Source: a virus (Duplodnaviria; Caudoviricetes). Taken from it: a stretch of 64,000 nucleotides of DNA. A program made the translations under genes and the position numbers. The notes below the pieces were generated by a model. It searched no databases, was not told the DNA's origin, and saw only the letters and a program-made list of their open reading frames with translations. Positions 1 to 64,000 of the stretch are shown piece by piece (the first letter of the stretch is position 1; the number at the start of each line of letters is the position of its first letter). The stretch spans positions 49,741 through 113,740 of the IMG/VR virus record IMGVR_UViG_2940228231_000002. The stretch is one strand, 5' to 3'.

Positions 1-1
1 G

Positions 2-157
2 CTCGCAATTTTCGGCACATTCTTCAATCAATTCTTGCCTCAGATATGGGTCATATAATATTTCCAGTATATCTTCCGCATCTTCCACCAATGTTTCCAC
101 TGCAAGCGACAGATTATCGAGCATTTCCGTGCTCCCCAAATATTCCTTCATATTCAT
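2..157 (-). CDS. Hypothetical early protein, partial (runs off the window start)
   Basis: Hand translation MNMKEYLGSTEMLDNLSLAVETLVEDAEDILEILYDPYLRQELIEECAENCE...; purine-rich RBS upstream; same strand as neighbouring genes. Confidence 0.6.
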   Translation of the reverse strand, partial: MNMKEYLGSTEMLDNLSLAVETLVEDAEDILEILYDPYLRQELIEECAENCE

Positions 158-303
158 TTTTTGCCTTTCCTTTCAATCAAAAAAGTGGGCACATTTTTCG
201 CCCACCTTTTACGCAGCATTTCGCCATTTTCAATTTTTGCGTTATATTTTACACCTTTTGATTTTCCATTTTTTCGGTATTATTCATATGTATATATAGT
301 GTT

Positions 304-639
304 CTATTTTTCGGTCTTATGCTTAATCACGTCGATAATCTCATCATCGTATATATCGGCAGTTCCCATGTTGTTATACACAAGCGTATATTTCGCCCCT
401 ACTTCAAATTCCCCATATACGCCCCACCATCCACCTTCTTCATTGTCAAAGGTAAATTCCGTGGTAATTTTGCCACCTTCCACGTGGTTGCCCACTGCCG
501 TTGCCCCTGCAAAACGGATATTCTGCAATGGAATAATGGCACTACTGCCAATAAAAATGCTCATAGTTATTGCGATTAATTTAATCTTCATGGTGCTCAC
601 TCTCCTAATATATATACTTGCCACGTTGTTCGTCGGCAA
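304..639 (-). CDS. Hypothetical secreted or membrane-anchored protein (likely start MKIKLI at 591)
   Basis: N-terminal hydrophobic signal-like segment; AGGAG RBS before the internal ATG. Confidence 0.65.
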   Translation of the reverse strand: MPTNNVASIYIRRVSTMKIKLIAITMSIFIGSSAIIPLQNIRFAGATAVGNHVEGGKITTEFTFDNEEGGWWGVYGEFEVGAKYTLVYNNMGTADIYDDEIIDVIKHKTEK

Positions 640-1111
640 TCTGCTCTAATGTTCTGTGCCCCACTACAATTTCAATTGTGGATTTTGGGTAATGGTTCGC
701 CTGATACTTGCGTGCCTCATATTTCACTTCGCCAAACGCAGGACGCAAATCGCCCTTCTTAGCTATCTTGTGGGCTAAATCGCCCCATGATACTTGGCAC
801 TCCTCTTCATGCTCATAATACATATTGAGTATGCAGTCACTCGTCTTTGATGCCTCTATGCACTTCTGCCACGGTGTCCAATTTGCGTGCCCACCACTCT
901 TTGTTGGGTCAGATACTACTGGTCGGTAAATTGCCAGTCGTGGTCTGCCCTTGTAGTAGCCATTTTTGCCCTTAACTTTATAGTCCATGCAATAAAATAC
1001 GCCCTTCTCGTCTTGCCCATAGATCGCCCCTTTGGGTAGTTCTCGCTCATGATATTTGAAGCCATGTGCCTTGACTATTTTTAGTCGCACTGGGTATTTG
1101 CGTGTGTTCAT
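605..1111 (-). CDS. Hypothetical early protein
   Basis: 168-aa ORF; GGAGGTG RBS; start overlaps the stop of the upstream small ORF. Confidence 0.75.
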   Translation of the reverse strand: MNTRKYPVRLKIVKAHGFKYHERELPKGAIYGQDEKGVFYCMDYKVKGKNGYYKGRPRLAIYRPVVSDPTKSGGHANWTPWQKCIEASKTSDCILNMYYEHEEECQVSWGDLAHKIAKKGDLRPAFGEVKYEARKYQANHYPKSTIEIVVGHRTLEQIADEQRGKYIY

Positions 1112-1245
1112 TTTCTCACACCTCCTGCTGTTGGACTCTTGATTGGTACAGCAATAAGCTTGCCAGTTCTTTCATCTCGCACTGCCCTAACAAATGCACA
1201 CTGCATCTGGGCAGACTGATTGCGTTTCTGTTCGTCATTCTTCAT
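1108..1245 (-). CDS. Small hypothetical protein (45 aa, not in the ORF track)
   Basis: MKNDEQKRNQSAQMQCAFVRAVRDERTGKLIAVPIKSPTAGGVRK*; GGAGGTGG RBS; ATGA overlap with the next gene. Confidence 0.6.
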   Translation of the reverse strand: MKNDEQKRNQSAQMQCAFVRAVRDERTGKLIAVPIKSPTAGGVRK

Positions 1246-1257
1246 TTTCGCCACCTC

Positions 1258-1416
1258 CTACATTGGTGCAATGCCGTATTCGTGCAGTTTGCCACTAAGC
1301 CATACTAAAACTAGTGCCGTGCCTAGTACGCACTTCACAGAAAAAACGATTATTTGTTTCGTGGTGAGTTCTTCACTAGACCACTTGGCGTACGCCTCTT
1401 CAAAGTTATATTTCAT
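1258..1416 (-). CDS. Small membrane protein
   Basis: MKYNFEEAYAKW... with one hydrophobic helix (IIVFSVKCVLGTALVLVWL); RBS AAGGGAAG. Confidence 0.6.
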   Translation of the reverse strand: MKYNFEEAYAKWSSEELTTKQIIVFSVKCVLGTALVLVWLSGKLHEYGIAPM

Positions 1417-1745
1417 GATTGGTTCTTCCCTTCTTTGCCACTTAAAAATGGGCAGACTGATTGCGTCACTGCCCACTTATTTTTTCGCCCACGTATGACG
1501 CTTGCCACGGTGTATCGGCTGATTGCCAATTATTGCACACGCAAGGCATAAATATTGCGTTACGGCACACTTATTGCGTATATTTTGCGTGCTGTTTGCC
1601 GTTTATAAACCTACTTATGATAAATTCGCTTATTATAAGCCTACAATATAAGGTTTGTTTGTACACTAAAAAAGCAAGGCAAGTGCCTTGCTTTCCGTTC
1701 CCATATTAAAAAGGCAAGGGAAATACTCCCTTGCCTATATGATGC

Positions 1746-2582
1746 CTATGCAGTCTTAACCTGTGCTTTGGCTTTCGCTTCTACGGTTGAAACCTTGCTC
1801 TTCTCATGCTCTTCAATCGCTGACTTCAAACCGTCCTTGTCTGCCTTTGCTACGTATGATTGTATGATACTCTTCTTAAGTCCAGACTTGCTAGCTCTAC
1901 GTTGTAGCCGTTGCCATGACTTCGTTGCAGTCTGTTCGGCTGAAGTAACAAAGTCCTTGTGGGTCTTCAAGCCAATCAATTGATAAGCTATATACTGCTC
2001 TACTTGTTTACGGAATGCATTGGCATTCACTTGACTATACATTGTGGTGGTGTATATCGGCTCTTCCCTTCTCACTCTTGCACGCTCTACCTGTATCTCT
2101 TCAATCTTGCTTGCCTTGACTGTATCGGATAAACGCTTGTTCTGTTCGATTTTTTCTACTTCATCGGCAAACTTCTTCATAATTGCCTTGCCCTCTTCGG
2201 TCAATTCTCTTCTATGAGCCTTCGGTAACAAGGCTTTGTGATTGCCCAAAGTCTTGACGATTGCTTGTTGTTCGGCTGTCGGAATGCCCAACATTGATAG
2301 AATCGCCTTGAATGAGATGTCTAAACCTGTGCCAGTGCCACCATTAAAAGCCTTGAAAAGTGCTTTTTGATAGTCTTCAACCTTTAGCTTGTAATCAACA
2401 AATGCAATGGCTGAGCCTGTAGCATCCCACTGTTTTTTGTCAAACGGTAGATAAGCCTTGCCGTCTGCACAAGCTGTTGCCTTTGCTTTTAGCTGTTCGG
2501 TTAGGTTATTGGCTGTTGCCAATGGTGTTGCCTTTGGTTCTGCCTTTGCTGTAGCGTTCGTTTTTAGATTGTTCTTTTTCAT
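1746..2582 (-). CDS. Lys/Ala-rich hypothetical early protein (first gene of the leftward unit)
   Basis: 278-aa ORF with strong RBS (AAGGAGAAGG) and two hairpin terminators downstream (1668-1740). Confidence 0.85.
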   Translation of the reverse strand: MKKNNLKTNATAKAEPKATPLATANNLTEQLKAKATACADGKAYLPFDKKQWDATGSAIAFVDYKLKVEDYQKALFKAFNGGTGTGLDISFKAILSMLGIPTAEQQAIVKTLGNHKALLPKAHRRELTEEGKAIMKKFADEVEKIEQNKRLSDTVKASKIEEIQVERARVRREEPIYTTTMYSQVNANAFRKQVEQYIAYQLIGLKTHKDFVTSAEQTATKSWQRLQRRASKSGLKKSIIQSYVAKADKDGLKSAIEEHEKSKVSTVEAKAKAQVKTA

Positions 2583-3367
2583 GGTTTCCTTCTCCTTCTC
2601 CGTCTACTGACGGTTAACAAATGTATTCAAGTGGGATTGTCCCACTTGCTCAAAACAACCAGTAGTAGATTGGCTTAAGCAAGTGCCTAACCTGTAGGCA
2701 CTTGAATATAAAAACGTACGTTGTACGGTCAAAGTCATGTTGTGATATATATGGGATTGCTCCCTTGTCCATAACCGTCACATTCCTGTGCTGACTATCT
2801 CTAGCCGTCACGGTTAGTTGCCCTTGTGGGTAAGACTCTATATATATTTGTTAAGGTTCAATCTAGTTATGCCATTTCCGTCGCTGTCGATATGTCAACT
2901 AAAGCATTAATTCAAAAATAAAGCAAGCGAAAAAATGAAAAAAGGCTAAAAAAGATATACGGAAACCTTATAACCGTTGGAATACCAACATTTATAAAGA
3001 GTTTTAACTAATGTTAAAAGTTAAAACTGGGGGGTAGGTTTTTCCCAAAGCCTTGCAATCACTGGATTAGATCCGGTTAGGGGGTATCAAAAGCACGTAA
3101 TTTAACCCCCGAAACCACCGATTCTGACCCTTTTTTCTATCGAACGTAACTTCGGTAAAACCCCCTAAACTAGCATTATCAACGCTCCTACGCCCCCTGT
3201 ATAATTCCGTTGCAAATGCAACGAAACTACAAATAGAGGTGCAAATCCCCCAAGGAAAGCCACTTTATAGCCGAATGTGTATATATCGCACTGCGATACA
3301 TGTGCAGCAGAAGCCCCCGTTTGCAGTCCCCCGCCCAAAAACTTTTCAAATAAATGTAACAAAAAGC

Positions 3368-3396
3368 TTGCATTTCCCCCTCAAATGTGCTATAAT
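3368..3396 (+). promoter_or_regulatory. Sigma-A-type promoter upstream of the recombinase
   Basis: TTGCAT-17 nt-TATAAT with an extended -10 TG. Confidence 0.65.
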
Positions 3397-3600
3397 GTAG
3401 AAAATGGATAAGAAGCCTGCTGCGGGAAACCGAAGAATGCGCCAGTTGTTGCAAATTGGGCATTTATAAGCAACAAGCGAGTGAGACATGTGCTGCATGC
3501 CGTGTCTTAAGTTATCGGGCTGCTTTTCAAAAATAAGTAATAAAAGGGATATAAGGGGCACACATTCGCCCCGAGGAGAGCTAATAAAGGGGGAGATAAA

Positions 3601-4467
3601 ATGTTAGCAAATAAATACAATTATGAGGACTATTACAAGGCGAATAAGACGCACACAGAGGAAGGGGCAACTTACGAGGATACACAGATACTGCCCTTCC
3701 CCACTATGAGGGAGCAGGAAGAGGAGCAGGGGCAAGAAGTAGCCACCCCCCTCCCACTACAAAAAGGAGCAGAGGGAGAACACAACCCCTCCCCTTCACG
3801 TAGTGACATATATAGAAAGCCTACCACCACCCAGTACAAGTCAGACGGCATATTAAAGCCAACCGCTGCCGATCCCATCAGGGATGCCAGTGACGTGCAA
3901 AAGATGTTAACATACTTTCTTGACAAAGGTAAGGTACGGGACTATACATTTTTGACGCTTGGTATATCGTTTGCCCTAAGAGCGGGCGATCTACTGTCGC
4001 TTAAGATAGAGGACGTATTTAACTTAGATGGCACAGTGAAGAGCCACTTTGTCATTTACGAGGATAAGACAAACAAGAGGCAGAAGGTGCACATCAATGA
4101 GAAGTGCAAGGAAGCCCTGTCCCTTTATCTAGACTCACTGGATGACGTATACAGCACTGACCCACTGTTTATGAGTAGGCAGCGCGATCAGTGGGGCAAC
4201 AAAAAGGCGATTACCATTCAGCAGGCAATCACGGTGCTAAAGAAGGCGGCCAAGGAGTGTGGCGTTAAGGGGCACATTAGCAGTCATAGTATGAGGAAGA
4301 CATTCGCCTACCACACGATAAAGAACAATGAGGGCAATCAAGAGGTGTTACTGATGTTACAGCACATGTACAAGCACACGGACATAAAGACCACATTCAG
4401 GTACTGCGGGATTGAAGAGGAGCAGATTGACGCACTGAGAGAAGATATAGGCGGGATTTTACTATGA
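3601..4467 (+). CDS. Tyrosine recombinase/integrase
   Basis: Catalytic motifs ALRAGDLL (R), EDKTNK (K), SHSMRK (HxxR), HMYKH and TFRYCG (Y). Confidence 0.92.
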   Translation: MLANKYNYEDYYKANKTHTEEGATYEDTQILPFPTMREQEEEQGQEVATPLPLQKGAEGEHNPSPSRSDIYRKPTTTQYKSDGILKPTAADPIRDASDVQKMLTYFLDKGKVRDYTFLTLGISFALRAGDLLSLKIEDVFNLDGTVKSHFVIYEDKTNKRQKVHINEKCKEALSLYLDSLDDVYSTDPLFMSRQRDQWGNKKAITIQQAITVLKKAAKECGVKGHISSHSMRKTFAYHTIKNNEGNQEVLLMLQHMYKHTDIKTTFRYCGIEEEQIDALREDIGGILL

Positions 4468-5082
4468 GGCGGCGAGTAAGGAGCGAAGTACAGTGTCCCT
4501 ATAGAGCGAGGAAAGGATTTAGGCAAGCAACTTATCAAGTGGCGAGTAAAAGTAGCCACATACGTCGCTCAAGAGTCTGTACGGTGTCATATGGGGCAAG
4601 GGTCGGTATGCAGATAGGCATAGAAGCAGTGGCCCACATTACAGGGCAAGAGAAGAGAGAGCCACCATGAGGCTGGAACAGTAAGGGGCGGGATAAGACA
4701 CAGAAGTCCACATCCCCCTTCCCCACCACAGGGGCAAGTAAGTAGTAGTGATAGTAAGCAGTGAGGGGCGTGACTTGCAAGTAGCGATGGAGACACACAG
4801 TAGGAGGCAAAGAGGAGTAGCGAGGGAGAGAGGGAGGCAGGGGTATGGCGCAAGCCACACGAGCGTAAGCGAAGCATAAGCGATTGCTGAAAAGCAAGAG
4901 CGCCCTAAAATCTACTTATTGTATTAAAATACAATATTAATTTAAGGATTCAGAAAATACATATTTTGGGTGACGGTAAACTATATGTGTATCCCATAGT
5001 GTTACCACCAAACGGTGATTTTCTGATAGTCATGCTAAAATTGAAAAACTACAAAAAAACACGAAAAATTAGAGGAGAAAAA

Positions 5083-5925
5083 ATGATAGAAAAAGATAAA
5101 AAAAAGATCAGAAAAGATGATCAGCGAAGATATATAATTGTGCCTTCAGAAATTTGGGAGAAGAGAAATGAATATAGACTTCTTCTGCCGATATTTGTTT
5201 TCTTACAAACTCACAGGAGATTTGATGAAAAAGTAACGGCAAATATGCAAATGTTAATGGGAGCATGTGGGTTCTCATACGAAAATAAGCATAATAGAAA
5301 GAAAAATATTGAGGAAATTTGCACCACATTAGACTATTTGAAAGAGACCTATCACATTGAAAAGTTCACAGCTATTGATAATACGACAGAGGTAGATATT
5401 AGATGTATTATGCCGTCGGCAGTGTTTATCATAGAGATGAATATTTTAATTACAAACTTCAGACAAGATGACAAGTTGTTTATCAAAATATGGGTGGAAG
5501 ACTATGTTGCCATCTGCAATCATTTTTCAAAAAACAATAGGACGCAACTTAGAGGTGCATTAATGTTATATGCTTATGTTGTTCGTAGCATGTTTTGGAA
5601 GAGCTCTAGGAGTTTTGATACAGAGGAAGAACTTTGTATGTATATAGATGAAAACCCTGAGTACTTTAGAAAAGATATACAGTCCATCGCAGATGATCTC
5701 AACATGAGTGGAATGTCTAAATCAACCATAGGACGTCTGCTTAAGCTCTTAGAAAGTGCAGGAGCCCTACACCACAGGACTGGATATGTGATAACTAAAA
5801 AAGGTACGGTGTCTAATGTAGGAACAGTTATGGTGCGCCACACGCCCTATTGGGAAAGAGAATTAGATTCTGCACTGCATAAGGAATTAAATAAGAGAAG
5901 GAGATATAAAAATGCGGAAAATTGA
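5083..5925 (+). CDS. Putative winged-HTH DNA-binding/replication protein
   Basis: C-terminal HTH-like segment IQSIADDLNMSGMSKSTIGRLLKLLE; AGGAG RBS before ATG 5083. Confidence 0.55.
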   Translation: MIEKDKKKIRKDDQRRYIIVPSEIWEKRNEYRLLLPIFVFLQTHRRFDEKVTANMQMLMGACGFSYENKHNRKKNIEEICTTLDYLKETYHIEKFTAIDNTTEVDIRCIMPSAVFIIEMNILITNFRQDDKLFIKIWVEDYVAICNHFSKNNRTQLRGALMLYAYVVRSMFWKSSRSFDTEEELCMYIDENPEYFRKDIQSIADDLNMSGMSKSTIGRLLKLLESAGALHHRTGYVITKKGTVSNVGTVMVRHTPYWERELDSALHKELNKRRRYKNAEN

Positions 5926-6691
5926 AGACAAACTCTTTATTCAGATTCCAAAAGACATTTTTGTTGTCGCACGAAGAAATAAGCTAATATTGCCTCTGTT
6001 TATAGAGATAAAATCATCTCCAAACAATTATGAAACTCAGAAATTAGACTTAAATAAAGTGGTTGAAAAAATTGGCACTCCTGAATCACATTTGTTAGAT
6101 GAGTTGAAATATATAGAACTTGTCAACAGTGCGATTGATAAGATGAGATGTTATGGAGATATTAAATATGCGAAATTTAAGAAGAGCGGAGAATTTTCCG
6201 TAAATAGCTCCGTATCATTTGTCCCACAAACATCTTATTTGAAATATAAAGAACGCCCTTATGTTGTTGGATATTATGAGGATTTTAGGGCGATTATTAA
6301 CTACTGTGAGGCAAATGAAGTGCCTATAATTGGTGAAATGTGCGTGATGTACACTTATATTAAGAAAGCAATTTTTAATGCATCATATAGCTTAGACTTT
6401 GCAGACCCCAGCGATTGGTCTGCATATGTTGTGGAGAATCCTGAATATCGGGTGTTGAGCATTAATACGATTTATAACGGAATAAAGCCTGCAATGGACA
6501 AGGAGCAGATAGATACAGTAATAAAAGCCCTTGATGATTGCGAAGCCCTCCACTATCGAAAGCTAGAGGACGGGAGATACTTATTTGTAAATGACTCAGT
6601 TTACTGGGAATTAGAAATGGATAGTGCTATTAAGAAAGAGCGAGAATTAGAGGACTCTCGCGCGAAAGAAGAAGAAAGGAGTTCTAGTTAA
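5912..6691 (+). CDS. Paralog of the preceding gene (putative DNA-binding protein)
   Basis: Shared motifs ENPEY, ALH, YWE.E.DSA and ED..AI with 5083-5925. Confidence 0.6.
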   Translation: MRKIEDKLFIQIPKDIFVVARRNKLILPLFIEIKSSPNNYETQKLDLNKVVEKIGTPESHLLDELKYIELVNSAIDKMRCYGDIKYAKFKKSGEFSVNSSVSFVPQTSYLKYKERPYVVGYYEDFRAIINYCEANEVPIIGEMCVMYTYIKKAIFNASYSLDFADPSDWSAYVVENPEYRVLSINTIYNGIKPAMDKEQIDTVIKALDDCEALHYRKLEDGRYLFVNDSVYWELEMDSAIKKERELEDSRAKEEERSSS

Positions 6692-6712
6692 ATTGACGGC
6701 TAGTAAAAGTGA

Positions 6713-6913
6713 ATGACAGAAAGGATTAGAGATTTATTCACCTGTAAGAACTGCCAATGGAGTACGCAGTGTGGTGATAGCAACGGGGAAATTTGTGAGT
6801 GGTACGACTCACTATGCGAGTTAGAGGGCGAAGTTGAAGAGCGCCTAATAGTTGAAGCCAATCGCCTAAAATATGGGCACGATTGGGAGATTTATATAAA
6901 AGAAGACAATTAG
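6713..6913 (+). CDS. Small Cys-containing hypothetical protein
   Basis: CKNCxxxxxC...C motif; fills the operon gap. Confidence 0.6.
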   Translation: MTERIRDLFTCKNCQWSTQCGDSNGEICEWYDSLCELEGEVEERLIVEANRLKYGHDWEIYIKEDN

Positions 6914-6934
6914 AGATTAAATTAAGGGGGAAAT

Positions 6935-7039
6935 ATGAAAAATATTGTAAAAGCGTTCAAAAATGAACAATTTGGAGAAGTTAGAACTATAAATGATAAT
7001 GATGACTTGGGCGTAGAAAGTGAGGTTCGTATTGTTTGA
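6935..7039 (+). pseudogene. Truncated Bro-N antirepressor-like remnant
   Basis: MKNIVKAFKNEQFGEVRTI... matches the typical Bro-N N-terminus (F.NE.FG.VR) but stops after 34 codons. Confidence 0.55.
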
Positions 7040-7078
7040 TACACAGCAGAAAATGACTAGAGATTGCGGGGTGGTTTA

Positions 7079-10000
7079 ATGTTTGCACCTAAACTATACT
7101 CTGTTTACAAAATATCTTTGCGGGATATTGTGGCGGCTGACTATAGGCTGAGTGGTACTAACGACGAGCTGAGAAAATATCGAGTGCGTCAGCAAGATGG
7201 TGGCATATTACGGCAAATACGCCTCATCACTGGAGACGACGGAAAGTTCAATCCATATATTGTGTTCGTCATGTTAGATAAAAAAGACAAAGAGATTATT
7301 GCCCAAATAATCAGGAACGGCTTTTATATCAACGAGACCCACTTCACATTTAGTGAGAGGTCGGCATCTATGACAAGGAGCGGAATGTTAAGTTTTGTAG
7401 ATACGACAATTATTGACGAACTTAATGAGCGTGTGAATATGGACATTGCAGATACTAAAACGGTACTCAGCAAGAAATATGCATACCGAGGATTGTTCCT
7501 AAGCTCCAGTCATATGCTTGAGGGATTCTTCCCCAAGATGATTGTAGTGCCAGACTACTTCCCCACTATAAAAGACCAGCACATCAAATATGCTTATGAT
7601 GATACGCTGCACTTTGTAGATAAAGAAGGTCGGGAACGCACGTGGACACAAAAGAATATCGCCGAGGGAATTAGGGATATTGAAATAAATGCTTTTGACG
7701 GGAGCGGGATTTGTCACCCTGCTATCTCAAGACAGATAGAGCAATTATTGGGAAGCCCTACCCCTGTCAGCAGTTATATTATCCGCGCACCTTACATTAA
7801 GGGCCTTGTACATGAAATTGATTATGAGTCGTTTTTCTTAGAGCGAGGCATCACACAAATCAAAGATATATGGGGCATATATCACGATTTCTCGGAGCCA
7901 ATGATTATTATGACTGAGGGCATGTATAAGGGGCTTGGATATTTCAAGACCTACGGCGATGAGCGAGATTGGGAGCTTTATTGGGAGAAATTTCATAAGT
8001 ATGAGCATTGCATAGGCATTACAAAGTGGAACTTCACCGCCGATGAAGAGCCTGTGTATACCAGAGCAAATTATCAGATACTGCAAGATTTGAAATTGTC
8101 TTATGAGGACTTTAGGAGCTTGTCGGACTACAGTATTGAATGGGCGGATAAAATTATCCACGGAGATCCATTTTATACATACTCCTTCCTCGGAATGTAC
8201 GCCGATAGTCATAAGGCAAAGAATGACTACATCGCTGCTATTCTTAAAGACCCAGAGATGTTAAAGGAGCAGAGCGTGAAAAAATACTTGCTGAACTCAC
8301 TGACAAAATATCGCAATGATATGAAGTGTGGCAAGTTATGGCTTAAGTCAACATTTAAGTTCTTGGCTCCAGATTTAATTATGCTTATGGAATGGATTGG
8401 CGGGCTTGACCCTGTAGGCTCTTTGGAGAGTGACGAATTTTATTCTCATAGTAAAGACGGGGCTTATGAGGGAGAGTTCTTAATTGAACGGAACCCGCAC
8501 ATCTGCCATAGTGAACATACTATATTGACTGGTGTTCAAAATGAAGTAATCAACACATATTGTTCTCATCTTGATAACGTGTGTATGATCAACTGTAAAA
8601 GTATTGTTCCTCAAAAAATAAACGGGGCCGATTACCCCTTAAAAAGTCCACCCTTGCAGGAATGCAAGGTGTGCAACGGTGTGAACTGCTTATCGGCAGG
8701 TGTGGTGGAAGCACATTGTATTGAGCAGGAAATGGCTCATTAATTCCGCTGCTAACTGGGGAGGTATGAATGTCGTGTTCATAATAATCCAGTGCTACAC
8801 TTTAAGCAAATAAGCTTAAAGAAAGTCTAGAGACTATGGGTGATGAGTGTAGCCCAGTACCTGCCCTATTGATACGGGTTTGGGAAGCGTACCGCCACCA
8901 GAACGGTGGAAGATATAGTCCCTATATATCAATATAGGTTTGATGGAGACCTGATTCTCCTGATTGATAATGAAATGATGATGCGAGGTGTTGACAGAGA
9001 TGCTCCAGTGGTTATGGACATCGAAGACAAAATTACAGCCCTCGCTGAAGAGGATACAATAGATAACCGAGTTAACCTAGTGTTACGCACAATAAACTCC
9101 TTAATTGGAGAAACGAGTAAATATTTGCTCCTTTGTATGGCGACATATAATAGCAAACCTCTTTAATTGCTGGAAACCCCTTAGAGCGTTTCTAACTACA
9201 ACATAATCAGAAATGATAAGTGTGAATGTGTAAAAATAGAAACGATTGGGCAATCAGCAGCCAAGCTCCTTAAACGGAAAAGGTTCAACGACTATCGCAT
9301 GTGCGAGTACATTCAAGCGAATGGAAACGGGAGGCATCTCCATGAGATGAAGATATAGTCTGTACATCTACGGAAACGTAGAGAGATGATATTAGCGACA
9401 TCATCGTAACAAAGTAGAATTGTGCAACAGGTTATCACAATAAGCAACCACGAGACGAGGAAACAAGAAAGAAATACGAGTCTTATGTGGATTTATTAAG
9501 CATAATTAACGGAAAGGTGATAAATGCGTAGGCTGTCACCCTATGTGGCGACACATAGAAAACAAGTTGGTGAACTCGTAAATGCGAGGTGTGCATCTTA
9601 CAGTTGGAATCGCAGGAAATGGCGATTTGAAGATGTGCTAACAGGGAAAAAGATTATCTCAATCCTGTGCCAAGCCTGAGCAGAGATGCTCTTGAAGGTC
9701 AAGAGACTAAGATACACGGGCTTTTTAAGTCTATGAAATCTGTACATGGTGAGTGAAATTCTCTCCGTGGAAGCGCCAACCTCTCACACTTGTGAGATGA
9801 AGATATAGTCCAAATGAGACTACGCCAAAACTGGAGTGTTGTACAACATTCCAAAACACATTGCAAAATATAGTAAGCCCCTGCCCTACTTCATGAAATA
9901 TGCGTCTGAGTATTATAAGGGATTGAATACTTTTTCAAACGCAAACAGCAACATGAATAGACTTTGTAAAGATATTGAGAAATGGAGCAAGAAACAGAGA

Positions 10001-10474
10001 TACACTGGGCTAGATAGAAACTTCGACTACAAAATAATGATAGACGATTCTATTGATATAGAGCCAGAGCTCCAAGAAGAAATAAATAAATTGTATTTAG
10101 AATTCTGTAAAGAAATGGCGGACTTGCACCATGACCAGACAAGCGTCAGAAAACGTGGAGACGAGTCCTTGTCTAAGTATAATGCTATGAACTTTACAAT
10201 TAACTGGGGATATTACTATGACACATATCGTGAAAGAAGCGAGAAAATTTGTGGGGATAAGAAAAAATTAGCAAACATGGCTGTTCGTGCCTGCTATGAA
10301 TTTCACCCGCAAAAGAAGAACTCAAAATTTGCTTGGTGCGTCGCTGGAGATGGTATTGTTGAGAACTTAAAACAACGGTCTCACCCACTCCCGCTTAGAG
10401 ACGATGACGGCGAATATGAGTATCTTGGGAAAAGATATACAATGAAACAAATAGAGGGGGTTGATGAAGAATAA
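7079..10474 (+). CDS. yonO: YonO-like single-subunit DNA-dependent RNA polymerase; spliced from exons 7079-8632, 8939-9118, 9418-9521 and 9817-10474 (~831 aa)
   Basis: Motifs ERSASM.R, FDGSG, IRAPYIKG and ERNPHI. Joining the exons restores catalytic NGAD|FDGD, LIGETS|NCATGYHNK and GKVI|DYAKTG. Synteny (RNAP, HU, terminase) matches SPbeta. Confidence 0.88.
8633..8938 (+). mobile_element. Group I intron 1 in the RNAP gene (306 nt, ORF-less)
   Basis: Exon ends in U and intron ends in G; P7 elements AGAGACTATG (~8829) and AAGATATAGTCC (~8910); removal gives in-frame ADFDGD. Confidence 0.88.
9119..9417 (+). mobile_element. Group I intron 2 in the RNAP gene (299 nt, ORF-less)
   Basis: P1 GAGU/GCUC with a U.G pair; core P AATTGCTGGAAA, Q AATCAGCAG, R TTCAACGACTA, S AAGATATAGTCT; terminal G. 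Confidence 0.92.
9522..9816 (+). mobile_element. Group I intron 3 in the RNAP gene (295 nt, ORF-less)
   Basis: P1 GGUGAU/GUCACC; P10 GCGUAGGCU pairs with the 3' exon AGACUACGC; R CAAGAGACTA, S AAGATATAGTCC; terminal G restores the frame. Confidence 0.9.
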
Positions 10475-10551
10475 TCAATGAAAGGGTTGAAGTATTAGGA
10501 TATTTAAGAGGAGAAAATCTACATAGGGATATCGAGTATCGGATTTGCTTA

Positions 10552-11328
10552 TTGCTCGCAAAGTGGTTTTACGAGAATGGGGCGAAAACGGTATTAGATA
10601 TAAGAAACAAGCTCAAGGAATGGGCGACAGAAAATGATTTCTATTTAACGGTGGCTATGAATCCAGTAGCCACCAGAGTAATAACTGGGGACATGAAATT
10701 GCTTGGCACCTCCCCCATCTACATAAACGATGAGGATGTCAAGCTTATTAAAAACAGATTCGACACTGAAAAAGAAAGGCTTGTGGCATTGTCCATCCTG
10801 TGCTATGCGAAGGCATACGCAGACAAGAAGAAAGAATTCAGATTGTCGAAGAACGCATTCTCATTATGGGTTGGCATTGATAAGAAAACGACGAGAAAGT
10901 ATATCAATGAAGCTATAGATGTGGAGTATATTACTCTTTGCGATAAGGGTTCAATTAACTCATGGTATCAAACTACTGTAGTGAGTCAGCTTGGCACATA
11001 TAAGATTGAGGCCCCGCTAGAAAATAGTGGGCAGTATGAACTTGTGGATAATAATATCTATGAATTGTACGATTTAATATTTGAGGGCATTGATCAGACG
11101 CAAGAAGTTTGGTATGGCATACCAGAATATAATGACTGGTATCAGATTAGTAATATGGGGAGAGTAAAAGTTTGCGAGCGAATAGTTGGCGATAGAGTTT
11201 TTAAGTCGAAAATTCTTAAGCCATATAAAAGTAGCAGCGGAAAAGAATATATTTATATGTATTCTGATCAAAAAAAGCAAGAAAGGGTCTGCCTCGAAAA
11301 ACTAAAGCGAGTAATTGCAACGGATTAA
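10552..11328 (+). CDS. Hypothetical HTH-like protein with a C-terminal NUMOD4 motif (frame is open from 10468)
   Basis: C-terminal EVWYGIPEYNDWYQISNMGRVK is NUMOD4-like; no HNH motif follows. Confidence 0.7.
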   Translation: MLAKWFYENGAKTVLDIRNKLKEWATENDFYLTVAMNPVATRVITGDMKLLGTSPIYINDEDVKLIKNRFDTEKERLVALSILCYAKAYADKKKEFRLSKNAFSLWVGIDKKTTRKYINEAIDVEYITLCDKGSINSWYQTTVVSQLGTYKIEAPLENSGQYELVDNNIYELYDLIFEGIDQTQEVWYGIPEYNDWYQISNMGRVKVCERIVGDRVFKSKILKPYKSSSGKEYIYMYSDQKKQERVCLEKLKRVIATD

Positions 11329-11421
11329 AGGGTATATGTGAAATCTAAGTATGAAAGTAAAAATAAAAGGGGAAAAAAGCAAGAAAGGATTTCAATACGA
11401 TACAAGGAGAATGGGATTAAT

Positions 11422-11595
11422 ATGATACTAATTACAAAAGACGAAGCGGAATTTATTAGAAAAAACTCTAAGAATTGTCGCATCGTCACAACTGGGAAAT
11501 CAAAAAACAAACGTCAAAAGAAACGGTACGTTGATGAGATTTCCGAAACATATAAGTTACTTCGCAAGTTTCACAAGAAGAAGAAAGTGAGGTAA
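11422..11595 (+). CDS. Small basic hypothetical protein
   Basis: MILITKDEAEFIRK...; AAGGAG RBS. Confidence 0.65.
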   Translation: MILITKDEAEFIRKNSKNCRIVTTGKSKNKRQKKRYVDEISETYKLLRKFHKKKKVR

Positions 11596-11600
11596 TATAT

Positions 11601-12800
11601 ATGGAAAACTTTAAACGCAAAGTTGGAGAGCCAGAAGATGCTTACATCTATAGAATCTGCTCAGACAAGAGTTCCATTGGTACATGGGAAGATGTTGCTT
11701 CCTTATTAAATGCGGAATTGGAACACAACTGGACTGAGTCAGCATATAGGAAGAAATATCAAGCTGGCATAAATTACATAATCACCAACCAAGATGAGTT
11801 GTTTAACAGTGAAGGATATCTACAAAAGATCAAAGATGAGCGAGACGCTCTAGAGAAAGAGAGATATAAACTTGCCACTGAAAAATTGGAAAGAAATCGT
11901 TGGTTGCGCGAAGAAGCTCGTGATGAATTGTTTCAGGAAAAAGTTCTTGAGGCGATTGATAGAAATGTTGGGAACTCTAAACCGCCTTGCAGATTGCAGC
12001 TCAAGAGAGATGAAAGATGTGGAATTCTTGCTCTTGCAGATATGCACTTTGGGGCAGACTTTAAGATTTACGGCATTAATGAAGAAACGCTGAATGAATA
12101 TAGTCCAGAGATATTCTTTTTCACAATGGAGAAGTTATTTACTGAACTTTTGGATTACATCGCACTTCAAAGGCTAGATTATTTGAAGATATTCAATCTA
12201 GGAGATAGTTTAGATGGATTCTTAAGACATTCTCAAATATGGACACTGAGATACGGTGTCGTGGACTCTGCTATTATTCTCGGAGACTATTTAGCCAACT
12301 GGCTAAGGGAGTTATCAAGACATGTGGGCATTGAATACTACCAAACCAACGGAAACCACGGTGAGCTAAGATTGTTGGATGGCCGTAAAGGTGCACATAC
12401 GCATGAAAACATTGAAAAAATAGTTGAAGACATAATTGAGAGAGAAAACAAAGACAATTGTAATCTTGAGATTGTCAGAAACAAGTCTGGATTTATATTT
12501 ACAGAAGCAGTGGGCTTCAACATACTCGGTATTCATGGCGAGGTCAAAAAGTTGACAGATGCCATTAAAGATTATACCGATATATATGATACTAGAATTG
12601 ACTATCTTATCGCAGGACACAAGCACCACACAGAATTTACTAACTGTGGTACTCGTAAAGGCTGTATAGGAGTTGGGTCTATTATCGGCAGTGATGATTA
12701 TTCGCTGTCATTGAGAAAGACGGCTGATGCAACAGCATCTCTCGTCATATTTGAAAAAAACAAAGGAAAAACGGATGAGCACACATTTGTGCTTAATTAG
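11601..12800 (+). CDS. Calcineurin-like metallophosphoesterase with N-terminal HTH (SPbeta YonJ-like)
   Basis: Motifs ADMHFG, NLGDSLDG, GNHG, IHG and AGHKHH. Confidence 0.85.
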   Translation: MENFKRKVGEPEDAYIYRICSDKSSIGTWEDVASLLNAELEHNWTESAYRKKYQAGINYIITNQDELFNSEGYLQKIKDERDALEKERYKLATEKLERNRWLREEARDELFQEKVLEAIDRNVGNSKPPCRLQLKRDERCGILALADMHFGADFKIYGINEETLNEYSPEIFFFTMEKLFTELLDYIALQRLDYLKIFNLGDSLDGFLRHSQIWTLRYGVVDSAIILGDYLANWLRELSRHVGIEYYQTNGNHGELRLLDGRKGAHTHENIEKIVEDIIERENKDNCNLEIVRNKSGFIFTEAVGFNILGIHGEVKKLTDAIKDYTDIYDTRIDYLIAGHKHHTEFTNCGTRKGCIGVGSIIGSDDYSLSLRKTADATASLVIFEKNKGKTDEHTFVLN

Positions 12801-12821
12801 AAATGAAAAGAGGATGAGAAA

Positions 12822-13091
12822 ATGAAAGAATTGATTAACAAAGTCGCTGAGGCTAATGGAATCAGTAAACAGCTATCAAAGGAAGTATGCAAGTCTGTAT
12901 TTGAAATTCTTGCTGAGGAGCTTGCTGTTGGAAATACAGTCAAGATTAATAAGTTTGGAATCTTTGAAGTTCGTGTCAGAGAAGCAAGACAGGGATTCAA
13001 TCCAAATACAAGAGAAAAATTAGAGCTTCCAGAGAAAAAGTATCCATGGTTTAAGTCAGCAAAAGCACTTAAAGATATTGTCAGCGATTAA
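12822..13091 (+). CDS. hup: HU family DNA-binding protein
   Basis: ELINKVAE...KFGIFEVRVREARQGFNPNT...P.FKSAKALKD signature. Confidence 0.95.
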   Translation: MKELINKVAEANGISKQLSKEVCKSVFEILAEELAVGNTVKINKFGIFEVRVREARQGFNPNTREKLELPEKKYPWFKSAKALKDIVSD

Positions 13092-13168
13092 TTTCGCTAC
13101 ATATACAATGATGTCACTTCGTTGCGCCTACCCCCTTGTGCGATAGTGCGGAGTGGCATCAAATTCAT

Positions 13169-13242
13169 AGCGGTGTTGAGAAGTGGTATCTCATGGGACT
13201 CATTATCCCAAATCGGGTGTTCGACTCACCCCACCGCAACCA
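13169..13242 (+). tRNA. tRNA-Met(CAT), initiator-like
   Basis: Cloverleaf; anticodon arm TGGGA-CTCATTA-TCCCA; 1:72 mismatch; TTCGA T-loop; encoded CCA. Confidence 0.85.
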
Positions 13243-13422
13243 TTACTCGTCTACCATGTTGTAGAATGAGAAATCGGGCTTCGTAATGCGATTTCCGAAT
13301 TTTGTAAAGTCAACATTAAATAAGGCATTAAAAGATAATATCTTTATTATAGAGAGCACCTGTGCTGTCCGTATTTATAGGCTGTTGAGAGTTCAGCTTG
13401 CTTTAGCCTAGAAGTTTAATAC

Positions 13423-13499
13423 GCTGGTATAGTTCAGTTAGGTAGAATACTTGTTTTGTACTCAAGATGTCTGAGGTTCAAATCCTCATGCCAGCTCCA
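13423..13499 (+). tRNA. tRNA-Thr(TGT)
   Basis: Acceptor GCTGGTA/TGCCAGC; loop TT-TGT-AC; U discriminator; CCA. Confidence 0.88.
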
Positions 13500-13545
13500 A
13501 AATAAAACGATGATGGAGGCAGAGCCTTCTACCCTTTCCCCATTT

Positions 13546-13576
13546 GTTGAAGTAGCTCAATGGTGGAGCAACTGAC
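13546..13576 (+). pseudogene. 5' half of a tRNA (acceptor, D-arm, start of the anticodon stem)
   Basis: GTTGAAG TA GCTC AATGGTG GAGC A ACTGAC; no matching 3' half found downstream. Confidence 0.5.
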
Positions 13577-14218
13577 AAACTGGCAGAAGAACAGTCGGCA
13601 GGATTTCTCCTAAGCCTGTATCCAAAACGGAGATATAAGTACCTATAAAAATATATACTAAAGTAACTCAGTGCAAACATCACTAGTTAGGTGGTGCTGA
13701 GGCATACTGGTTGAGTCAGTTATGTAAAAGACGGATACGTCTTTTCTGTAGCTGCGCGTCTTTAAGCGATTTCTGACGTGTAGGCAAAACCGAAACTCAA
13801 GGTATGGCACTGCGTTTACTGCAATCAAACGCACGAGATGAATGGGCAACGCAATAGAAAGAGTGGTTAAAAGCCACTCCGAATCCAAGTTAGGTTTTAG
13901 TTGGTGACTGTAGCAAACCTTGGAAATACCAACAAGTTGTTTCCCAGTGAAAGAGAGAAATCTCTGTATAACATTCGTCGAAGTACGAGTAGGGTGGGGA
14001 TTTTATAATATTGCTTTATCAAACGAATATAAGCACAAAATAAAATTTTCTGAATTAATCCTGAAAGTTGAGGGTAAGCAACCCCTCCAAAGTTTAGCTC
14101 TTTGATGGGCGTGGTAAAGAAGTCACTAGGGTAGCTCCCTTAGGCTCAGACTTTATCTCCTTTGTGGCAGAATATGGTTGAAAGTAAGCAACAGCAGGCT
14201 GAAAAGACACTTTCTGTA
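13577..14218 (+). ncRNA. Large structured ncRNA, GOLLD/ROOL-like (boundaries approximate)
   Basis: ~640 nt between tRNAs with no credible ORF and many helices (GAGTGGTT/AGCCACTC, GTTGGT/ACCAAC, CCAAG/CTTGG, GAGGGT/ACCCTC). GOLLD and ROOL RNAs are known from phage tRNA clusters. Confidence 0.55.
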
Positions 14219-14241
14219 TATATTTTTATAGGTACTTTTGA

Positions 14242-14316
14242 AGCAGGGTGGAGCAGTGGTAGCTAGTCAGGTTCATACCCTGAAAGTCGCAGGTTCGAGT
14301 CCTGCCCCTGCAACCA
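14242..14316 (+). tRNA. tRNA-Met(CAT), initiator-like
   Basis: TCAGG-TTCATAC-CCTGA arm; 1:72 mismatch; CCA. Confidence 0.9.
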
Positions 14317-14378
14317 ACACCTTTCTACCAAGTGTAGAGAGGGTCTGTCGAAGAACTTCTAGTCCTTCGACCTTTATG

Positions 14379-14455
14379 GGAGAGGTAGCTCAGATGGAAG
14401 AGAAAAACTAGTATCACTAGGTGTGTCGTAGGTTCGAATCCCACCCTCTCCGCCA
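14379..14455 (+). tRNA. Atypical tRNA-like element (nominal anticodon ATC)
   Basis: Good acceptor GGAGAGG/CCTCTCC, T-arm and CCA, but an aberrant anticodon arm (CTAGT-ATC-ACTAG). Confidence 0.55.
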
Positions 14456-14483
14456 GAAGATATATTGTGATTTCATTTAGCCT

Positions 14484-14577
<94 letters not shown>

Positions 14578-14584
14578 ATCATGT

Positions 14585-14660
14585 AGGGGTATAGCTCAGT
14601 TGGTAGAGCTGTGGTCTCCAAAACCACGTGCCGTGGGTTCAAGTCCTACTGCCCTTGCCA
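14585..14660 (+). tRNA. tRNA-Trp(CCA)
   Basis: GTGGT-CTCCAAA-ACCAC; canonical cloverleaf; CCA. Confidence 0.93.
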
Positions 14661-14816
14661 CTTAGTAATATATTTGGAATAAAATCCACAATGGCTCCAG
14701 CTCAGACTAACGCCAAATAAGGAGTTCCTTGTAGGTGGTGCATGGACAACAACCACTCACGCATATGGGAGTATAACCCTTTTAGTCGGGGGAAAAGACC
14801 GTAAGCCCATAATTTT

Positions 14817-14841
14817 GCCAGACATCTGTCTGGCTTTTTTT
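14817..14841 (+). terminator. Intrinsic terminator
   Basis: GCCAGACA-TC-TGTCTGGC followed by a T-run. Confidence 0.7.
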
Positions 14842-14917
14842 GGTTCTGTAGTGTAAATGGTTAACACATCAGGGTTCATCCTGAAAAGTCCGAGTTCGAT
14901 CCTCGGCGGAATCACCA
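14842..14917 (+). tRNA. tRNA-Glu(TTC)-like with a 6-nt anticodon loop
   Basis: Glu-type acceptor GGTTCTG/CGGAATC; arm TCAGG-GTTCAT-CCTGA; CCA. Confidence 0.65.
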
Positions 14918-14945
14918 AAAAAGATAAAAGGAGAAAAGGAAAAAT

Positions 14946-15833
14946 ATGATTAACTATTATTGCCCTGATTTTTTCATGGGAATAAAAACATATTTACATC
15001 TTTGCGAAATGAAGCAAGTAGTCCCTACTGTGTTTTATGATGACGTTAATATTAAAGCCGTGTTTGGTAGTTTTCCAAACATGACTTGGAATGGTGGCGG
15101 GACTTTCTTTGGCCCGATGCTCGCAGATGTAAATGAGATTCGTAATGTATTTTCCGTCTATAAAAAATTGAATATCAAACTTCAATTAACAATGACCAAT
15201 GCACTCTTGGAAAAAGAAGATTGCTATGATAGATATGGAAATACCGTACTGCGAATTATAAGTGAAGAATATAGTGATGATTTTGAGATACTAGTCTCTT
15301 CCCCTATTTTAGAGGAATACATAAGGGAGAAATACCCGTCACTAAAAATTAGCAGAAGTATTATTGCAGCAAAAGATGATTGCGACTATAGTGAGGCGTT
15401 GAAGAAATACGAAAATGTGGTTATGCCAATTCGTCATTTGGAGAATTTTGAGCTATTGAATTCTTTTTCGCCAGAAGAAAAACGACACATAGAGCTATTA
15501 TGCAATGACCCCTGCCCTCGTGATTGTCCTAGACTATATACTCACTATCCAGAGTATGCGAAAGCTACACTGTTAATGGAGACACTGAACCCAAGTTTAA
15601 ACCCAGCGTTGAATTGCAATAATCATGTGCCACTATCTGAGAAGTCGCTGAGTGCGAACTCAAGAGTGACGTATGATGAAATCAAAGAAGTTTATGTCCC
15701 TATGGGATTTAGTGAATTCAAACTATCTGGCCGTGGAAATGTGGTCAATATAATTACTAGTATAGTGCCATACTTTATTAAACCTGAATATCAAGTCGGG
15801 GCTATCAAGCACCTGCTGATGAATAATCAGTAA
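14946..15833 (+). CDS. Peptidase U32-family-like Fe-S protein (paralog 1)
   Basis: WNGG motif; ELLCNDPCPRDC Cys cluster; C-terminal FKLSGR (U32 xKxEGR-like). Confidence 0.7.
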   Translation: MINYYCPDFFMGIKTYLHLCEMKQVVPTVFYDDVNIKAVFGSFPNMTWNGGGTFFGPMLADVNEIRNVFSVYKKLNIKLQLTMTNALLEKEDCYDRYGNTVLRIISEEYSDDFEILVSSPILEEYIREKYPSLKISRSIIAAKDDCDYSEALKKYENVVMPIRHLENFELLNSFSPEEKRHIELLCNDPCPRDCPRLYTHYPEYAKATLLMETLNPSLNPALNCNNHVPLSEKSLSANSRVTYDEIKEVYVPMGFSEFKLSGRGNVVNIITSIVPYFIKPEYQVGAIKHLLMNNQ

Positions 15834-15846
15834 AGGTTGGTGCACG

Positions 15847-17916
15847 ATGAATAAATTATTTGAAAGCCCGCCTAATGTCAGAGAGGGAAAAACTAAAGAA
15901 GAGCTACTTGAAATGTTAGAAGGAGAATTCTGGAGAAATAAATATGGAGATATTCATAACGGATTTGATCTGGAGATTATTGTATCTAGTGGCTGTAATT
16001 TAGGATGTCGTGGTTGTGACCACTTCTCCCCCATTGCTAATGAATGGTTTGTTGACGTTGGCACTCTTAAAGAAGAACTTTTAATGCTAAAAGAAAGACT
16101 TCCTATGATTAAGAATGTTTTTCTAATTGGAGGAGAGCCACTGTTACACCCAAATTTTGTAGACGTGGCATGTTTAACACGTGACATTTTTCCAAATAGT
16201 GATGTAATTACATATACTAATGGACTGCTCATGAATAGTTTCAGTGAAGAGGATTATATTACTTTTTCAGAAAAACGCATCAGCTTCATCATGACAAGAT
16301 ATCAAGTTGGATTTGATTATGAAAAAGCCAGTGCAAATCTGGATAAATATAAGATTAACAACAACTACACACACACTAAGCTGATATTTGGTGGTTATAC
16401 AGTAAATCCTGAAGGCACCGAAGATCAAACTCAGTTTTATACGTGTACAAAAACACAGACACCAGTGCTATCGCTAAAAGAAGGAAAGATATATAAATGC
16501 CCTTTTAGTTGTTGCTCTGGGAATATTACAAACATACATGAAAAGATAGTTATTCCTGAAACAGAAAATGATTATTTGGATATTAGAGAAATAACTATAG
16601 AAAGATTAGACGCATTCTGTCACACTCCAAACGATAGATGCAAATATTGTGTCGAGTCAGGAAGTGGGTCTTGGCTGTGGCGACCTTATGATGGAGATGA
16701 GAATTCTTACTTGTATAGTTTGAAAGATTATTATCTTTATGATTATGATCAATACAATCTCTTGATCAATAACAAAGACTACGCAGATACTATTTTAGAC
16801 AATGAAGAATTGTCTGCAAAGCTAGATTATAAATTTCATGAAAATGTTAGTAGTAAAATAATCAAAAGATATAAGTCAAGTAAGATTGACATTATTGTCC
16901 CCTTCTATAATTTGACGAATGAGATTATCTTACAGTTAATGGATACGCTGGCAAGTCAAACAATTATAGATGATTGTGTTGTCTACATGATTAGTGACGG
17001 AGATCCACGAGAAGCTGATATTTATTCTGCTTTCGACAGGGAATTCATAAACTGTGTAATGCTAAAAAATGAGGTTCGTGGTGGCCCAGGTGTTGCCCGT
17101 AATAAAGCCTTGGAATGCTGTTACGGAGAGTATATTTACTTTCTCGATGCAGACGATAGGTTTGCAGATAGCGACTCTTTAGAGCGACTATATGAGTTTG
17201 CCAAAGATGGTCAATATGAAATTGTAACACATGAGGTTATTGTTGAAGATAAGCATCATGAGTCAAATTTAAGCGACGACAGAAATATAACAAGGAATTT
17301 CTATTTAGGAGATTTTATCAGAGAAAATAAAATTCTGTTTCCCCCACTGCATTTTGGAGAAGATGGTTATCTTGCTAACTTGGCTCAACATCATAAAGCA
17401 AGAGAGGGATTTATTCCTTATAAGGCATATGTCTATAATAAAAACATCAACAGCGAGAAAGCATGTCGTAATGACTACTCTGACTCGGATGTAATGATTT
17501 GTACAATGATAAATAATTATTGTTGGGCAATGGACATTCATAGTCGAGGACTTGCTCAGAGTGTTGAGGATTTTTATATTCCATTTCTTAGACAGCTTGG
17601 AGATGAGTCATTTATTCAGAGCGACTCAAAAGAGAAAACAACTCTTAATTTAGCAGTTGCTTTGTGGCTTGGCGGAAGACTATACAATGATGTTTTGGTG
17701 AAGCTACCAAGTGGCTTCAAATTAAATGAAAGCGATATCAATATAGTTAATGTTGTCGTTCTCAAGCAAATCGAAGACAATGATTACGTGTTTGAGTTGG
17801 ATGGGCGCACATCACACACCTTATCTTCACTTGAAAAGAAAATAATGTCTATTCTAATGAAAAAAGATAGTCTAATAGTAAAATCAGCAGTGGATTATTT
17901 GAAGGGGTGGTTGTAA
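15847..17916 (+). CDS. Radical SAM-glycosyltransferase family 2 fusion protein
   Basis: N-terminal CNLGCRGC and GGEPLLHP with Cys-rich auxiliary region; C-terminal GT2 motifs IDIIVPFYN, GGPGVARN, YIYFLDADD and GED. Confidence 0.88.
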   Translation: MNKLFESPPNVREGKTKEELLEMLEGEFWRNKYGDIHNGFDLEIIVSSGCNLGCRGCDHFSPIANEWFVDVGTLKEELLMLKERLPMIKNVFLIGGEPLLHPNFVDVACLTRDIFPNSDVITYTNGLLMNSFSEEDYITFSEKRISFIMTRYQVGFDYEKASANLDKYKINNNYTHTKLIFGGYTVNPEGTEDQTQFYTCTKTQTPVLSLKEGKIYKCPFSCCSGNITNIHEKIVIPETENDYLDIREITIERLDAFCHTPNDRCKYCVESGSGSWLWRPYDGDENSYLYSLKDYYLYDYDQYNLLINNKDYADTILDNEELSAKLDYKFHENVSSKIIKRYKSSKIDIIVPFYNLTNEIILQLMDTLASQTIIDDCVVYMISDGDPREADIYSAFDREFINCVMLKNEVRGGPGVARNKALECCYGEYIYFLDADDRFADSDSLERLYEFAKDGQYEIVTHEVIVEDKHHESNLSDDRNITRNFYLGDFIRENKILFPPLHFGEDGYLANLAQHHKAREGFIPYKAYVYNKNINSEKACRNDYSDSDVMICTMINNYCWAMDIHSRGLAQSVEDFYIPFLRQLGDESFIQSDSKEKTTLNLAVALWLGGRLYNDVLVKLPSGFKLNESDINIVNVVVLKQIEDNDYVFELDGRTSHTLSSLEKKIMSILMKKDSLIVKSAVDYLKGWL

Positions 17917-18468
17917 TTGGTAATTATATTAAAATCTAATCAAATGACATTGGCTGAAATTCCGTTGTATCACAATAGTTTTGATCAAATCACTTTTGGC
18001 GATGATAAGGTTAAGGAAATTAGCATAGTTCATGAGATTAAGAATTCTGACGAGAAGGCTTTGGAAGAGTTATATAAAAAAATATCTGCTGTAGATTATC
18101 ATTCAGTAAACGAAGTCATTGTTTACTATGACAAAGATACTTATTTTTCGTTCAACGCACAAGTTAAGGGAGTATATTATCGTGTGCTCAGCTACCTGCG
18201 GGCAAGAAATATGGAACTCAATGAGTATTTGACCATTAGATTCGCAGAGGATAATAAAGTCTGTATAGGCAGAGATGAGGATTTTGTGTTTTGCGATCAA
18301 GCAAAATGCAACTATTATAAAAACAACTATTGTAAAAAATATAATGCCGAGCTAGATACGGCAAATACATATAACAAACCAATGATATGCGAAAGCTGTT
18401 ATTTGGAAATGTGGCCAGAGATTGGTCGCACTTTTCTTGGTAATATGGAAGCAAAGTACAAGAAGTAA
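17917..18468 (+). CDS. Hypothetical protein with Cys-rich C-terminus
   Basis: C..C....C.......C...CESC; translationally coupled within the operon. Confidence 0.7.
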   Translation: MVIILKSNQMTLAEIPLYHNSFDQITFGDDKVKEISIVHEIKNSDEKALEELYKKISAVDYHSVNEVIVYYDKDTYFSFNAQVKGVYYRVLSYLRARNMELNEYLTIRFAEDNKVCIGRDEDFVFCDQAKCNYYKNNYCKKYNAELDTANTYNKPMICESCYLEMWPEIGRTFLGNMEAKYKK

Positions 18469-18487
18469 AATGAAAGGAAGTGGCGAT

Positions 18488-18847
18488 ATGGCGCAATACA
18501 TATTTAGATTTAAATCAGGCGAAGAAACACTAGAAAGCGTTCTAGAGGGAGAATATTCTTTTTCCATTAGACAGCAAGGGAAGGGTTCTGAGAGTTTTGT
18601 AATCATGGGTTATTATAAAGACTATGACGCAGTTGAATCTGGCGGTTTAAAAGTTTTATATAATGATTTTGAAGAAGATATGACAGATTTAGAAATCTCT
18701 CTAGTTGAAGCGGCTAAGGAAGTTGTTGTCTTTAGGAGACCTATTGTTGGCGTAACTTATTTTGAAACTGAAAACCTAGAGAATAATGAAAAAGGATTTG
18801 GAATGACTGAAGGAGACTCTCTCAAAGCATCAATAAGGATAGAATAA
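18488..18847 (+). CDS. Hypothetical acidic protein
   Basis: RBS before MAQYIF; abuts the next gene. Confidence 0.7.
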   Translation: MAQYIFRFKSGEETLESVLEGEYSFSIRQQGKGSESFVIMGYYKDYDAVESGGLKVLYNDFEEDMTDLEISLVEAAKEVVVFRRPIVGVTYFETENLENNEKGFGMTEGDSLKASIRIE

Positions 18848-18848
18848 A

Positions 18849-19355
18849 ATGGGATTAATTAAAGACAATAATACGTCATGGAGTGACATAAAAACACTGT
18901 ACACAAATCTTAACACTGCTAGAACTAAGTTTGGATTTGAGACAGCTACAGTTCCAGAAAAAGAAGCGGAAATTACGACTCCAACGGATATAACAGATAT
19001 TAAGTCTTTAATTGAAGCAATGACTACTAATTCGTATGTTGGCAGTACAGCATCGACTGAAAGTGTTATAGTTCCAGCAAGTGGTGATATTATGCAACCA
19101 ACTCCGTTTACGGAAATGGAAACGATTATTCAAAATGTAAATGATACTTGTGCACATAATGCGTCGTATTTTGCGGGGAACTATGCATACAATTCATCTT
19201 TCAACTCTAGCAACTATGGATATAACTCGACTTTCAATTCAAGTAATTATGGCTTCAATTCGTCTTTTAATTCTAATTGGAATTCAGGCAATTATAGTTT
19301 TAATTCGTCTTTTAATTCAAACTGGAACTCTGGCAACTATAGCTTCAGAAGATAG
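18849..19355 (+). CDS. Putative modification substrate: ~100-aa leader-like domain plus Asn/Ser/aromatic repeat tail
   Basis: C-terminus GNYAYNSSFNSS NYGYNSTFNSS NYGFNSSFNSNWNSG NYSFNSSFNSNWNSG NYSFRR; lies directly upstream of two radical SAM genes. Confidence 0.75.
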   Translation: MGLIKDNNTSWSDIKTLYTNLNTARTKFGFETATVPEKEAEITTPTDITDIKSLIEAMTTNSYVGSTASTESVIVPASGDIMQPTPFTEMETIIQNVNDTCAHNASYFAGNYAYNSSFNSSNYGYNSTFNSSNYGFNSSFNSNWNSGNYSFNSSFNSNWNSGNYSFRR

Positions 19356-19383
19356 AAAAATTGAAAAAAGGAGTATATAAAAA

Positions 19384-20838
19384 TTGAATAATGAACACAC
19401 AGATATTAGAAGGCTAACATTGTTAGCGGCCACTGGATGTAATTTGCAGTGCAAATACTGTGCGATAGCAAAAACAACTAATGAACACTCTAAAACCCTA
19501 TTTAGTGAAACAATCAAAGCACTAGATGATGGGACTTATTTAGAGAACACATTAAAATGTTTAGAGCGGCTTGGTGAGTCCCCATATAAAATCGAAGGAT
19601 TCGACATATGGGGGCAAGAACCTACCATGATTATTTCTCATGTTTCAAAGAACTGGGGAGATTGGTATGCTGCCTATCCAAATATCAAGTCAACATTCTT
19701 TTCTACAAACGGAATAGATATGGTTGACCAGATTTATGATTTTGTTGTTGCAGTAAATGAAGTGGCCACAAAAGAAATACAAATGGACTTTCAGGTTTCT
19801 TACGACGGAGCTTATGGCACCGAAAATGTTAGAGGCGGAGAAGGTTCCTCAATACTCAACAACTGTATTGAGTTGAATAAAAAGTTCAATCAGACTCACC
19901 TTCCAAATGTGAACGTGAGTTTTAATTTCCACGGAGTTGTGTCAAATGACCTAATTGAGTACTTAGATAACTTTGAAAAAATAGATGCCTACTTAAAAGA
20001 AATCGAAAGTTTTTTAAAGCAAGTTAGAGATACTAATATTAGTAAACATATCCGATGGAATGGAATCACATTACAGTACGAGAACGGAACAGATGTACAT
20101 GCTGAACAGGGAATCAGATTGGCTGACTTTGTGAGAAAGATAGAACATCTGAGACATGAAAACACTTATACGTTTTTCAATGATGGCGAGAGCTTTATCA
20201 TGGAGCTGTTAGGTGGGAGCATCTACATGCTTGAAGAGAAAATGAAGGAATATAACTCCCCTACTTTAGATGCTTATGTAAATGATGTACTTAACCGTAG
20301 TGATGTGGATTTGAACAGGAAGTACAAACAGGCGCCCTATTGTGGCCCCGCTAGATCTGAATTAAAAGTCATATATGATGGGACATTGGTTACTTGCCAG
20401 AACTCTATATATGACATTCAAATAGATAAGAGCACTTTAGAGAACACGGTGCGAGATGAAGCTCGCTGGGGTCAAATGACTCACGGGCACAGGATTAATT
20501 TCATTAATGATAGCGATGAAGATATTGAGAAGTATCTAAGTTTCATTGACAATACATTTAATGGCAGCGTGCAATATTTTATGATTGGCAATATTGCAAA
20601 TCTTATGTATTGCTTAGCTAAAATTGGTCAGATCTCCCCTTCCTATTTAACAGATATGGAAAAGCTCAAAAGACATGCTTTTATACTGTCAAATGTAAAC
20701 TGCTGCTACTACAACCTAGTGGTTAACTCAGGGTCGAATGTTATCCGTAATGCGAGCGAGATCAGATTGCTATGCAACGGAGTCTTAGACCTATATGAAG
20801 AGGCAGTGAATTTGAGACTTTTTAGAAACAAGGAGTAA
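19384..20838 (+). CDS. Radical SAM protein
   Basis: CNLQCKYC, WGQEPT, FSTNG, QVSYDG; C-terminal Cys (YCG...TCQ...NCCY). Confidence 0.9.
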   Translation: MNNEHTDIRRLTLLAATGCNLQCKYCAIAKTTNEHSKTLFSETIKALDDGTYLENTLKCLERLGESPYKIEGFDIWGQEPTMIISHVSKNWGDWYAAYPNIKSTFFSTNGIDMVDQIYDFVVAVNEVATKEIQMDFQVSYDGAYGTENVRGGEGSSILNNCIELNKKFNQTHLPNVNVSFNFHGVVSNDLIEYLDNFEKIDAYLKEIESFLKQVRDTNISKHIRWNGITLQYENGTDVHAEQGIRLADFVRKIEHLRHENTYTFFNDGESFIMELLGGSIYMLEEKMKEYNSPTLDAYVNDVLNRSDVDLNRKYKQAPYCGPARSELKVIYDGTLVTCQNSIYDIQIDKSTLENTVRDEARWGQMTHGHRINFINDSDEDIEKYLSFIDNTFNGSVQYFMIGNIANLMYCLAKIGQISPSYLTDMEKLKRHAFILSNVNCCYYNLVVNSGSNVIRNASEIRLLCNGVLDLYEEAVNLRLFRNKE

Positions 20839-20844
20839 TGATTT

Positions 20845-22260
20845 ATGACAAAAGGAAAATTCATCAATGATGAAAAGAAATTGATGGAATCGTATATAGA
20901 TAGTGAACTACTACCGTTGCCTATAGACAAGAACTCAATGCATATTAGCAAAAATATGTTAGAGTTGATTGTTAGACCAGAGTGCAACCAGAAGTGTGAA
21001 TACTGTTATATATATAAATATGGAACAGAGCTGTACCCTACTCGCTCTAATAAAGAAGAAACTTTGAAGAATATAGATATGATTTTAGACTATGTTTATA
21101 TGACAAGAAAAAATTTCTTCTATCAAATAGAAATCTTTGCTGGGGATCTATTTTATGACGACATTTACTTCGATATGCTAGACATATTTGAGAAATACTT
21201 TGGAGTGTTAAAGAAAAGATATGGATATCTATTTAGTCGCAGAGTTGCAATGGTAACACCATGCAATATGTCTTTCGTAGTAGAAAGTCCAGAAAAGGCT
21301 GATAGATTTATTGAATACCATAATAGATTCTTGAAGGATTATAATGTTAAATTGGCATTCTCTTGGTCTACAGACGGAATTTATTCCACAGATATTAGAG
21401 AAAAGGCAGAATTAAACGAAGAGTATTTTGATACTATATTTGAGTTCTGTAAAAGCATCGAGTCTGGATACCATCCAATGATCAGTGCGTATGGAATCGA
21501 CAACTTGAAAGATAACTACGATTGGTGGTTGTCTAAGCTCGAGCAGTTTGATTTGAGCAAGGGGCATGATTTCCAACCACCTATGTTGGAAGTTCGCAAT
21601 GGCGATGAATGGACTGATGAGGCGATTGACAAGTATTTAGATTTCTTGTCTTATGCTATGGAAAAAAGATTTGAACTATGTAATTATTCTGTTGATGCAC
21701 TTGCACAACACTTCTTTGATTACGATTCAGACGCCGAGTTAAAGAGAATGAATAACTACGATTTCTTAATTGTAGATGTGAAAAACCCAGATAGCCAAAG
21801 AACTGAGGCGATATCTTGCAGTATGCAACATACGATTCATTTTAATTGCACAAATTTATCTTTGTCTGTTTGCCATAGGACTACCTACCCAGAATTCACT
21901 GGGGCGTATTTTAAAACTGACGAGACAAATAGTCGCATTGTAGATATTGAACCTCATAATGTAAGTGGATATATCACACTTAGATGCATGGATATTTCCA
22001 AAGGCCCTATGTGCGTAGATTGTGAGATTCAAAATAATTGCTTGCACGGGTGCATTGGTGCTCAATATGAATACTCTGGGGAGATTATGCTACCTATCCC
22101 ATCTGTTTGTAATCTGTTTAAGAAGAAAGTTAAACATTTGGTTAAGCTATACAACGAATACGGATTAATTGATAGTGCAATAAAAAACAATTATCTACAG
22201 GGATATGGCAAAGAATTTTGGCTTGAAAAATCTAAAGAATTGGGGTACGAATATGCGTGA
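20845..22260 (+). CDS. Radical SAM/SPASM-domain protein
   Basis: CNQKCEYC, SWSTDG; SPASM-like SC...VCHR...CVDCEIQNNCLHGC...C. Confidence 0.9.
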   Translation: MTKGKFINDEKKLMESYIDSELLPLPIDKNSMHISKNMLELIVRPECNQKCEYCYIYKYGTELYPTRSNKEETLKNIDMILDYVYMTRKNFFYQIEIFAGDLFYDDIYFDMLDIFEKYFGVLKKRYGYLFSRRVAMVTPCNMSFVVESPEKADRFIEYHNRFLKDYNVKLAFSWSTDGIYSTDIREKAELNEEYFDTIFEFCKSIESGYHPMISAYGIDNLKDNYDWWLSKLEQFDLSKGHDFQPPMLEVRNGDEWTDEAIDKYLDFLSYAMEKRFELCNYSVDALAQHFFDYDSDAELKRMNNYDFLIVDVKNPDSQRTEAISCSMQHTIHFNCTNLSLSVCHRTTYPEFTGAYFKTDETNSRIVDIEPHNVSGYITLRCMDISKGPMCVDCEIQNNCLHGCIGAQYEYSGEIMLPIPSVCNLFKKKVKHLVKLYNEYGLIDSAIKNNYLQGYGKEFWLEKSKELGYEYA

Positions 22261-22648
22261 AAAAGATGATTTTATTAGTATCCTAAGAGAGATGGAAAAC
22301 TCTTTCGATGCTAGTAATATTGAAGACTATTACAATATAATTGGAACTATTGGAATGCTTATGGCAAACAAAGAAGAAGATTCAGAGATTTGGGAACATA
22401 TTCTCTCTATCGTTGGAAAAGTTATGTCTACGAGTCATGTCGATAGTCCTAAAAAGAATAATGATATGGGGTTTACTCCAAGCACTAATGATGTGTTGTA
22501 TTATAGGCTCAACAACTTTAGTGATGAAAAAATGAAACAACAGGTGCAAAAATATGACGAACTATCGGACTCGCTAAAAAAGGTGATATCCTTTAGAATA
22601 GTTTGCCCTGACATATGCGAACCTAACTATGGAGTATTTTTAGATTAA
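22253..22648 (+). CDS. Hypothetical protein
   Basis: Overlaps the stop of the rSAM gene; CPDIC near the C-terminus. Confidence 0.7.
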   Translation: MREKDDFISILREMENSFDASNIEDYYNIIGTIGMLMANKEEDSEIWEHILSIVGKVMSTSHVDSPKKNNDMGFTPSTNDVLYYRLNNFSDEKMKQQVQKYDELSDSLKKVISFRIVCPDICEPNYGVFLD

Positions 22649-22649
22649 G

Positions 22650-23522
22650 ATGATCTATTTCACACTTCCAAGCCTATACAATAACTTTGAGATAAATGAC
22701 TTCTTTGTTAATTTATCAAATTATTATAGTCATTTCTTTAAGTATAAAGTCGTGTTCTCTAGTGTGACTGGGAACTTCCCTTTCTGCTATTGGAACGGCG
22801 GGTATAACAACAATATCGACGGGCATAATATTGCAACATATGAGGACTTTGTTTCCTGTGCGGAAGAATACAGTGCCCCTATCAGATTTAATTGTGCAAA
22901 TGTTTGCTTGCAAGAAAATGACGTTAATGATACGATGGCTAACTTAATACTGTCGGTAAACCAAACTGGTTCAAATAGTATTGAGTTATCTAATTTGGAA
23001 ATATATGAAACACTCAAAAAGAAATATCCTGAGTATACCTATGTCTTCTCAAAAGAAGCGGACTTAGTATTTCCAATGACACCAGAGATTATAAATATAA
23101 TCGACAAAGAGTGCGATTTCAAGTTAATCTCTTTGCCAGAAGATAAAACAACTGATATGAGTTTTTTAGAAGCGATAAGCAATCCATCTAAAATAGAACT
23201 GTCAGTCAACACAGTATGCAACAAGAGTTGCGTAAAATATAAGCAGTGCAAAATGCACGAACACCAATCTCAGTATGACTTTTCAGAAGTTAACAACTAC
23301 AAACGATGTCAAGAGCACAGCTCTTATGCAGAACGTGCTCCTATGATCACAATGGATGATATCGTCGCTAAGTATTTACCAAAAGGTTTTAATCACTTTA
23401 CATTGGCTGAGGTCATCTCAGACAGCCGTGATAATCTAATAAACTTCTTGGTGAATTATTTTATTAAGGATGAAAACAAAGCTGAGGTCTATGAGATGAT
23501 TATGAAAAAAGGAAAAATTTAA
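22650..23522 (+). CDS. Peptidase U32-family-like Fe-S protein (paralog 2, degenerate C-terminal motif)
   Basis: FCYWNGG, ELSVNTVCNKSC and GFNHF align with paralogs 1 and 3. Confidence 0.65.
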   Translation: MIYFTLPSLYNNFEINDFFVNLSNYYSHFFKYKVVFSSVTGNFPFCYWNGGYNNNIDGHNIATYEDFVSCAEEYSAPIRFNCANVCLQENDVNDTMANLILSVNQTGSNSIELSNLEIYETLKKKYPEYTYVFSKEADLVFPMTPEIINIIDKECDFKLISLPEDKTTDMSFLEAISNPSKIELSVNTVCNKSCVKYKQCKMHEHQSQYDFSEVNNYKRCQEHSSYAERAPMITMDDIVAKYLPKGFNHFTLAEVISDSRDNLINFLVNYFIKDENKAEVYEMIMKKGKI

Positions 23523-23523
23523 T

Positions 23524-24396
23524 ATGATTAAATACGCCATTCCTGGCATGTGGGAATTGAGAGATTTGAATTTCAAATATTTGAATCTTATGAGAACACA
23601 TCCAGAGTTCTTCTATGAAGATATAGAAGTTGAGGTGGTATATGGGAATCCCCAATTCTGTATTTGGGACGGTGGCAGAATTTTTCAGAAGTATGAATTC
23701 GCTACATTAGAAAAAATCAATCACACAGTTGGAGTTTACAATGAAGCATTTAATCTACCAGTGAGATACATATTCACGAACTGCAAGTTAGAGCCTGTTC
23801 ATTATCAGGATAGGTTTGGTAATTTGCTCATGGAGGTTGCCCACAGCGGAAAGAATGATGTAGTTGTTGCTGATGACGATTTTTGTGATTTTCTAAGTTC
23901 AAAATATCCTAACTACAGATATATATCCTCAACTACTAAATGTATTGAAGATGAAGAATTAGCAAAAAAAGAATTAAATAAAGATAGATATGGTCTTGTG
24001 TGTCTTGACTATAATCTAAATAGAAAAATGGACTTTCTAAAGTCACTAAATGACAAGGAGAAAGCAAAGACAGAACTTTTAATAAACGCAATCTGCCCCC
24101 CAGGGTGTCAGCATAGAAAAGAGCACTACTACCTAAATAGTATGTGTTCTTTGTCTTATGGGAAGAAATACACTATGGAGCACTGCTCTATCAAGACTAA
24201 TATAACAGACCCACAAGCGAGAAAGCACTACATGTCTTACGAGACAATTAAAAATGTTTATGCTCCAATGGGGTTTGAGCATTTTAAGATTGAGGGGCGT
24301 ACCTTGAGTTTATTAGAGACTATACTGAGCTATTGCTACTTTATGGTAAAGCCAGAGTATCATGACCAAGTTGTCATCCTGTCTTTATTGGAATGA
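23524..24396 (+). CDS. Peptidase U32-family-like Fe-S protein (paralog 3)
   Basis: CIWDGGR, ELLINAICPPGC, GFEHFKIEGR. Confidence 0.75.
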   Translation: MIKYAIPGMWELRDLNFKYLNLMRTHPEFFYEDIEVEVVYGNPQFCIWDGGRIFQKYEFATLEKINHTVGVYNEAFNLPVRYIFTNCKLEPVHYQDRFGNLLMEVAHSGKNDVVVADDDFCDFLSSKYPNYRYISSTTKCIEDEELAKKELNKDRYGLVCLDYNLNRKMDFLKSLNDKEKAKTELLINAICPPGCQHRKEHYYLNSMCSLSYGKKYTMEHCSIKTNITDPQARKHYMSYETIKNVYAPMGFEHFKIEGRTLSLLETILSYCYFMVKPEYHDQVVILSLLE

Positions 24397-24399
24397 GAT

Positions 24400-25047
24400 A
24401 TGCAAAAAATACTTACGATTGACTTTGATGTGGTTATGGCACCGAGTATAGACACCTATAATAATCTAATTCCTGGAGCCAAATGGGAAGAATTAAACAA
24501 GATGCCAATGATGAAAAATCTACAGGCTGACTATATTCATTACCAAAGACTAACAAAGTTGGTGCTATCCTTATCAAAGCAGATGCCTCGTGAAGATATA
24601 TTCTTCATAGAAAATCATGGAAAGATAGTTGACTTAGTAGAGCACGGTGACGACATAGGTTTAATCAACATCGATCATCACCACGATATTAAATATCCGA
24701 AAAACAAAGTGCCTGAAGGTATATGCACTTGTGGTAATTGGGTGTCAGAATTGCTGACCAATAGTCGTAGTGTTGGACATCTTTGGATTAACAACCCCAC
24801 ATCTAAAATGCCAGATGAAGATGTTTCAGGAAACTATATTTTTGAACATGCTCTGCTTGAAGATTACGACCTACAGAAGATTGGAGTTCCAGACAAAATG
24901 TTTCTCTGTCTATCAGAGCCTTGGATTCCACCACAATATAGACCACTGTTCTTTTTGTGGGTTGATATGCTGAGCGTAGAGTTTGACCATGAATATTTAG
25001 TGGACTTCTCTATGCCAAGAAATGAAGGTGTTGTATATGAAAAATAA
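24400..25047 (+). CDS. UPF0489-family protein (putative metallo-hydrolase)
   Basis: LTIDFD, ENH, INIDHHHD, CGNW and LCLS.PW motifs. Confidence 0.7.
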   Translation: MQKILTIDFDVVMAPSIDTYNNLIPGAKWEELNKMPMMKNLQADYIHYQRLTKLVLSLSKQMPREDIFFIENHGKIVDLVEHGDDIGLINIDHHHDIKYPKNKVPEGICTCGNWVSELLTNSRSVGHLWINNPTSKMPDEDVSGNYIFEHALLEDYDLQKIGVPDKMFLCLSEPWIPPQYRPLFFLWVDMLSVEFDHEYLVDFSMPRNEGVVYEK

Positions 25048-25840
25048 AACACTTCTAGTATCAAGAGAACATCGGTCTGAGAATACCATTGTCAGATGTG
25101 GGAAGAATAATCAAGTTGAGTTTGGAGGAAACACTCCTCAGATAATTGCAGGGCCTTGTGCTGTTGAGTCTAGAGAACAAATACTGCGAATAGCAAGGAA
25201 TGTGCAAAAGTGCGGAGCCACACTATTAAGAGGTGGAGCTTTTAAGCCAAGAACCTCTCCCTACTCTTTTCAAGGACTAGGAGAATTAGGTCTGCAATAT
25301 TTACTAGAAGCAAAAGAACAAACTGGACTACCTGTAGTTTCTGAAATAATGGATGTATCACAAATAGATCTATTTGAAAATGTAGACATATTACAAGTTG
25401 GTGCACGGAGTATGCAAAACTTCCAATTATTAAAATCACTTGGACAGTTGAATAAGCCAATTCTACTCAAGCGAGGGTTTCAAAATACAGTAGACGAGTT
25501 TTTGCTATGTGCTGAATATTTAATGTCTCACGGAAATAGAAAGATAATTTTATGCGAAAGAGGAATCAGGAGCTTTGACCCGCTGATGCCTTTCTCCTTA
25601 GATATTAGTGTTGTTCCATTGCTAAAAGAAAAGACGCACTTACCAATAATTGTAGACCCAAGCCACGCAACTGCAAATAGTAAATTAGTTGTGCCAATGG
25701 CTAGGGCTGCTCTGCTCGTTGGAGCTGATGGTGTTATGGTAGAAACACATGATAAACCAGAAGATGCTCTATGTGACGGAGACAATGCTATTGGATATGA
25801 AGAATTGAAATCAATAACTATGAATAAACGGGAGACGTAA
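25037..25840 (+). CDS. aroF: DAHP synthase (3-deoxy-7-phosphoheptulonate synthase), type I-beta, catalytic barrel only
   Basis: IAGPCAVES, RGGAFKPRTSPYSFQG, QVGAR, LLKRG, LCERG, DPSHA and ALCDG. Confidence 0.93.
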   Translation: MKNKTLLVSREHRSENTIVRCGKNNQVEFGGNTPQIIAGPCAVESREQILRIARNVQKCGATLLRGGAFKPRTSPYSFQGLGELGLQYLLEAKEQTGLPVVSEIMDVSQIDLFENVDILQVGARSMQNFQLLKSLGQLNKPILLKRGFQNTVDEFLLCAEYLMSHGNRKIILCERGIRSFDPLMPFSLDISVVPLLKEKTHLPIIVDPSHATANSKLVVPMARAALLVGADGVMVETHDKPEDALCDGDNAIGYEELKSITMNKRET

Positions 25841-25853
25841 CACTCCCGTTTTT
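25825..25853 (+). terminator. Intrinsic terminator closing the modification island
   Basis: AAACGGGAG...CTCCCGTTT followed by a T-run. Confidence 0.7.
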
Positions 25854-25891
25854 CAATTGGATAAAAAGAGAAAAGGAGTGATTCTACAGCT

Positions 25892-26953
25892 ATGAAACCA
25901 AAGGTTGCCACCAGGAACACACCTGAAGATAAAATGTTTACTTGCACAATGTGTGGCAAATCATATGAAAACCCAGAGCGTAGATTTTTTAAGACTAAAA
26001 GCAAATTATATGAAAAAAACGACATGTATTATTGTGTATGTAGATCATGTTTAGAGGAGAAGTTTGAGGAGTTTAAAAAAAGATATGACGAACGTACAGC
26101 AATGCTTGTTATGTGTCATTATCTAGATGTTCCCTTCTACTATTCTCTATACGACAGTGTAATTAAAAACAACGACAAGTTTACAATTGGATTGTATTTC
26201 CGTCAAATGAATACCAAGCAATTTTATTCTAAGACGTTTGTAAACACTTTAGTCGATAAGAAAGAGCTTGGTATCGATACTGAAAAATATGAAGTTATCA
26301 AAGAAGAGAAATGGTCTGTGAGTGATACCAAGACTAAAAATAATGTAATTGAAACCATAGGCTACGACCCATTTGAAGGATATGACGAAAACCAAAGGAA
26401 GTTCTTGTTTACCAACATCGCTGGATACTTAGGTGATGATGGAATTGATGAGGATAACTATAAGATTTCTCAAATCATTCAATTGGTAAATAACAACTAT
26501 CAGATATCACAAATAGACATGATGATTCCTAGATTGAATACATCAACTCACTTAGATGATATCAAGTCATTAAATAAACTAAAAAAAGACCTTGTTGATA
26601 GTAACGATAAGATTGCAAAACAAAATGGAATCTCTGTTAATAACAGAAAAGACCAAGAAGTCGGCAAGTCTACCCTCACACACCTAATGAAGAAACTGAG
26701 AGAATTAGACTTTGATGATGCCGAGGAGAATTATTATAATCAACTACAAAGTGCTGGCAGTCAATGGGCAGCAAATATGTCTTTTAAGTCAATCATGGAA
26801 CATGGATTCTTTGATGAAAACGACCGTGAAGAAGTGTTTGAAACGCAACGTAATCTAATAGAAAAATTACAAAAGCAAGTTGATGACACAAGTGAAGAAA
26901 ATCGTCTATTAAAACTTGAAAATATTGAACTTAAAGAGGCGGTGAAATCATGA
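25892..26953 (+). CDS. Putative terminase small subunit (N-terminal Zn finger)
   Basis: CTMC...CRSC; overlaps the terminase large subunit; SPbeta-like position. Confidence 0.65.
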   Translation: MKPKVATRNTPEDKMFTCTMCGKSYENPERRFFKTKSKLYEKNDMYYCVCRSCLEEKFEEFKKRYDERTAMLVMCHYLDVPFYYSLYDSVIKNNDKFTIGLYFRQMNTKQFYSKTFVNTLVDKKELGIDTEKYEVIKEEKWSVSDTKTKNNVIETIGYDPFEGYDENQRKFLFTNIAGYLGDDGIDEDNYKISQIIQLVNNNYQISQIDMMIPRLNTSTHLDDIKSLNKLKKDLVDSNDKIAKQNGISVNNRKDQEVGKSTLTHLMKKLRELDFDDAEENYYNQLQSAGSQWAANMSFKSIMEHGFFDENDREEVFETQRNLIEKLQKQVDDTSEENRLLKLENIELKEAVKS

Positions 26954-28845
26954 TTTCAAACCCCTCTGCGAAATTTAAGCAACTAAAGCAAAAGCATAAA
27001 GTTTTAAGCGAAGTCAAGAGAAAAGTGTATGAGCTAGATGCTAAGACCATTGCATTCTATAGGAGAAATCCTTGTATCGCAGCAGAAGATTTGCTTGGAG
27101 TGAGGCTTATTGACTCGCAGAAGTATATATTGCAGTCAACATGGAACGCCCAGCACTCAGCTTGGTGCTGTAGTCGAAATTTTGGTAAGTCTCTAATTGG
27201 TGCTGTGTTTATTATCTTAAAAGCAATCCTTTATGAGAACCAAGCTATATATATAGTATCTAGCGTTGGTGATCAGGCTAAGGAGACATTTGAGAAGATA
27301 GAACAAATTGTTACCAGAATTGGCAAGACCGCAGCTTCATTTAGAAATTTAAAAGACATTGTGGAAAAAGAAACTACAAAGTCTGGAAGTAACAAAACTG
27401 GATTCAGTCATAACCCTGCGGGATATGAAGTGTCTTTCTTTAACGGTAGTGCAATCTACACACTTAACAGTAATCCAGATAGTGCACGTTCACGAAGAGC
27501 TACACTGGTATTCTTTGATGAGGCAGCGTTCTGTTCTGATGAATTAATAGCAGTCTGCGAAGCTTTTGCAACACAGAGCACTGACTTCGTTACTTCTACA
27601 GATAGAGACTTTAGGGCTGACTTAGTTCCGCTTAAAGTTCCTACTCAGCTTGTATATGCATCATCTCAAGATGATATGGACACAATGTTCTATAAACATT
27701 ATAAGGAATTTTCAAAGAAGATGATTGCGGGAGATAGAAATTATTTTGCCTGTGACATGATTTGCGATACAGCAATAAATATCTTCATTGACGGAGAGAA
27801 ATCTCCCCCGCTACTTACTCAAGAAAAAGTAGATACTGCAATGAAACTAGACCCAGACAAAGCAAGGCGAGAATATTATAACGAACCAACACGGGACGGT
27901 GGTAGTTCTCAAATAGTGAAATGGCGTACTGTGCGTAAAAACGAGAAATTAATAATTCCATACGCAGAATGGCGACCAGAAAACAGAATTGTTTTAGCAT
28001 TTGACCCTGCCAGAACTGGAGACAACTCAATACTGAGTGTAATGAATTTATATGAAGATTCGGAGCTTGGACTCTGTGGAGATGTCATTAACTGCGTAAA
28101 CTTTATAGATATTGCAACAAAGCATAAATATATGTTGGATTCTGCAAAACAATTGCAGATGATTAGAAACTATCTGCTGCTATATAACGGCGACAATCCT
28201 GATTATGAATATATAGACAGATTATTGATTGACGCTGGAGCTGGTGGAGGTGGGCTTGCATATACAGACCACTTATTGAGTGATTGGACAGATGCTAGCG
28301 GAAAAGTGCATAAAGGATTAATTGACAAAGAAAATCCTATTTATAGTGAAAATGCAAAACATCATAGAGACGCAATTGACAAACTCAGGGCAATCTCACC
28401 AAAGAAATATAGAACACAAATGGTTGAAGAATTTATTGAGCTCTTCGAGCTTGGGGTAATTAAACTTCCATTTGGAAATACTGGGCAAGACTTTATTAGA
28501 ATTGCGAAAACAGTCGAAGCTAAAAAAGGTGCTAAGAAAAAAGACATAGAAGAAGAATTTGATCTGTATTACCTAAGTGATGAAGAAAAGATTGCTCTTG
28601 CTCAAATAGACTTAATGAAAAATGAAATAACATCAATACATAAAAGTTCCAATGCAGAGAAAACCTCAGTTGTTTATGCTCTGGCCAATGAAAAGCGGAA
28701 CAAGATGCATGATGATAGATTCTATACCATATTAATGTTAGCACATAGATTATACGAATTAAGGCGCTCGTCTTCAATGAGGGTTGATAGAAACAAAAAA
28801 GATACATCAACCCTATTTCAAGTGCGTAAGCCTGTATTTAAGTAG
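26950..28845 (+). CDS. terL: Terminase large subunit
   Basis: Walker A SRNFGKS, Walker B VFFDEAAF, nuclease LAFDPAR.GD, LIDAGAGG and HDDR. Confidence 0.93.
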   Translation: MISNPSAKFKQLKQKHKVLSEVKRKVYELDAKTIAFYRRNPCIAAEDLLGVRLIDSQKYILQSTWNAQHSAWCCSRNFGKSLIGAVFIILKAILYENQAIYIVSSVGDQAKETFEKIEQIVTRIGKTAASFRNLKDIVEKETTKSGSNKTGFSHNPAGYEVSFFNGSAIYTLNSNPDSARSRRATLVFFDEAAFCSDELIAVCEAFATQSTDFVTSTDRDFRADLVPLKVPTQLVYASSQDDMDTMFYKHYKEFSKKMIAGDRNYFACDMICDTAINIFIDGEKSPPLLTQEKVDTAMKLDPDKARREYYNEPTRDGGSSQIVKWRTVRKNEKLIIPYAEWRPENRIVLAFDPARTGDNSILSVMNLYEDSELGLCGDVINCVNFIDIATKHKYMLDSAKQLQMIRNYLLLYNGDNPDYEYIDRLLIDAGAGGGGLAYTDHLLSDWTDASGKVHKGLIDKENPIYSENAKHHRDAIDKLRAISPKKYRTQMVEEFIELFELGVIKLPFGNTGQDFIRIAKTVEAKKGAKKKDIEEEFDLYYLSDEEKIALAQIDLMKNEITSIHKSSNAEKTSVVYALANEKRNKMHDDRFYTILMLAHRLYELRRSSSMRVDRNKKDTSTLFQVRKPVFK

Positions 28846-28859
28846 AAAGGAGGAAAGAT

Positions 28860-30374
28860 TTGTCAAAGAAGAAAAAAAGCGGTAATAAGCAAAAACAGAA
28901 AAACCAAAAGCAATCGCAGTCCAAAAACAAGGAAATGACAAAAGAGGAATTCCTAAAATATAAAGCGATGTTATCTAAACTTATGCTAAGCGACCTCAAC
29001 AAGAAGCCAAGCAATGTCTATACTCAATACACCAAAGACTTATATAGAAGATATATACAAAACCCGACTTCTAATGAGGCGAATATTAGAGAGATGTCAA
29101 ACTTCTTATATAGAGTGTCAATGCCATATCGTAGGTTCATCAATTATATTAGTGACATTCCCCTCTTCTTATGGAACTTGACTCCTATCACAGATCTGAC
29201 TGGAAAAATAGACAATGAAAAGATTTTAAAGGACTATACAAAGGCAGTTAATATGATTGAGAATATGTCATTGCCATTTGAATTCCGTAATGTTGTAAGC
29301 ACGACAATACGAGAAGGTGTATTCTATGGTTTTATTTATAGTGATAAGAATTCGTTCTTTATCCATAAACTAGACCCTGATTATTGTGCAATAAAAGAAA
29401 TTGAAGGTGGGTGCTTTAATTTTGCGTTTGACTTCTCATATTTTGATAAGAACAAAACGCAGTTAGATTATATGGATCCATATTTCACTACATTGTATAG
29501 AACATATGAAAAAGATAAGAAGAATTTCCAATGGCAGATTTTAGACCCTGCAAGAACTATATGTGTAAAAATAGATTCTGATATTTATGATGAAATCCTA
29601 CCACAGTTTATAGGGGTGTTTGAAGCATTGCTAGACTTGATAGATGCACGCTCTTTACAGAGAAATAAAGAAGAAATCCAAAACTACAAACTAATTGTGC
29701 AAAAGATACCAACATTTAATTCGTCTACAACTATAGACGATTTTAGTATCGACCCAGACACTGCAATGGGATTTTATAGACAGTTAAGCGATGTAGTCCC
29801 AGATCAAGTTGGCGTTGCCCTGTCTCCTATGGAGATAGACACTGTCACATTCCAAACTGACGATAATAGTAATGATTTAATATCTTCATCTATGAAGGCA
29901 GTGTTTAGTGATAGTGGTATTGCTCAACTATTATTCAACACTGAGACATCTGGTGCTGAAGGACTAGATGCGTCTATAAGAGTCGATGCTGGAATGGTAT
30001 GGAAATTAGTTGAAAGTATTGAAAGATGGGTTAGCAGATATCTCCAATATAATTTAAGTGGAAGATCTAAGTATGCATTTGAAATTCTTAGAGTTGATAT
30101 TTTTAATCAAGATGAAGTATGTGCTAGAGAATTAGCTTTAGCAAATAGTGGCGTGCCAAATAAATTAAAATTGGCGGCCAGTAGCGGTATACCCCCTTCC
30201 CGTGTAATGTCTGCGGAGTATTTTGAAAACTCTATTCTCAAGATACACGAGAAATGGATGCCACTACAGACTTCTTATACTTTATCAGGAAAAGATGGTG
30301 CTATAGTGTCCACAGGGGCTCCAGAGAGCTCTGGTGGGGATGGCTCTGGTACCGAAAAGGAAGTGATTGAATGA
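28860..30374 (+). CDS. Portal protein
   Basis: 504 aa directly after TerL; SPbeta-like features (REGVFYG, PLQTSYT). Confidence 0.8.
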   Translation: MSKKKKSGNKQKQKNQKQSQSKNKEMTKEEFLKYKAMLSKLMLSDLNKKPSNVYTQYTKDLYRRYIQNPTSNEANIREMSNFLYRVSMPYRRFINYISDIPLFLWNLTPITDLTGKIDNEKILKDYTKAVNMIENMSLPFEFRNVVSTTIREGVFYGFIYSDKNSFFIHKLDPDYCAIKEIEGGCFNFAFDFSYFDKNKTQLDYMDPYFTTLYRTYEKDKKNFQWQILDPARTICVKIDSDIYDEILPQFIGVFEALLDLIDARSLQRNKEEIQNYKLIVQKIPTFNSSTTIDDFSIDPDTAMGFYRQLSDVVPDQVGVALSPMEIDTVTFQTDDNSNDLISSSMKAVFSDSGIAQLLFNTETSGAEGLDASIRVDAGMVWKLVESIERWVSRYLQYNLSGRSKYAFEILRVDIFNQDEVCARELALANSGVPNKLKLAASSGIPPSRVMSAEYFENSILKIHEKWMPLQTSYTLSGKDGAIVSTGAPESSGGDGSGTEKEVIE

Positions 30375-30553
30375 TGCCAAAGGGAAGTAGATTTATTTAC
30401 ACCAACAGCGAGACAATCAAAGAGACTTTAGAAAAATCTAAATACCCCCTAATAAAACAAACAAGTGGCGGGTATTGGGTGTTTTTAAATAAAAATGAAA
30501 TTAATTTTTCAAAAAAAGATGATGTAATTCTAACTGATAGGATTACGTTCTGA
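30371..30553 (+). CDS. Small hypothetical protein
   Basis: Coupled to the portal stop; followed by a terminator (30556-30578). Confidence 0.65.
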   Translation: MMPKGSRFIYTNSETIKETLEKSKYPLIKQTSGGYWVFLNKNEINFSKKDDVILTDRITF

Positions 30554-30637
30554 TGACTGGCTTTCCAGTCTTTTTTTATGAGGCGAGTTTTTCAAAAACC
30601 CCTCGTGATTCTACAAGAAAGGAGGAGAAGCTAAAAA

Positions 30638-32143
30638 TTGGAAGGTAAAAAAATGAGTTTAGAATATTCATCTACTCTCGTTAGTATTGCAGACGCCAAC
30701 CCATCTTTTGATTTAGGTGTGTTGCGTGTTGCTTACACTGGAAAAAATAGAAATGGTTCCTTTATTAGTAAAGAATCTTTTGAGCGAGCAATTCCTTCTA
30801 TGTTCGGATGTCCTGTGGTTGCAAACTATATTCGTGAAGAAGACACAATCGGAAGTCACGATGGTGAGATTGTCGTTAAAGAAAATGGCAACATTGACTA
30901 TGTAAACATCACAGAGCCAGTAGGATTTGTGCCCCCTGGAGCTCAATGGAAGTGGGAAATTGTGCAAGATGAAGAAATACATCAGTATTTGACCACTGAA
31001 GTAGTTTTATGGAAGAGGCAGGAAGCCTATGCAAATATCAAAGAAAATGGAATTGTAAAACAATCAATGGAAATCACAGTAACGGATAGTGTAATGCTTG
31101 ATGATTATTTTCAAATTGATGATTTCTATTTCACTGCCTTTTGTTTGCTTGGGACAGCAGAGCCATGCTTTGAGTCTGCATCCCTAGAAGTGTTTGAACA
31201 AAAGAAAGATATGCAATCACAGTTGAATGAAATGTTTGAGGAATTCAAATTGGCATTCGCTACTGATGATAGATTTAATAATGAAGGAGGAGGAGAAGAC
31301 AAGATGGATAAAAAAGTACAAGAATTGTTGGAAAAGTATTCAATCACAGAAGAAGAAATTTCTTTTGAAATTGAAGGACTTACCGACGAAGAGCTTGAGA
31401 GTAAGTTTGAAGAAGTGTTTGGCGAAACTGAACCCGAAGATGAACCAGAAGATGAGTTAGAAATGGAAGTTGAAGACGAACCAGAATCAGATCCAGAAGA
31501 AGATAATTTTGCTCTATCGTCCGATATCGGAAGACAATTATATAAAGTAATCAGCTCAATTGAAAGAATTGAGTGTGACTGGGGGTCATATCCTAGATTT
31601 TATATGATGGATTTTGATGAATCGGCATCTGAGGTTTATTTTGAAGATGGAGAAGATGAAGTAATCTATGGTGCCCCATACACTTTAGACGGAGACGATG
31701 TTGTAATCGACTTTGAAAACAAAAAAAGAAAGAAATTTGCTTTTGTTGACTATGTTGAAGGAAATCAGAATTTCTCAATTTGTAGTTATGTTTGTGAAAT
31801 CGGTCAGAAAACGTCTGAAGAATTTACAACTAAATATGAGCAATTGAATGAAAAATATCAACAGCTATTAGACTCTCAAAAGCAGGAAAAAGCTAATGAT
31901 TTATTTGCAAAGTTTGAAGCTAAACTATCTGGCGATCAAGATTATAGTGTACTCAAATCAGAATACGAGAAATATTCTCTTGAGGAAATTGAGACAAAAT
32001 TATTCGCAATGATTGGTAAGAAAAACTTTGAATTAAATAACACAACCGTTAAAAAAGATAAATCATCGAAGGTGACATTGGACTTCAAGAAAGATGAAGA
32101 AAAAATCAATAATCCATACGATGGTTGTTTTAATTCTAAATAA
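30638..32143 (+). CDS. Prohead protease/scaffold protein
   Basis: NRNGS, QSMEI and FCLLG..EPCF protease motifs; acidic coiled-coil C-terminus. Confidence 0.8.
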   Translation: MEGKKMSLEYSSTLVSIADANPSFDLGVLRVAYTGKNRNGSFISKESFERAIPSMFGCPVVANYIREEDTIGSHDGEIVVKENGNIDYVNITEPVGFVPPGAQWKWEIVQDEEIHQYLTTEVVLWKRQEAYANIKENGIVKQSMEITVTDSVMLDDYFQIDDFYFTAFCLLGTAEPCFESASLEVFEQKKDMQSQLNEMFEEFKLAFATDDRFNNEGGGEDKMDKKVQELLEKYSITEEEISFEIEGLTDEELESKFEEVFGETEPEDEPEDELEMEVEDEPESDPEEDNFALSSDIGRQLYKVISSIERIECDWGSYPRFYMMDFDESASEVYFEDGEDEVIYGAPYTLDGDDVVIDFENKKRKKFAFVDYVEGNQNFSICSYVCEIGQKTSEEFTTKYEQLNEKYQQLLDSQKQEKANDLFAKFEAKLSGDQDYSVLKSEYEKYSLEEIETKLFAMIGKKNFELNNTTVKKDKSSKVTLDFKKDEEKINNPYDGCFNSK

Positions 32144-32163
32144 TTAAAGGAGGAATATCCACT

Positions 32164-32682
32164 ATGAAACAAAAATACGGATACGTTGAGACAAGTGCTC
32201 TTGCTGCAACATATGGCGGCGGACACATTTACTCAGTAGTCGCAGACGAAGTCTTAGAAAACGGCATGCTAGTTACTTTAGGTGCTGTAATCGACGCAGA
32301 AAACTATAAAGTTGAAACACCAGATGCAGATAGCAAAGTGGTTCTAGTTGCGAACCCTGCTCTTATCTACGACCAGAGCACAAAGGCAGCACAGGAAGAA
32401 ATCTACTACTTCATCGAAGGCGGAACCCCTGCTAGAGCTTACGACTTAATGGAAAATGATAGATTTGCTATCGTTGACTACTTAGTAACAGAGCCACTAG
32501 CTGGAGCTGACCAGCCAGTTGAAAAAGGCAATTTCTTAGTATGTGGAACAGACAGAAAATACAAAGAAGTAGCTGCTGCTGGATTTGACAAGACTGCTGT
32601 TGGATTTGCAGCAGAAATTGTTGAAATCGTTTATAAGTCTAACATGACAATCTACAGACTTAGAGTTGTTAAGAACGCATAA
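32164..32682 (+). CDS. Putative capsid decoration/structural protein
   Basis: Between scaffold and capsid genes; ENG motif; high-expression codon bias. Confidence 0.65.
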   Translation: MKQKYGYVETSALAATYGGGHIYSVVADEVLENGMLVTLGAVIDAENYKVETPDADSKVVLVANPALIYDQSTKAAQEEIYYFIEGGTPARAYDLMENDRFAIVDYLVTEPLAGADQPVEKGNFLVCGTDRKYKEVAAAGFDKTAVGFAAEIVEIVYKSNMTIYRLRVVKNA

Positions 32683-32702
32683 TAGAAAGGAGGCTATACA
32701 AC

Positions 32703-33710
32703 ATGAACGGAATTACTAAATTAATGATCGATACTGCTAAAGGCCAGGTAGTGAATTTCTCCAAAGGCGATGCAGAATTAGAAATCAGAAAACAATTTAA
32801 TACCCTATTGGGTCTTTCTGAGAATGCTTCTATGAAAGAAATCAGAAGAGCTATTAGAAAAAATAAAACTGCAATCTTTGAAATTATCGAAGATACCATT
32901 GACGAGCTGTTAATTAGCGGTTGGGGCGAAAATCCTTTCTTCCTTCAGTTTGTTGAAACTATCAACCTGAATGATGGAGATAAAAATGAATTCTATGTCC
33001 CTGATGATTCTATCTTGACTATGTCTAAATTCTCTGGTAATCATCATGATTTGATCAGACAGAAATTAGGTATTGGAAAGTCCTTCTCTGTAACCACTAG
33101 CTGGTATGGAATCAAGGTATATGAAGAATTTGAAAGATACGTTGCTGGCAGAGTTGACTGGGGCAAATATGTGACAAAATTATACGAAGGCGTTGACAAA
33201 GCTGTTAATGACATGCTATACGGTGCTTTCTTAGGTCTAAAAGACTTTATGCCACCAGCATATGCTTTCAGTGGAGATCCAACAGAAGAAGCTATCTTGC
33301 AGAGAGTTGAGATGGTTCAGACTGCTACTGGCAAAGAGGTAGTTATCGCTGGCCCTAGAACTGCTATTGCAAGAATCACTAACTTAAATAACGAAAAGTG
33401 GTCTGATGAAATGATCAACGAAAGAAATACTCTAGGTGGACTAGGAAGATGGAATGGAATTCAAATGATGAGAATCCCACAGGTGTTCGAGCAAGGCACT
33501 AGAAATTTCAAATATGACGAAAAGACATTCTACATTCTACCTCTTACTGACGAAAAACCAATTAAGTTTGTCTATGAAGGAGACCCTAGATATGTAGAAA
33601 CCACTGACTACGAAACTAACAGAGATATGACTATCGAAGCAATGTACCAGACAAAAATGGGATTTGCTACAATCGTTGGCTCTGACTACGCTGTTGGTAC
33701 ATTCGCATAA
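32703..33710 (+). CDS. Major capsid protein
   Basis: 335 aa; position; strong RBS and codon bias; terminator follows. Confidence 0.8.
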   Translation: MNGITKLMIDTAKGQVVNFSKGDAELEIRKQFNTLLGLSENASMKEIRRAIRKNKTAIFEIIEDTIDELLISGWGENPFFLQFVETINLNDGDKNEFYVPDDSILTMSKFSGNHHDLIRQKLGIGKSFSVTTSWYGIKVYEEFERYVAGRVDWGKYVTKLYEGVDKAVNDMLYGAFLGLKDFMPPAYAFSGDPTEEAILQRVEMVQTATGKEVVIAGPRTAIARITNLNNEKWSDEMINERNTLGGLGRWNGIQMMRIPQVFEQGTRNFKYDEKTFYILPLTDEKPIKFVYEGDPRYVETTDYETNRDMTIEAMYQTKMGFATIVGSDYAVGTFA

Positions 33711-33728
33711 TCTAAAGACGATTTTTAT

Positions 33729-33759
33729 AGTGGGGGGGTAACTCCCCCACTGTTTTTTT
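33729..33759 (+). terminator. Terminator after the capsid gene
   Basis: AGTGGGGG...CCCCCACT followed by a T-run. Confidence 0.8.
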
Positions 33760-33776
33760 GAGAAAAGGAGATAAAT

Positions 33777-34277
33777 ATGGGAAAGAACATGAAAGTTGGC
33801 ACTACTCCAACGCAGAATAAAATAAAAAGAAATCATGATGAATTGATTGAATGTAAGAGTGTAAGGTTTGGGCACTTGAGATACGAGTCTAAGAAAACAG
33901 GGAATATTTATGAATGGTCGAACTTTGGAGATTTGGTTATGGTTGAGTATGGAGATTTACTTCCATTAAAAGCATCTAAATCAAAGTTTCTACTAGAGCC
34001 TTGGTTTTTGATTGAGGATGATGAATTGATTGAAGAATGGGGACTTGGCGAAATTTACTCTTACTACAATGAATTTGATGACGTTGAGGATTTCTTAAGA
34101 CAAGATGCTAAAACAATCAGAAAGAAACTTCCTCGTGCGCCAAAAGGATATAAAGATTTAATCGCTCAGACAGCAGGAAGAATGCTGCGTGACGGGGGGT
34201 TAGACAGTTTAGCCTCAGTGAAAGTTATCGACGATGTGTTGAACACATCTCTAAAGGAACTTATTGGGGGAGAATAA
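33777..34277 (+). CDS. Hypothetical head-associated protein
   Basis: Position after the capsid gene; RBS. Confidence 0.7.
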   Translation: MGKNMKVGTTPTQNKIKRNHDELIECKSVRFGHLRYESKKTGNIYEWSNFGDLVMVEYGDLLPLKASKSKFLLEPWFLIEDDELIEEWGLGEIYSYYNEFDDVEDFLRQDAKTIRKKLPRAPKGYKDLIAQTAGRMLRDGGLDSLASVKVIDDVLNTSLKELIGGE

Positions 34278-34699
34278 TGGGAACATCTTATATGGTTGTA
34301 TACAACCGTTTCTTGAGTAAAGTCACAGACTATTTTATCTATGAGCTTACAGACGAGGACACTGTTGAATATTGCCACAATTTAATGATTTCAGCTATTG
34401 CGAATTTAAAAAAAATAGAGAATGATTTAACTGATGTTGATGAAGAGTTGCAGGCATTTAATGCAGAATTAAACAATAAAGAGATAGAATACATTGCCTG
34501 TAGGATGGTGTGTGAGTGGCTAGACCCTCAAATCAATAACACTACCCTAACCAAGCAATACATAGGCACAAAAGACGAAAAGTTTTATGCCCCTGCAAAT
34601 CAACTCAGTGAACTAAGAAAACTACGGGATGAAGGAATGGCTCGCGCCCAAAAAATTCGTAGGGATTATCTTTACTCTACTATGGTCGCCACAACTTGA
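34277..34699 (+). CDS. Putative head-tail adaptor
   Basis: Size, helical character and position. Confidence 0.6.
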   Translation: MGTSYMVVYNRFLSKVTDYFIYELTDEDTVEYCHNLMISAIANLKKIENDLTDVDEELQAFNAELNNKEIEYIACRMVCEWLDPQINNTTLTKQYIGTKDEKFYAPANQLSELRKLRDEGMARAQKIRRDYLYSTMVATT

Positions 34700-35001
34700 T
34701 CTACACAAAATACGGCAACATAACAGACGAACAATTTAAAAAATACAAAGATTCTATAGTGAGTAGAATATACGCCATATTGCCCATGAAGGAAACCGCT
34801 GTTGAAACTATTGACGAATATGTCAGTAGCCTCAATAGAGAACTGATTAGGAATATAGATGTCTTTGGTAACTGCGAGCATATATTGTCTGTCGTGTGTC
34901 TACTTGAACATGTGGTGTCAGAAGACAATCATGATATATATCGAAAAGAAGTGTTGAATTGCTGTAATATCGTATCGAGGGCAGGTGTTGTAAATGTTTG
35001 A
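34696..35001 (+). CDS. Hypothetical protein
   Basis: Coupled ORF in the structural operon. Confidence 0.7.
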   Translation: MIYTKYGNITDEQFKKYKDSIVSRIYAILPMKETAVETIDEYVSSLNRELIRNIDVFGNCEHILSVVCLLEHVVSEDNHDIYRKEVLNCCNIVSRAGVVNV

Positions 35002-36043
35002 AGCATATAGAAATAGGCTCGGACAGTATGGCAAGACCGACAAGGAAGCGTCTCAAGCACACAGAATCATGGTAAAGGAAGTGAGTTTTAAGAACTCACA
35101 ATCTTATAAGAGCGTCGTCATTGACGGCAAAAACTATGATGCTAGAATCACGAAAGATGTGAACGACACATTTAAAACAGGTAGCGGAAGTTACAGAATA
35201 GAGTTTAGAGACGGCGTATACTTCCCTCCTGGCACTTATATTAATGTCTATAATGAAACGTCGAAAAAAGATGACGTATGGATGTTAATCAACATTTCTG
35301 ATAACCCTATTTTCCCTTTGCATATAATCAAAAAATGTGCATATAACTTAAAATGGAAAAACGAAAATGGAGAAATTATCGAAAGAATGATTGCATTTGA
35401 CGATAGTTACAAAATTTACGACGGCATTAGAAACTATGGATATAGAACAAATCTACCAGAGGCTTCTCTTGTCGTGACAATTCCATATGACAATGAAACA
35501 ACAAACATCAGATATGATAAGCGATTCTTAATCGACTATGTCGGCACAATAGGAACTCCAGAAGCATATTCTGTTACAAACAGAAATGCCATCTCAAGAG
35601 TAAGTGACGGACATGGTGTGATTACCCTATCTTTAACAAGAGACCAGTTTAACTATACAAAAGATAACGCAGAGCTTATGATTGCCGACTATTATACAGT
35701 TGACATTCCAGAGCCACAACCAGATCCACCGTCAGAAATGGCACGGGCTGAAATAACAAACAAGGGCTCAAGTAAGATTACTATGGGCACTCCATATAAA
35801 GAATTTGTGGTTAATTTCTATGATTCAAATGGAAATATTGTTGAAGATGTTTTATGCAATTGGGAACTAAAAATACTTCCAGAGTTGATGCAGTTCTTTA
35901 CAGTTGTGGTTGAGGGTCAAAAAATCCAAATCAAAACTGTCTACAATGAGAATCTAATCAACTATTCATTTAAGCTATATTGCGAAAACGCCGATGGAAG
36001 CGTTTCCACAGAAAAAGCTATAAAGGTGGTGAGCGGTATATGA
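34994..36043 (+). CDS. Putative head-closure/neck protein
   Basis: C...LKW motif; Ig-like C-terminal region; position. Confidence 0.55.
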   Translation: MFEAYRNRLGQYGKTDKEASQAHRIMVKEVSFKNSQSYKSVVIDGKNYDARITKDVNDTFKTGSGSYRIEFRDGVYFPPGTYINVYNETSKKDDVWMLINISDNPIFPLHIIKKCAYNLKWKNENGEIIERMIAFDDSYKIYDGIRNYGYRTNLPEASLVVTIPYDNETTNIRYDKRFLIDYVGTIGTPEAYSVTNRNAISRVSDGHGVITLSLTRDQFNYTKDNAELMIADYYTVDIPEPQPDPPSEMARAEITNKGSSKITMGTPYKEFVVNFYDSNGNIVEDVLCNWELKILPELMQFFTVVVEGQKIQIKTVYNENLINYSFKLYCENADGSVSTEKAIKVVSGI

Positions 36044-36552
36044 GTACTGATAAAGCCTATGACATTATCCAGTACAAACGCTCTGTCATGAATAGCATTA
36101 TCAATGAGGATATTATTGTTAAAGCGATAAATGGCAAAGATAGTAACGGCGTACCATACGAGCCAGGAGATTTGTATTATACACATATATTCCCCTATGC
36201 ATATATCCCTGGCACAATAGACGTTGCTGGATGTTACATAACACTTGAAATGAACATACCGCAGGTATCTACCGCAAATCATTTCTTCAAAGACTTGTTG
36301 ATTAGTGTCACGGTGATTTGTCACCAAGACATAATGCAAATGTGTGAAGGAGAACCATTGGGGGCCACTGGAGCCACGAGAGCCGATTTTGTTGCGGCGG
36401 AGGTAGACAAGCTTCTAAACAACTCAGTTGGTATCGTGGGGACAAAGGAACTAGAAAGAGTTTCTAATATTGAAGGAGCGATTGACCCAGCACATCGCTG
36501 CCGTATTATCAGATACAGGACTAGCGTTCCTGCTAAGAGTTTGTGTGACTGA
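36040..36552 (+). CDS. Putative tail completion/terminator protein
   Basis: IFPY.YIP and R.D motifs; position. Confidence 0.55.
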   Translation: MSTDKAYDIIQYKRSVMNSIINEDIIVKAINGKDSNGVPYEPGDLYYTHIFPYAYIPGTIDVAGCYITLEMNIPQVSTANHFFKDLLISVTVICHQDIMQMCEGEPLGATGATRADFVAAEVDKLLNNSVGIVGTKELERVSNIEGAIDPAHRCRIIRYRTSVPAKSLCD

Positions 36553-36553
36553 T

Positions 36554-37279
36554 ATGGATGAATTAAATCTACTACGTGGAGGTAAACACGAGATCAATGA
36601 TAAAATCTCTATCAACTCCCCTACCCTTGGCGAAATATTAGAATATGGAGAGGATAGATACTGGGCACTTGTAAGTTCACTAACAGCGACAAGCTACGAT
36701 TTCAGATTTGCTCTGGACGACGCTGGCATCGACTATGAAGATGTTGATGATTTCACTGTGTTTGGACTTGCGATAAGTGGGCTCTCTATAGAAGATAGTC
36801 GTATTTTATTTGGCGACTTGCATCTTGACAATTTCACCCCGATAGATGAAGAGGAAGATGAGGGAATAATCTACAAAAACTTTGAAGACAGAGTGAATAT
36901 AGATATTGTGATATATGAGCTTATCGTATCGTATTTACGAAAGCTACATGGATTTAAGCGCAACTATAAAGTTGCTGGAAATAAAGCGGCTCGGAAATTC
37001 TACATGGAAGAAGAGCGCAGAATATTAGAAGAAAAAGCAAAAAAGGGCGAAAAAATGGATTCATTGCTCGCACCGTTAGTATCTTCTATGGTTAATTGTA
37101 ACGATTTCAAATATAACTATGAAACCGTTTGGCAATTACCTTTATATACATTTATGGATTCTGTTAAAAGGATTCAAAAAATAAGTGATTACCGTAATTT
37201 AATGGTAGGCGTTAACACTGGAAACATAGATGTTAGCAAAATACCATCAGAACGGTTTAATTGGCTAGGAGGGTTATAA
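36554..37279 (+). CDS. Hypothetical tail-region protein
   Basis: Start MDELN; position before the major tail gene. Confidence 0.7.
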   Translation: MDELNLLRGGKHEINDKISINSPTLGEILEYGEDRYWALVSSLTATSYDFRFALDDAGIDYEDVDDFTVFGLAISGLSIEDSRILFGDLHLDNFTPIDEEEDEGIIYKNFEDRVNIDIVIYELIVSYLRKLHGFKRNYKVAGNKAARKFYMEEERRILEEKAKKGEKMDSLLAPLVSSMVNCNDFKYNYETVWQLPLYTFMDSVKRIQKISDYRNLMVGVNTGNIDVSKIPSERFNWLGGL

Positions 37280-37316
37280 CACTCTTCTTTTTTTAATTTA
37301 AGGAGGAAAATCTACA

Positions 37317-38096
37317 ATGCTAAATATTGAAAACTTAGTCATTAATAGAGTTCTTAGAGGTACTCTCGTTGACAAAGCAACAGGCGAAATTATCGTTAGT
37401 GTTGATCAGATTTCTGATGCTTCTTTGGAATGTTCAGGAGAACAGGTATTTACCAATGACGCATTAGGACAGAAAATTGCCGCATTTGACAGAAGTAAAG
37501 ATGCTAAGTTCACTGCATCTAACGCTCTAATCAACTTTGGACTTATGGCTGCACAGCTTGGTTCAGAGAAAGAAATCGCAGACGCAACTAACAAAATTGT
37601 TGTTCCTGCATTTGAATTGATTGACGTTGAAGACCCAAATACTGTTGAATTGCTTGCTGAACCTTATGGTGAATTGAAATATATCTACTCTACTCATGCA
37701 GACAAGAGCAAGAATATGAAATACACAGTAGGTGTAGCTGCAACTGATACTGAATTTGCTATCTCTGGAAAGACTATCACTCTTCCAACTGGTGCGTTTG
37801 CAAAAGGCGACAGAGTGGCTGTATGGTACGAAAGAGAAACTGAAAATGCAGTTAAGATCAGAAACACTACAACTGACTTCTCTAAGGGTGGTAAGTTTAT
37901 CCTAGAAGTATTAGCTTGCGACGTATGTGACGTTAACACTGAATACTACACTTATGTTATCTTTGGTAACGGTAAGATGGACAACAACATCACTATCGAC
38001 TTCTCTAATGAGGCAAAACAACAGTTCGTTGTAAATGCACTTCAGGATTACTGTTCTGCTGAAAACGAATTATTCTCTATTGTCGTTGCTGACTAA
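37317..38096 (+). CDS. Major tail tube protein
   Basis: 259 aa, beta-rich; strong RBS and codon bias; position. Confidence 0.65.
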   Translation: MLNIENLVINRVLRGTLVDKATGEIIVSVDQISDASLECSGEQVFTNDALGQKIAAFDRSKDAKFTASNALINFGLMAAQLGSEKEIADATNKIVVPAFELIDVEDPNTVELLAEPYGELKYIYSTHADKSKNMKYTVGVAATDTEFAISGKTITLPTGAFAKGDRVAVWYERETENAVKIRNTTTDFSKGGKFILEVLACDVCDVNTEYYTYVIFGNGKMDNNITIDFSNEAKQQFVVNALQDYCSAENELFSIVVAD

Positions 38097-38111
38097 TTCG
38101 GCGGTGATGAT

Positions 38112-38480
38112 ATGAAAAAGGAAAAACTAGATCATAAATGCGTAATATGTGGCACTATGTATCATTCTTGCGACAACTGTCAGCAGATTAAAACATACAC
38201 TCCTTGGAGAAGTTTGTGTGATACTTTTGACCACTATCAAGTTTGGCTATCTATTCGTTCTTATCAGGACGGACTGGACTCTCTTGAGGAGACAATCGCC
38301 AATCTCGAAAGAGCTGGCGTTAATAAAAAGTCTTATGCTGATTGGCCACAAGGTGTGAAAGACATTCTTGACGGCATTTTTGCACAGGCGACACAAAAGA
38401 AACCTGCCCGTAAAACCGAAAAGACTGAATTAGAAACCCCAAAAACTGACGTGATGAAAAACGCAGAATCTGAAGAATAA
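38112..38480 (+). CDS. Zn-finger hypothetical protein
   Basis: CVIC...CDNC...WR..C motif. Confidence 0.7.
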   Translation: MKKEKLDHKCVICGTMYHSCDNCQQIKTYTPWRSLCDTFDHYQVWLSIRSYQDGLDSLEETIANLERAGVNKKSYADWPQGVKDILDGIFAQATQKKPARKTEKTELETPKTDVMKNAESEE

Positions 38481-38538
38481 GGATGAGAGGGACAAAATGG
38501 GATTGACCAGTCTTATTTTGCCCTCTTTTTTCACTACT

Positions 38539-38967
38539 ATGGAAATAAAATTAACAATTGACCAAAATTGCGTTGACAACTATAACGCAGAGTATTTTAA
38601 AGCACATCCACGTGCAAAGAAACCGCCGATAAAGGCACCGCAGCACCCTACCCTCAATTGGTATATGACAGCCAACAATATGTCGGCAAATAATGTAAAG
38701 CAACATTGGAAGAATTTAATCTTTAATATTGCCAATGAAATGTCATTTGCAGATATGGGGATAGAAAAGTGCGAGATACAATACAAGACATATTTCAAAA
38801 CAAACAGGCTAATGGACTTGGACAATATAACTCCTAAGTTCATATTAGACGGTCTAGTTCATGCCAATGTATTGGTTGCCGACGATTACAAGCATATCAC
38901 GAAGCTAACTACAGAGGCAGACGTTGACAAGTCGAACCCCAGAATTGAAATGGTTATTGTATTTTAA
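38539..38967 (+). CDS. RusA-like Holliday junction resolvase/endonuclease
   Basis: DLDNITPKFILDGL...ADD...PRIE signature. Confidence 0.8.
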   Translation: MEIKLTIDQNCVDNYNAEYFKAHPRAKKPPIKAPQHPTLNWYMTANNMSANNVKQHWKNLIFNIANEMSFADMGIEKCEIQYKTYFKTNRLMDLDNITPKFILDGLVHANVLVADDYKHITKLTTEADVDKSNPRIEMVIVF

Positions 38968-38987
38968 GAAAAAAGGAGAAAAACAAA

Positions 38988-39557
38988 ATGGAAAAAATGG
39001 ATAAAAATATTGCTGAAAAACTATATAAAGCGACAAAAGATAAGTGGGAAGAAACCACAACACACACTTTTAAAATTGGAGAAGAAGATGAAGTAACCAC
39101 TACGGTGATGACATGCATTCCAGCGGGAGATATTCAAAACATTGTTGACTTAGTAACAATTGCCTCATTTATGAGAGGCGAAAGAGATCTCGTTGCAGAA
39201 AAGACATATTTAGCTAGATGCATCATTGAATATTTGACTGATATTCCAACCCCGCAAATTGAAAGCGAAAACGAAGATGGTGAGGTTGAGCTTATTGACG
39301 ATTTGAATGTTTGCTTTGAATTAGTGTTTGGTGCAGGTGGTCTTTGGCGCAATCAAGGGTTTGCTCAACTATATAATGATTTAGCAGGAATCATCAGTAG
39401 TCAGTGTGCTCAGATAAGCGATACAAAAACACCAGTTAATTTTTTAGCAGAGAAGATATTAGATTTGTATCAAATCAGTAAACATGAAATTTCAAAAATC
39501 TTAGATGACCCAGATACATTTATTAACAATGTTCTAAATGTCGTTGAGAACAAGTAA
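38988..39557 (+). CDS. Hypothetical protein (possible tail assembly chaperone)
   Basis: Acidic; lies between the tail tube and tape measure genes. Confidence 0.65.
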   Translation: MEKMDKNIAEKLYKATKDKWEETTTHTFKIGEEDEVTTTVMTCIPAGDIQNIVDLVTIASFMRGERDLVAEKTYLARCIIEYLTDIPTPQIESENEDGEVELIDDLNVCFELVFGAGGLWRNQGFAQLYNDLAGIISSQCAQISDTKTPVNFLAEKILDLYQISKHEISKILDDPDTFINNVLNVVENK

Positions 39558-39570
39558 ATGAAAGATTGGA

Positions 39571-40113
39571 GTGATGACTATGGGCTACTCTAGTCCTAGT
39601 GAACTGATTGCGGCCTTAGAGAAAGATAAGAAGTTGAATAAGCAAATTCAAAGTCAAGTCGCATCAGATGGTGGCACTACTTATGACGCAAAGAGTCTGA
39701 ATAAATGTGCTGCTGAACTCATGTCCTTAATTATAACAAATCTAGAAAAATACTATAGTAGTTATAACCCTATTGAATACCCAAGAACATACAATCTAAG
39801 AGGGATGTTTAGCGCGCCTATAATAGATGCCAACAATGGCACAATACAAATACCGTTTTCAGGCAACGCTTTTCACCCCAGCGCATTGGAAAATGATGTT
39901 CATTATAGTTTCGTACCGATACTGCTGAACTATGGGTGGTCAGTCAAAGGGTCAACCAAGAGGAATAGCCGCTTTGAACATTTTGAAGGAAGTATGTTTA
40001 TTACAAACGCCATCAATTCGTTCAACAGAAAATATGCAAAAGACGGAATCACCGCAAAGTTTATAGTTGCTGGCGAAGATGCCGAAATGTCTAGCTATTC
40101 CCCTTACTTATAA
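39571..40113 (+). CDS. Hypothetical tail-associated protein
   Basis: Y.P..Y.RT..L motif typical of phage tail components. Confidence 0.6.
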   Translation: MMTMGYSSPSELIAALEKDKKLNKQIQSQVASDGGTTYDAKSLNKCAAELMSLIITNLEKYYSSYNPIEYPRTYNLRGMFSAPIIDANNGTIQIPFSGNAFHPSALENDVHYSFVPILLNYGWSVKGSTKRNSRFEHFEGSMFITNAINSFNRKYAKDGITAKFIVAGEDAEMSSYSPYL

Positions 40114-40134
40114 GAAAAACGGAGGAAAAAACGT

Positions 40135-40536
40135 ATGAAAGATATATTATTAGAAGTCTTTGTTGTGCACTTTGCAGATGTGATTGCCCTATTCTTAGTG
40201 ACAGTTGTTGTCGCATTGATTGGGAAGTTAATGGGAGTGTTAAAAACAAAGCTAACATCAGAACAGTTGGAGCACATTAAGAAATGGGCAAAAATCCTAG
40301 TTGAATCAGCACAAAGATTGGAAGAGTCTGGTGGATTGAATAATACCACCAAAAAAGAGTTGGTTATGAATCAACTAATGGAGCTCGTAGAATCTTCAAA
40401 GTTTAAGTTCACTGAAGCCCAAATAGATGCAATTAGAAGAGCCGCCGTAGTATCTATGGAGAATCTTTCAATGCAGATGGATGTAATTTTGGACGACTTT
40501 TTATCAGACGTGCAAGAAGAAGCAGACATCAATTAA
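40135..40536 (+). CDS. Putative holin (LL-H-like)
   Basis: N-terminal TM helix then V..AQ...KK..V...I...AV pattern. Confidence 0.6.
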   Translation: MKDILLEVFVVHFADVIALFLVTVVVALIGKLMGVLKTKLTSEQLEHIKKWAKILVESAQRLEESGGLNNTTKKELVMNQLMELVESSKFKFTEAQIDAIRRAAVVSMENLSMQMDVILDDFLSDVQEEADIN

Positions 40537-40583
40537 CTCCAACAATTGTCGTTCTAGATGCAAGAAATTATTAAGGAGTATTA

Positions 40584-41027
40584 ATGATCACATTAGAATT
40601 TTTAGCAAGAAACTCTGGTTATATAATAACGATGATTACTTTGCTCACGCTTTTAATCAGACCCATTAGGCAGGCTTTGTTTGCCCTATTGGAGAAAATG
40701 AAAAAGAATGAAGCAGACGACAAACAACTTGAAGCACTGGTGCTTGCCGTGGGTGAAATGAAATGTCAACTGACAGAGCAGTATGACATTATCCAAAAGG
40801 AGCTCACAGCACAGCACATTGAAGACGATAGACAGAAAGACGCACTCAGGTGTATGCTGAGGAACACAATCACACATATTTACTATAAATATGAAGAATT
40901 GAAAGTGATACCGAAGCTAGAAAAAGAAAACTTTGCAAAACTTTGTGAAGTGTATTTCAGCGTACTAGACGGAAATAGTTATGTAAATGAAATATATGAA
41001 ATCGTGATGCACATGCCAGTTATCTAA
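40584..41027 (+). CDS. Membrane-anchored coiled-coil protein (holin-associated)
   Basis: N-terminal TM helix; LR..I...Y and GNS motifs. Confidence 0.55.
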   Translation: MITLEFLARNSGYIITMITLLTLLIRPIRQALFALLEKMKKNEADDKQLEALVLAVGEMKCQLTEQYDIIQKELTAQHIEDDRQKDALRCMLRNTITHIYYKYEELKVIPKLEKENFAKLCEVYFSVLDGNSYVNEIYEIVMHMPVI

Positions 41028-41112
41028 AGACAGGTTTAATCCTGTCTTTTGCGTTTTTCAAAGAAAGTGAAAGATAGGGTTAAATCTAAAAGTTTGAAAA
41101 GGAGTTGACTGC

Positions 41113-44100
41113 ATGGGAAATGCAATAAAAAGTGGCTATCAAGTCACAGTCGGGTTAGATACCACGGAAATCCCGAATTATAAAGATGAAATAAATACAC
41201 AGTTGAAGAATATGTCAAAAGACATCAAACTCACTGTAAAGCCCGATCTTGCGGGTATTGACACTCTTAAAGCTGCTATTGAGCAGTTAAAAAAAGAGCA
41301 GATTGTCAAACTCACACTAGACGAATCCGAGGCAATAGCCTCAGTTAATAAAATCTCAGATACCTTTACAAAGGCATTCACCAGTAATTTTAGTGCAAAG
41401 GCGTTTGATGGTTTTGCAGGTGCAATGAAAAATGTCAGCACTGCGTCACAAACAGTTGCAACCGCTGCTGAAAAAGCCAAGACTGCGGTTCAACAGATTG
41501 GCAGCGTTTCAGGAGAGCAGGTTACTGATACAAATAGGTTAACTAGTAGTTTGAAAAAGTTCGCCACTGCACTTAGCGATATGGGTGGGGCTGAAGGTGG
41601 ATTTGAGGCGCTTAAAACAAACGCTGCTAATATAAGTAGCATAATACAGTCTCTTACAACTAATGAAAAAAAGATTGATATTGGTTCGGGTGCAGTTGTT
41701 AAAGACTTAGATAAAATAAGAAACAATCTTGATGGTATTAGTAGAAAAATCAAAGACTTATCAAAAATGGATATTGATACTGATTCTATAGAAAAAGTAG
41801 CAACTGTTAAAAAATCGAAAACCACTAAAAAGGAAGAGGCAAAACCACTTGGCGAGAACATCAATACTGGTGCAGATGAAGCCAGCAAAAAGCTAGTGAG
41901 TGTGCATGATACTTTAATTGATATTAGCAAAGCAATTGAAGCAATGCCAACGCTTGGAATTACAAAAAGTGCTGTCGATGCAAACAAAGAACTAGGAAAT
42001 GTACACAACTCTTTAATTGGTCTTGGTAAAACAATTGAAGGTATGCCAAAGGTACAAGTTGTTAAAGCTTCGACCGAGAAGCAGGCAACAGGTGGTGGCC
42101 CTAAGAAGTCTGAAGAAGAGGCGGTTCTTTCTGTTAAAAAGAAGCAGAACGATGCAGACGCTGAAAACTTAAGAATACAGGCAGAAGCTAAGGCACAGGC
42201 TAACGAAGAAGCTAGAATTTATACAGAAAAACTAACAATAGCAAAAGAACTAAATGCAGAATATACCAAATCAATTAAGGCTGAAATTGGAAAGAGTGAA
42301 ATTAACAACGTAGAAGAGCTGAAAGCCATCCGAGAAATCACCGAGGCTAATAAGAAGAAATACAACGATTATTTAAACATAACACAATTAAATAAAGAAG
42401 ATTTAGATGTTTTGCAGAAAAAGGTGTCTACCGCTGAAGAAGAGGTTAGAACCGCTCAACAACTGGCAGAAGCTAAGCGAAAGGATAGCTTAAACAAGGA
42501 CTATAGCAATGCGAATAAAACTCTACTCGGATTGGAAGACTCGCTTGTTAGAAAACGTAAGACTCTAGAGGGTACCGATAAGTTTGACAGCGATGAATAT
42601 GCTAAGCAGATTGTGGAATTAAATGAAATTGTTGATTTACGCAATAGAATCAAAGAACTTCAAGATACTGGAGGCGAGCCAAGCGTTTCAGAAGTTGAAG
42701 AGCTAAAGAAGAGAACCGAGGCTTTAAAGCGGTATGAAGAAGGGCTTACAAAGGTCACAAATGTTCGTAATATAGATGCAAAAGAACAAAGTAAATTAAC
42801 ATCAATCAGCCAAGCAATTACCAAAGACTTAAATGAAAATGGAAAAGCTATTAAGAAGATAGAACCGTTATATCAGAGATATATAACGCTTCAAAACCAA
42901 ATTTTTAATCAGACTATAAGTGGAGACGCAGCAAGAGAAGAACTCGCCAAGATTAGAATGGAAGCAGAAAAAGCTGGCATAACAACCAATACCCTTTTGG
43001 GACGGTTAAAGCAACTGTATAACAATAGAGGAGCTTCTATCATTGCATCTAAAGCAGTCCTTTTACTAGGTAGAGCTTTTCGTGATGTTTATCGAAATGT
43101 TGTAGATGTTGATACTGCAATGACTGAGTTGCGAAAAGTAACAAACGCAACTAGCCAAGAGTATAATGCCTTCTTAGATGGTGCTGGCGACAGAGCTCAG
43201 AAACTCGGTGCCACGCTGAAAGACGTTGTTTCGTCAAGCGCAGACTTCGCTAGATTAGGATATAATATTCCACAAGCATCTGCACTGTCTGATACTGCAC
43301 TCGTCTACTTAAATGTAGGTGACGAAGTTGAGAGCATAGATGATGCAACGAAGTCTATTATAAGTACAATGCAGGGTTTTGGCATAGAAGCTGAAAACTC
43401 GATGAGCATTGTTGATAAATTCAACCAAGTTGGTAACGAATTTGCAACCACATCAGGTGGCATAGGTGAAGGTATGTTGCGTTCAGCAGCAGCACTACAC
43501 GCCGCTAACAACTCACTAGATGAGTCAATCGCACTGTTCACAGCGGGACAGGAAGTTGTACAAAACGCTGAAAGTATGGGGACGGTACTTAAAACCACTT
43601 CCATGCGCATCAGAGGGGCCAAGACCGACCTAGAAGAGGCTGGTGAAGACACTGATGGTATGGCTACATCTGTCTCTAAATTAAGAGACGAACTGGTCGC
43701 CCTCACAGGTGGCTTCGATATAATGAAGAACGGTGGACAGGAATTCAAGTCCACGTATGAAATATTAAAGGGAATTTCTGATAGTTGGGAAAAGATGACA
43801 GACGTATCTCAAGCCAACGTATTAGAACTTCTAGCAGGAAAACGAAACGCTAACGCCCTTGCTGCGATTATCAAGAACTTCGATCAAGCAGAAAAGGTGC
43901 TAGCAACCTCTCAGAATAGTGCAGGCAAACAAAACTGCCTGAATGTACAGAAATGTGCATAAAGAACAGATCTAAAACCAGTAAATCCTAAAGCTCAACT
44001 ACTACAGTAGGGATGAAATATGCTGCTACGAATGTAACGAAAGTAAAACAACAGTTGAGATGATATATGGACAAAATCCTAAGTATCGCTACAATGGAAG

Positions 44101-47100
44101 CTTGGTCGCAAAATCTCGAATAGAGACGAGTCAAACGACTATCCCATAGGACTTCGGTCAATAGGAGTACGACGCAAATTTATGGCGTGGGTGAGAATCC
44201 CTTAAATGGAAAAGGTCTGCCCTTAACACGTTATGGTGAAGGTGAAGAAATAGTCTTAACGTCATACGAAAGTATGAGTTTATTATCAAATATAATAAAT
44301 GCAAGAGTTATGACCTTGCAAAAAATAATGAGTGCTCTGAGAGAAAACGAGATTTATCTCGATTCTATCCAAGGTAAGACAGATAAACTAACAGCCACAT
44401 GGCAAGTATTATCAAACAATTTATTGTCTTCAGATGCTGTAAAAGTTGTTATCGACGGCTTTAATCTAGCACTGACGACTGTAAATGCCCTCGTCGATGC
44501 CCTCGGACTATTGCCAGGATTGATTGCCGCTATCGGCACTTCATGGGCGAAAGCTAATAAAGTAGGTGAAGAATGTGCCCTCTTACCACAAGCCGTATAG
44601 GCAAGTGTTAGGAAGTTGATGACCGTCAATCATCAATACTTAATTTCCAAATTGCTGGGACTAGCTAAAGTTCGCAGACTAAAGCGGAACTGGAAACGGT
44701 AAACGTAAATGTGGGGAAACCCAGAAAAAACATGCGAAATGGTGTAAGCTGAGATAAAAGCCCTCACGGGTGCTAACCACCACAACAATGCTAAATCAGC
44801 AGCCAACTCCCTGCCCTACTATTTGTAGAATGGGAAAGTGCCCAACGACTGTAAGGAAATTGGAGCCCGTAAAGGACTTCTAAGAGACAGTCTGAACATG
44901 TGCAGAAATTGCACAGAGTAGAGTTGAAGTACTCTACCGCCGTAATTACAATAAAACACAATAAGATATGATTAAACACAAATAAATATGAAGAAATAGA
45001 AAAAATGGTTGAAAATTAAACTAAGTGGTGTATAATATAAATACAAAGAAAGAGTCATAAACGACTGGCTCAATTTGAATAGTTAAAGAAAAAACCACTC
45101 ACACTGCCAAGTCGAGAGTGGTTTTTCTTTACTTCGAGCGCTTTGAAAAGACTTGACTCTGTTGAATATTGGTGTATAATATAAATACAAAGAGCTACCG
45201 ATAGACGGTTAGCCAAAATGTTTAGTTGAAAAATAACCGAACCTTTGGACTTGGGCGGTTATTTTTTATTGCTCGTATATGTCAATATCAGTACAATTAA
45301 CGTAGATACGCCAATCACTACTGACAGAGTTTCATAACTCGTCAACTTATCACCTCCCTCCGTTTATGCGATTAGGACTTGCCAAAAGGCGTACCTTACT
45401 GCAATGATAACGTGGAGGCTAACCGCCTACCGCTTTGGTAGCTCAGGTATATTATAGCGCAACATTCAAGTCTTGAAAAGGAAAAAAGTTTCACAAAATA
45501 TGAGCGAGTTTTAGGAAAGATTTCACAAAATATGAATGAGTTTTAGATAAGAAAAAAGAGAGATGAAGGTCTCTCTTTTCATATGCAAAACGTACAACAT
45601 TGGAGAGTGTGCGCGTTTGCCAATATTATTTACTGCTCAGCTCCCATGAGTGGCCGCAGTTGTTGCAGACTTTGATCATTTTGTTGGCGCCAATCACACC
45701 AGCAACCGCACCAACGTCGAGGAATCCCGTGATCGCAGTGGTCGCTATCGCCCTGCCCCACTTCATGCCCCGCTTCTGTACGAACAGGTCTTGGGAATTG
45801 CATTTTGGACAGTATGGCTTACTAGGGTCGTTTCCAGCAGCGATTTCAGAAGCACGCCACTCTTCGTATTCTTTTTTATTTTGTTCATCTTTAAAGGCAA
45901 TCATAGCGTCATACGCTTCTTCACTATATGAATCGCCGAGAACTTTAGATGCAATAAATTTAAATTGACCATTTATATCGTGATCAAATAGGTGCTTTTC
46001 TGTAGAAGAGTTGTATATCTTAGACCACTGATTTGAGGTATGTCCAGAATCTACAAAATCACTACCACAAAATATACATTTACCATCTATTGCACTATAC
46101 TTCTCAAAATCAGGACTCATAATACCCTTGCCACATCCTTTGCAGACAGCAAGATGTTTTTTATCAATCTTATCATATACACTAACCATATAGACCTCCA
46201 TAGTTTATCAGTGTTATTATATTGATTATATCATATCTAAAAATAAAATCAAGGATCGTAATTACGGTCAGTAGCAGATTGACAATCTGTGAAAGTAACA
46301 GTTTGACATTCAGAGACAAAACAAATGACATAAGTGGAAAAGGCATTAAAGGAAAATTTGAAGCTTTATCACACAATTGGGGCGGAAGCATAACTGGATA
46401 TTTCAGCGGAAAAAACGGAAGTGCTGGGGTTGATGCGAGTTTAGCTGAAGTTGAGGTAATAAAGAAAATCAATGAGGAGTTTTCAAAAGGCGTTAAACCA
46501 GTAGATGCACTAGCGAATGCTGGTGGAAAACTCAAAGACAGACTAGAAGAACTTGTTAAAAATTCAGATGGAGTCCAGATGTCCATTGTGGAAGCTGGAA
46601 AAGGAGCTAAAGTAGGTGCAACAGGATTCCAACTACTAAAACTTCAAGTTGCTTCTACAATGACTGCGATGAAAGCTATGGCAAAGAGCTTCCTTATTTG
46701 GTTCGCTGTCATGGAAATCATCAACCTAGTCATAAAAGGCATCAAGTGGATGTTCGATACTGCACCGACCAAGAATCATATCCGTGAATGGGCAGAAGAA
46801 GCCCGTACTGCACTTGAAGACACTCGTAAGGAAGTAGATTCTGTAACATCAGAGCTTGAGACTATGAGGGACAGGATTGCAGAACTTGAGGGAATGGGAA
46901 ATCTTACTCTGACGGAACAAAGTGAGCTTGACCAACTAAAACAGCAAAATGCTGAACTATCAAAGAAATTGGCAATCCTTAAAGCCATTGAAGCTGAACA
47001 AAGCAGAGAGGCTTCTAGGAAGAGCTTTGCGGCTGCCGAGTCTTATGGTAAAAGTGAAGTCAAATACTCTGCTGCTACAGGTAGAGGTGGAGAGGTCGTT

Positions 47101-50100
47101 GCCCCTAATGTAGAATCAGACGCCATGTATAAAGACCTTGAACGCTATGTTGAACTATATAAAGAAGCTCAAGAAGAAATCGACAAGCTCAGTCCTTCCA
47201 GTGAAAAAGATAGAAAGAAATTTGAAGAACTGACCAAAGAAGCTGAAGGATATAAATCTTTCATTGTAGAGCTCTCTCAAGGCGTTTCAAAAGAGCTTGA
47301 AGGCGTCAACCGAGATAATCTATCAGCAGACCAATTACAAAAATATGATCAAATGATCAACGAGATTCAAAGTAGTTTGATAAATGTTGGCGTTTTAAAT
47401 ATGGGAGACATATTATCATCTGCTTTAAGTTCGAAAGAACTACAAGCACTTTCTGCCAACATGCAAGACCTTGCAGACTCTCAAAAAGAGATAAATGAAA
47501 ACTCAATTACAGAAGCAATTGGGCAAGATGCAGTTAATCTTCTAAATCAATACGGAATATCTATTGAGCAGTTGGTTGAAAATGTCGAAGCCCTTAGAGG
47601 GATTAGTGGTACTGTTGATAATGTATCGAAAAGTGATAAATTTAAAGACCAAGATATTAATGGGAAAATAAGTGCTATTACATCCGACAAAGACTTCAAT
47701 ATAGACATCACTTCTGCGACAAGTGCGCTTGGCAAAGACTTTGTTAAAGCGTGTGAAGAAGCGGGAGTTTCAGCAGAAGAATTGGTTGAGTGGTTAAAAT
47801 CAGTTCAGAAACAATCCGAAAAAACATCTCTTAGCGGGATGGTTGAAGAGTTTGCAGACTTTGAAGAAAAGATACAAACAGTTGTTGGTGCTATAGACGA
47901 ATTCAAAGAAAATAGCGGAAATGTGTCAGCCTCCTCTATTAAGGATGTTGCCGATGCATTCGAGTCTATGTCTGGCACTAAAGAATTTGAGAACATGATC
48001 AAGGTACTCTCTAATTCAGCATCTTCTATTGAAGAAGTTGAAAGTTCGATGAGTAATTTGGTCAATGCGTACTTACAGTCTAGCAATGTAATGGCAGACT
48101 TGAATGAAGGGACAAAAGAGTTATATATTAACAGACTCAAAGCCCAAGGTATAGCGAATGCAGAGGTTGTTGTAGAATATCAGTTGGCTAAAGCCAAATA
48201 TATGTCAGCAGACGCTAGTGATGCTCAACGTGCTGCCGCATTAGAAGAAATGCAGGCTATTATTTTAAACACAGGAGCGTTAGACAGGAATGCGGCGGCG
48301 GCATTAAGTGCTGCTGAGATGACGAGTCTGTTCGCAGGATATCAACAATTGGCGGCTGGAAATAACTTTGCATCTGTAGTTTCAAACCATGCAGTTGCAC
48401 TTGGAAAAGTAGCATCTGCTGCTGGCCCTGCTGCTGCTAATTTAAAAAAATATGTTGATATTGTTAGTGAAATCGCATCAATCAAAGGAATGCTTTCTGG
48501 TAAAAAACTAGACAACAGAGTAAAAACACGCCTAAATAGCCGACTTAAAGGACTTAGTAAAACATTAGATCGATATGCAGAAGAGGCAGAAAAAGAGTTT
48601 AACAACTTATTTGTTGCTGATATAAGCTTCAGTAGCGGTGGTGTTGCTGGTTCTGGAGGTTCTGGTGGTTCTGGCGGTAGTAAAGGCACATCAGCCTCAG
48701 ACAAGCGTAAAAATAAATATGACTCGGCGAAAGAGAAGCTAGACCATAAGCTGAATATGAACTACATTTCATATGCGACCTACTACAAACGCCTAGAAAA
48801 ACTCGGCAAGAAATACCTAAAAGGGCAGAAAGGTAATGCGGCTGATTACCGCAAACACCTCGAAGAGCTCGCAGATGTTAGAAAAGCGGCGTTCGACAAG
48901 GAAGAAGCTCAGAACGATAAGAAATACGCCAAAGGGCAAATCAGCCTGCGTACTTATCATAAGAGAACGCTCGCCTCAATTAAAAAGTGGCTCAAAACCA
49001 GCAAGGCAAATCAGGAAGATTATGCCGAAGCAATGGATGCACTTCAGAAGAAGATAAGCGACGCATGGGGCGACAGAATAAACAAACAGCAACAGCAGAT
49101 TGACCGCTTTGGCATCACTGGTTGGATTACCCCTGGCAAGAGTGAGGCAGACTATTGGCGTGACCAATTAGCCCTCTTAATCGAAGACCAAGGTAAAGGC
49201 TTGTTTACAGACACTGACGCTTTCCTAGACCTCTACTATGAAATACTAGAAAAGATTAAAAACGCCGAGGCAGAGTTGGCAGACAATGAGCTAGATAAGA
49301 TTGAGAAGAAAATCGGCAATGTTGACGACCTAGTAGATATGGTCTCCAATATGCTCAAGCAAAGACTAGAAGACCAGATTGACGCCCTTGAAGAGCAGAT
49401 AGATAAGTACAACGAAATCGTTGACCTTAAGAAGAAATCTCTCGACATAACAAGAGACGAGCTTGACTATCAGCGCGAACTTAAGGAGCAGAACGAGGAA
49501 CTGACCAAACTGCAAGCTAAGGCGGCGGTGCTAGCTCTTGACACCTCTCGTGAAGGTAAGGCGAAATACGCAGCCCTCATGGAAGAAATCAGGGCTAAAC
49601 AGCAGGATATTTCTGACAAGCAGTCTGACCACGCTTATGACGGCACTGTAGACGCACTCGACGAAGCTACTGAAAAGTACGAAAAAGAGATGCAGAAGCA
49701 GATTGATGACCTCAATGCGAAGATGGAGAATAATGGTGAGTGGCTACAGGGTGTTTATGACTACATCCAATACACAGACCCTTCTGCCCTGCTGGATGAG
49801 TTATTGGCGTATAACTATAAATACGGCGACGGACTCAACAGTACAGTGGAAGACATGTGGGAAAGAACTGAGCCCCTACTCCAATCTTATCAGTATGACA
49901 TTCGTACCATTATTGACGAACTACGCAGACTTAAGTTAGAGCAAGAGAAGCAAATCGAAGAAGCTAAATCCAATAAGAATGATAAATTCGCTGACTTGAC
50001 TCTTGAGCAAACCAAAGAAGCAGTCTCTGCCAGAAATACTAGAACAAACAGCGACGCTGACAACCTTGCCCTTCTTGCGAGAATCAAGCAAGGTAAATGG

Positions 50101-50772
50101 AACGGCGGAAAAGCTTGGTATGACTCAGAGACTAATCTAATCTGGATGGGTGATCATGGAGAGAAGAAAATGACTGCCAGTGCCTACTGGCTCATTAAAG
50201 ACATGAAAGCCATAAACAATGATACTAGCAAAACCAAAGCCCAGAAGCAAAAAGAGCTCGACCCACTACTGGAAGAGTTGCACGGGTACTATGGTTATCC
50301 AAACGCTCACTTAGATTGGAACAAGACAACTAAGAAGTTTGAACTGCACCGTAAGAAAGGAACTGCGGCCGCATATAAAGTATTCCACAGTGGACTTGGT
50401 GGCGGTTTCGTTGGCGATACATATATGCCAACAAAGAAGCAGAGCGAGACCTATGCCCTACTCAAGAATGACGAACTTGTGCTAAACAAGAACGATCAAG
50501 ACAGAATTGGGCTACAGCTTCAAACACTTAGCATGTTGACTGAATCTATCAAGGGCATCTTGCCTACAAACAGCGTTTCAAACAACAATCAATCAACTGG
50601 TATTGAGATTAATATACCAATAAACATCGATGGCAATGCCACGGGCGATACTGTGAGAGCCTTGAGGAGTGCCAGCAATCAAATCGCAAACGAGACACTC
50701 AGCAAAGTTACTGAGGCTATGAATCAGCGTGGATATAATTCGCGCGTTGGCTCAAATGCGATGAGAAGATAA
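41113..50772 (+). CDS. Tail tape measure protein; spliced from exons 41113-43926, 44331-44567 and 46306-50772 (~2505 aa)
   Basis: TP901-type core (DTAMTELRKVT, DKFNQVGN, LAGKR); splicing restores NSAG|SALRENEIYLDSIQGK and KVG|TFRD; long coiled coils. Confidence 0.88.
43927..44330 (+). mobile_element. Group I intron 1 in the tape measure gene (404 nt, ORF-less)
   Basis: P1 CAGGC/GCCUG; P10 ACU/AGU; R AAACGACTAT, S AAGAAATAGTCT; terminal G; frame restored. Confidence 0.85.
45009..45130 (+). ncRNA. Promoter-sRNA-terminator unit 1 inside the intron (orphan antitoxin-like)
   Basis: TTGAAA...TGTATAAT promoter; ~90-nt ORF-free transcript; terminator AAAAACCACTC...GAGTGGTTTTT. Confidence 0.5.
45153..45270 (+). 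ncRNA. Promoter-sRNA-terminator unit 2: antisense RNA overlapping the toxin 3' end
   Basis: TTGACT...TGTATAAT promoter; shared bidirectional terminator AAAATAACCG...CGGTTATTTT. Confidence 0.6.
45259..45345 (-). CDS. Putative type I toxin (holin-like toxin, 28 aa)
   Basis: MTSYETLSVVIGVSTLIVLILTYTSNKK*; TTG start; GGAGGTG RBS; one TM helix and a basic tail; TATAAT upstream at 45451-45456. Confidence 0.75.
   Translation of the reverse strand: MTSYETLSVVIGVSTLIVLILTYTSNKK
45626..46189 (-). CDS. Zn-ribbon membrane-associated protein (intron cargo, antisense)
   Basis: CKGC/CIFC and CPKC/CNNC pairs around a Gly-rich hydrophobic segment; own promoter (46225-46252), GGAGG RBS and terminator (45554-45580). 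Confidence 0.8.
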   Translation of the reverse strand: MVSVYDKIDKKHLAVCKGCGKGIMSPDFEKYSAIDGKCIFCGSDFVDSGHTSNQWSKIYNSSTEKHLFDHDINGQFKFIASKVLGDSYSEEAYDAMIAFKDEQNKKEYEEWRASEIAAGNDPSKPYCPKCNSQDLFVQKRGMKWGRAIATTAITGFLDVGAVAGVIGANKMIKVCNNCGHSWELSSK

Positions 50773-50781
50773 AACAATACA

Positions 50782-50807
50782 CGGGAGGGTTAACGCCCTC
50801 CCCTTTT
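50782..50807 (+). terminator. Terminator after the tape measure gene
   Basis: GGGAGGG...CCCTCCC followed by a T-run. Confidence 0.7.
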
Positions 50808-50830
50808 TAATGTGAAAAGGAGGGAACTAT

Positions 50831-51679
50831 ATGATATCAGCGACATCATTTGTGTTCGATGGAATATCAAGTGAAGATTACGACATAATGATTTATTACA
50901 TAGGAGACCCTGGAGTTGTGGAAGACCACCTATGGGAGACTTCTATAGACGAAACTAGAATCAATAGCAGATATGACCCTCATCATTTTGGAATGAACAT
51001 CAACAGGGCTGTCACTAGACAGGTGACTTTTGGTTCAAAGAACTATATAGAGCGAGAAGATGTGGAGAGGATTGCCGACTGGCTCACTTCCCACAATACA
51101 TATAAATGGCTTGAAATTGATCAAGATGATATGACCGAGTGGCGATATAAGGCAATCATTTCTAATTTGCAGTTGGTGAATGTTAATGGCTTGCCGTTTG
51201 CATTTATATGCGACGTGACATTAGACAGCCAGTTTGCCTATGAACGCCCCTCTACTTCATCTTTTGAGATAGTTGGGGGCAAAGTAAAATCGCCCACTGG
51301 AATAATTTCTGACTACGCCACTATAACAAATTCAAGTGCGTATGATGGCTATATCTACCCAAAGATGACGATTAGGCTCGCACCTGGCACCACGCACTTC
51401 TCAATGGAGAACGAGAGCGATATTAGTAGACCGTTTGTGATTAATGTACCAGACGACTATGTTATCAATGACGGTGGCGACCAGATTATCTTTCAGGTGG
51501 ATAATAAAAATCAAATTATCACGACAAATTGCGACAATATAAATATCTTTGACTGTTTCAAAGACGAGGCTGGCAACCACTATTTCTTCCGCCTAGCCAA
51601 AGGAGACAACAAGATTGTCTTTACGGGCGATGGAATGGTTGTAATAGAATGTGAGTTTTTAAGAAAGGTGGGAATGTAA
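50831..51679 (+). CDS. Distal tail protein (Dit)
   Basis: F.FDG..S N-terminus, WL, YP.M.I and L.KG.N motifs; follows the tape measure gene. Confidence 0.8.
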   Translation: MISATSFVFDGISSEDYDIMIYYIGDPGVVEDHLWETSIDETRINSRYDPHHFGMNINRAVTRQVTFGSKNYIEREDVERIADWLTSHNTYKWLEIDQDDMTEWRYKAIISNLQLVNVNGLPFAFICDVTLDSQFAYERPSTSSFEIVGGKVKSPTGIISDYATITNSSAYDGYIYPKMTIRLAPGTTHFSMENESDISRPFVINVPDDYVINDGGDQIIFQVDNKNQIITTNCDNINIFDCFKDEAGNHYFFRLAKGDNKIVFTGDGMVVIECEFLRKVGM

Positions 51680-54600
51680 ATGATCGTAAATTTTAGCGAC
51701 ATTAGATTTGATAACTTTGGCAGAGTCGAACAGCCCACCTTACTTATCACAACTATGACGGGCGATCCAATTTGCACTGCATCTAACTATTATGGATTGC
51801 AGGCAAGTTTCAAGTTCAATGATGTGTCGGAAATCTCTTTTGAGATACCAGATAGGATATTAATTGGTGACGAACTGGTGCACAATCCATCGTATGATGA
51901 AATCAAGGGAATGAGAGTTATTAGAATGGAACCTTACGGGGACTTCATCTTAGTAAATCCGTCCGTGAATGATGATGGTGTTAAGAGCATTAAGTCGTGC
52001 AAGGCGTATTCTTTAGAATATGAACTCAACTATAAAATCATGCCAGTGTTAGAGGGCACATACATGCTGTACGACCCTACTGGCGAATCTGACAGTACAA
52101 TACTAGGCATTATACTAGAACATATCCCTAACTGGAAAGTGGGACATGTAGACGCCAACGTGTCAACGCGCTACAGAACTTTTGACGACTCTAGTGAGTC
52201 GGTTTATTCTTTTATGATGAACTCCATACAGGAGTCCTACTCTTGTGTGTTTATGTTTGATACGAAGACAAGGACAATTAATGTTTATGACCGTGATGTT
52301 GCGGTGGAAAATGTGCCAATGTTCCTGTCTATAGAAAACTTAATTCAATCGCAGACGGTTGAGGAGTTGAGCGACGAAATCGTAACTTGCCTCAGTGTAT
52401 ACGGGGCAGATGATACGAGCATTATGAGTGTCAACCCCCTCGCCTCTGATAAGATATATAACTTAGACTACTTCATTGAGATTGGCGACATACCAAAGGA
52501 GCTTGGCGAAAAGTGGGCGAAGTGGAAAGAAAACTATGCCACCTATCAAAAACTCTTTAGTGACTTATTTTCTCAGTACTATACTGACCAAATGATATAT
52601 AACACGCAGTACAGCCGATACACTGACCTTAGAGGCGAATTAGATGCCCTAAATCATGTCATGGACACATATAAAACCGATATATACGGCGACCACACGC
52701 AAGAAATTGCAGAGTGTCAGGCGAAAATTGATGCCAAGAAGGAAGAAGTGGCTGACCAATTAGAGGTGCTCGATAGTGCTGAGGATAAGCTAGATTCCGA
52801 TATGGCGATGATGAGTGAGATTACTGTCCTTTGCTCTTTTGATAACTTCTTTACGGCAGAGGAAATGCTTATACTGAACGCATATCTTAAAGAGGACTCA
52901 ATTCAGGACGGCACTTATGTAGTGTCCTATGCTTCAAACGAGACAAATGCGTGCAACCAAATAGACCCTACAAGCCCTTACACAGTTACAATTACTGAGG
53001 GCGACTTATATAGGTCTGACGAATATAAAGTGCTGACAGATGAAGAAATTGAGAGCTTAGGGCTCTCCCCTTCTGAAGTGGAGAAAATTAACGAGATCAA
53101 TAATACACTGGAAACCACATACTTGGGGCAGAACTTTTTCACCATCAATTCAGGAAAGCTTATTGTGGACAATGCCGACGGGCTATTTAATCTCAAGGGA
53201 ACTGTAGTAAATTCTACACTGTCATATACAGAGGAATTGAACGCAAATGGAAATCACGACTGCGTTGTGACATTCAGTGTGGACTCTCCCCTATTTACCG
53301 TCGCAGAGGACGATACACCCTATGAGAACGCTTTATTTGTAGTTTGCGGCGAATTGTCCGACTTCACACATAATCGCTCCACAGAGGGGCAAAATGACGG
53401 TGACATGAGTTTCACATTGGTGGGTGGGATTGCCACACTAACCTGCGACTCTTCTATTTACCAAAGACAGAACACAATACAGGATTTATATGACTACGGA
53501 ACTTCCTGCCTATATAAACTGGCATATCCATCATATGAGTTTTCTGTGGATAGTGCGAACTTTATGGCACTACCAGAGTTCGCCATGTTCTACAAAGACA
53601 TTAGACTTGGTCGAAGCTTGAATGTGGCACTGGAAGACGGCGTATATTTACAGCCAATACTTATTGAGATGGGCGTTGACTTTGACGACATGACTAAGCT
53701 TGATTTGAAATTTAGTAGCAAGTTCAGGGCGAATAACCCAGAGTTCTTGCTTGCTGACACAATCGGAAAATCGGCTCACTCTTCTGCTAGTTTGGATGCT
53801 AACAAATTTAGCTACTCGGCTTTTGTCAATTCAAATATTGAAAACGATGTGGAGAAGATAATTAACTCTGCACTCGATGTTAGTAAGCGGGCAATTATCA
53901 ATTCTAAAAATCAGGACGTTACTATTGATGCGGGCGGAATACACCTGCGAAAATTGGTTGACAAGGCGACGGGAACTTTTGACCCTTGCGAAGTGCGAAT
54001 GATTAACAACGAAATTGTTTTCACTGACGATGCTTGGGATACTGCGGGGCTGGCCATTGGTAAGCTCAGCGTGGATATAGATGGCTCACAGCAGTCTGTT
54101 ATGGGTGTTGTGGCGAATAGCTTGATTGGTAATGTGATTATCGGTAATAAGTTGACTATTGAGGCGACGGGAATCGACCCTATTACACAGCAGCCAAACA
54201 TTACTCACTTTAGAGTCGATGGCAGTGGCGCTTATTTGGGCAATGCGTCCTTCTCTTTGCAAGGCGCACCTAAAGACGGGCTTGAGGGCAATAAGATGAT
54301 GTTTGACCCTCGCTTTGGACTCGTTGCTGGAGATAGCACACTGTTTACAATTAGCAGTGATGGTGTACAGCCAAATTTCTTAGATGAGAACGGCAATGTT
54401 GTTTACGACGGCACTGGCGTTATGCCTGCGGGCTCTTCCTTGTTTTTTGATATAGAGACGGGAAATGCGAGCTTCAGGGGTGATGTTTATGCTGAGAATG
54501 GAAAGTTTAGTGGGTCTATAGATATTGGAAATGGAGTTTTTAGTGTAGATGAAAGTGGAAATATGACTTCTACTAGCTCTGTTATTGATGGCGAAATTAC

Positions 54601-55543
54601 AACAAGCAAGTTGATTGTTAAAGACGGTGCTGAGGTATCTGGTCTTGTCGTTGGCGACAATGTCACTATGGGGCCAAATGCAGTAATTACTTGGGATCAA
54701 CTTCCTTCGAATGTTGTTTCTACTTCTGAAATCGGAGATTTCGTTGACTACAGTACAGCCACTAGCATTTCTAGATATGAAATCTCTACAGCGGTCATAA
54801 ACTGCGAACAGCTTTCTGCTGGGAAGTGGGGCAACGACGGTCTTGGTACTTATCTTGAAGTCGGAAGCAATTATATTAACATAAGAGGAGGAAGAGGAGC
54901 TATCTCGCTTGAGAATGGGGTTATAGACATTATTGCTGGATCTGTCAACATAGATTCTACTATTGGGTCTATGCACCTAGGTGGTTCTGAATCAATTCAT
55001 TTGGACTCTAGAGTTTACTGTCACTATGCAATTACTCCAAACAGAGATGGAGTATATGGGTGTGGTTTAGATGGGCAAAGATGGTCGTCTGTATATACCG
55101 TTAATGTAAATGCAAGCGGAACTATATTCAACACTGGAATGCCTAGTTATACTGCAAGTGCCAACGTCTACTGGGGTTCCTCATCTGGCAGGCTTTATTT
55201 AGCAACCTCTGGTTCTACTAGAGCTATCAAAGACGACATACTGCCTCTCACGGCACCTGACATATCCGCCGACAACCTGTATGATGTAGAAGTCGTACAA
55301 TTTAAATATAAGGAAGATATAATAGATAGCGAAGATCGACGCTATAGAAAAGACCTGCCTGGATTTATCGTAGACGACTTAGCAAACGCATATCCAGTTG
55401 CGGTAGACTATGGTGAAGATGGCAAAATGGAAACTTGGAATCCGCGCTATATGATTCCACCAATGCTAAAACTAATACAAGAGCACAAAGTGGAAATTGA
55501 CAAACTGCGTGCCGAAATAGATGAATTAAAAGGAGTAAAATAA
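51680..55543 (+). CDS. Tail spike/Tal-like protein with C-terminal intramolecular chaperone (peptidase S74-like)
   Basis: Follows Dit; FTDDAWDT..LAIG motif; C-terminal S.R.IK.DI...G.I...Y..L..LIQE coiled coil. Confidence 0.8.
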   Translation: MIVNFSDIRFDNFGRVEQPTLLITTMTGDPICTASNYYGLQASFKFNDVSEISFEIPDRILIGDELVHNPSYDEIKGMRVIRMEPYGDFILVNPSVNDDGVKSIKSCKAYSLEYELNYKIMPVLEGTYMLYDPTGESDSTILGIILEHIPNWKVGHVDANVSTRYRTFDDSSESVYSFMMNSIQESYSCVFMFDTKTRTINVYDRDVAVENVPMFLSIENLIQSQTVEELSDEIVTCLSVYGADDTSIMSVNPLASDKIYNLDYFIEIGDIPKELGEKWAKWKENYATYQKLFSDLFSQYYTDQMIYNTQYSRYTDLRGELDALNHVMDTYKTDIYGDHTQEIAECQAKIDAKKEEVADQLEVLDSAEDKLDSDMAMMSEITVLCSFDNFFTAEEMLILNAYLKEDSIQDGTYVVSYASNETNACNQIDPTSPYTVTITEGDLYRSDEYKVLTDEEIESLGLSPSEVEKINEINNTLETTYLGQNFFTINSGKLIVDNADGLFNLKGTVVNSTLSYTEELNANGNHDCVVTFSVDSPLFTVAEDDTPYENALFVVCGELSDFTHNRSTEGQNDGDMSFTLVGGIATLTCDSSIYQRQNTIQDLYDYGTSCLYKLAYPSYEFSVDSANFMALPEFAMFYKDIRLGRSLNVALEDGVYLQPILIEMGVDFDDMTKLDLKFSSKFRANNPEFLLADTIGKSAHSSASLDANKFSYSAFVNSNIENDVEKIINSALDVSKRAIINSKNQDVTIDAGGIHLRKLVDKATGTFDPCEVRMINNEIVFTDDAWDTAGLAIGKLSVDIDGSQQSVMGVVANSLIGNVIIGNKLTIEATGIDPITQQPNITHFRVDGSGAYLGNASFSLQGAPKDGLEGNKMMFDPRFGLVAGDSTLFTISSDGVQPNFLDENGNVVYDGTGVMPAGSSLFFDIETGNASFRGDVYAENGKFSGSIDIGNGVFSVDESGNMTSTSSVIDGEITTSKLIVKDGAEVSGLVVGDNVTMGPNAVITWDQLPSNVVSTSEIGDFVDYSTATSISRYEISTAVINCEQLSAGKWGNDGLGTYLEVGSNYINIRGGRGAISLENGVIDIIAGSVNIDSTIGSMHLGGSESIHLDSRVYCHYAITPNRDGVYGCGLDGQRWSSVYTVNVNASGTIFNTGMPSYTASANVYWGSSSGRLYLATSGSTRAIKDDILPLTAPDISADNLYDVEVVQFKYKEDIIDSEDRRYRKDLPGFIVDDLANAYPVAVDYGEDGKMETWNPRYMIPPMLKLIQEHKVEIDKLRAEIDELKGVK

Positions 55544-55544
55544 A

Positions 55545-55703
55545 ATGAACGATTTTGAAAAACTAAGAAGTATTTATAATACACTACTGCTAATTGAGAC
55601 CAAGGGGCAAAACACGATACTAATGTCCGCCTGCCTCTCCTCTCTTAAGGAAGTGCTCGACGGCATTGTTGAGCAGGCACAAGAGGCTCAGGCAACTGAA
55701 TAA
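55545..55703 (+). CDS. Small hypothetical protein (52 aa, not in the ORF track)
   Basis: MNDFEKLRSIYNTLLLIETKGQNTILMSACL...; AGGAG RBS; terminator follows. Confidence 0.65.
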   Translation: MNDFEKLRSIYNTLLLIETKGQNTILMSACLSSLKEVLDGIVEQAQEAQATE

Positions 55704-55763
55704 ACAACACGAGATAATGGCTGAGGAAACTCAGCCGTTTTTTATACTAAAGGAGGGATTAAA

Positions 55764-56048
55764 ATGCGTAGAGGAACGACCCCCACTTTGAAACTGATTA
55801 CGGAACAAGACTGGACTGGATATGACTTACGCCTAACCTTAGAAGAAGGCAGCAATGAAATGACTTTTGAGAATGACAGGCTGACTGTAGAAGCATCCGT
55901 AGTATATGTGGCGCTCTCTCAAGAAGAAACGCTCTCTTTTAATAAGTCGGTGCAAGTGCAAATTAAAGGCGAAAAAGACGGCATAGTAGTTGCTACCGAT
56001 ATTGTAAAGATTAAAGTATTGCCAATACTAAATGAGGAGGCTATGTAA
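55764..56048 (+). CDS. BppU-like small baseplate/fibre adaptor
   Basis: MRRGTTPT...LSQEETL.F...VQI; paralog of 57726-58073. Confidence 0.65.
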   Translation: MRRGTTPTLKLITEQDWTGYDLRLTLEEGSNEMTFENDRLTVEASVVYVALSQEETLSFNKSVQVQIKGEKDGIVVATDIVKIKVLPILNEEAM

Positions 56049-56049
56049 T

Positions 56050-57711
56050 ATGGAAGAAATTATAAAACTATCCATAACGGAAGAACCCACCATAGCCATG
56101 TCTCAAGAACTTGCAATTAAAGGAGATAAGGGCGATAAAGGTGATAAAGGAGACAAGGGCGACAAGGGAGATAAAGGCGACCGTGGAGAAGCCTTTGTCT
56201 ACGAAGACTTTACCCCAGAACAACTTGTCGGACTCACTGGCCCTCAAGGTGATAAGGGCGACCCTTTCGTCTATGAAGATTTTACCGCCGACCAGTTAGC
56301 CGCCCTAAAAGGGGACAAAGGTGATACTGGAGATAAGGGTGAAAAAGGCGACATTGGAGATGCCTTTACTTATGAAGACTTCACTGCTGAACAACTAGAG
56401 GGATTAATTGGCCCTCAAGGTATTCAGGGAGAGCAAGGAGATGCTTTTACCTATGATGACTTTACTCCAGAACAACTTGTCCTATTACAAGGCGAAAAGG
56501 GTGAAAAGGGAGATACTGGTGCTCAAGGAGAAAAAGGCGACCCCTTTGTTTATGAGGATTTTACTGATGCTCAACTTCTCGCCCTTAAAGGTGAGAAAGG
56601 CGACCAAGGCGACCCATTAACTTATGAGGACTTAACTCAGGAGCAAATTGAAGAACTAGCCCAAAAGGTTCTCGACTCTGAGCTTGACCTTAGCGAATAT
56701 GCTAAGACTACAGAGGTGGCGGCATCTTACTACAACAAGACACAAGTTGATGAGATGGTAGACATGATACCTAAATTTGCAATTGAAGTTGTAGATGCAC
56801 TGCCAACTGAGAACATTTCAGAGACAACTATTTATATCCTGTCAGATGAAAGCGACGAGTTTGCAGAGTATATCTATGTGAATGGCACGTGGGAAGTTAT
56901 CGGTTCAACTGCCGTAGACCACTCTGTATTCGCACTCAAGACAGACCTGCCTACCCTTGTTAGCCAACTGACAAATGATGCAGGCTACTTAACTGCCCAT
57001 CAGGATATTAGTGCTCTAACAAATCACGTTGCAAATGCAACAATTCATGTGACGGAACTTGACAAGATTAACTGGACTGCGAAAGCTGACTCCTCCACTA
57101 CTCTTTTAGGATATGGGATTTTAGACGCATACACTAAAACAGAGGTAGATGGACTGCTCGAAAATATCACTATAGATACAAGTTCTCTTGTAAATGTAGC
57201 TGATGAGCAGACGATTACTGGAGCGAAGACCTTCTCTGCTGACATAACTGCCGAGGCGAATATAATCGCCACTGGCACGATAACTGGCTCAAAGGTCTAT
57301 AACGCCGTTTGGAATGACTATGCTGAATGGTTTGAGAAAGAAAATATTGAAGATGAGTTTGAAGCTGGCGAGATAGTTGTGTGGGCGAACAATGGTGTTG
57401 AGAAATCAACTAAAGAATATGACAAAATGGTTGTTGGAGTTGTGTCTGATTCCTACGGTCATATTGTAGGTGGAGAGAATCTCCCCAACATGGAAGATAA
57501 CCATAAAAAGTTTGTCCCTGTCGGACTCAAGGGCAGGCTTCACGTCCTCGTGACAGGCTCTGTAGATGTCGGCGATGTAATTGTCACTTCCGATATAAAA
57601 GGTGTCGGAATGGCTTCTCACGAGCCCCTATGTGGTCTCTTTACGGTCGGCAAAGCTCTGGAGTCTAGTGAGGACGATGGAATTAAAAAGATTAAAATAC
57701 TGATTACTTAA
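56050..57711 (+). CDS. Collagen-like tail fibre with C-terminal autoprocessing chaperone-like domain
   Basis: (GDK)n repeats interspersed with seven F/L.YEDFT.EQL units; C-terminal NAVWNDYAEWF...GVVS...VGLKG. Confidence 0.8.
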   Translation: MEEIIKLSITEEPTIAMSQELAIKGDKGDKGDKGDKGDKGDKGDRGEAFVYEDFTPEQLVGLTGPQGDKGDPFVYEDFTADQLAALKGDKGDTGDKGEKGDIGDAFTYEDFTAEQLEGLIGPQGIQGEQGDAFTYDDFTPEQLVLLQGEKGEKGDTGAQGEKGDPFVYEDFTDAQLLALKGEKGDQGDPLTYEDLTQEQIEELAQKVLDSELDLSEYAKTTEVAASYYNKTQVDEMVDMIPKFAIEVVDALPTENISETTIYILSDESDEFAEYIYVNGTWEVIGSTAVDHSVFALKTDLPTLVSQLTNDAGYLTAHQDISALTNHVANATIHVTELDKINWTAKADSSTTLLGYGILDAYTKTEVDGLLENITIDTSSLVNVADEQTITGAKTFSADITAEANIIATGTITGSKVYNAVWNDYAEWFEKENIEDEFEAGEIVVWANNGVEKSTKEYDKMVVGVVSDSYGHIVGGENLPNMEDNHKKFVPVGLKGRLHVLVTGSVDVGDVIVTSDIKGVGMASHEPLCGLFTVGKALESSEDDGIKKIKILIT

Positions 57712-57725
57712 TAGGAGGGAAAACA

Positions 57726-58073
57726 ATGATTGTAAGAGGAACAACGCCAACACATAACTTTGCTATGCCCTTCTCTATAGAGGATATATCAGAGGTGATT
57801 ATTGCCTATGTGCAGGATGATGAAATCGTCATAGAAAAAGAAAAAGGCGACATCGAATTAGATCTTGAGAACAATATAATGTCTGTTCAACTATCCCAAG
57901 AGGAAACTTTGCGGTTTGCCGTAAAAGATAAATACATAGACAATATCGTGCTCATTCAGGTGCGTGTCATACTAATTGACAACTATGCTTATGCCAGCGA
58001 CATTATCAGAGAAAAAGTTGCTGACGTACTTGTAGACAGAGAAATAACGATTGGCGGCGATGCAGATGTCTAA
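57726..58073 (+). CDS. BppU-like small adaptor (paralog)
   Basis: MIVRGTTPT...LSQEETLRF. Confidence 0.65.
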   Translation: MIVRGTTPTHNFAMPFSIEDISEVIIAYVQDDEIVIEKEKGDIELDLENNIMSVQLSQEETLRFAVKDKYIDNIVLIQVRVILIDNYAYASDIIREKVADVLVDREITIGGDADV

Positions 58074-58359
58074 AAAGATAACAAATATGAATGGGTTGAA
58101 TGCTATGACTTTCAGCCCACAATTTAATTCTGCCCCGTCAAAAAGCGTTGGCTATGATAGTGGCGACACAACTTTTAATCCTAAGTTCCAGACAATGCCA
58201 GGTAATGGGGGCAAGGTAATCGACAGCTACGAAGAGCTCAAGAATCTGCCCCAAATCAATGGCGTGGAAATTATCGGAAATAAGAGTTTTTCCGACTATG
58301 GATTAGAGGCGTTAACAAATATGGAAATAGAGGCACTGTTGAATGGTGCTGACCTATAA
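58066..58359 (+). CDS. Tail fibre-associated protein
   Basis: Y..L.NLPQINGV...GNK and LTN.EI motifs. Confidence 0.65.
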   Translation: MSKKITNMNGLNAMTFSPQFNSAPSKSVGYDSGDTTFNPKFQTMPGNGGKVIDSYEELKNLPQINGVEIIGNKSFSDYGLEALTNMEIEALLNGADL

Positions 58360-58379
58360 AGCGAAAGGAAGATAAGCAT

Positions 58380-58904
58380 ATGAAAGTAATAGACCAAAAT
58401 GGCTTACTGTACTTTTATGGAAAAATAAAAGAATATGTTGGTGCGAAGATTGGCGCGCTCCATGCAGTTGCTAAGTCTGGTAGTTATGCCGACCTTATCA
58501 ACAAGCCAACCATACCAACAAAGACCACTGACTTGATTAATGATGCACAGTATATGACTCCCAGTCAGGTGGAAACACAGATAGTTGGCAAAGGATATCA
58601 GACGGAGCCACAAGTTCAGGGCTTAATAGACGACAGACTGGAGGATTTTTCTGGCATTAGCTATGAAAAAGTTGACAGTGTTGCCGATTTACCTGAGACA
58701 GGCGTTACTGGGGTCTTCTATCTAGTGCCAAATAGTGGCGACACCCCAAACAGTTATGACGAATATATCTGGGTGGGCAAATCAGAGACGAACACTCTGG
58801 GCTATGAAAACATTGGCCCTCGTGAAGTTGACCTATCTGGGTATTTGAAAACAACCGATATCGTACCAATAACTAACCAAGAAATAGATGAAATAGTGAA
58901 ATAG
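58380..58904 (+). CDS. Tail fibre-associated protein
   Basis: VAKSGSY.DL.NKP, LP..G...YLV...Y.EYIW and IT..EID motifs. Confidence 0.7.
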   Translation: MKVIDQNGLLYFYGKIKEYVGAKIGALHAVAKSGSYADLINKPTIPTKTTDLINDAQYMTPSQVETQIVGKGYQTEPQVQGLIDDRLEDFSGISYEKVDSVADLPETGVTGVFYLVPNSGDTPNSYDEYIWVGKSETNTLGYENIGPREVDLSGYLKTTDIVPITNQEIDEIVK

Positions 58905-58919
58905 AAATGAGGTGGCTAA

Positions 58920-59096
58920 ATGGAAATTAAATGGCTGAGCCTTGAGGGGCTTGAATACTTTTTCAACTCAGTTAAGCGGCTCATTCCGACCAAAAACAGC
59001 CAACTTGAGAACGATAGTGATTTTATTACAGTAGAAGAAATTGGCGACATGACTACTTCTGCGGAAATAATTACATGGGATGAGGGGGATGAGTAA
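58920..59096 (+). CDS. Small fibre-associated protein (58 aa, not in the ORF track)
   Basis: MEIKWLSLEGLEYFF...PTK.SQLEND; GAGGTGG RBS; stop overlaps the next start. Confidence 0.65.
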   Translation: MEIKWLSLEGLEYFFNSVKRLIPTKNSQLENDSDFITVEEIGDMTTSAEIITWDEGDE

Positions 59097-59515
59097 TGGC
59101 AGTATATTTTGGCAATCAAAGAGTGTCATTGTTTGGTGGCACTGCCCCCGTCTCCTATTTGGGCACAATTACAAGTGCTGTTGAAATAGAGCACCTGCCC
59201 TACACAGACCAAGTGTTTGTAGAGCCCGTAGGTGTGGACGACATCCCTATTAACGAGCAACTTGCCTTGAGCGTCTATTCTACTGGTGACGTAAATAAAT
59301 TTACATCATTAGATGGGTCTGCCACGGGCAATATTTTATGCTCCTATCCAGAACTGCTACATTCCACATATGCAGGGCTGACTCAATCAGCAGAAATTAC
59401 GACTAGTAATACGACAAAAGAAATATTAGTAGACGGTGTAATCAGTAGTATTGAAGTAGATGCAAGAGTCTTTTATACAGTTGATGATATTGAAATTATA
59501 GAAACGGAGGTGTGA
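59096..59515 (+). CDS. Hypothetical structural protein
   Basis: Coupled ORF in the tail operon. Confidence 0.65.
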   Translation: MAVYFGNQRVSLFGGTAPVSYLGTITSAVEIEHLPYTDQVFVEPVGVDDIPINEQLALSVYSTGDVNKFTSLDGSATGNILCSYPELLHSTYAGLTQSAEITTSNTTKEILVDGVISSIEVDARVFYTVDDIEIIETEV

Positions 59516-60594
59516 GAATGGGTGCGACTTATACAAACTTGAACGAACTAACTATCACCTTTGAAGATGATAATTGGAAAAATGATTTTACTGATATCTA
59601 CGTAGTTGACGATTCTCAATTTCCATGGGCTTCTACTTCTGCCACTAAATATAACGGAAATAACACTCTTAGAAGTGGCGTAATAGGCAATAGTGGATTT
59701 AGTGAGATAATGATCACTTTTGAATTAAAGGAAAGTGGCTCAATAGAGTTTAACTATATGGTATCAAGCGAGTCTAGATATGACCTAATGTATGTATATC
59801 TTGACGGCGTGTCTATATTCTCCGACTCTGGAGAGAGGGCTTGGACTGTGAAAACTGCCGACCTTGTTGCTGGCGGTCATATGATCAAAATAAGATATCA
59901 AAAAGACGGCTCTGGTAGTAGCGGAAGCGATATGGCCGCAATTGGATATATCAAGCTTACTGGTGTTGAACCATGTGGAGAAAAGTACCATATGTTATAT
60001 GACATTGAGACAGAAAAATACTTGACTGTACAGAACGGCGAATTGCAAGAACTGTCCATAACATCTCCTACTATTTCCGACTTTGCCACATACGGCACAG
60101 GTGAAATACCATCTGATGAGCTTCTCTCAACATTGAGGTACTATAAAGTTCTATCGGCTGTTAACAACCCCGCATGTGGAAATTTAGTTGGATTTGAGAG
60201 TGCGACAGTTAAAGGCAGAGTGAAAGACGTTTTCGTAATGAGAAACCCTTTTGTTTTAGACTCGTCATATCAGACTGGCTTTAAGTCTTTGGCATTCAAT
60301 ATGACAAAGGCAACATCTACAGTGGCAAAAGCCGTCATCAGTACAGATGGCGAAACTTGGTACACACGAAGCGGCTCTTCTTGGGTTACAATAGATAATT
60401 TATATGACAACATTCTAAGCAATGGAATCGAAATATCTCAAGTTGCGTCAATAACATCTGCCCAATTCGACGACCTATACTCTGGAATTGAAGAAAAGAA
60501 AATGCACATTGCATTTGTCGTAGAAACCACCACTGGAGACAGTTGGGCATTGAAATCAATTAAGGCAACTTATAATACAGGAGGTGTCTCGTAA
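59512..60594 (+). CDS. Putative virion protein with a beta-sandwich (CBM-like) domain
   Basis: F...VSSE..YD...VY.DG...SG...W...GGH...Y.KD.S motif. Confidence 0.6.
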   Translation: MRMGATYTNLNELTITFEDDNWKNDFTDIYVVDDSQFPWASTSATKYNGNNTLRSGVIGNSGFSEIMITFELKESGSIEFNYMVSSESRYDLMYVYLDGVSIFSDSGERAWTVKTADLVAGGHMIKIRYQKDGSGSSGSDMAAIGYIKLTGVEPCGEKYHMLYDIETEKYLTVQNGELQELSITSPTISDFATYGTGEIPSDELLSTLRYYKVLSAVNNPACGNLVGFESATVKGRVKDVFVMRNPFVLDSSYQTGFKSLAFNMTKATSTVAKAVISTDGETWYTRSGSSWVTIDNLYDNILSNGIEISQVASITSAQFDDLYSGIEEKKMHIAFVVETTTGDSWALKSIKATYNTGGVS

Positions 60595-62345
60595 TGGAAG
60601 AAAGAATTACAAACAACAAAAACAATCTTTTCACTGGGGTGACAACTATTGAGTTATTTGATAGTGAAACTGGCGATAAAGTTTACGAATATAAAAAAGA
60701 AAATACTTACAATGAAAGAATTCCGTGGATAAACTATCTTTCCACAATGATGAAAAGTGGTAGTGATAAATTCCCCACTGCGAATACAGATGATACTAAA
60801 TGTTTTCAAGCACATGAGGGCAATTACCAATATAGTGTTTATGATCATTTAAAGTATAACAAAACAGAGGATTTATTTTACAGGTACCAAAATATACAGT
60901 GGCCAAAGAAAGCTACTGGTGGATCAACTTCAAACTACTACATTCCTTTCTGTGACTTGGTGTTGACAAATAACACACTGCCTTCTAGTTCAACTGGGGA
61001 GTTTAACGGTTCTCAAATAGGCATCGCTAACTTTCTTATGGACTATTCAGACGATAGAGCCTGTACTGGAATGATCAATAATCTAGAGAGCAGATTTGAC
61101 AACGACAAACTGCGTCTTGTGTTTGACTTTGATACGGCAAAGTGCCACGGAACATTTGACTCAGTATGGCTTCTTCCTGCTTTTATATATAGTAGCAGTT
61201 CTATAACTACAGCCAGTATTAAACCGTTTACCTCGTTTAGTTTTTTAACAGAAACAAAATCTACAGTTGCATATAACTACAAAAGATTTGCGACCAATAC
61301 AAACTATTTAACAGTTAATAGGCTGAATCAGAGATATCATACGCTGATGGATATATATAATGGCAGTGCCACTACCTCAACAATTAACGGCATCTCTCTA
61401 CACAATCAGGATGGAGATGAGATTAGCTCTATGGCAATTACTGGCTCTGTCAAGTCAAGTGCATATTTCTTTAATATTTATTTTGACGAAGAAAGAAACA
61501 GGGTTTATGGAATTTCACCTACTTCTTCACATGCAGTTTCTACAACATATCCAACAGATGTGGCAGCTATTAATGCAACTATAAAGGAGTTATACTATTT
61601 AGATCTCACTACTGGGCAGTATGTATCATGCGGGACAATGTCCGATTTAATTGGCGCAACGGCAAACCCTACGCAATTTGACCCTGCAATCAATATGGCC
61701 TTTGACGTTTGTTATGTGAACAACGAGGTCTATTTAGTGTTTAACTATGGGGTAACCGCAGAGCGTTCAAGAGTTTATGATATTAAGAAATTGTCCTTTA
61801 CAGATAATGGAATCTCCTCTGAGGATATTTTGAAAGTGAAGCTTTATCATGGTGTGTTCAATACTGGTTTATCGCAATACAGACAAATAACTATTGGACA
61901 TGATGGTGATATTTATCTTCTTGGCTCTCCAGATGAGACGCAAAAAACGGCACTGGATAAAATGATCAGAGTAAATCTAAATAATAAAGAAATTGTAAAC
62001 GATGTGATTTCTGTTCCTAATTATGGCTCATCGTTTTATTATGGTTTTAACTCTGACACTATAAAATCATATTCAACTGCATATGTGCATTATGACGATA
62101 ACGTATCTAAGGACGCAAATTGTTTTGGCTATAACAACATCTCTACGGCGTTGAGCAATATAAATGTGTCAGCCAGTTCTGTTAAGACCGTGGAGTTTTT
62201 CGATACTTTTAGTATCACTACTCCTTGGACAACGCATAATAAACTGACCGAGCCAGTTATTAAAGACGAGACTAAGACCATGAAAATTACATATGATATT
62301 ATCTGGGACAGACCATTAGATGACGTATTGAAGAAACTGAAATAA
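60594..62345 (+). CDS. Putative receptor-binding/baseplate protein
   Basis: G.T.IELFD N-terminus, L..PV.K...TMKITY C-terminus and a variable Ser/Thr/Tyr-rich middle. Confidence 0.6.
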   Translation: MEERITNNKNNLFTGVTTIELFDSETGDKVYEYKKENTYNERIPWINYLSTMMKSGSDKFPTANTDDTKCFQAHEGNYQYSVYDHLKYNKTEDLFYRYQNIQWPKKATGGSTSNYYIPFCDLVLTNNTLPSSSTGEFNGSQIGIANFLMDYSDDRACTGMINNLESRFDNDKLRLVFDFDTAKCHGTFDSVWLLPAFIYSSSSITTASIKPFTSFSFLTETKSTVAYNYKRFATNTNYLTVNRLNQRYHTLMDIYNGSATTSTINGISLHNQDGDEISSMAITGSVKSSAYFFNIYFDEERNRVYGISPTSSHAVSTTYPTDVAAINATIKELYYLDLTTGQYVSCGTMSDLIGATANPTQFDPAINMAFDVCYVNNEVYLVFNYGVTAERSRVYDIKKLSFTDNGISSEDILKVKLYHGVFNTGLSQYRQITIGHDGDIYLLGSPDETQKTALDKMIRVNLNNKEIVNDVISVPNYGSSFYYGFNSDTIKSYSTAYVHYDDNVSKDANCFGYNNISTALSNINVSASSVKTVEFFDTFSITTPWTTHNKLTEPVIKDETKTMKITYDIIWDRPLDDVLKKLK

Positions 62346-62358
62346 GGAGGTGCATTAA

Positions 62359-62829
62359 ATGAAGACAACTGAAAAAGTAAGTGTCCTAAAAATTAATCGC
62401 CTCTCTGAAGAACAATATAATAAAGCATATGAAGACGGCACGCTCGACCCCACCGCTTTCTACTTGACGCCAGATAATACCGAGGCACTACTTGAGGCGA
62501 AGGTCGATAAGGTGACTGGCAAGGGATTGTCGAGCAATGACTTTACCGATGAACACAAGGCACGTTTAGAGAGACAGCCCTACTACACAGAAGATATCCT
62601 AGTTTCTTCCAATTGGGATTCTTCAGATCAAACATATAATTTTGAACTAACATATCCAAACGCCAGATTTGAGATAGAAATACAACCGAGACATATTTGC
62701 ACCAAAGCTCAAATCGATGCTTGGATGTTGGCAATGATTTTTTGCTCGTATGAGTCTAATGTCATTAAGGCATTTGGAACTATTCCATCTGTTGACATAC
62801 CTATAGTCATAAGAGTGATGGAAAAATGA
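62359..62829 (+). CDS. Tail fibre-associated protein
   Basis: KVDKVTGKGLSSNDFT...K..L motif common in phage fibre proteins. Confidence 0.65.
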   Translation: MKTTEKVSVLKINRLSEEQYNKAYEDGTLDPTAFYLTPDNTEALLEAKVDKVTGKGLSSNDFTDEHKARLERQPYYTEDILVSSNWDSSDQTYNFELTYPNARFEIEIQPRHICTKAQIDAWMLAMIFCSYESNVIKAFGTIPSVDIPIVIRVMEK

Positions 62830-62918
62830 GAACACTGACTTGATAAAGAAATTATTGAAGATATGAAAAGTAAAAGACGTTTAGGCGTCTTTTTTTATTT
62901 GTGAAAAGGAGAATTATA

Positions 62919-63713
62919 ATGGCTAGTAAAAAGAAATATAAAGTTGGTATTTTCTGCGGCCACGGAAAGAGCTTAGATGGCTCTTGGGACCCAGGAACTA
63001 CATACAATAAAGAAAGTGAAGCAGCACTTATGTTGCCAATTACAAAGGCAGCGGTTAAGTACTTAAAGGCAAGTGGAATTACAGTGGTAACAGATGCTAC
63101 TAGTGGCAATGATATCAATATGGTAAAACAGGTAGAAAAGGCAAATAAGGAAAAGGTGGATATTTTTGTGAGTATTCACTGTGACTGGTATATCGCCCCT
63201 ACTGGCACTATGCCTCTATATCTGACCACTAAGGGCAAAGCAATCGCTAAAGCAATTGACAAGCGTGTTAAGGCAGATATGAAAATGACTACTAGAGGAT
63301 TGACCAAAAGAAAAGATTTGTATGAGCTTACGGCGACTAATATGCCTGCCTGCATCTATGAGACTGGTAGCATTAAGGCAGATTTGACTAAATTGAAAAA
63401 GTCCGATGCTTATGGCAAGGCGATTGCTAAGGGAATTTGCGACTACTTAAAAGTTACTTTTGTAGATAATAGCACCCCTACAACTCCTGCTAAGCCAAAC
63501 AATCCGCCTAAGACACCATTTAAGATTAAGGCAAAGGGCAATCTGATCGTCAGAAAAGAGCCGTCCTTAAAATCCGACAAAGTGAGTGCTACTTGCGCTA
63601 AGGGTGGCGTTTATACCATTGTCGAAGTCAACAAAGACGGTACTAGAGGTAAATTAAAATCTGGTGCTGGCTGGATTACGATTACGGATAAGTATGTAGA
63701 AGTGGTGAAATAA
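62919..63713 (+). CDS. Endolysin: N-acetylmuramoyl-L-alanine amidase (Amidase_3) with an SH3-like cell-wall-binding domain
   Basis: GHG...E...SIH...ETG Zn-amidase motifs; Pro/Thr linker; GKLKSGAGWI SH3b-like end. Confidence 0.9.
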   Translation: MASKKKYKVGIFCGHGKSLDGSWDPGTTYNKESEAALMLPITKAAVKYLKASGITVVTDATSGNDINMVKQVEKANKEKVDIFVSIHCDWYIAPTGTMPLYLTTKGKAIAKAIDKRVKADMKMTTRGLTKRKDLYELTATNMPACIYETGSIKADLTKLKKSDAYGKAIAKGICDYLKVTFVDNSTPTTPAKPNNPPKTPFKIKAKGNLIVRKEPSLKSDKVSATCAKGGVYTIVEVNKDGTRGKLKSGAGWITITDKYVEVVK

Positions 63714-64000
63714 TGTTCAAGAATATAAAAAAGATTTTCAACGACAAACCTTGGCGTGAAGTTAAGACTAGAAAAATCGTGCTATTCATTTGTATGCTGT
63801 CTGTATTTATATATACGGTGCTTGCAATGATTTTTCAATGCACTGGAGTTGGTGTGGATAGTACGCTTACTGACAATGTATTCGATTTCTGCAAGTGGCT
63901 CGTGGTGACTGGATGTGCAATTACTATTGCGAAAGTTGCTAAGGGAGATACGAATTCAGATTCTGAAGAAGATGTTGACTGCACAGAAGACGGCGAATAG
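63713..64000 (+). CDS. Putative holin (2 TM)
   Basis: Two hydrophobic helices and an acidic tail; coupled to the endolysin. Confidence 0.65.
   Translation: MFKNIKKIFNDKPWREVKTRKIVLFICMLSVFIYTVLAMIFQCTGVGVDSTLTDNVFDFCKWLVVTGCAITIAKVAKGDTNSDSEEDVDCTEDGE

Follow-up and report, generated by a model that had tools for sequence, protein, structure and literature searches.

Phage genes that hold more than one intron are classic, and orf142 of Staphylococcus phage Twort reportedly carries three group I introns whose splicing was shown experimentally. Twort orf142 resembles the locus that we describe here in having three small group I introns, here predicted to be self-splicing, within one phage gene, but the host gene and the intron lineages are different. 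RNA polymerase genes can also be interrupted: that for the beta-subunit of the PhiPA3 RNA polymerase contains a group I intron beside conserved Asp residues, with the HNH endonuclease gp210 (PMC11620839). That polymerase is, however, a multi-subunit enzyme of a Gram-negative jumbo phage, and its endonuclease is an active homing endonuclease in phage-phage competition (PMC11620839), whereas the introns reported here have no ORF. In SPbeta, the bnrdE and bnrdF genes hold group I introns (Lazarevic 1998, as cited in PMC8270828); these are likewise group I introns of an SPbeta-type temperate phage, but lie in ribonucleotide reductase genes. YonO is described as the late-gene polymerase of SPbeta (PMC8270828; PMC5467207).

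The nearest counterparts lie in public phage records. In Bacillus phage vB_BsuS-Goe11 (Goe11; MT601272.1) the yonO gene is interrupted after YonO residue 625 and has been entered in three pieces, as yonO_1, a hypothetical protein and yonO_2; we found no literature describing this interruption as an intron. The Goe11 intron is of the lineage of introns 1 and 3 of our locus, sharing with them GUGAAC-hairpin-GGUGU, the AGGAAAUG loop, GCUAACAGGG, a splice site preceded by GAU and a G as the last base; and it lies, like intron 3, within the ID(F/Y)AKT motif. It differs in being a single, 1290-nt intron with a GIY-YIG-like ORF, whose insertion point follows the Asp codon and so lies 4 nt 3' of the site used here. 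The Enterocloster phages CB473P3 and CB457P2, and the gut contig MT835481, also have split YonO-like genes with introns of this lineage, inside DFDGD and at ELD/K (a slash within a peptide or exon-intron string marks the point of interruption), and their gene pieces are annotated as hypothetical proteins or carry no annotation. In these three the catalytic-motif intron is at DFD/GD, 6 nt downstream of the site here, and intron 2 has no counterpart. CB473P3 has two ORF-less introns in its polymerase gene; the introns of CB457P2 and MT835481 carry HNH-type ORFs, unlike the introns here. PMBT24, a sibling of CB473P3 and CB457P2, is intronless, and introns are not mentioned in the PMBT24 paper. 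Our literature search for introns in yonO-type genes found no describing paper.

Here we describe a gene at 7079-10474 (+) of a 64,000-nt stretch of phage DNA from IMG/VR record IMGVR_UViG_2940228231_000002 (the window, in whose numbering positions are given). We read this gene as one that encodes, in a large prophage, a single-subunit RNA polymerase of the YonO type and that is interrupted by three ORF-less group I introns of two lineages, which are best seen as selfish mobile elements and not as a built-in regulator; we put the probability of this reading at about 0.85.

Exon structure and homology of the polymerase gene

The YonO-like gene consists of four exons and three introns (Table 1). 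Joined, the exons form a frame that is open up to its single stop at the end and is 2511 nt long if it begins at TTG 7064, or 2496 nt (831 aa) if at ATG 7079; given the RBS GGGGTGG, ATG 7079 is the likely translation start. The last codon of exon 1 (gat, 8630-8632) ends ...NGAD and exon 2 opens with FDGD at 8939, so that the 8632/8939 join restores the motif which, as a sequence-only reading of this DNA had claimed, is split by intron 1 between its first Asp and the Phe (NGAD/FDGD). The end of exon 3 leaves an Ile codon one base short, and exon 4 supplies this base as its first. The ORF list for the region holds a 559-aa frame (7064-8743), a 212-aa frame (9836-10474) and short frames in between; exon 3 is missing from it because an in-frame TAG lies directly upstream and there is no usable start codon, which accounts for the earlier remark that a 104-nt third exon escapes ORF calling. 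Every exon and intron coordinate proposed by the sequence-only reading proved to be correct, with an in-frame join and a product of ~831 aa as it had predicted.

Table 1. The interrupted polymerase gene: exons, introns and helices of intron 1 (window positions, except where intron numbering is stated).
Feature	Position	Strand	Detail and basis
RBS GGGGTGG	7068..7074	+	4 nt 5' of ATG 7079; read from sequence
Exon 1 (518 aa)	7079..8632	+	C-terminal ...INGAD, ending in first Asp of DFDGD; tblastn to yonO of SPBc2, E 2e-15; 47% identity to TR-TP1 gp3
Intron 1 (306 nt)	8633..8938	+	Predicted group I, 'YonO-intron' lineage; helix table, covariation; terminal G 8938
Intron 1 helices, 5' part	P2 20-26/31-37; P3 45-51/256-262; P3.1-P3.3 insert; P4 123-128/156-161		Intron numbering
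Intron 1 helices, 3' part	P7 200-204/284-288; P8 263-267/273-277; P9 290-295/300-305		Intron numbering
Exon 2 (60 aa)	8939..9118	+	FDGD...GETS; sequence and alignment
Intron 2 (299 nt)	9119..9417	+	Canonical group I with P7.1/P7.2 (IA-like); RF00028 104.6 bits, E 4.5e-26, full model 1-253
Exon 3 (104 nt)	9418..9521	+	34 codons + 2 nt, missed by ORF calling; sequence and alignment
Intron 3 (295 nt)	9522..9816	+	Predicted group I, paralog of intron 1, no P9; RF00028 22.5 bits, E 0.005 (<50 bits); helix table
Exon 4 (1 nt + 218 codons + stop)	9817..10474	+	C-terminal domain; PHROG 8308 positions 644-844

The spliced product is 45-68% identical to intronless homologs, and the alignments are gapless over all three junctions. 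Gp3 of the Thomasclavelia phage TR-TP1, an uninterrupted protein of 864 aa, aligns without a gap at each of them: NGAD/FDGD against NGCDFDGD at junction 1, GETS/NCATGYHNK against GEYSNYSSCYHNK at junction 2 and INGKV(I)DYAKTG against FVGKEVDASKTG at junction 3. In a five-way alignment, the restored catalytic DxDGD motif falls on DNDGD of YonO and on DFDGD of TR-TP1 and PMBT24; this alignment also answers the comparison of the ~831-aa product with YonO that had been suggested as a check, and homology extends over the full length. Two intronless contigs (L002 and L006) each give a single continuous tblastn HSP, covering residues 6-829 and 1-827 respectively, and in a same-family genome a homolog of 68% identity lies within a 902-aa open frame.

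The family assignment made from the sequence alone, that the gene is YonO-type, stands: the exon 1 tblastn search, PHROG 8308 at both ends, the alignment with YonO and the catalytic motif all agree on it. With exon 1, tblastn matched yonO of SPbeta-like phages at E 2e-15 and, more strongly, 'RNA-dependent RNA polymerase' genes of Thomasclavelia, Enterocloster and Psychrobacillus phages. In PHROG 8308 (847 positions), exon 1 corresponds to positions 107-550, and the gap between it and exon 4 has the size of exons 2 and 3 together; full-length homologs bear PF05183. When the complete gene was compared with the phage collection by megablast there was no match, nor did Pfam and NCBIfam on the separate exons; a PDB sequence search with exon 1 returned chance matches only, and an exon 1 peptide-pattern search of genome contigs confirmed no relative.

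Features common to the three introns

The base 5' of each intron is T/U (8632, 9118 and 9521) and the last base of each is G (8938, 9417 and 9816). The J8/7-P7 strand AAGATATAGTC has exactly three copies in the 64 kb, one near the 3' end of each intron, and both AAGAUAUAGUC and GACUA are found in all three. The ORF list shows no ORF of 60 aa or more inside introns 1, 2 or 3, and no intronic endonuclease ORF; the reading frame runs for 108 nt into intron 1, and for 45 nt into intron 2, before a stop. That these are three ORF-less group I introns, as was proposed from the sequence, is borne out by their U and terminal-G ends, by their core helices and by covariation, and from such features we infer that all three would be self-splicing. 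The outcome with group I models, which had been suggested as a further check, was mixed: against Rfam RF00028 (gathering threshold 50 bits), intron 2 was clearly positive, intron 3 fell below the threshold (Table 1) and intron 1 gave no match at E<=10.

These features also bear on whether the gene is split at the protein level, its pieces being translated separately and then assembling like the split polymerase subunits of jumbo phages. There are separate ORFs for exon 1, exon 2 (from GTG 8906) and exon 4 (from GTG 9836), in favour of such an arrangement; but the breaks fall inside DFDGD and inside the exon 3/4 codon, exon 3 is without a start codon, the U and terminal-G rule is obeyed, and group I ribozyme folds are predicted for the intervening sequences. 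We find a split protein barely credible.

Intron 2 is of a familiar type: its P1 pairs GAGU with GCUC, and introns of many unrelated phages match ~70% of its length at 72-77% identity. Those parts of intron 3 that align with RF00028 are core parts, namely P4-P6, J6/7-P7, P8 and J8/7. Intron 3 has a perfect 6-bp P1 (GGUGAU/GUCACC) and a P10 with the 3' exon in which 8/9 bp form; an in-frame TAG lies three codons past the interrupted Ile codon (ata, 9520-9522). We considered whether the position of site 3, 4 nt from that of Goe11 and the CB phages, is forced by the Asp codon GAC, and rejected this, as viral contig L090 has GAT and the same intron position as here.

The lineage of introns 1 and 3

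The 5' halves of introns 1 and 3 are alike, and BLAST with intron 3 led to the Enterocloster phages and the gut contig, where the homologous polymerase gene is also split. Introns of this lineage occur at the same or adjacent codons in CB457P2, CB473P3, MT835481 and Goe11. The elements found across the lineage are, on the 5' side, the P3 5' strand, GUGAAC, the hairpin P3.1 and GGUGU; then a bifurcated stem P3.2/P3.3 with loop AGGAAAUG, GCUAAC, P4 ACAGGG, P7 GACUA/UAGUC and the terminal G. In an alignment of seven introns from four phage groups, 96.4% of cells in P3.1-P3.3 are paired and 14 of the 16 pairs show compensatory changes, a level reached by 0/500 shuffles; slid controls gave 28-48%. 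A Rfam-like placement, with P3 of introns 1 and 3 adjoining P4, was replaced by a 7-8 bp distal pairing, which covaries.

This conservation of helices, with its compensatory changes, therefore argues that introns 1 and 3 are both group I ribozymes which RF00028 misses; and the model is silent also on the homologous introns of Goe11, CB457P2, CB473P3 and MT835481, none of which it matched, suggesting that it misses the whole lineage. On this sequence evidence, introns 1 and 3 are predicted group I ribozymes of a second lineage, separate from intron 2. A tie to the experimentally spliced bnrd introns of SPbeta was rejected: the SPBc2 record contains no copy of the lineage motif.

In polymerase genes, GAU precedes every intron of the lineage that we examined in detail, and most of the polymerase-linked motif matches. 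The lineage motif is found in more than 114 viral contigs; among the matches listed, it adjoins a YonO-like gene in 40/119, the other 79/119 being in other phage genes and not near an RNAP. Some copies in relatives bear ORFs of HNH or GIY-YIG type, in contrast to the copies here. CB473P3 (OP172757.1) has a third copy of the lineage at ~58909-58961 on the minus strand, in another gene and far from the polymerase gene.

A wider proposal can be built on these observations. Introns 1 and 3 would belong to a large, unnamed phage group I sublineage, missed by RF00028 and marked by the covarying two-hairpin P3.1-P3.3 module (loop AGGAAAUG) between the P3 5' strand and P4, that has repeatedly colonised YonO-type polymerase genes, at GAU (Asp) codons within the catalytic motif and within ID(F/Y)AKT; and several retained ORF-less copies might gate late transcription, or shield codons from the homing endonucleases of ORF-bearing copies in competing phages. 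Taken as a whole, we think this unlikely.

Is intron 1 functional?

Intron 1 deserves separate treatment, as RF00028 did not match it, and neither was there a match in a 341-nt slice around it. We aligned intron 1 with three same-site homologs, from viral contigs L044, L090 and L092, and mapped onto the four sequences a structure model of 14 helices with P7 as a pseudoknot. In this model 94.0% of cells are paired and 27 of the 78 pairs are compensatory, which 0/500 shuffles equalled; slid controls gave 32-48%. P3, P4, P6, P7.1, P7.2 and P8 are all retained in the alignment.

Some parts of intron 1 are less regular. In P1 the U.G pair is present, but the unambiguous part is only 3 bp (GAU/GUC), because the next candidate pairs compete with P2; an extended P1, of exon GGGG with intron CCC 19-21, was rejected, since P2 requires these bases and L044 cannot form the pairing. 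J4/5 is GAGG and not an A-rich strand, and the terminal G falls inside the predicted P9 stem. A small hairpin surrounds the 5' splice site at 8621-8640 (GGGG-CCGAU/UA-CCCC), and the L044 homolog has a compensated version at 8999-9016 (GGAG-CAGAU/UA-CUCC); such a hairpin could compete with P1. Furthermore, the exon 1 frame continues for 108 nt into the intron, and ribosomes could therefore disturb its folding. Together P1, J4/5, the P9/terminal G arrangement, the run-in and the splice-site hairpin mean that poor splicing of intron 1 has some small probability.

If so, the gene might be decaying: at least one intron, most likely intron 1, would splice inefficiently and the polymerase would be a pseudogene in a cryptic prophage. 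The 3-bp P1, the lack of a RF00028 score, the non-consensus J4/5 and the translated run-in all point that way, but none of the four exons is broken, they are colinear with homologs that look active, and every core helix of intron 1 has been kept, with compensatory changes against the same-site homologs. At least 27 other homolog clusters end right after NGAD, and because this is the exact site of intron 1, the insertion is widely maintained; long, intact structural genes are also found elsewhere in the prophage. We consider a decaying gene very unlikely, and return to the reading of a polymerase gene restored by splicing.

Distribution of the introns and annotation of the gene

To see how common such interruptions are, we took the 120 closest homolog clusters of the exon 1 protein (54-100% identity). 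Full-length proteins make up 62 of these, and the remaining 58 end at one of the three intron sites: 38 at the DFDGD motif (mostly right after NGAD, a few after NGADFD), one at GETS/, the intron 2 site, and 19 around the intron 3 site. Viral contigs L044, L090 and L092 have two or three ORF-less introns in the polymerase gene, and the site-3 intron of L090 is at the identical position; neighbouring positions are used in other phages, at DFD/GD (6 nt away) and ID/ (4 nt away). In L092 (IMGVR_UViG_3300045988_158868), two tandem group I introns surround site 3 at 9370-9965, with a micro-exon of ~22 nt between them, and a third intron is at the DFDGD site.

It had also been expected from the sequence that annotation would fragment this gene, and it does so: in the protein collection the gene called from the window itself is a stub of 554 aa that has no Pfam domain, and for related phages the pieces appear in public records under separate names, either 'hypothetical proteins' or yonO_1 and yonO_2. 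Stubs that end at DFDGD lose the Pfam polymerase domain.

Prophage context

Downstream of the polymerase gene, on the same strand, are packaging and tail genes, including those for terminase, portal and tape measure. A tyrosine-integrase-like gene (3601-4467, +; PHROG 216, E 2.5e-40) lies ~2.6 kb upstream of the polymerase gene, as would be expected if the prophage had its left end close to where the window starts.

The gene after the polymerase (10552-11328, +) encodes a conserved phage domain and a C-terminal NUMOD4 DNA-binding module, with no nuclease domain. NUMOD4 is a type of module found in HNH homing endonucleases. We rejected this ORF as a free-standing homing endonuclease, as its N-terminus resembles gp4 of TR-TP1, a conserved neighbour (25% identity over the N-terminal 173 aa), and it did not match the intron ORFs of the relatives.

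Just 3' of the polymerase and exonuclease genes there is an array of six tRNA genes (13423-14914, +), within which lies a ROOL RNA (RF03087, 299 bits; 13643-14228). The tape measure gene (41113-50772, +) also looks split: its ORFs at 41113-43962, 44187-44600 and 46222-50772 correspond to PHROG 4211 positions 12-868, 869-949 and 2206-2617. RF00028 matches the first gap weakly (25.3 bits, 44166-44278); the second opens with a near-threshold RF00028 match (46 bits, 44583-44916) and holds a reverse-strand zinc-ribbon ORF (45626-46201). If these gaps are group I introns, then the prophage total would be at least five.

Discussion

We suggest that the polymerase pre-mRNA would fold to give three ribozymes, and that each intron would be excised in the two transesterification steps usual for group I, the first of them started by guanosine. 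Ligation would restore NGAD-FDGD in the mRNA, which would then be translated to the 831-aa polymerase, and this enzyme probably transcribes the phage late genes, as YonO does in SPbeta; we infer this role from SPbeta and from the gene order, in which the structural genes follow the polymerase gene and share its strand.

With its catalytic motif split, the enzyme can be active only if each of the three introns is spliced out. To this extent the earlier proposal that late transcription depends on three splicings holds, in that the dependence of the enzyme follows from the split motif; its further suggestion, that these events act as a timing or physiological checkpoint, finds no support, there being no regulatory RNA adjoining the introns, intronless close relatives and a patchy occurrence of the introns. 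Splicing that is rate-limiting or condition-responsive (to GTP, Mg2+ or translation coupling) could in principle time late transcription, given that the enzyme cannot be active until all three introns have been spliced and that the run-ins of 108 and 45 nt into introns 1 and 2 could link splicing with translation; in other systems there are group I introns whose splicing is controlled by a ligand. However, our search for a riboswitch or other regulatory RNA adjoining the introns found none, and thus no sensor; close relatives have 0, 1, 2 or 3 introns at varying positions, which fits neutral or selfish turnover; and the lineage inhabits many unrelated phage genes, as the preponderance of matches away from an RNAP, among those listed, makes plain. 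We see a very slim chance of such a regulatory gate.

We prefer to read the introns as selfish mobile elements, for which patchy presence and absence among relatives is as expected. They may be what is left after the loss of homing-endonuclease ORFs, seated in the most conserved codons of the gene, and such an origin as selfish elements seems probable to us; shielding of the occupied sites from the homing endonucleases of related introns may be a side benefit.

The case illustrates well a pattern that is common but poorly annotated, and does not reveal a new mechanism. Its value for annotation is that a clade of phage polymerases is systematically mis-annotated, with 58 of the 120 closest clusters represented by stubs, and it is also of use for a census of these introns. 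Dense, recurrent intron sites are found round one catalytic motif: D/FDGD, DFD/GD, GETS/N, I^D and ID/. With ORF-less and endonuclease-bearing copies of one lineage at these sites, YonO-type polymerase genes offer a natural system for the study of homing versus site shifting, and of phage-phage competition.

Follow-up and report, generated by a model that had tools for sequence, protein, structure and literature searches.

What is the substrate of the enzymes encoded by the twelve adjacent genes of this phage locus, and what becomes of the product? The window, meaning the whole 64,000-nucleotide stretch that was analysed, comes from a prophage of a gut anaerobe. Its 12-gene operon (14946-25840, all genes on the + strand) is flanked by a tRNA/ROOL array on one side and by the terminase on the other. 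Among the products, named W1 to W12 in gene order, three are distant paralogs with a U32 fold and one joins radical SAM (rSAM) to GT2; the others are a pair of rSAM proteins, a UPF0489/arginase-like protein, a DAHP synthase, three uncharacterised proteins and W5, a protein with a repeat tail.

Results

An earlier note, made from the sequence alone, had described twelve tightly coupled genes running from the tRNA cluster to the terminase and ending at one terminator. This layout was confirmed: the ORFs share one strand and either overlap or stand 0-28 nt apart, and a terminator-like hairpin with a U-run closes the operon at 25825..25854 on the + strand (-15.2 kcal/mol, z -4.24). The hairpin was recognized by folding and sequence reading and was not picked up by a consensus terminator scan. 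Domain searches of the operon genes revealed nothing recognisable as an RRE, a protease, an exporter or a virion anchor.

W5 (18849..19355) has a three-helix N-domain at about residues 1-100 and an aromatic-Asn-Ser tail at about residues 104-168, which is disordered in the structure model and is encoded by DNA repeats at 19179-19347. The tail contains ten [FYW]-N-S triplets, where shuffled sequences have about 1, so its repetitive character, which the earlier note had pointed out, is real. Two identical 15-residue units of the tail differ at 7 of 45 bases, and all 7 differences (7/7) are synonymous, which indicates that purifying selection holds the units. The tail is neutral, not basic. Family searches found no recognisable peptidoglycan-binding domain in W5, and no signal peptide was seen when the N-terminus was read by eye. 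Tail length varies across lineages from about 30 to 570 residues; aromatic plus Asn/Ser/Thr/Gly units are kept in every tail, and the tails of most lineages show an enrichment of N-x-[ST]-aromatic.

Directly downstream is the rSAM pair. In W6 (19384..20838, 484 aa), the CX3CX2C cysteines C19/C23/C26 are invariant together with C320, C338, C441 and C464, which suggests one probable auxiliary cluster. A W6 profile matches TigE (8vpo; 7e-6) and anSME, and its relatives give sub-threshold matches to PapB and twitch rSAM families. W7 (20845..22260, 471 aa) has the invariant CX3CX2C cysteines C47/C51/C54 and seven invariant auxiliary cysteines (C325, C343, C390, C393, C399, C403 and C422) that fit the complete SPASM pattern, in agreement with the earlier view of two adjacent rSAM proteins, one with a SPASM-like Cys set. 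There are > 200 W7 homologue clusters. Judged from sub-threshold matches, none above cut-off, W7 relatives appear to resemble almost only peptide- or protein-maturing SPASM families: PapB (30/30), QhpD (29/30), YhhB (21/30), XyeB (19/30) and HxsB (10/30). For W6 and W7 relatives alike, matches to peptide maturases far outnumber those to nucleic-acid or cofactor rSAM enzymes, and TigE is the best solved relative of both (9e-4 for W7). No named maturase family has a cut-off that W6 or W7 reaches, so the type of reaction is a guess.

W1 (14946..15833, 295 aa) is a U32-like Fe-S protein of the type that is conserved beside W5-W7 in other phages; it is 46% identical to its homologue in L002 and 55% identical to P0017. 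The best PDB match of its AF2 model (pLDDT 90.5) is the U32 peptidase Mk0906 (5d88; Foldseek E 4e-6; VIA Z 14.7, next entry 10.8). W9 (22650..23522, 290 aa) shares 23% identity with W1 and W10 and aligns with the family. W10 (23524..24396, 290 aa) is 26% identical to W1, and among its neighbours in the ESM Atlas are 'Collagenase and related proteases' and a PF01136-bearing cluster (TM 0.94). W1, W9 and W10 themselves have no Pfam match. PF01136 is matched by 10/36 members of the family (best 2.1e-5), so the proposal of three U32-like paralogs holds at the family level. The Fe-S motif of this family has just three invariant cysteines (C190, C194 and C224 in W1).

The remaining genes are as follows. 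W2 (15847..17916, 689 aa) is an N-terminal rSAM domain (PF04055, residues 44-144, 8e-11) fused to a C-terminal GT2 glycosyltransferase (PF00535, residues 349-495, 1.7e-17), as had been suggested; the nearest PDB entry of the N-domain is 7wzv (2e-10), the GT2 half is nearest to GalT1-type GT2 enzymes, and the same fusion was called in L011/L012 and L014. W3 (17917..18468, 183 aa, Cys-rich C-terminus) gave no match in domain and family searches and has syntenic homologues in L002, L008, L011 and L017. W4 (18470..18847, about 120 aa) gave no family match; it probably starts at 18470 or 18488 rather than at the TTG at 18422 of the ORF list, as its homologue in L011/L012 begins at the equivalent of 18488. 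An ORF of 113-128 aa fills its position in L002, L005, L014 and L015. W8 (22253..22648) probably starts at 22253 rather than at the listed 22205. Its homologues follow W7 in L002, L008 and L011, and a small ORF of 82-146 aa lies 3' of W7 in all W5-type loci inspected. W11 (24400..25047, 215 aa) is a putative metallohydrolase, distantly UPF0489/arginase-fold-like. The UPF0489 assignment is tenable at the family level alone: PF12640 is matched by 8/40 and Arginase by 2/40 relatives, among 1064 representative relatives, and D8, D10, H73, D92, H94, H95 and D96 are invariant. The ESM Atlas also gave a lead for W11. W12 (25022..25840, 272 aa) proved to be the bona fide DAHP synthase that had been claimed, a type I-beta core with no regulatory domain (PF00793, 1.7e-72; TIGR01361, 350 bits, cut-off 268; NF006421 above cut-off). 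It shares 53-56% identity with the two copies of the host.

We surveyed co-occurrence in 48 W7 lineages from 97 phage or MAG loci. The rSAM enzymes are paired in 39/48 lineages, and a low-complexity tail ORF lies directly 5' in 33/48, against 49 of 799 background ORFs (6%). A U32-like gene is present within 10 kb in 16/19 W5-type lineages and in 3/29 others. A W5 homologue lies immediately 5' of W6-W7 in the window, L002/8/9/16, L005-7, L011/12, L013, L014, L015, L017-24, L086, L089 and L090; L086 carries two complete W5-W6-W7-U32 units on one contig, each with its own distinct tail. In contrast, a W2C-type GT2 gene and a UPF0489-like gene are found in 4/48 lineages each and a DAHP synthase in 0/48. 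The cassette is thus real and recurrent, with its core in dozens of large gut phage lineages. The expectation that these families co-occur in other genomes was correct for W5, W6, W7 and the U32-like gene, which are the only ones conserved together; the GT2 and UPF0489-like genes are occasional, and this prophage alone has the DAHP synthase.

The genomic location of the cassette differs between phages: tRNA adjacency was not seen in the other loci, and more distant cassettes are located behind tail-fibre genes. Late expression had been suggested from proximity to the packaging genes; since this adjacency is not conserved across phages, location says little about timing. Three TAG-recoded lineages have in-frame TAGs in the W2N-like, W5, W6 and W7 genes, with one more in the small ORF after W7 of L008 and three in a downstream gene of L015. 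No other neighbouring gene listed in these lineages has an in-frame TAG. In recoded phages, such a pattern fits translation after the code switch and hence late in infection.

Discussion

The earlier inference of a RiPP-like phage pathway that cross-links, hydroxylates and glycosylates a phage protein is partly supported. W5 is the best candidate substrate: all W5-type lineages examined have it directly 5' of the rSAM pair, and one contig carries the unit in duplicate. Gene content, folds, Cys motifs, synteny and repeat-unit selection are direct observations, and from them we infer the chemical steps, their order, the timing and the destination of the product. We give an even chance to the reading that the operon is a phage-borne protein-maturation cassette acting on the W5 tail by the following steps. 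W5 would be made as a small protein with its folded N-domain and disordered tail. W6/W7, probably aided by W4 and W8, would then act on the tail. They would probably abstract hydrogen from a side-chain carbon and couple that carbon to an aromatic ring nearby, so that cyclophane-type cross-links form like those of triceptides or the HxS system. Next, W1, W9 and W10 may hydroxylate the aromatic rings without O2. Aromatic-ring hydroxylation is the reaction of U32 enzymes, and prephenate is the demonstrated oxygen donor of UbiU/UbiV (PMC10990095, PMC6599085, PMC5727448) and the proposed one for the family. The unregulated W12 would raise shikimate flux and thereby prephenate in this prophage, whose host encodes chorismate mutase. 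As lineage-specific additions, the GT2 half of W2 would glycosylate Ser or the new hydroxyl groups, and W11 would carry out hydrolytic trimming. Because GT2, W11 and the DAHP synthase are missing from most cassettes, hydroxylation, glycosylation and prephenate supply rest on one prophage. The product is expected to remain a protein made late in infection, rather than exported small peptides, and may be a virion component or act at or after lysis.

It is rather unlikely that W5 is the multi-core precursor of a classical released RiPP, with a large leader and a tail that, once modified, is cut to small cyclophane peptides serving the lysogen as a bacteriocin or signal. Sublancin is such a product of SPbeta, to which the terminase of the window is distantly similar. 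The enzyme families are like those of RiPP maturases, U32 proteins were originally annotated as peptidases, and the tail consists of repeated short units like multi-core TigB/TvgA precursors (PMC10878394); however, the operon encodes no protease or exporter, tails reach 570 residues, and the recoded phages with in-frame TAGs in their cassettes are probably lytic. The cassettes behind tail-fibre genes also argue against release.

Matured W5 might instead be an HXS-like factor for superinfection exclusion, stopping competing phages at genome entry or at some other step. The element is a prophage, its architecture matches (aromatic-x-Ser repeat protein, paired rSAM enzymes and a small partner ORF; PMC13128918), and the HxsB model is weakly matched by W7 relatives. 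This proposal is unlikely, given the neutral tail, the N-terminus and domain content of W5 described above, and a recoding pattern that argues for late lytic expression.

Equally improbable is a non-protein substrate, with W5 as a scaffold or an unrelated low-complexity protein: the target would be bases of phage tRNA or DNA, or a sugar, with the U32-like proteins hydroxylating a base, the GT2 glycosylating it and the DAHP synthase producing an ulosonic sugar. The U32 enzymes characterised so far act on RNA bases or on a quinone precursor and never on a protein (PMC6599085, PMC5727448, PMC10990095), the cassette abuts the tRNA array, and the U32-like relative P0070 adjoins NeuB, a CMP-sugar transferase-like gene and SPASM genes. 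Against it, no tRNA adjacency was seen in other loci, W6/W7 relatives match mainly peptide maturases, and W5-W6-W7 adjacency persists despite hypervariable tails and in the duplicated L086 unit. That W5 is an unmodified prion- or FG-like protein beside these enzymes by coincidence is very improbable: its tail composition is like that of phase-separating low-complexity domains, but dozens of lineages keep the adjacency, far above background.

The protein-maturation reading can be compared with several known systems. With UbiU/UbiV, TrhP and RlhA, the locus shares the U32 fold, a conserved Cys cluster region, co-occurring paralogs, an anaerobic host and shikimate-pathway linkage, here by a DAHP synthase within the operon (PMC10990095, PMC6599085, PMC5727448). 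W1, W9 and W10 differ in being minimal forms of about 290 aa under the Pfam threshold, linked to a repeat protein and rSAM enzymes rather than to RNA or quinone pathways. The cyclopropylglycine synthases TigE/TvgB (8vpo) likewise have a precursor with tandem repeats as substrate, and two rSAM enzymes are encoded in the TIG cluster too (PMC10878394). However, their defining GYW motif was not seen in W7, W5 has no Val/Ile repeat units, and an N-terminal RRE is lacking in W6 and W7, whose cluster motifs start at residues 19 and 47. In the mycofactocin pathway (MftA/MftC/MftF), the product of an rSAM/SPASM peptide maturase is further processed by a GT2 glycosyltransferase, and a weak TIGR03965 match was noted. 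Its single C-terminal Val-Tyr core becomes a small-molecule cofactor, unlike the repeat-tailed W5, and we know of no such pathway in phages.

The closest known systems are the triceptide RiPPs and the HXS system. In triceptides and other three-residue cyclophane RiPPs (XyeB, YhhB, FxsB, HtkB and ChlB), an rSAM/SPASM enzyme is encoded beside a precursor with repeated aromatic-X-X motifs (PMC11499958, PMC10114670). Many W7 relatives match YhhB, XyeB and FxsB below threshold, with a weak match to ChlB (9gm3). W7 is no member by score, and the phage loci have two rSAM enzymes instead of one, U32-like partners and a substrate of 168-671 residues with a folded domain. In the HXS system, the HxS-repeat protein HxsA stays a protein through its maturation by HxsB and HxsC, which have HxsD as a small partner (PMC13128918). 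Both systems have two adjacent rSAM enzymes, a small partner and a folded protein with an aromatic-x-Ser array, His-x-Ser in HXS and Phe/Tyr/Trp-Asn-Ser in W5 (for example SHRSS versus SFNSS), and protein-level maturation is proposed for W5 as well. The sequence link is weak: 10/30 W7 relatives match the HxsB model, at best with 2.2e-6, and W6 and W7 are under the HxsB and HxsC cut-offs. HXS is a bacterial system with basic repeats that is exported and bound to peptidoglycan, and it lacks genes for U32, GT2, arginase-fold and DAHP synthase proteins, whereas the present cassette is phage-encoded and no export signal was seen on reading W5. The earlier statement that no characterised system has this combination stands for the full set of genes, whereas the core logic is close to that of triceptides (PMC11499958) and HXS (PMC13128918).

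Results

Genomic setting of the cassette

The window corresponds to C1:75480-139479 of a 2.17-Mb genome in 27 contigs, and this region is a prophage. The twelve cassette genes, W1 to W12, are + strand ORFs at 14946-25840 that overlap or are separated by gaps of 0-28 nt, and the operon closes with a hairpin (-15.2 kcal/mol, z -4.2) that has a U-run behind it. The tight coupling and single closing terminator described in the earlier note were thus confirmed, and all items of its gene-content observation stand, the U32 and UPF0489 assignments as distant relationships only. The operon-closing hairpin was not among the results of a generic terminator scan. A sigma-70 promoter scan gave no enrichment; such a scan carries no information where the phage brings its own RNA polymerase.

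An exonuclease gene, a tRNA array and a ROOL RNA are located 5' of the cassette. The ROOL-like stretch, which had been queried in two earlier notes, lies inside the phage tRNA array (13643-14228, + strand) and was settled as a full-length ROOL RNA by its match to RF03087 (299 bits, E 2e-68). Two odd tRNAs were found on the + strand at 14379-14455 and 14842-14917. ARAGORN reads the former as tRNA-Asp with the anticodon ATC, and its Rfam score is just 34 bits. The latter, an unassignable call with a two-base anticodon loop, immediately follows a terminator-like hairpin (14817-14834), and 29 nt separate it from W1.

Directly 3' of the cassette, on the same strand, are genes for the large terminase, portal, tape measure and minor tail proteins. 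The large terminase has only distant kin in Thomasclavelia, C. botulinum c-st and SPbeta-group phages. Between the cassette and this gene is a 353-aa ORF (25892-26953, + strand); its N-terminus bears a zinc-ribbon-like CxxC...CxxC motif and its C-terminus is a coiled coil. No family matched this ORF, which is possibly the small terminase. Two + strand ORFs about 2.2 kb apart match the tape-measure family phrog_4211, its N-terminal part at 41113-43962 and its C-terminal part at 46222-50772, which suggests that the tape-measure gene is split or interrupted.

Recurrence of the cassette

Loci were collected from the contexts of homologues of W5 (the repeat-tailed putative substrate), W1 (U32-like) and W7 (radical SAM, rSAM), and from W7-profile scans of IMG/VR and GTDB genomes. 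The 97 loci sampled represent 48 lineages at 70% W7 identity, and W7 forms more than 200 clusters at 90% identity. The carriers are mostly phage contigs of 50-220 kb from gut Clostridia, and cassette relatives were also found in MAGs of gut Clostridia and Bacilli.

In 39 of the 48 lineages, the gene immediately before W7 encodes a second rSAM. Just upstream of the rSAM pair, an ORF whose aromatic/polar tail is of low complexity ends in 33/48 lineages, compared with 49/799 background ORFs. The W5-type N-domain was detectable in 19 lineages, and in 16 of these a U32-like gene was located no more than 10 kb away, compared with 3 of the remaining 29. A GT2 gene of the type fused in W2 and genes of the W11 type (UPF0489/arginase-like) were each found in 4/48 lineages, and a DAHP synthase gene near the cassette in none of the 48. 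Co-occurrence of the families had been named in the earlier note as a check of its own claim. It held for W5, W6, W7 and the U32-like gene but failed for GT2, W11-type and DAHP synthase genes. These counts define the conserved unit as W5, W6, W7 and a U32-like gene; the other cassette genes are lineage-specific decoration.

In one 50.6-kb contig binned as Muribaculaceae (CAYLJU010000010.1), two tandem complete U32-W5-W6-W7-U32 units occupy positions 6202-21423. Their tails differ, with GSNYGYDAADF units in one and RATNFTSNYSGF units in the other, so that this double unit is a natural experiment on enzyme-substrate specificity.

Among GenBank phages there was no match to the island DNA and no W7 homologue, and W1 relatives occur there in only three faecal phage contigs, all unannotated.

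The repeat protein W5

W5 (168 aa) is encoded directly upstream of W6 and W7 and has no Pfam or NCBIfam domain. Its model has a three-helix N-domain (pLDDT about 75), to which confidence is limited; the tail, starting near residue 104, is disordered. The tail contains ten [FYW]-N-S triplets, compared with about one in shuffled sequences. Between two 15-residue units of identical sequence, 7 of 45 bases have changed, and all seven differences are synonymous, which argues that the exact peptide sequence is under selection. The 14 clusters of W5 homologues share the N-domain and vary in the terminal repeats (aromatic/Asn/Ser/Gly). The N-terminus of W5 is not hydrophobic, as judged by reading alone. 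W5 genes are missed or misjudged by gene callers in some loci, and in one (L014) the ORF was uncalled.

Reading the N-x-S/T sites of the tail as N-glycosylation sequons is not favoured, because most cassettes lack GT2.

The radical SAM pair W6 and W7

In direct searches, W6 and W7 themselves gave a weak rSAM signal. W7 has a CX3CX2C motif plus a seven-Cys SPASM pattern (C...C, CX2CX5CX3C, C); C47/51/54, C325, C343, C390, C393, C399, C403 and C422 are invariant in 30 sequences, and TIGR04085 (SPASM) was matched in 25/30 family members. In W6, four Cys besides the rSAM triad are invariant.

Neither protein reached the cut-off of any named family. W7 scored 14 bits against the XyeB model (cut-off 450), and its family members were likewise sub-threshold for the triceptide synthases XyeB/YhhB/FxsB. 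The sub-threshold NCBIfam matches of W7 relatives are almost all to peptide- or protein-modifying SPASM enzymes (PapB, QhpD, nif11-type, CbpB, YhhB, XyeB, SCIFF, anSME and HxsB), with few to cofactor or nucleotide rSAM models, and W6 relatives show a similar pattern. Against the PDB, single-sequence searches returned noise and profiles were needed; in profile searches TigE was the best solved sequence relative of both W6 and W7. TigE, from a cluster with two rSAMs, modifies every unit of a tandem-repeat precursor (PMC10878394).

The U32-like proteins W1, W9 and W10

W1, W9 and W10 are about 290 aa each, with pairwise identities of 23-26%. None of them matched PF01136 or another family, but 10/36 W1 relatives matched PF01136 at E<=0.1 (best 2.1e-5). 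The AF2 model of W1 (pLDDT 90.5) has as its best solved match the U32 peptidase Mk0906 (5d88), with a Foldseek E of 4e-6 and, by VIA-align, a Z of 14.7 over 225 residues (next entry 10.8). ESM Atlas agrees with the U32 fold. The W1-family alignment profile found nothing among PDB sequences, whereas the fold search succeeded. Set against the four-Cys 4Fe-4S motif, the alignment has three invariant Cys and one near-invariant His. The U32 label therefore survives as a distant relationship, at the level of family and barrel fold, but not as a direct Pfam match.

On a 179-kb contig (JGI 3300032167), a locus with two W1-family paralogs, one of them designated P0070, also carries NeuB, a CTP_transf_3 cytidylyltransferase, a cupin/mannose-6-P isomerase-like gene and two short SPASM proteins. 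Thus the W1-type U32 subfamily accompanies nonulosonic-acid sugar genes in some phages.

The accessory proteins W2, W11 and W12

W2 matches directly as an rSAM-GT2 fusion; its GT2 half scores 64 bits with PF00535 (gathering 23) and, by reading, has a FLDADD motif (DxD). W11 itself has no family match. Among the relatives found by exhaustive profile search (1064 representative), PF12640 (UPF0489) was matched in 8/40 and Arginase in 2/40, and D8, D10, H73, D92, H94, H95 and D96 are invariant in the family. The UPF0489 label is accordingly retained only as a distant relationship, through relatives.

W12 exceeds the cut-offs of the type I-beta DAHP synthase models TIGR01361 (350; cut-off 268) and NF006421 (391; cut-off 335). 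Assignment to KdsA (Kdo8P) or NeuB was rejected because W12 scores about three times as high with the DAHP synthase models. The W12 gene overlaps W11 by 26 nt and shares the operon terminator, and the protein has no regulatory domain. The host encodes two DAHP synthases (53-56% identical to W12), canonical U32 genes and chorismate mutase.

Timing and genomic place

In recoded gut phages, in-frame TAG codons generally mark late-translated genes. Three independent lineages of the cassette are TAG-recoded (L008, L013 and L015), with in-frame TAG in the genes like the rSAM half of W2 (8) and in those for W5 (6/4/1), W6 (5/1/2) and W7 (1/0/1). L008 has one further TAG in the small ORF that follows W7, and L015 has three in a downstream gene; the other listed neighbour genes within about 20 kb of these loci have none. 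We infer that the cassette is translated late. L013 carries a release-factor gene (PCRF/RF-1) at 1554-2636 and, at 6485-8500, a 671-aa W5 homologue whose gene contains four in-frame TAGs and whose 570-residue tail is of Phe/Thr/Ser/Gly/Tyr in GNRTFY-type units.

The position before the packaging genes had been taken as an argument for late expression. It is a weak one, because the neighbours differ between phages: a terminase adjoins the cassette in the window, whereas in L005 it is genes of nucleotide metabolism and one that is lysin-like. Of the genes that flank the cassette in the window, the terminase, portal, RNA polymerase and exonuclease were not found near it in 100 other loci. Tail or tail-fibre genes adjoin the cassette in the three more distant lineages checked (L054, L056 and L062). 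A virion role for the product is possible.

Discussion

W6 and W7 would modify the W5 tail, most likely by side chain-to-aromatic cross-links. The W5 units read aromatic-X-Ser, as in HxS repeats and in the name of the Fxs model, and SFNSS in W5 resembles the essential SHRSS site of HxsA (PMC13128918, PMC11499958, PMC10114670). The Fe-S proteins of the U32 group have been linked to the hydroxylation of aromatic rings without O2, and prephenate is the oxygen donor shown for UbiU/UbiV and proposed across the family (PMC10990095, PMC6599085, PMC5727448). The U32-like enzymes may hydroxylate the tail aromatics, and an aromatic-rich tail would be a natural substrate for such enzymes. Further tailoring could plausibly come from the GT2 half of W2 and from the arginase-fold W11. 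W12 would increase shikimate flux rather than bring a new pathway, a proposal based on one genome. In its full form we consider the following scheme unlikely: large phages of gut anaerobes apply RiPP-type Fe-S enzymology to a whole protein, with paired rSAM enzymes stapling the aromatic residues of its disordered repeat tail and U32 enzymes hydroxylating them in the absence of O2, and with prephenate as oxygen donor, fed here by a phage DAHP synthase; the cross-linked, hydroxy-aromatic (DOPA-like) and sometimes glycosylated product would be a virion part or released at lysis.

Three other readings are less well supported. The product may be a released multi-core RiPP. Alternatively, it may be an exclusion factor like that of the HxsA/HxsB/HxsC/HxsD antiphage system (HXS). 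The W5 repeats are built on Phe/Tyr/Trp, not on the His of HxS repeats. W6 and W7 did not match HxsB (TIGR03978) or HxsC (TIGR03977); HxsB was weakly matched by 10/30 W7 relatives and 1/7 W6 relatives. The small ORFs W4 and W8, conserved by position but without homology found, may correspond to HxsD, a small protein that binds one rSAM. Finally, a non-protein substrate is suggested by the tRNA array adjoining the cassette in the window and by the NeuB and CMP-sugar genes at the P0070 locus, while the rSAM relatives point to peptide or protein substrates.

If the scheme of stapling and hydroxylating the W5 tail is true, U32 enzymes would gain their first protein substrate, and aromatic hydroxylation independent of O2 would be seen for the first time on the side chains of a protein. 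Phages would then use natural-product chemistry on their own proteins; sequence annotation would not reveal this layer of phage biology, from which new rSAM and U32 reactions could be drawn. The cassette is a compact case for the role of many uncharacterised U32 subfamilies and for prephenate-dependent hydroxylation beyond quinones and RNA, and the DAHP synthase in the operon of this prophage, which is regulator-free, is one of the few hints that a phage may rewire the shikimate pathway.

No description of the cassette was found in the literature on U32 with RiPP or phage and on rSAM with virion. Its core logic is known: rSAM enzymes mature a substrate of aromatic-X-X repeats in the triceptides and, at the protein level, in HXS, and here too a putative precursor with aromatic-X-X motifs adjoins W6 and W7. 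What is new is that the cassette is carried by phages, has a U32 enzyme as its constant partner and includes add-on genes.

Follow-up and report, generated by a model that had tools for sequence, protein, structure and literature searches.

The locus lies in a window of 64,000 nucleotides (the whole stretch of DNA that was analysed) and comprises a run of genes on the + strand, in which a 168-aa protein with a repeat-bearing tail is encoded directly upstream of two radical SAM (rSAM) enzymes, with predicted U32-fold Fe-S proteins, small ORFs and accessory genes on both sides. In window coordinates, its features are:

14946..15833, + strand: predicted U32-fold Fe-S protein, paralog 1 (from alignment; family present in 37/53 loci)
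15847..17916, + strand: Radical SAM-GT2 glycosyltransferase fusion, 689 aa, accessory (Pfam Radical_SAM 8e-11, Glycos_transf_2 1.7e-17)
17917..18468, + strand: p183, accessory protein with a Cys-rich C-terminus (homologs in 11/53 loci, plus the closest relative, L054)
18470..18847, + strand: small ORF p125 of about 125 aa, with its stop 1 nt ahead of the substrate ATG (position conserved, sequence not)
18849..19355, + strand: candidate substrate protein, whole ORF with stop, 168 aa, ATG start (family of 577 clusters)
18849..19148, + strand: conserved N-domain of the substrate, residues 1-100 (alignments; AlphaFold pLDDT 80-91; no known fold relative found)
19146..19148, + strand: junction cysteine Cys100 (NDT-C-AHNAS), the sole Cys of the protein (kept in 99/128 family representatives)
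19149..19352, + strand: repeat tail, residues 101-168, with ten [FYW]NS, five NY-x-[YF] and a C-terminal RR (AlphaFold pLDDT <40)
19384..20838, + strand: Radical SAM A, 484 aa (CNLQCKYC at residues 19-26; in 51/53 loci)
20845..22260, + strand: Radical SAM B, 471 aa (CNQKCEYC at 47-54; full seven-Cys SPASM set)
22205..22648, + strand: small ORF p147, overlapping the 3' end of rSAM B (homologs in the closest relatives only)
22650..23522, + strand: predicted U32-fold Fe-S protein, paralog 2 (alignment and locus presence)
23524..24396, + strand: predicted U32-fold Fe-S protein, paralog 3, the modelled one (AlphaFold pLDDT 90.5)
24400..25047, + strand: p215, accessory protein with an HHHD motif (homologs in 10 loci; no Pfam match)
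25022..25840, + strand: DAHP synthase, the last enzyme gene of the block (Pfam DAHP_synth_1, 1.7e-72)

The window corresponds to C1:75480-139479 of a 2.17-Mb, 99%-complete bacterial genome and lies within a region of low GC, at about 25-160 kb, in which phage genes are found. A reading of the 428,749-bp contig as a megaphage was considered and rejected, the element being a prophage inside a bacterial contig; the cassette is carried by an SPbeta-like prophage of a Bacillota genome (2.2 Mb). Its TerL is 27-29% identical to the TerL of SPbeta-like, c-st and Thomasclavelia phages and is alone in having a match, a distant one, among 50,697 deposited phage records, in which neither the block nor its substrate, rSAM A and rSAM B found a DNA or protein match. 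The terminase and structural genes of this window follow immediately downstream of the block. PADLOC returned no defence-system matches, and promoter and terminator scans gave site numbers no higher than in shuffles.

The first 100 residues of the 168-aa product are of ordinary composition, rich in T, I, S and E, whereas residues 101-167 (67 residues) comprise 18 N, 18 S, 8 Y, 8 F, 5 G and 2 W with a single His in the tail, and the protein ends in NYSFRR. The ten [FYW]NS triplets (at residues 114, 118, 125, 129, 136, 140, 144, 151, 155 and 159) compare with 1.3 +/- 1.1 expected from the tail's own composition, ten never being reached in 20,000 shuffles, and are interspersed with NY at residues 111, 122, 133, 148 and 163. 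Tandem Repeats Finder resolves them into 11-residue units (period 33 x 2.9 copies, 19179-19273, 75% match) and 15-residue units (period 45 x 2.5 copies, 19236-19347, 82% match). These repeats of 33 and 45 nt are imperfect, with synonymous differences between units: F is encoded by TTC and TTT at 4:4, N by AAC and AAT at 7:11, and S by five different codons. An earlier note made from the letters alone had described about 100 ordinary residues followed by a tail with ten Y/F/W-N-S and five NY motifs in 11- and 15-residue units whose codons vary synonymously, and all of this is borne out. The protein further has 12 N-x-S/T sequons, nine of them within the tail. As the tail alphabet resembles that of AAY mutagenesis, a hypervariable region generated by a diversity-generating retroelement (DGR) was considered and rejected: the search for a template repeat found the tail DNA only once in the 2.17-Mb genome, A or G is the third base in 18 of its 68 codons, at odds with variable codons derived from AAY, and no reverse transcriptase was matched by Pfam among the cassette genes scanned in 14946-24396 and 24400-28845.

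The best AlphaFold model gives the picture of a confident three-helix head (pLDDT 80-91; helices at 11-27, 45-60 and 85-99) and a disordered tail (pLDDT <40), the five models being alike in overall score. The head has no fold relative at E<=1e-3 in a Foldseek search of the PDB, matches solely uncharacterised Caudovirales proteins in BFVD, and finds generic helical bundles only (Z<=7.1) with VIA-align wide; the substrate as a whole is without a match in Pfam, NCBIfam, PHROGs or PADLOC, and inspection by eye of its N-terminus (translated MGLIKDNNTSW...) found no hydrophobic stretch suggesting a signal peptide. The family is large: beyond 15 homologs with 33-39% identity, a profile search with the N-domain recovers 577 protein clusters (50% identity). 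Of these, 262 score E<=1e-10, and in 147 of the 150 profile matches listed the domain occupies residues 1 to about 100. Its conserved motifs are W-SDI..LY..LNT.R and VP..G..I, and the junction Cys has the consensus (N/V/I)(K/T/V)-C-(R/A/P)(N/F/H)(D/N)(A/S).

Downstream of the N-domain, the family displays a highly variable tail of N, S, G, aromatic residues and Cys, 31-308 residues long among the profile representatives and as long as about 370 in the full-length relatives recovered via rSAM B, the substrate proteins themselves reaching 474 aa. At least three [FYW]NS occur in 15% of these tails, as against 68% with at least three of the looser [FYW]-x-[S/N]. The closest relative (L054) has tail units such as FGSNYGYDAAD and WNSGFYG with hardly any sequons; the commonest tripeptides of the family tails include NGT and NGS; Cys-rich tails are common, one relative (L037) having Cys-containing 10-12-residue repeats; and some clades possess C-terminal end motifs. 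Some relatives are aromatic-poor (F+Y+W 4-5%), and hence one chemistry may not suit all family members. A conserved N-domain followed by a variable tail is exactly the homolog pattern for which the earlier note had proposed to look, though the exact F/Y/W-N-S triplet that caught its eye is not a conserved feature. Its description of a leader with multiple cores likewise stands in part: the conserved head and variable tail, the rSAM linkage and the maturase matches (see below) support a leader-like domain joined to a radical-SAM substrate, but with tails of up to about 370 residues "modified protein" is more apt than "multi-core peptide", and the poly-cyclophane of triceptide type that it envisaged is conjectural.

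The linkage to the rSAM pair is almost obligatory from both directions of search. Starting from the substrate homologs, rSAM A and rSAM B come next in 5/5 informative loci (P0005, P0009, P0007, P0049, P0067). Related loci were otherwise gathered with rSAM B as the query, the substrate alignment being without a sufficiently conserved stretch, and in this direction an N-domain gene lies directly upstream, ending at the start of rSAM A, in 38/44 informative IMG/VR loci, and the same gene precedes rSAM A in five MAG loci. The homologs are thus not mostly devoid of rSAM neighbors, the outcome that would have spoken against the earlier note. That note had considered the pair on its own; the pair is indeed constant, but the conserved cassette extends further, its core being the substrate protein, rSAM A (twitch-like), rSAM B (full SPASM) and one or more U32-fold Fe-S proteins. 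Around this core are lineage-specific extras, namely YcaO, ThiF, the rSAM-GT2 fusion and chorismate-pathway genes. YcaO is found in 12/68 loci, in one of which (L067) it is directly upstream of the substrate gene (Pfam 1.7e-30), and a ThiF gene occurs in L007/L008; both are typical peptide-backbone modifiers and represent accessory RiPP-type enzymes. No protease, peptidase or exporter is conserved in the cassette loci.

The rSAM B family comprises more than 200 clusters at 90% identity, and the cassette is almost wholly viral or prophage-borne, in gut anaerobes. Most relatives are on 100-200-kb phage contigs, many of them TAG-recoded, amid replication or lysis genes, and in other phages the cassette sits amid nucleotide-metabolism genes. 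Several loci also have a Na/sulfate-citrate-type transporter and metabolic genes (DAHP synthase, chorismate mutase). The cassette is widespread in large gut phages; it is unstudied in the literature that we searched, which covered phage radical-SAM RiPPs, triceptides, YcaO, U32 and CXXX repeats and held no description of it.

On sequence grounds, rSAM A and rSAM B belong to the SPASM/twitch group of peptide maturases. Over 17 sequences, rSAM A has its CX3CX2C motif at least 90% conserved and Cys 320, 338 (CX12GX4C, twitch-like) and 441 invariant; Cys464, invariant among four aligned sequences, is no longer listed among the seventeen. rSAM B is a distant paralog of rSAM A (hhalign 90%) in which CX3CX2C and the SPASM Cys 325, 343, 390, 393, 399, 403 and 422 are invariant over 17 and 28 sequences, the TIGR04085 SPASM model matching 16/17 of its relatives. 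The best PDB relatives of the two enzymes are CteB and anSME (for rSAM B the best profile match is CteB 5wgg, E 3.6e-4), and the Atlas neighbors of rSAM B are viral rSAM/SPASM clusters. Across 34 rSAM family members, the NCBIfam matches are without exception peptide or protein maturases (PapB in 17/17, nif11, QhpD, CbpB, SCIFF, anSME, YhhB, DynA, GrrM, XyeB, FxsB and HxsB/C), all of them below cut-off.

The window enzymes themselves match NCBIfam models at E of ~1e-2 to 1e-4, confined to the CX3CX2C or SPASM segments, and neither reaches the cut-off of any named family, triceptide and HXS included, or the curated cut-offs of the cyclophane (XyeB, GrrM/OscB, FxsB, YhhB, AmcB), sactipeptide and ranthipeptide families; rSAM B, for instance, scores 14.3 bits against a cut-off of 450 for XyeB and 10.4 against 445 for YhhB. 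The DynA model NF041298 is matched below cut-off by 6/17 B relatives (best 6.9e-10) and 12/17 A relatives (best 1e-07), with no match of the DynA/DarE models to the window rSAMs. The suggestion that these are triceptide-type enzymes thus retains its broader half, the membership in the peptide-maturase group, while no triceptide or daropeptide family cut-off is reached. As for substrate recognition, both rSAMs have too short an N-terminal extension to accommodate a RiPP recognition element, their CX3CX2C motifs beginning at residues 19 and 47, and a PqqD-like protein was not detected.

The third element of the core is predicted from structure. The model of paralog 3 has as its top, and at E<=1e-3 its sole, Foldseek match in the PDB the U32 peptidase Mk0906 (5d88; E 1.7e-6, probability 1.00, TM 0.56/0.64), and the alignment of this 290-aa family shows invariant C191, C195 and C221 with a nearly invariant His201. 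Pfam PF01136 matches none of the three window paralogs and 6/15 relatives weakly (best E 4.3e-4), and hhalign of the 290-aa family against genuine U32 proteins gives a probability of just 4.5-9.8% (4.5% against 19 genuine U32 proteins). Given this weak sequence-profile comparison, the U32 assignment rests on the predicted fold. Chorismate-pathway genes recur near the cassette, relatives having a chorismate mutase (CM_2) in place of the DAHP synthase, a circumstantial pointer to prephenate-dependent hydroxylation. The rSAM-GT2 fusion, found in 7/53 loci plus L054, weakly matches MftF (E 0.0038). The p125 slot is occupied by ORFs of 107-152 aa in 11 loci/contigs (L001, L004, L007, L012, L015, L033, L066, L068, L102, L103 and L104); these were considered as a recognition element, but the nine loci compared revealed no alignable similarity and no family match. 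At the position of p147, other loci have ORFs of 82-233 aa.

Taken with the gene neighborhood, these observations lead us to propose that the 168-aa product is a dedicated substrate of a phage-borne protein-maturation cassette, a reading that, with the cross-linking scheme below included, we place at a little better than even odds (about 0.55). The protein is a fixed partner of the two rSAM enzymes and very probably their substrate, and there is a good likelihood that the tail is the part acted upon. In this scheme, the three-helix N-domain (residues 1-100) would be a constant handle and the disordered tail (residues 101-168) the part that is chemically rewritten. rSAM A, with one twitch-type auxiliary cluster, and rSAM B, with a full SPASM domain and two auxiliary clusters, would remove hydrogen atoms from residues of the tail and, most likely, link the regularly spaced aromatic side chains to neighboring Asn/Ser carbons, the equivalent tail positions of relatives being occupied by Cys or His, such that the floppy tail would end up as a string of small rings. 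The U32-fold Fe-S proteins may then add oxygen without O2, with prephenate as the donor supplied through the co-located DAHP synthase (chorismate mutase in relatives), and the rSAM-GT2 fusion may add a sugar in this lineage. The individual chemistries are more tentative: side-chain cross-linking of triceptide or daropeptide type, which draws on the gene neighborhood and the residue pattern, falls somewhat short of an even chance, and hydroxylation of the protein by the U32 proteins is rather doubtful. At its most general, we would speculate that large phages of gut Bacillota make virus-specific "RiPP-proteins" in which a constant helical head bears a fast-evolving tail of up to about 370 residues, stapled by two dedicated rSAMs into side-chain macrocycles and then hydroxylated without oxygen by U32 enzymes that phage-encoded functions supply with prephenate, a reading that we regard as less likely than not.

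Several known systems offer precedence for parts of this proposal. Triceptides are aromatic-X-X cyclophanes with a link from the aromatic ring to a C-beta (PMC11499958), and dynobactin A is WNSNVHSYRF (PMC10125368), in agreement with the background given in the earlier note; the aromatic1-X2-X3 definition of the former, which includes His (PMC11499958), fits the tail pattern as read from sequence. The tail shares with triceptides and daropeptides runs of such triplets, among them W-N-S, with which dynobactin A also begins, and its NY-x-[YF]-N-S units repeat the aromatic-x-aromatic-x-X spacing found in the fused rings of darobactin; the enzymes involved (XyeB, GrrM/OscB, FxsB, YhhB, HaaB, HtkB; DarE, DynA) are likewise SPASM rSAMs. 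The cassette differs in its 100-aa folded "leader", substrates of up to 474 aa, two rSAMs rather than one, viral origin, no RRE, protease or exporter found in it, and no family model reached. The ranthipeptide/SCIFF and sulfatase maturases (CteB 5wgg, PapB, anSME 4k37) are the best sequence relatives, with a seven-Cys SPASM, and the Cys-rich tails of many relatives could take thioether links; in contrast, the window tail is without Cys beyond Cys100, and the scores are far under the cut-offs. The head of a viral Atlas cluster, 53% of whose members have PF27846 (tSAM_targ_Cxxx_rpt), superposes on the N-domain with a TM of 0.63, a lead towards the CXXX-repeat system; however, the window tail has no CXXX repeats, the Pfam and NCBIfam searches gave no match to that system, and its TIGR04115 model is matched by relatives below cut-off only (5/17 for rSAM B, 7/17 for rSAM A). 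As far as the literature searched shows, the CXXX-repeat system is itself only a bioinformatic definition. Finally, U32 enzymes use prephenate for hydroxylation (PMC5727448), and the 290-aa proteins resemble the O2-independent hydroxylases RlhA, TrhP and UbiU/UbiV in their predicted barrel fold and have conserved Cys, with prephenate-pathway genes near them in the cassette, but the known substrates of those hydroxylases are RNA and quinones, not proteins, and PF01136 is reached by no window paralog.

A rather unlikely alternative takes its cue from HXS (HxsD-HxsB-HxsC-HxsA), an antiphage system (Li et al., Nat Commun 2026; PMC13128918): a single small modification or a handful at specific sites, rather than a string of rings, would trigger processing, and the mature protein would be an effector, which in a prophage could serve to exclude superinfecting phages. 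The two systems follow one logic, with two adjacent rSAM maturases by a protein, not a short peptide, that combines a folded domain with X-x-Ser repeats, and with small partner ORFs (PMC13128918); the small ORFs here, p125 and p147, flank the substrate gene and rSAM B and are without detectable homology to anything. HXS is, however, 99.7% confined to Pseudomonadota (PMC13128918), on whose chromosomes it is carried, whereas the present cassette belongs to Bacillota phages, has U32 partners and a different gene order, and presents aromatic-Asn-Ser repeats in place of the basic His-x-Ser. HxsA has a peptidoglycan-binding domain and N-terminal processing for export; here, the three-helix head has no Pfam or NCBIfam match, no peptidoglycan-binding domain was found, and the N-terminus does not look like a signal peptide. 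The nearly universal single junction Cys could be the one special site, defense genes are frequent in prophages, and HxsB models do match 9/17 rSAM B and 6/17 rSAM A relatives, as does HxsC 6/17 rSAM A relatives, all below cut-off; the window rSAMs have no match to HxsB (TIGR03978) or HxsC (TIGR03977) at E<=1. The want of PADLOC matches and the setting of most relatives, on often TAG-recoded phage contigs of 100-200 kb amid replication and lysis genes, also speak against a defense system of this type.

PQQ and mycofactocin arise from aromatic peptide residues through the action of SPASM rSAMs (PqqA/PqqE, MftA/MftC), and the mycofactocin pathway also employs a GT2. By this precedent, the repeats might be copies of a short core on a sacrificial scaffold from which a small molecule or cofactor is excised after cross-linking and hydroxylation, the protein not being the product. 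The weak resemblance of the GT2 fusion to MftF and the metabolic genes and transporter of several loci would accord with this, but we regard it as improbable: the cassette has no conserved peptidase, the tail is too variable in motif and length (31 to about 370 residues) for one defined small product, and the conserved folded head and the end motifs of some clades suggest a protein product. Still less credible is that the tail is an unmodified structural part of the virion or a matrix, self-assembling as an Asn ladder, β-solenoid or amyloid while the rSAMs act elsewhere. Its composition is like that of N-rich prion-like and solenoid repeats, the Cys-containing repeats of L037 recall insect antifreeze solenoids, and the terminase and structural genes are next to the block here. 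Yet the rSAM pair, which resembles peptide maturases only, is a near-obligatory neighbor; no PHROG structural family is matched, the cassette is elsewhere amid nucleotide-metabolism genes, and AlphaFold shows no repeat fold, leaving the solenoid or amyloid alternative of the earlier note unsupported by the model. Just as remote is a mucin-like coat or decoy whose tail mainly carries N- or O-linked sugars, added by the rSAM-GT2 fusion to sequons and Ser. The nine tail sequons, the frequent NGT and NGS of the family, the presence of the fusion in the same block and the manufacture of the glycopeptide sublancin by the related phage SPbeta (PMC6391423) are consistent with it, but the fusion is sporadic compared to the constant rSAM pair and the tail of L054 is nearly sequon-free. 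The sublancin locus (sunA-sunT-bdbA-sunS-bdbB; PMC6391423, PMC8270828) itself shares with the cassette a ribosomal peptide and tailoring enzymes, including a GT2, in an SPbeta-type phage; it differs in having no rSAM, and its exported 37-aa glycocin and immunity gene are without a counterpart here.

Maturation of ribosomal peptides by rSAMs is known from bacteria and, since 2026, for one bacterial antiphage protein, HXS (PMC13128918); the literature searched has no studied example of a virus-encoded version. If true, the speculative reading of virus-specific "RiPP-proteins" would furnish the first radical-SAM-matured protein product of a virus and the first U32 enzyme acting on a protein. The pairing of rSAM, U32-fold and prephenate-pathway genes hints at a new substrate class for O2-independent hydroxylases. 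For the phage, the product might be a virion or lysate component, a means of host takeover or rival exclusion, or a toxin released at lysis, and the location of this copy, in a prophage whose host genome is nearly complete, makes these roles directly testable. The substrate tails amount to a natural library, with hundreds of repeat designs on one recognition handle, and, were the chemistry confirmed, would be of interest for finding enzymes and for stapling peptides. In a set of 12 nearly identical relatives of 413 aa, tail evolution outpaces that of the head (column identity 88% versus 95.5%), and the tail residues most conserved in this set are C, W, R, F, G and Y.

The 168-residue protein encoded at 18849-19355 (+) lies directly 5' of two radical-SAM (rSAM) genes. 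We posit, with a probability of roughly 0.8, that it is their substrate: a constant head (residues 1-100) would serve for recognition and carry a disordered tail (residues 101-168), which the two enzymes would rewrite. The genes concerned are the following:

13169-14917, cluster of seven tRNA genes just upstream of the cassette block (ARAGORN)
14946-15833, first of three paralogous 290-aa proteins
15847-17916, rSAM-GT2 fusion, accessory (7 loci and the closest relative, L054)
17917-18468, p183, accessory (homologs in 11 loci and L054)
18849-19355 (+), predicted substrate protein
19384-20838 (+), rSAM A, 484 aa
20845-22260 (+), rSAM B, 471 aa
22650-23522, second 290-aa paralog
23524-24396, third 290-aa paralog (the one modelled)
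24400-25047, p215, accessory (10 loci)
25022-25840, DAHP synthase at the end of the block (1.7e-72)

The substrate gene has a Shine-Dalgarno-like AAGGA on its 5' side, and its ATG follows the stop of the preceding ORF after one base. The head is of ordinary composition; residues 101-167 are 54% Asn+Ser and 27% Phe/Tyr/Trp. Ten [FYW]-N-S triplets and five NY motifs, reported in an earlier note from the sequence alone, were recovered at exactly the same positions on recounting, and 20,000 shuffles of the tail's own residues gave 1.3 ± 1.1 triplets without ever reaching ten. Tandem Repeats Finder resolves the tail DNA into units of 33 nt (2.9 copies, 75% match) and 45 nt (2.5 copies, 82% match). 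The F, N and S codons vary synonymously between units; therefore, the repeat is maintained at the protein level, bearing out the selection on the protein claimed in that note. AlphaFold (20-sequence alignment) models helices at 11-27, 45-60 and 85-99 (pLDDT 80-91), with the tail below 40. Among solved structures, nothing resembles the head except generic helical bundles, and its best matches in BFVD are uncharacterised Caudovirales proteins. It superposes (TM 0.63) on an Atlas viral cluster with PF27846 (radical-SAM target CXXX repeat) in 53% of its members, a lead that the Pfam and NCBIfam copies searched did not confirm.

A word-based search recovered 15 homologs (33-39% identity), all sharing the head-and-tail plan. 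An N-domain profile run against 1.84 billion cluster representatives detected 577 proteins at E≤1e-3 (262 at E≤1e-10) with total lengths of up to 413 aa; among the 150 matches listed, the domain occupies residues 1 to ~100 in 147 and starts near residue 115-128 in the other three. The conserved N-domain with a variable tail that the earlier note proposed looking for is thus present, the homologs sharing the head and differing in tail motifs. Across 128 representatives, the tails are rich in S (16.6%), N (14.4%), G (12.1%), F (9.6%) and T (8.1%), with a median F+Y+W content of 18%, and 94.5% contain Cys; at least three [FYW]-x-[S/N] motifs occur in 68% of them, and at least three [FYW]-N-S in only 15%. 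The L054 tail has FGSNYGYDAAD three times followed by WNSGFYG three times, and those of more distant relatives, reaching ~370 residues, are built of W/C-S-Q-G units, C/H-S-N-x units or S-N-G-T-x pentads. What stays constant across the family is therefore the head together with a low-complexity N/S/G matrix and aromatic, Cys or His residues at regular intervals, and not the literal [FYW]-N-S triplet. In 12 near-identical 413-aa relatives, the tail (88% column identity) diverges faster than the head (95.5%), its most conserved residues being C, W, R, F, G and Y.

A single Cys marks the head-tail junction in 99 of the 128 representatives (P0016-P0163), with the consensus (N/V/I)(K/T/V)-C-(R/A/P)(N/F/H)(D/N)(A/S). 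In the window it is the protein's sole Cys, NDT-C100-AHNAS (codon 19146-19148), a feature absent from the earlier note; it could mark a site of processing, anchor the first cross-link or bind a cluster as a ligand while the enzymes act. At the other end, the tail (19344-19352) and those of homologs P0003, P0004, P0005 and P0025 of the nearest clade terminate with at least two Arg (SFRR, SVRR, SVRSRR, SVRGRRR, VTIRR), and other clades have conserved C-terminal strands, e.g., ...YTVEGVDF or ...VDIYHARATIG. These differing end motifs suggest clade-specific C-terminal signals.

The link to the rSAM pair was examined in both directions. Every homolog with enough downstream DNA (P0005, P0009, P0007 and P0067) has two same-strand genes behind it, of 461-495 aa and 475-528 aa, and the contig of P0049 stops within what is clearly an rSAM A ortholog; another two contigs were too short to be informative. 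The reverse search, from rSAM B, covered 45 IMG/VR loci from phage contigs, most of them 80-196 kb long, and 44 of these have an rSAM A homolog, the exception being a locus without upstream DNA. An N-domain gene ends at the rSAM A start in 38 of the 44 having upstream DNA and lies 3-4 kb downstream in two more; 12 Clostridia MAG loci (Oscillospiraceae, Lachnospiraceae, Roseburia, Clostridium) show the same pattern where the contig permits. The pairing is therefore near-constant whichever way it is searched, the opposite of the situation, homologs occurring mostly without rSAM neighbours, that the earlier note named as fatal to its leader plus multi-core substrate. Two contigs carry two rSAM A-B pairs each (L013/L031, IMGVR_UViG_3300045988_177309; L014/L019, IMGVR_UViG_3300045988_175607), one pair lacking an upstream N-domain gene and the other having one 3-4 kb downstream of rSAM B.

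In rSAM A, CNLQCKYC occupies residues 19-26; C320 and C338 (CX12GX4C, twitch-type) and C441 are invariant in 17 sequences, and C464 is invariant in four. rSAM B carries CNQKCEYC (residues 47-54) together with a canonical seven-Cys SPASM set that is invariant in 28 sequences. The two are distant paralogs (hhalign 90%, 19% identity), and both are too short at the N-terminus to hold a RiPP recognition element. Both score weakly against every curated model, and tests for membership of a named maturase family placed them in none. Among 17 scanned relatives of each, the recurrent matches, every one far below cut-off, are all peptide/protein maturases: PapB, nif11-type, QhpD, CbpB, SCIFF, anSME, YhhB, GrrM and XyeB, along with FxsB, DynA, WgkB, GggB, the CXXX-repeat family, HxsB and HxsC. 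By profile, the best solved relatives are CteB (E 3.6e-4) and anSME. The rSAM B family exceeds 200 clusters at 90% identity, almost all unnamed, and its Atlas neighbours are virus-dominated clusters of unnamed rSAM/SPASM proteins.

In 37 of 53 loci, same-strand homologs of the three 290-aa paralogs are present, usually 1-3 kb behind rSAM B (up to ~7 kb in a few loci), and they thus belong to the cassette core. The family matches Pfam PF01136 weakly in 6 of 15 members (best E 4.3e-4; hhalign probability against U32 4.5-9.8%). The AlphaFold model (pLDDT 90.5, pTM 0.90) has a single Foldseek match at E≤1e-3, the U32 peptidase Mk0906 (5d88; E 1.7e-6, probability 1.00), and the family conserves three Cys and one His. 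The O2-independent hydroxylation of RNA and quinones by U32 enzymes requires prephenate (PMC5727448). Related cassettes are accompanied by chorismate mutase CM_2 (5 loci) and by a Na/sulfate-citrate-type transporter (9 loci); such chorismate-pathway and transporter genes lie no more than a few kb from the cassette in phages unrelated to one another (L067:3782-4045, L004:19645-20606, L015, L033). The recurring chorismate-pathway genes fit a supply of prephenate to the U32-fold proteins.

The accessory set is lineage-dependent. YcaO is present in 12 of 68 loci and in L067 (Pfam 1.7e-30) immediately precedes the substrate gene; ThiF occurs in L007 and L008. Both are hallmark peptide-backbone modifiers, and their recruitment beside Cys/Ser/Thr-rich tails independently supports the tail as a modification substrate. 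The U32-fold enzymes and lineage-specific extras would make further changes. The C-terminal stretch of p183 has seven Cys (C..C...C......C ... C..C), suggesting a small metal or Fe-S protein. No conserved exporter, protease or immunity gene was found in the cassette. As for the tail chemistry, side-chain cross-linking is the likeliest, if tentative, prediction, given the spaced aromatic/Cys/His residues, the N/S partners two positions away and the resemblance of the enzymes to maturases; it would take the form of triceptide-like rings on aromatic-x-S/N, and in the window's clade darobactin-like fused rings on NY-x-[YF]-N-S might form.

In logic, the closest characterised analogue is the HXS system, built from a pair of rSAMs, small partners and an X-x-Ser-repeat protein, in which SHRSS undergoes a +8 Da change along with N-terminal processing (PMC13128918). 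The window's cassette differs from it in rSAM family models, domain content, taxonomy and gene order, and apparently in export, the substrate lacking a hydrophobic N-terminus as judged by eye. Phage-borne ribosomal peptide clusters are known, e.g., sublancin in SPbeta (PMC6391423; bioRxiv 10.1101/2020.10.01.322628), but, unlike this cassette, these lack radical SAM. Our literature search found no description of the cassette; radical-SAM maturation of a ribosomal product is already known in type, and new chemistry is a real possibility here.

The window lies on a 428,749-bp contig (C1) of a 2.17-Mb, 27-contig, 99%-complete genome, in which the substrate gene and rSAM pair are single-copy. Between ~25 and 160 kb of C1, G+C drops to 0.33-0.39 against ~0.41, and this stretch holds the tRNA cluster, long structural ORFs and a terminase large subunit (Pfam TerL_ATPase) that shares 27-29% identity with its counterparts in Thomasclavelia, Clostridium c-st and SPbeta-like Bacillus phages. 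Therefore, the element is a large prophage of the SPbeta type in a Bacillota host rather than a free megaphage. Two large serine recombinase genes (ORFs of 530 and 549 aa; C1:204180-204629 and C1:298098-298541) lie outside that block, and either could be the prophage integrase. The cassette sits just upstream of the terminase here and among nucleotide-metabolism or lysis genes in other phages. Many cassette-bearing phages read TAG as Gln (L001-L003, L007-L009, L012, L054, L101, L102), and their substrate and rSAM genes can be translated only if TAG is read as Q; in the window's prophage, the code is the standard one. Within its tRNA cluster, ARAGORN calls one tRNA-Asp with anticodon ATC and leaves unassigned a tRNA-like gene (14842-14917) whose anticodon call has two bases.

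Follow-up and report, generated by a model that had tools for sequence, protein, structure and literature searches.

[quoted passage not shown] The prophage morons of Hendrix and colleagues are reportedly autonomous promoter–gene–terminator units that are expressed from a repressed prophage. Type I toxin–antitoxin loci with convergent, 3′-overlapping RNAs include Hol-Tox (PF16935), par/Fst of pAD1, and TxpA/RatA and BsrG/SR4 on prophage elements of Bacillus subtilis. In IStrons, an insertion sequence of the IS200/IS605 type is joined to a group I intron (PMC4227781), and the tape-measure introns TMP-IVS1, IVS2 and IVS3 in prophages of the Bacillus cereus group belong to group I (Tourasse and Kolsto, 2008; PMC2504315).

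The window analysed here, a 64,000-nt stretch of viral DNA, contains at 44568–46305 a 1,738-nt group I intron (intron B), the second of two in a gene for a 2,505-aa tape-measure protein (Table 1). The intron resembles the TMP-IVS introns (PMC2504315) in its conserved tape-measure spot, in the presence of several introns per gene, in the occurrence of intron-plus and intron-minus alleles, and in that some copies are without a complete homing endonuclease gene. However, compared by description, the TMP-IVS introns are with or without (partial) endonuclease genes, and an antisense gene, a toxin–antitoxin pair or an sRNA cassette is unreported there. As in the td/I-TevI intron of T4 and the I-HmuI intron of SPO1 (PMC3984707), a terminal loop accommodates foreign coding DNA, which has its own expression signals and leaves the core intact, but the resident gene of the window lies on the opposite strand, lacks LAGLIDADG, GIY-YIG, HNH and His-Cys box motifs, and is joined by unrelated cassettes. 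The likeness to IStrons (PMC4227781) is that a ribozyme makes a non-endonuclease passenger, located near the intron 3′ end, harmless to the interrupted gene; in contrast to IStrons, which occur at many genomic sites, the intron family always interrupts the same codon of a single gene family, and the passenger is a small zinc-ribbon gene plus variable cassettes. A transposase domain (TnpA/TnpB) was found in no loop ORF. Like morons, the loop cassettes each have a predicted sigma-A-type promoter and terminator of their own and lie inside the late region; morons lie between genes, whereas the loop cassettes lie inside an essential gene and would be harmless only through RNA splicing. The window shares with type I loci a small hydrophobic peptide with a strong ribosome-binding site, a convergent 3′-overlapping predicted sRNA, a bidirectional terminator that would serve both transcripts, and placement in a prophage, but differs from the known loci in that its putative module sits in an intron loop. 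Taken together, the locus is probably a spliced group I intron with a resident zinc-ribbon gene and variable loop cassettes.

The intron family, found at one tape-measure codon in at least eight phages, carries a conserved opposite-strand gene without nuclease features, and the adjoining stretch of the loop has independently gained toxin–antitoxin-like and sRNA cassettes. If the cassettes are expressed, splicing would let a prophage hide lysogen-expressed genes in an essential late gene, where imprecise deletion would kill the phage; this would be a new answer to where accessory genes are located and to why some endonuclease-less introns persist. In practical terms, gene callers break such tape-measure genes into pieces, some introns of this kind are missed by Rfam, and surveys for type I toxin–antitoxin loci would overlook intron interiors.

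Table 1. Features of the tape-measure locus and of the polymerase gene in the same prophage (window coordinates).
Feature	Position	Strand	Basis and remarks
YonO-like single-subunit RNA polymerase gene	7067–10459	+	Split by a group I intron at 9109–9383 (Rfam, 104.6 bits)
Tape-measure exon 1 (938 aa, PhageMin_Tail)	41113–43926	+	PF10145, E 2e-22; end from tblastn to intron-less homologues (...NSAG/SAL...)
Intron A, group I-like (404 nt, ORF-less)	43927–44330	+	RF00028, 25.3 bits at 44166–44278 (3′ part); boundaries from homologue alignment; C, not U, precedes the 5′ splice site
Tape-measure exon 2 (79 aa, end ...WAKANKVG, codon GGT)	44331–44567	+	tblastn to L005–L012
Intron B catalytic core	44568–44949	+	Rfam, RNAalifold, covariation count
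Internal guide sequence	44571–44579	+	GAAUGU to 3′ exon (P10); (U)GCC to exon end GGU (P1); read directly
Intron B helices P1 (invariant), P2, P2.1, P3, P4	P1 44565–68/44576–79; P3 44642–48/44855–61; P4 44653–58/44796–801	+	RNAalifold, covariation
Intron B helices P5 region, P6, P7, P8, P9, P9.1	P7 44847–52/44887–92; P9 44897–916; P9.1 44918–37	+	Followed by the long-range 5′ arm
Long-range helix, 5′ arm CCGTAATTAC	44940–44949	+	Sequence, copy comparison
sRNA unit 1 (predicted): promoter TTGAAA-16-TATAAT, ~90-nt predicted transcript, 5′ hairpin, intrinsic terminator	45009–45131	+	Promoter 11/12
sRNA unit 2 (predicted; candidate antitoxin): TTGACT-16-TATAAT promoter, 5′ hairpin, terminator	45153–45272	+	Promoter scan, fold
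Hydrophobic Hol_Tox toxin ORF (28 aa), TTG start after GGAGGTGA	45259–45345	−	PF16935
Toxin promoter (predicted)	45479–45451	−	Promoter scan, 10/12
Two 32-nt tandem repeats	45487–45550		Sequence comparison; just upstream of the toxin promoter
Zinc-ribbon gene intrinsic terminator (predicted)	45553–45580	−	11-bp stem, then T run
Antisense two-zinc-ribbon gene (P0001; 187 aa from ATG 46189)	45626–46189	−	C-terminal ribbon split by Gly/Ala-rich hydrophobic segment
Zinc-ribbon gene promoter (predicted), TTGATT-16-TG-TATAAT	46225–46252	−	Promoter scan; directly inside the 3′ arm
Long-range helix, 3′ arm GTAATTACGG	46258–46267	+	Sequence, copy comparison
Intron 3′ tail, AAAGTAACAG motif and terminal G (omega-G, 46305)	46268–46305	+	Conserved in 8/8 copies
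Tape-measure exon 3 (1,488 aa; first six bases ACATTC form P10)	46306–50772	+	In frame with exon 2

A preliminary description of this DNA, made from the letters alone, had proposed a full group I core from 44568, a 10-bp long-range helix and a 3′ splice site set by a 6-bp P10. All three proposals hold, and every element that it listed was found again at the same position or within a few bases of it. RF00028 matched the window intron at 44583–44916 with 46.0 bits (E 8e-10), without reaching the gathering score of 50, and the homologous copies L018, L036 and L043 scored 64.5, 60.4 and 60.7 bits, respectively. Seven further copies occur at the same tape-measure codon in other phages, making eight with the window. 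Covariation was counted over 103 pairs in a 7-sequence alignment, with slid partners and 500 shuffles as controls. The results showed that 95.1% of cells were paired, compared to ~40% with slid partners, and that both sides had changed in 59 of the 103 pairs, a count matched by none of the 500 shuffles. The core helices P3–P9, including the P3/P7 pseudoknot, are supported by covariation, five of the seven P3 pairs among them. The ribozyme comprises 430 nt (382 nt 5′ and 48 nt 3′) and is split by 1,308 nt of DNA in the terminal loop of the peripheral long-range helix; because of this position, the ribozyme should stay undisturbed by the insert. The helix was found in all copies, and in L041 (...TTAT/ATAA...) it shows a compensatory C-G to U-A change. 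An exact 17-mer of the guide region was also searched in the viral and metagenome collections; the 14 loci obtained had neither a group I intron nor extended similarity and were discarded as chance matches.

The splice sites of intron B lie at 44567/44568 and 46305/46306. The final U of exon 2 pairs with G in a short P1 (GGU/GCC), placing a U-G pair at the 5′ splice site, and the last intron base is G. P1 consists of just three exon base pairs and one intron pair and is invariant among the copies, which deprives it of independent support from covariation. An alternative P1 with CUUACC was rejected because this segment forms part of the covarying P2. P10 (GAAUGU:ACAUUC) covaries, G-C being replaced by A-U through compensatory change in both L039 and L041, the guide:3′ exon pairs in other copies being AAAAUGU:ACAUUUU (L039), AAAAAAUGU:ACAUUUUUU (L041) and AGAGAAUGU:GCAUUCUCU (L035). 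Ligation of exons 2 and 3 would be in frame in all copies, and the intron-less relatives L011 and L012 run uninterrupted over the site (K-N-K-G-I-F). A motif of the ...WAKANKVG type precedes the intron in all eight copies, and intron-plus and intron-minus alleles occur side by side among related phages. Exon 3 is 34% identical over 1,476 aa to its homologue in G066, which carries another of the copies; a search of the phage collection with megablast and tblastn gave only distant tape-measure relatives and nothing close to the region or to exon 3. On this evidence, a large, integrated siphophage-like prophage has a genuine group I intron at 44568–46305, within its tape-measure gene.

The antisense Zn-ribbon gene reported earlier in the loop was recovered with a corrected start: ATG 46189 (187 aa, ribosome-binding site GGAGG) is most likely used in preference to 46201 (191 aa). 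The gene lies next to the 3′ arm in 8/8 intron copies, the gap between its start and the arm being constant at ~30–70 nt, and the window product P0001 is homologous to the ORF in the G066 intron (E 3e-10). A word-based protein search with P0001 returned only the self-match, and an exhaustive profile search yielded 72 relatives. The genomic context of ten family members was examined: nine are encoded on the strand opposite a large tail or tape-measure gene, eight of these within the intron B family, and one is free-standing. The ninth antisense member, P0019 (L054), stands next to a 2,313-aa gene, and no intron motifs were found at its locus. As judged from these copies, the zinc-ribbon gene is a conserved resident of the intron family and not interchangeable cargo.

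The invariant or near-invariant residues of the zinc-ribbon family are only Cys, Gly, Pro, Ser and Trp, with eight Cys invariant, and no conserved His, Asp, Glu or Asn fit for an active site was found across the family alignment. The insert had been described as free of HNH, GIY-YIG and LAGLIDADG ORFs, and this was true of every loop ORF searched against Pfam, P0001 giving only weak Zn-ribbon matches. A nuclease family was absent among the matches of P0001 in Pfam, NCBIfam and PADLOC, and its PHROG matches were families of unknown function and zinc-finger families only; two PHROG endonuclease families were matched by single other family members. Fold searches (Foldseek against PDB and BFVD; VIA-align wide) found only generic ribbons of the TFIIS/Rpb9 type, with a best Z of 3.1. 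The C-terminal ribbon has the layout CPKC, ~45 residues, then CNNC. The most hydrophobic 19-residue window (Kyte–Doolittle 1.74) lies inside the segment that splits this ribbon; the segment was modelled at pLDDT below 50 and is missing from some family members. A weak lead from the Atlas feature search (score 0.84) points to a LITAF-like ribbon (PF10601), a family for which Pfam gave no match. The zinc-ribbon protein would most likely be an accessory protein and not a nuclease, with an association with membranes suggested by the hydropathy and the weak LITAF-like lead.

The remaining cargo of the window loop also agrees with what had been described earlier, namely two promoter–sRNA–terminator units, a 28-aa toxin-like gene and a sigma-A-like promoter for each cassette. 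The promoter scan gave 16 promoter-like sites in all, compared to 5.5 ± 2.5 in shuffles, and four of them score 10–11 of 12 against the consensus. Both sRNA-like units end in terminator hairpins. The fold of unit 1 has −27.3 kcal/mol (z −4.8), and no toxin partner, second copy or complementary target of this unit was found elsewhere in the genome. Unit 2, with a convergent promoter scoring 11/12 and a predicted RNA of ~90 nt, has a terminator that overlaps the 3′ end and stop codon of the toxin ORF on the opposite strand, and contigs C3 and C5 of this genome carry copies with 85–87% identity to unit 2. The 28-aa ORF matched PF16935 (Hol_Tox) with 26.8 bits, above the cut-off of 23.3; in a six-frame scan of the genome the window copy scored 21.9 bits (below the cut-off, the TTG not being read as Met) and the C3 copy 24.5. 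This second copy of the toxin module is 87% identical and has its ORF preserved; the elements of the window module (ORF, ribosome-binding site, both promoters, shared terminator) match it at 87–94% identity. The toxin and unit 2 are consistent with a Hol-Tox type I toxin and a convergent candidate antisense sRNA with a shared bidirectional terminator. Expression of the cassettes in lysogeny is predicted from promoter consensus.

The stretch that separates the 5′ arm from the zinc-ribbon gene ranges from 19 to 1,146 nt among the eight copies and is unrelated between them, similarity of the loops being confined to the zinc-ribbon ORF. The L035 loop (1,703 nt) is larger than that of the window, and its core helices match. 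In at least three copies the variable DNA holds small hydrophobic toxin-like ORFs and sRNA-like units, and at least two loops other than that of the window show, independently, small toxin-like ORFs that have a ribosome-binding site; the small ORFs of L035 (44 aa) and L041 (32 aa) have no Pfam family match and are toxin-like by composition only. The preliminary description had called the intron a cargo bay and a neutral landing pad for accessory genes. Since the cargo varies but the zinc-ribbon gene is conserved in 8/8 copies, the first term is partly right. The peripheral-loop position, the variable cargo and the absence of a recognisable homing endonuclease speak for the second; its neutrality, however, is uncertain, because two strong intrinsic terminators (~45098–45131 and ~45232–45272) face along the tape-measure gene. 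One loop of the intron thus appears to offer a safe site in which additional genes can be carried.

Both sense terminators would truncate a transcript of the host polymerase ahead of exon 3, and we infer read-through by the YonO-like polymerase of the prophage, which is 68% identical to an RdRP-family (PF05183) protein beside the G066 copy. In SPbeta, the late genes form a single operon that is transcribed by YonO, and the flap domain of multi-subunit polymerases is listed as required for hairpin-dependent termination in the discussion of that work (PMC5467207). In the lysogen, host sigma-A RNA polymerase would transcribe the four cassettes, each insulated by its own terminator. In lytic growth, a late transcript would span the whole intron, possibly made by the YonO-like polymerase, which may be blind to hairpin terminators; the long-range helix would return the 3′ splice site to the core, and splicing would restore the full-length tape-measure protein. 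The sense late transcript would include both sRNA sequences and be antisense to the toxin and zinc-ribbon mRNAs. The putative toxin–antitoxin pair would most likely provide the prophage with an addiction or stress function.

It is improbable, in our estimate, that the zinc-ribbon protein is instead a mobility factor, i.e. a new homing endonuclease or a nuclease-recruiting helper that cuts or marks intron-less tape-measure alleles while the other cassettes hitch-hike. Its gene is the only one present in all eight intron copies and stands where a homing endonuclease gene usually does, the coexistence of alleles with and without the intron is what a mobile intron predicts, and a free-standing member is frequent for homing endonuclease genes. 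The His-Cys box endonucleases of eukaryotes, small proteins that bind zinc and are sometimes encoded in antisense, also count for such a role. However, the invariant residues are the eight Cys with Pro, Ser and Gly, none of them a His, Asp, Glu or Asn; P0001 itself matched no nuclease family or nuclease fold, the two PHROG endonuclease families being reached only via single other members; and the antisense orientation with a sigma-A-type promoter fits non-late expression better than homing in co-infection. There is a small chance that the zinc-ribbon protein explains why the intron family persists, either as a membrane-anchored lysogen factor that blocks DNA entry of related phages or as a non-canonical homing factor, with the adjacent loop as a recurrent site of cassette capture. 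In the role of a lysogen factor, the zinc-ribbon gene, being welded to the tape-measure gene, would in every case be passed on together with a compatible allele. If this were true, it would represent a new class of intron-borne gene, and a group I intron would be a small accessory-gene island in an essential gene.

The cassettes of the variable part might also be inert debris of illegitimate recombination, unexpressed, useless and tolerated because the loop is neutral. The lack of a partner or target for sRNA unit 1, the unrelatedness of the extra DNA from copy to copy, and the resemblance of the 32-nt repeats to a fragment of a host intergenic region are in line with this, but the toxin ORF and its ribosome-binding site are undamaged, as are the two promoters and the shared terminator, these elements have 87–94% identity to the C3 copy, in which the ORF is kept, all four promoters are near consensus, and toxin-like ORFs with ribosome-binding sites are seen again, independently, in other loops; the debris explanation is therefore quite unlikely. 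Still less probable, and indeed very improbable, is that intron B no longer splices, for example through disablement by its 1.3-kb loop or the terminators, and that the prophage is defective, with the tape-measure pieces as pseudogene fragments or separate proteins. An Rfam score under the threshold, the sense-strand terminators within the loop and the unusual C ahead of the 5′ splice site of intron A would fit a dead intron. Against it, core helices, guide, P10 and terminal G are all intact, matching copies such as L035 carry larger loops, and all three exons keep long open frames, amounting to 2,505 aa. The spliced intron with its resident gene and variable cassettes is the reading that we prefer.

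The contig around the locus is 428.7 kb long and belongs to a genome of 2.17 Mb. On contig C22, a secreted-protein gene is preceded by an array that resembles the 32-nt repeats of the loop.

The window is part of a contig of 428.7 kb in a genome of 2.17 Mb that is 99% complete, indicating that its phage genes are part of an integrated element. The tape-measure gene was seen to be in three pieces by ORF listing and Pfam searches. The first interruption was located exactly by tblastn against intron-less relatives (Clostridia metagenome bins): homologues run unbroken through ...NSAG-SAL(R/A)ENE..., implying an intron at 43927–44330 (intron A). Across the second interruption (intron B), ligation of 44567 to 46306 would give ...WAKANKVG + TFRDK... 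in frame, and the predicted spliced protein has 938 + 79 + 1,488 = 2,505 aa. The intron-less loci L011 and L012 are uninterrupted at this site (...LIKNKG-IFTVD...), and the related genome G066, of the same family, has an exon 3 homologue with 34% identity. Intron A contains no ORF and is absent from all five close relatives checked. Homologue alignment placed its 5′ splice site after GGC, where the preceding base, C, forms a C–G pair in a CAGGC/GCCUG P1, in contrast to the canonical U–G. A canonical U–G would be possible solely after AAT (43917), and a splice site there would remove the conserved residues SAG.

For intron B, the group I model of Rfam (RF00028) matched 44583–44916 with 46.0 bits (E 8e-10), slightly below the gathering score of 50, and the match was absent from the default scan. 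The intron upstream of the G066 exon 3 homologue scored 64.5 bits as group I. The two share the 5′ end (GGT↓rAAGAATGTGCCCTCTTACC; arrow, splice site), the long-range helix (CCGTAATTAC/GTAATTACGG) and the 3′ end (AAAGTAACAG..G↓ACATTC). Six further copies (L035, L036, L039, L041, L043 and L055) were found via relatives of the loop-encoded protein, and the same codon precedes all copies (...W(A/L)K.N.(V/I)G). RNAalifold on a seven-sequence core alignment recovered P2, P2.1 and P4–P9.1, to which P1 and the P3 pseudoknot were added manually. Standard pairs made up 95.1% of cells in the 103 pairs (38–44% with slid partners), 59 pairs showed two-sided changes, and none of 500 shuffles matched the observed pairing or covariation values. 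P3 covaried in five of its seven pairs.

The upstream exon ends in GGU in all copies and pairs with the guide GCC, with U–G at the cleavage site; intron base 1 (G in the window, A elsewhere) pairs with the U preceding GCC. With only these pairs, P1 is short (3 + 1 bp) and near-invariant. P10 joins GAAUGU, directly 5′ of GCC, to ACAUUC, bases 1–6 of exon 3; it covaries in L039 (AAAAUGU:ACAUUUU) and L041 (AAAAAAUGU:ACAUUUUUU) and has 9 bp in L035. The terminal intron base is G (46305). The long-range helix is kept in every copy, with a compensatory change in L041 (…TTAT/ATAA…) that spans a 1,083-nt loop. The group I core, the long-range helix and the 3′ splice site fixed by a 6-bp P10, all proposed in the preliminary description, were thus borne out, and on comparative sequence evidence, which is decisive, 44568–46305 is a real group I intron.

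Two related loci carry other insertions. At the same tape-measure codon, L008 has a more divergent intron from about position 2365 onward (GGT↓AAAAAATATGCCCTTTTAC...), in which the CCGTAATTAC helix is absent; after it comes an antisense ORF (5283–5990, minus strand) whose Zn-ribbon product has a SHOCT domain. L010 has a 428-nt insertion (10723–11151) at a different site, in the PhageMin_Tail region; it had no Rfam match at E < 0.01 and could likewise be a divergent intron.

In the window, a loop of 1,308 nt separates the two helix arms; the corresponding loop has 857, 1,703, 640, 892, 1,083 and 628 nt in the other full copies measured. In every copy, an antisense ORF starts 30–70 nt inside the 3′ arm, and the stretch between the 5′ arm and the end of this ORF ranges from 19 to 1,146 nt. 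All-against-all BLAST showed that similarity between loops is confined to the antisense ORF, indicating that each loop consists of a conserved resident gene and an adjoining zone of independent acquisitions. The proposed cargo bay therefore fits the variable, unrelated DNA beside the ORF but not the Zn-ribbon gene, which is constant. sRNA-like units also occur in other loops, as do short hydrophobic ORFs that have ribosome-binding sites (44 aa in L035, 32 aa in L041); L035 also has a 76-aa Zn ribbon ORF. The L044 loop holds a larger cargo than the window's, a 360-aa ORF (1224–2306, plus strand) in the same orientation after the Zn-ribbon gene, without a match in Pfam or PADLOC. None of these further ORFs in L035, L041 and L044 could be assigned to any family.

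The most probable start codon of the resident ORF is ATG 46189, after GGAGG, which gives a protein of 187 aa. A word-based protein search matched the protein only to itself; 72 relatives (E ≤ 1e-3), typically of 160–180 aa, were recovered with a profile that included the G066 homologue. Family members have a CxxC...CxxC ribbon at the N terminus, then a conserved ..EW...Y helix and a helical middle region, and at the C terminus a second ribbon (CPKCGS...C..CGHKW), which in most cases is interrupted by a hydrophobic stretch rich in Gly and Ala. Invariance is limited to the eight Cys and to Pro, Ser and Gly; conserved acidic residues and conserved His are absent. PHROGs placed the family in 2546 and 3845, both of unknown function, and Pfam, NCBIfam and PADLOC gave no informative match. 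In agreement with the preliminary description, the insert holds an antisense Zn-ribbon gene, and its ORFs matched no HNH, GIY-YIG or LAGLIDADG family. In the AlphaFold model (pLDDT 80, pTM 0.60), the protein folds into two ribbons and three helices, with the hydrophobic insert unmodelled; Foldseek and VIA-align returned only generic TFIIS/Rpb9-like ribbons (best Z 3.1). Given the hydropathy of the insert (Kyte–Doolittle 19-residue mean up to 1.74) and a weak lead to LITAF-like membrane ribbons from the Atlas feature search (score 0.84), a membrane-associated accessory role appears more likely than a nuclease. In nine of the 10 genomic contexts examined, the family gene runs antisense to a large gene for a tail or tape-measure protein; eight of these lie within copies of intron B, and the ninth (L054) has no intron motifs. 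In L053 the gene is free-standing, with an integrase and an HTH regulator nearby.

Features of the tape-measure gene and the intron B loop in the window
Feature	Position	Strand	Remark
Tape-measure piece 1	41113–43962		PhageMin_Tail domain, E 2e-22 (Pfam)
Tape-measure piece 2, short frame	44187–44600		ORF listing
Tape-measure piece 3	46222–50772		ORF listing
Unit 1 promoter	45009–45036		11 of 12
Unit 2 promoter	45153–45180		
Hydrophobic toxin ORF, 28 aa	45345–45259	minus	GGAGGTGA ribosome-binding site
Toxin ORF's own promoter	45479–45451	minus	
Two 32-nt tandem repeats (TTTCACAAAATATGAGCGAGTTTT...)	45487–45550		upstream of toxin promoter
Resident gene terminator	45580–45553		
Resident gene promoter	46252–46225		TG-extended

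In the variable zone of the window's loop, the two predicted promoter–sRNA–terminator units and the toxin-like gene described earlier are present. The predicted RNA of unit 1 (~90 nt; 5′ hairpin and terminator, z −4.8) was unique in the genome, where it also had no complementary site. The unit 2 terminator overlaps the stop codon of the opposite-strand toxin ORF, which scored 26.8 bits against Pfam Hol_Tox (cut-off 23.3). The toxin/sRNA module as a whole is 87% identical to a copy on another contig (C3), and a locus on C5 is similar to its sRNA part. The 32-nt repeats resemble an intergenic array (L004 1504–1577, contig C22 of G000, the window's own genome), where the repeat precedes a chromosomal gene that encodes a secreted Ala-rich protein; the repeat may be bound by a host regulator.

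Group I introns have been described before in tape-measure genes of prophages, and some of them have no complete endonuclease gene (PMC2504315). In mobile phage introns, ORFs are looped out of peripheral helices as a rule (PMC3984707), and the IStrons demonstrate that passengers other than endonucleases can be sheltered by a group I ribozyme (PMC4227781). Searches of open-access full texts found no antisense gene, type I toxin–antitoxin module or sRNA cassette reported from within a group I intron of bacteria or phages.

In the repressed prophage, host sigma-A polymerase could use the four near-consensus promoters, and as each unit is ended by its own terminator, little antisense RNA would be expected at the ribozyme core. 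During tail synthesis, the late transcript would have to traverse the whole loop, including two sense-oriented intrinsic terminators. The claim of a neutral landing pad meets its main difficulty in these terminators. The prophage has a YonO-like single-subunit RNA polymerase gene (7067–10459), 68% identical to an intact 889-aa RdRP-family gene beside the G066 intron copy; it is in at least four pieces, with a group I intron at 9109–9383 (104.6 bits), and is apparently also broken by further insertions. [quoted passage not shown] Read-through by the YonO-like polymerase would be a reasonable way past the loop terminators. The late sense RNA would include both sRNA sequences; as it would also be complementary to the mRNAs of the toxin and the Zn-ribbon protein, it could silence both genes late in infection.

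In related phages, L036 (571–904 and 1–444) and L018 (11590–12444; the locus whose Zn-ribbon intron copy scored 64.5 bits) carry additional group I introns and classical endonuclease genes (GIY-YIG/NUMOD, NUMOD4) at other places in these tail genes or close to them, showing that canonical homing elements coexist with the Zn-ribbon intron. Within the prophage, a ROOL RNA (13643–14228, 299 bits) lies in a six-tRNA gene cluster (13423–14914).
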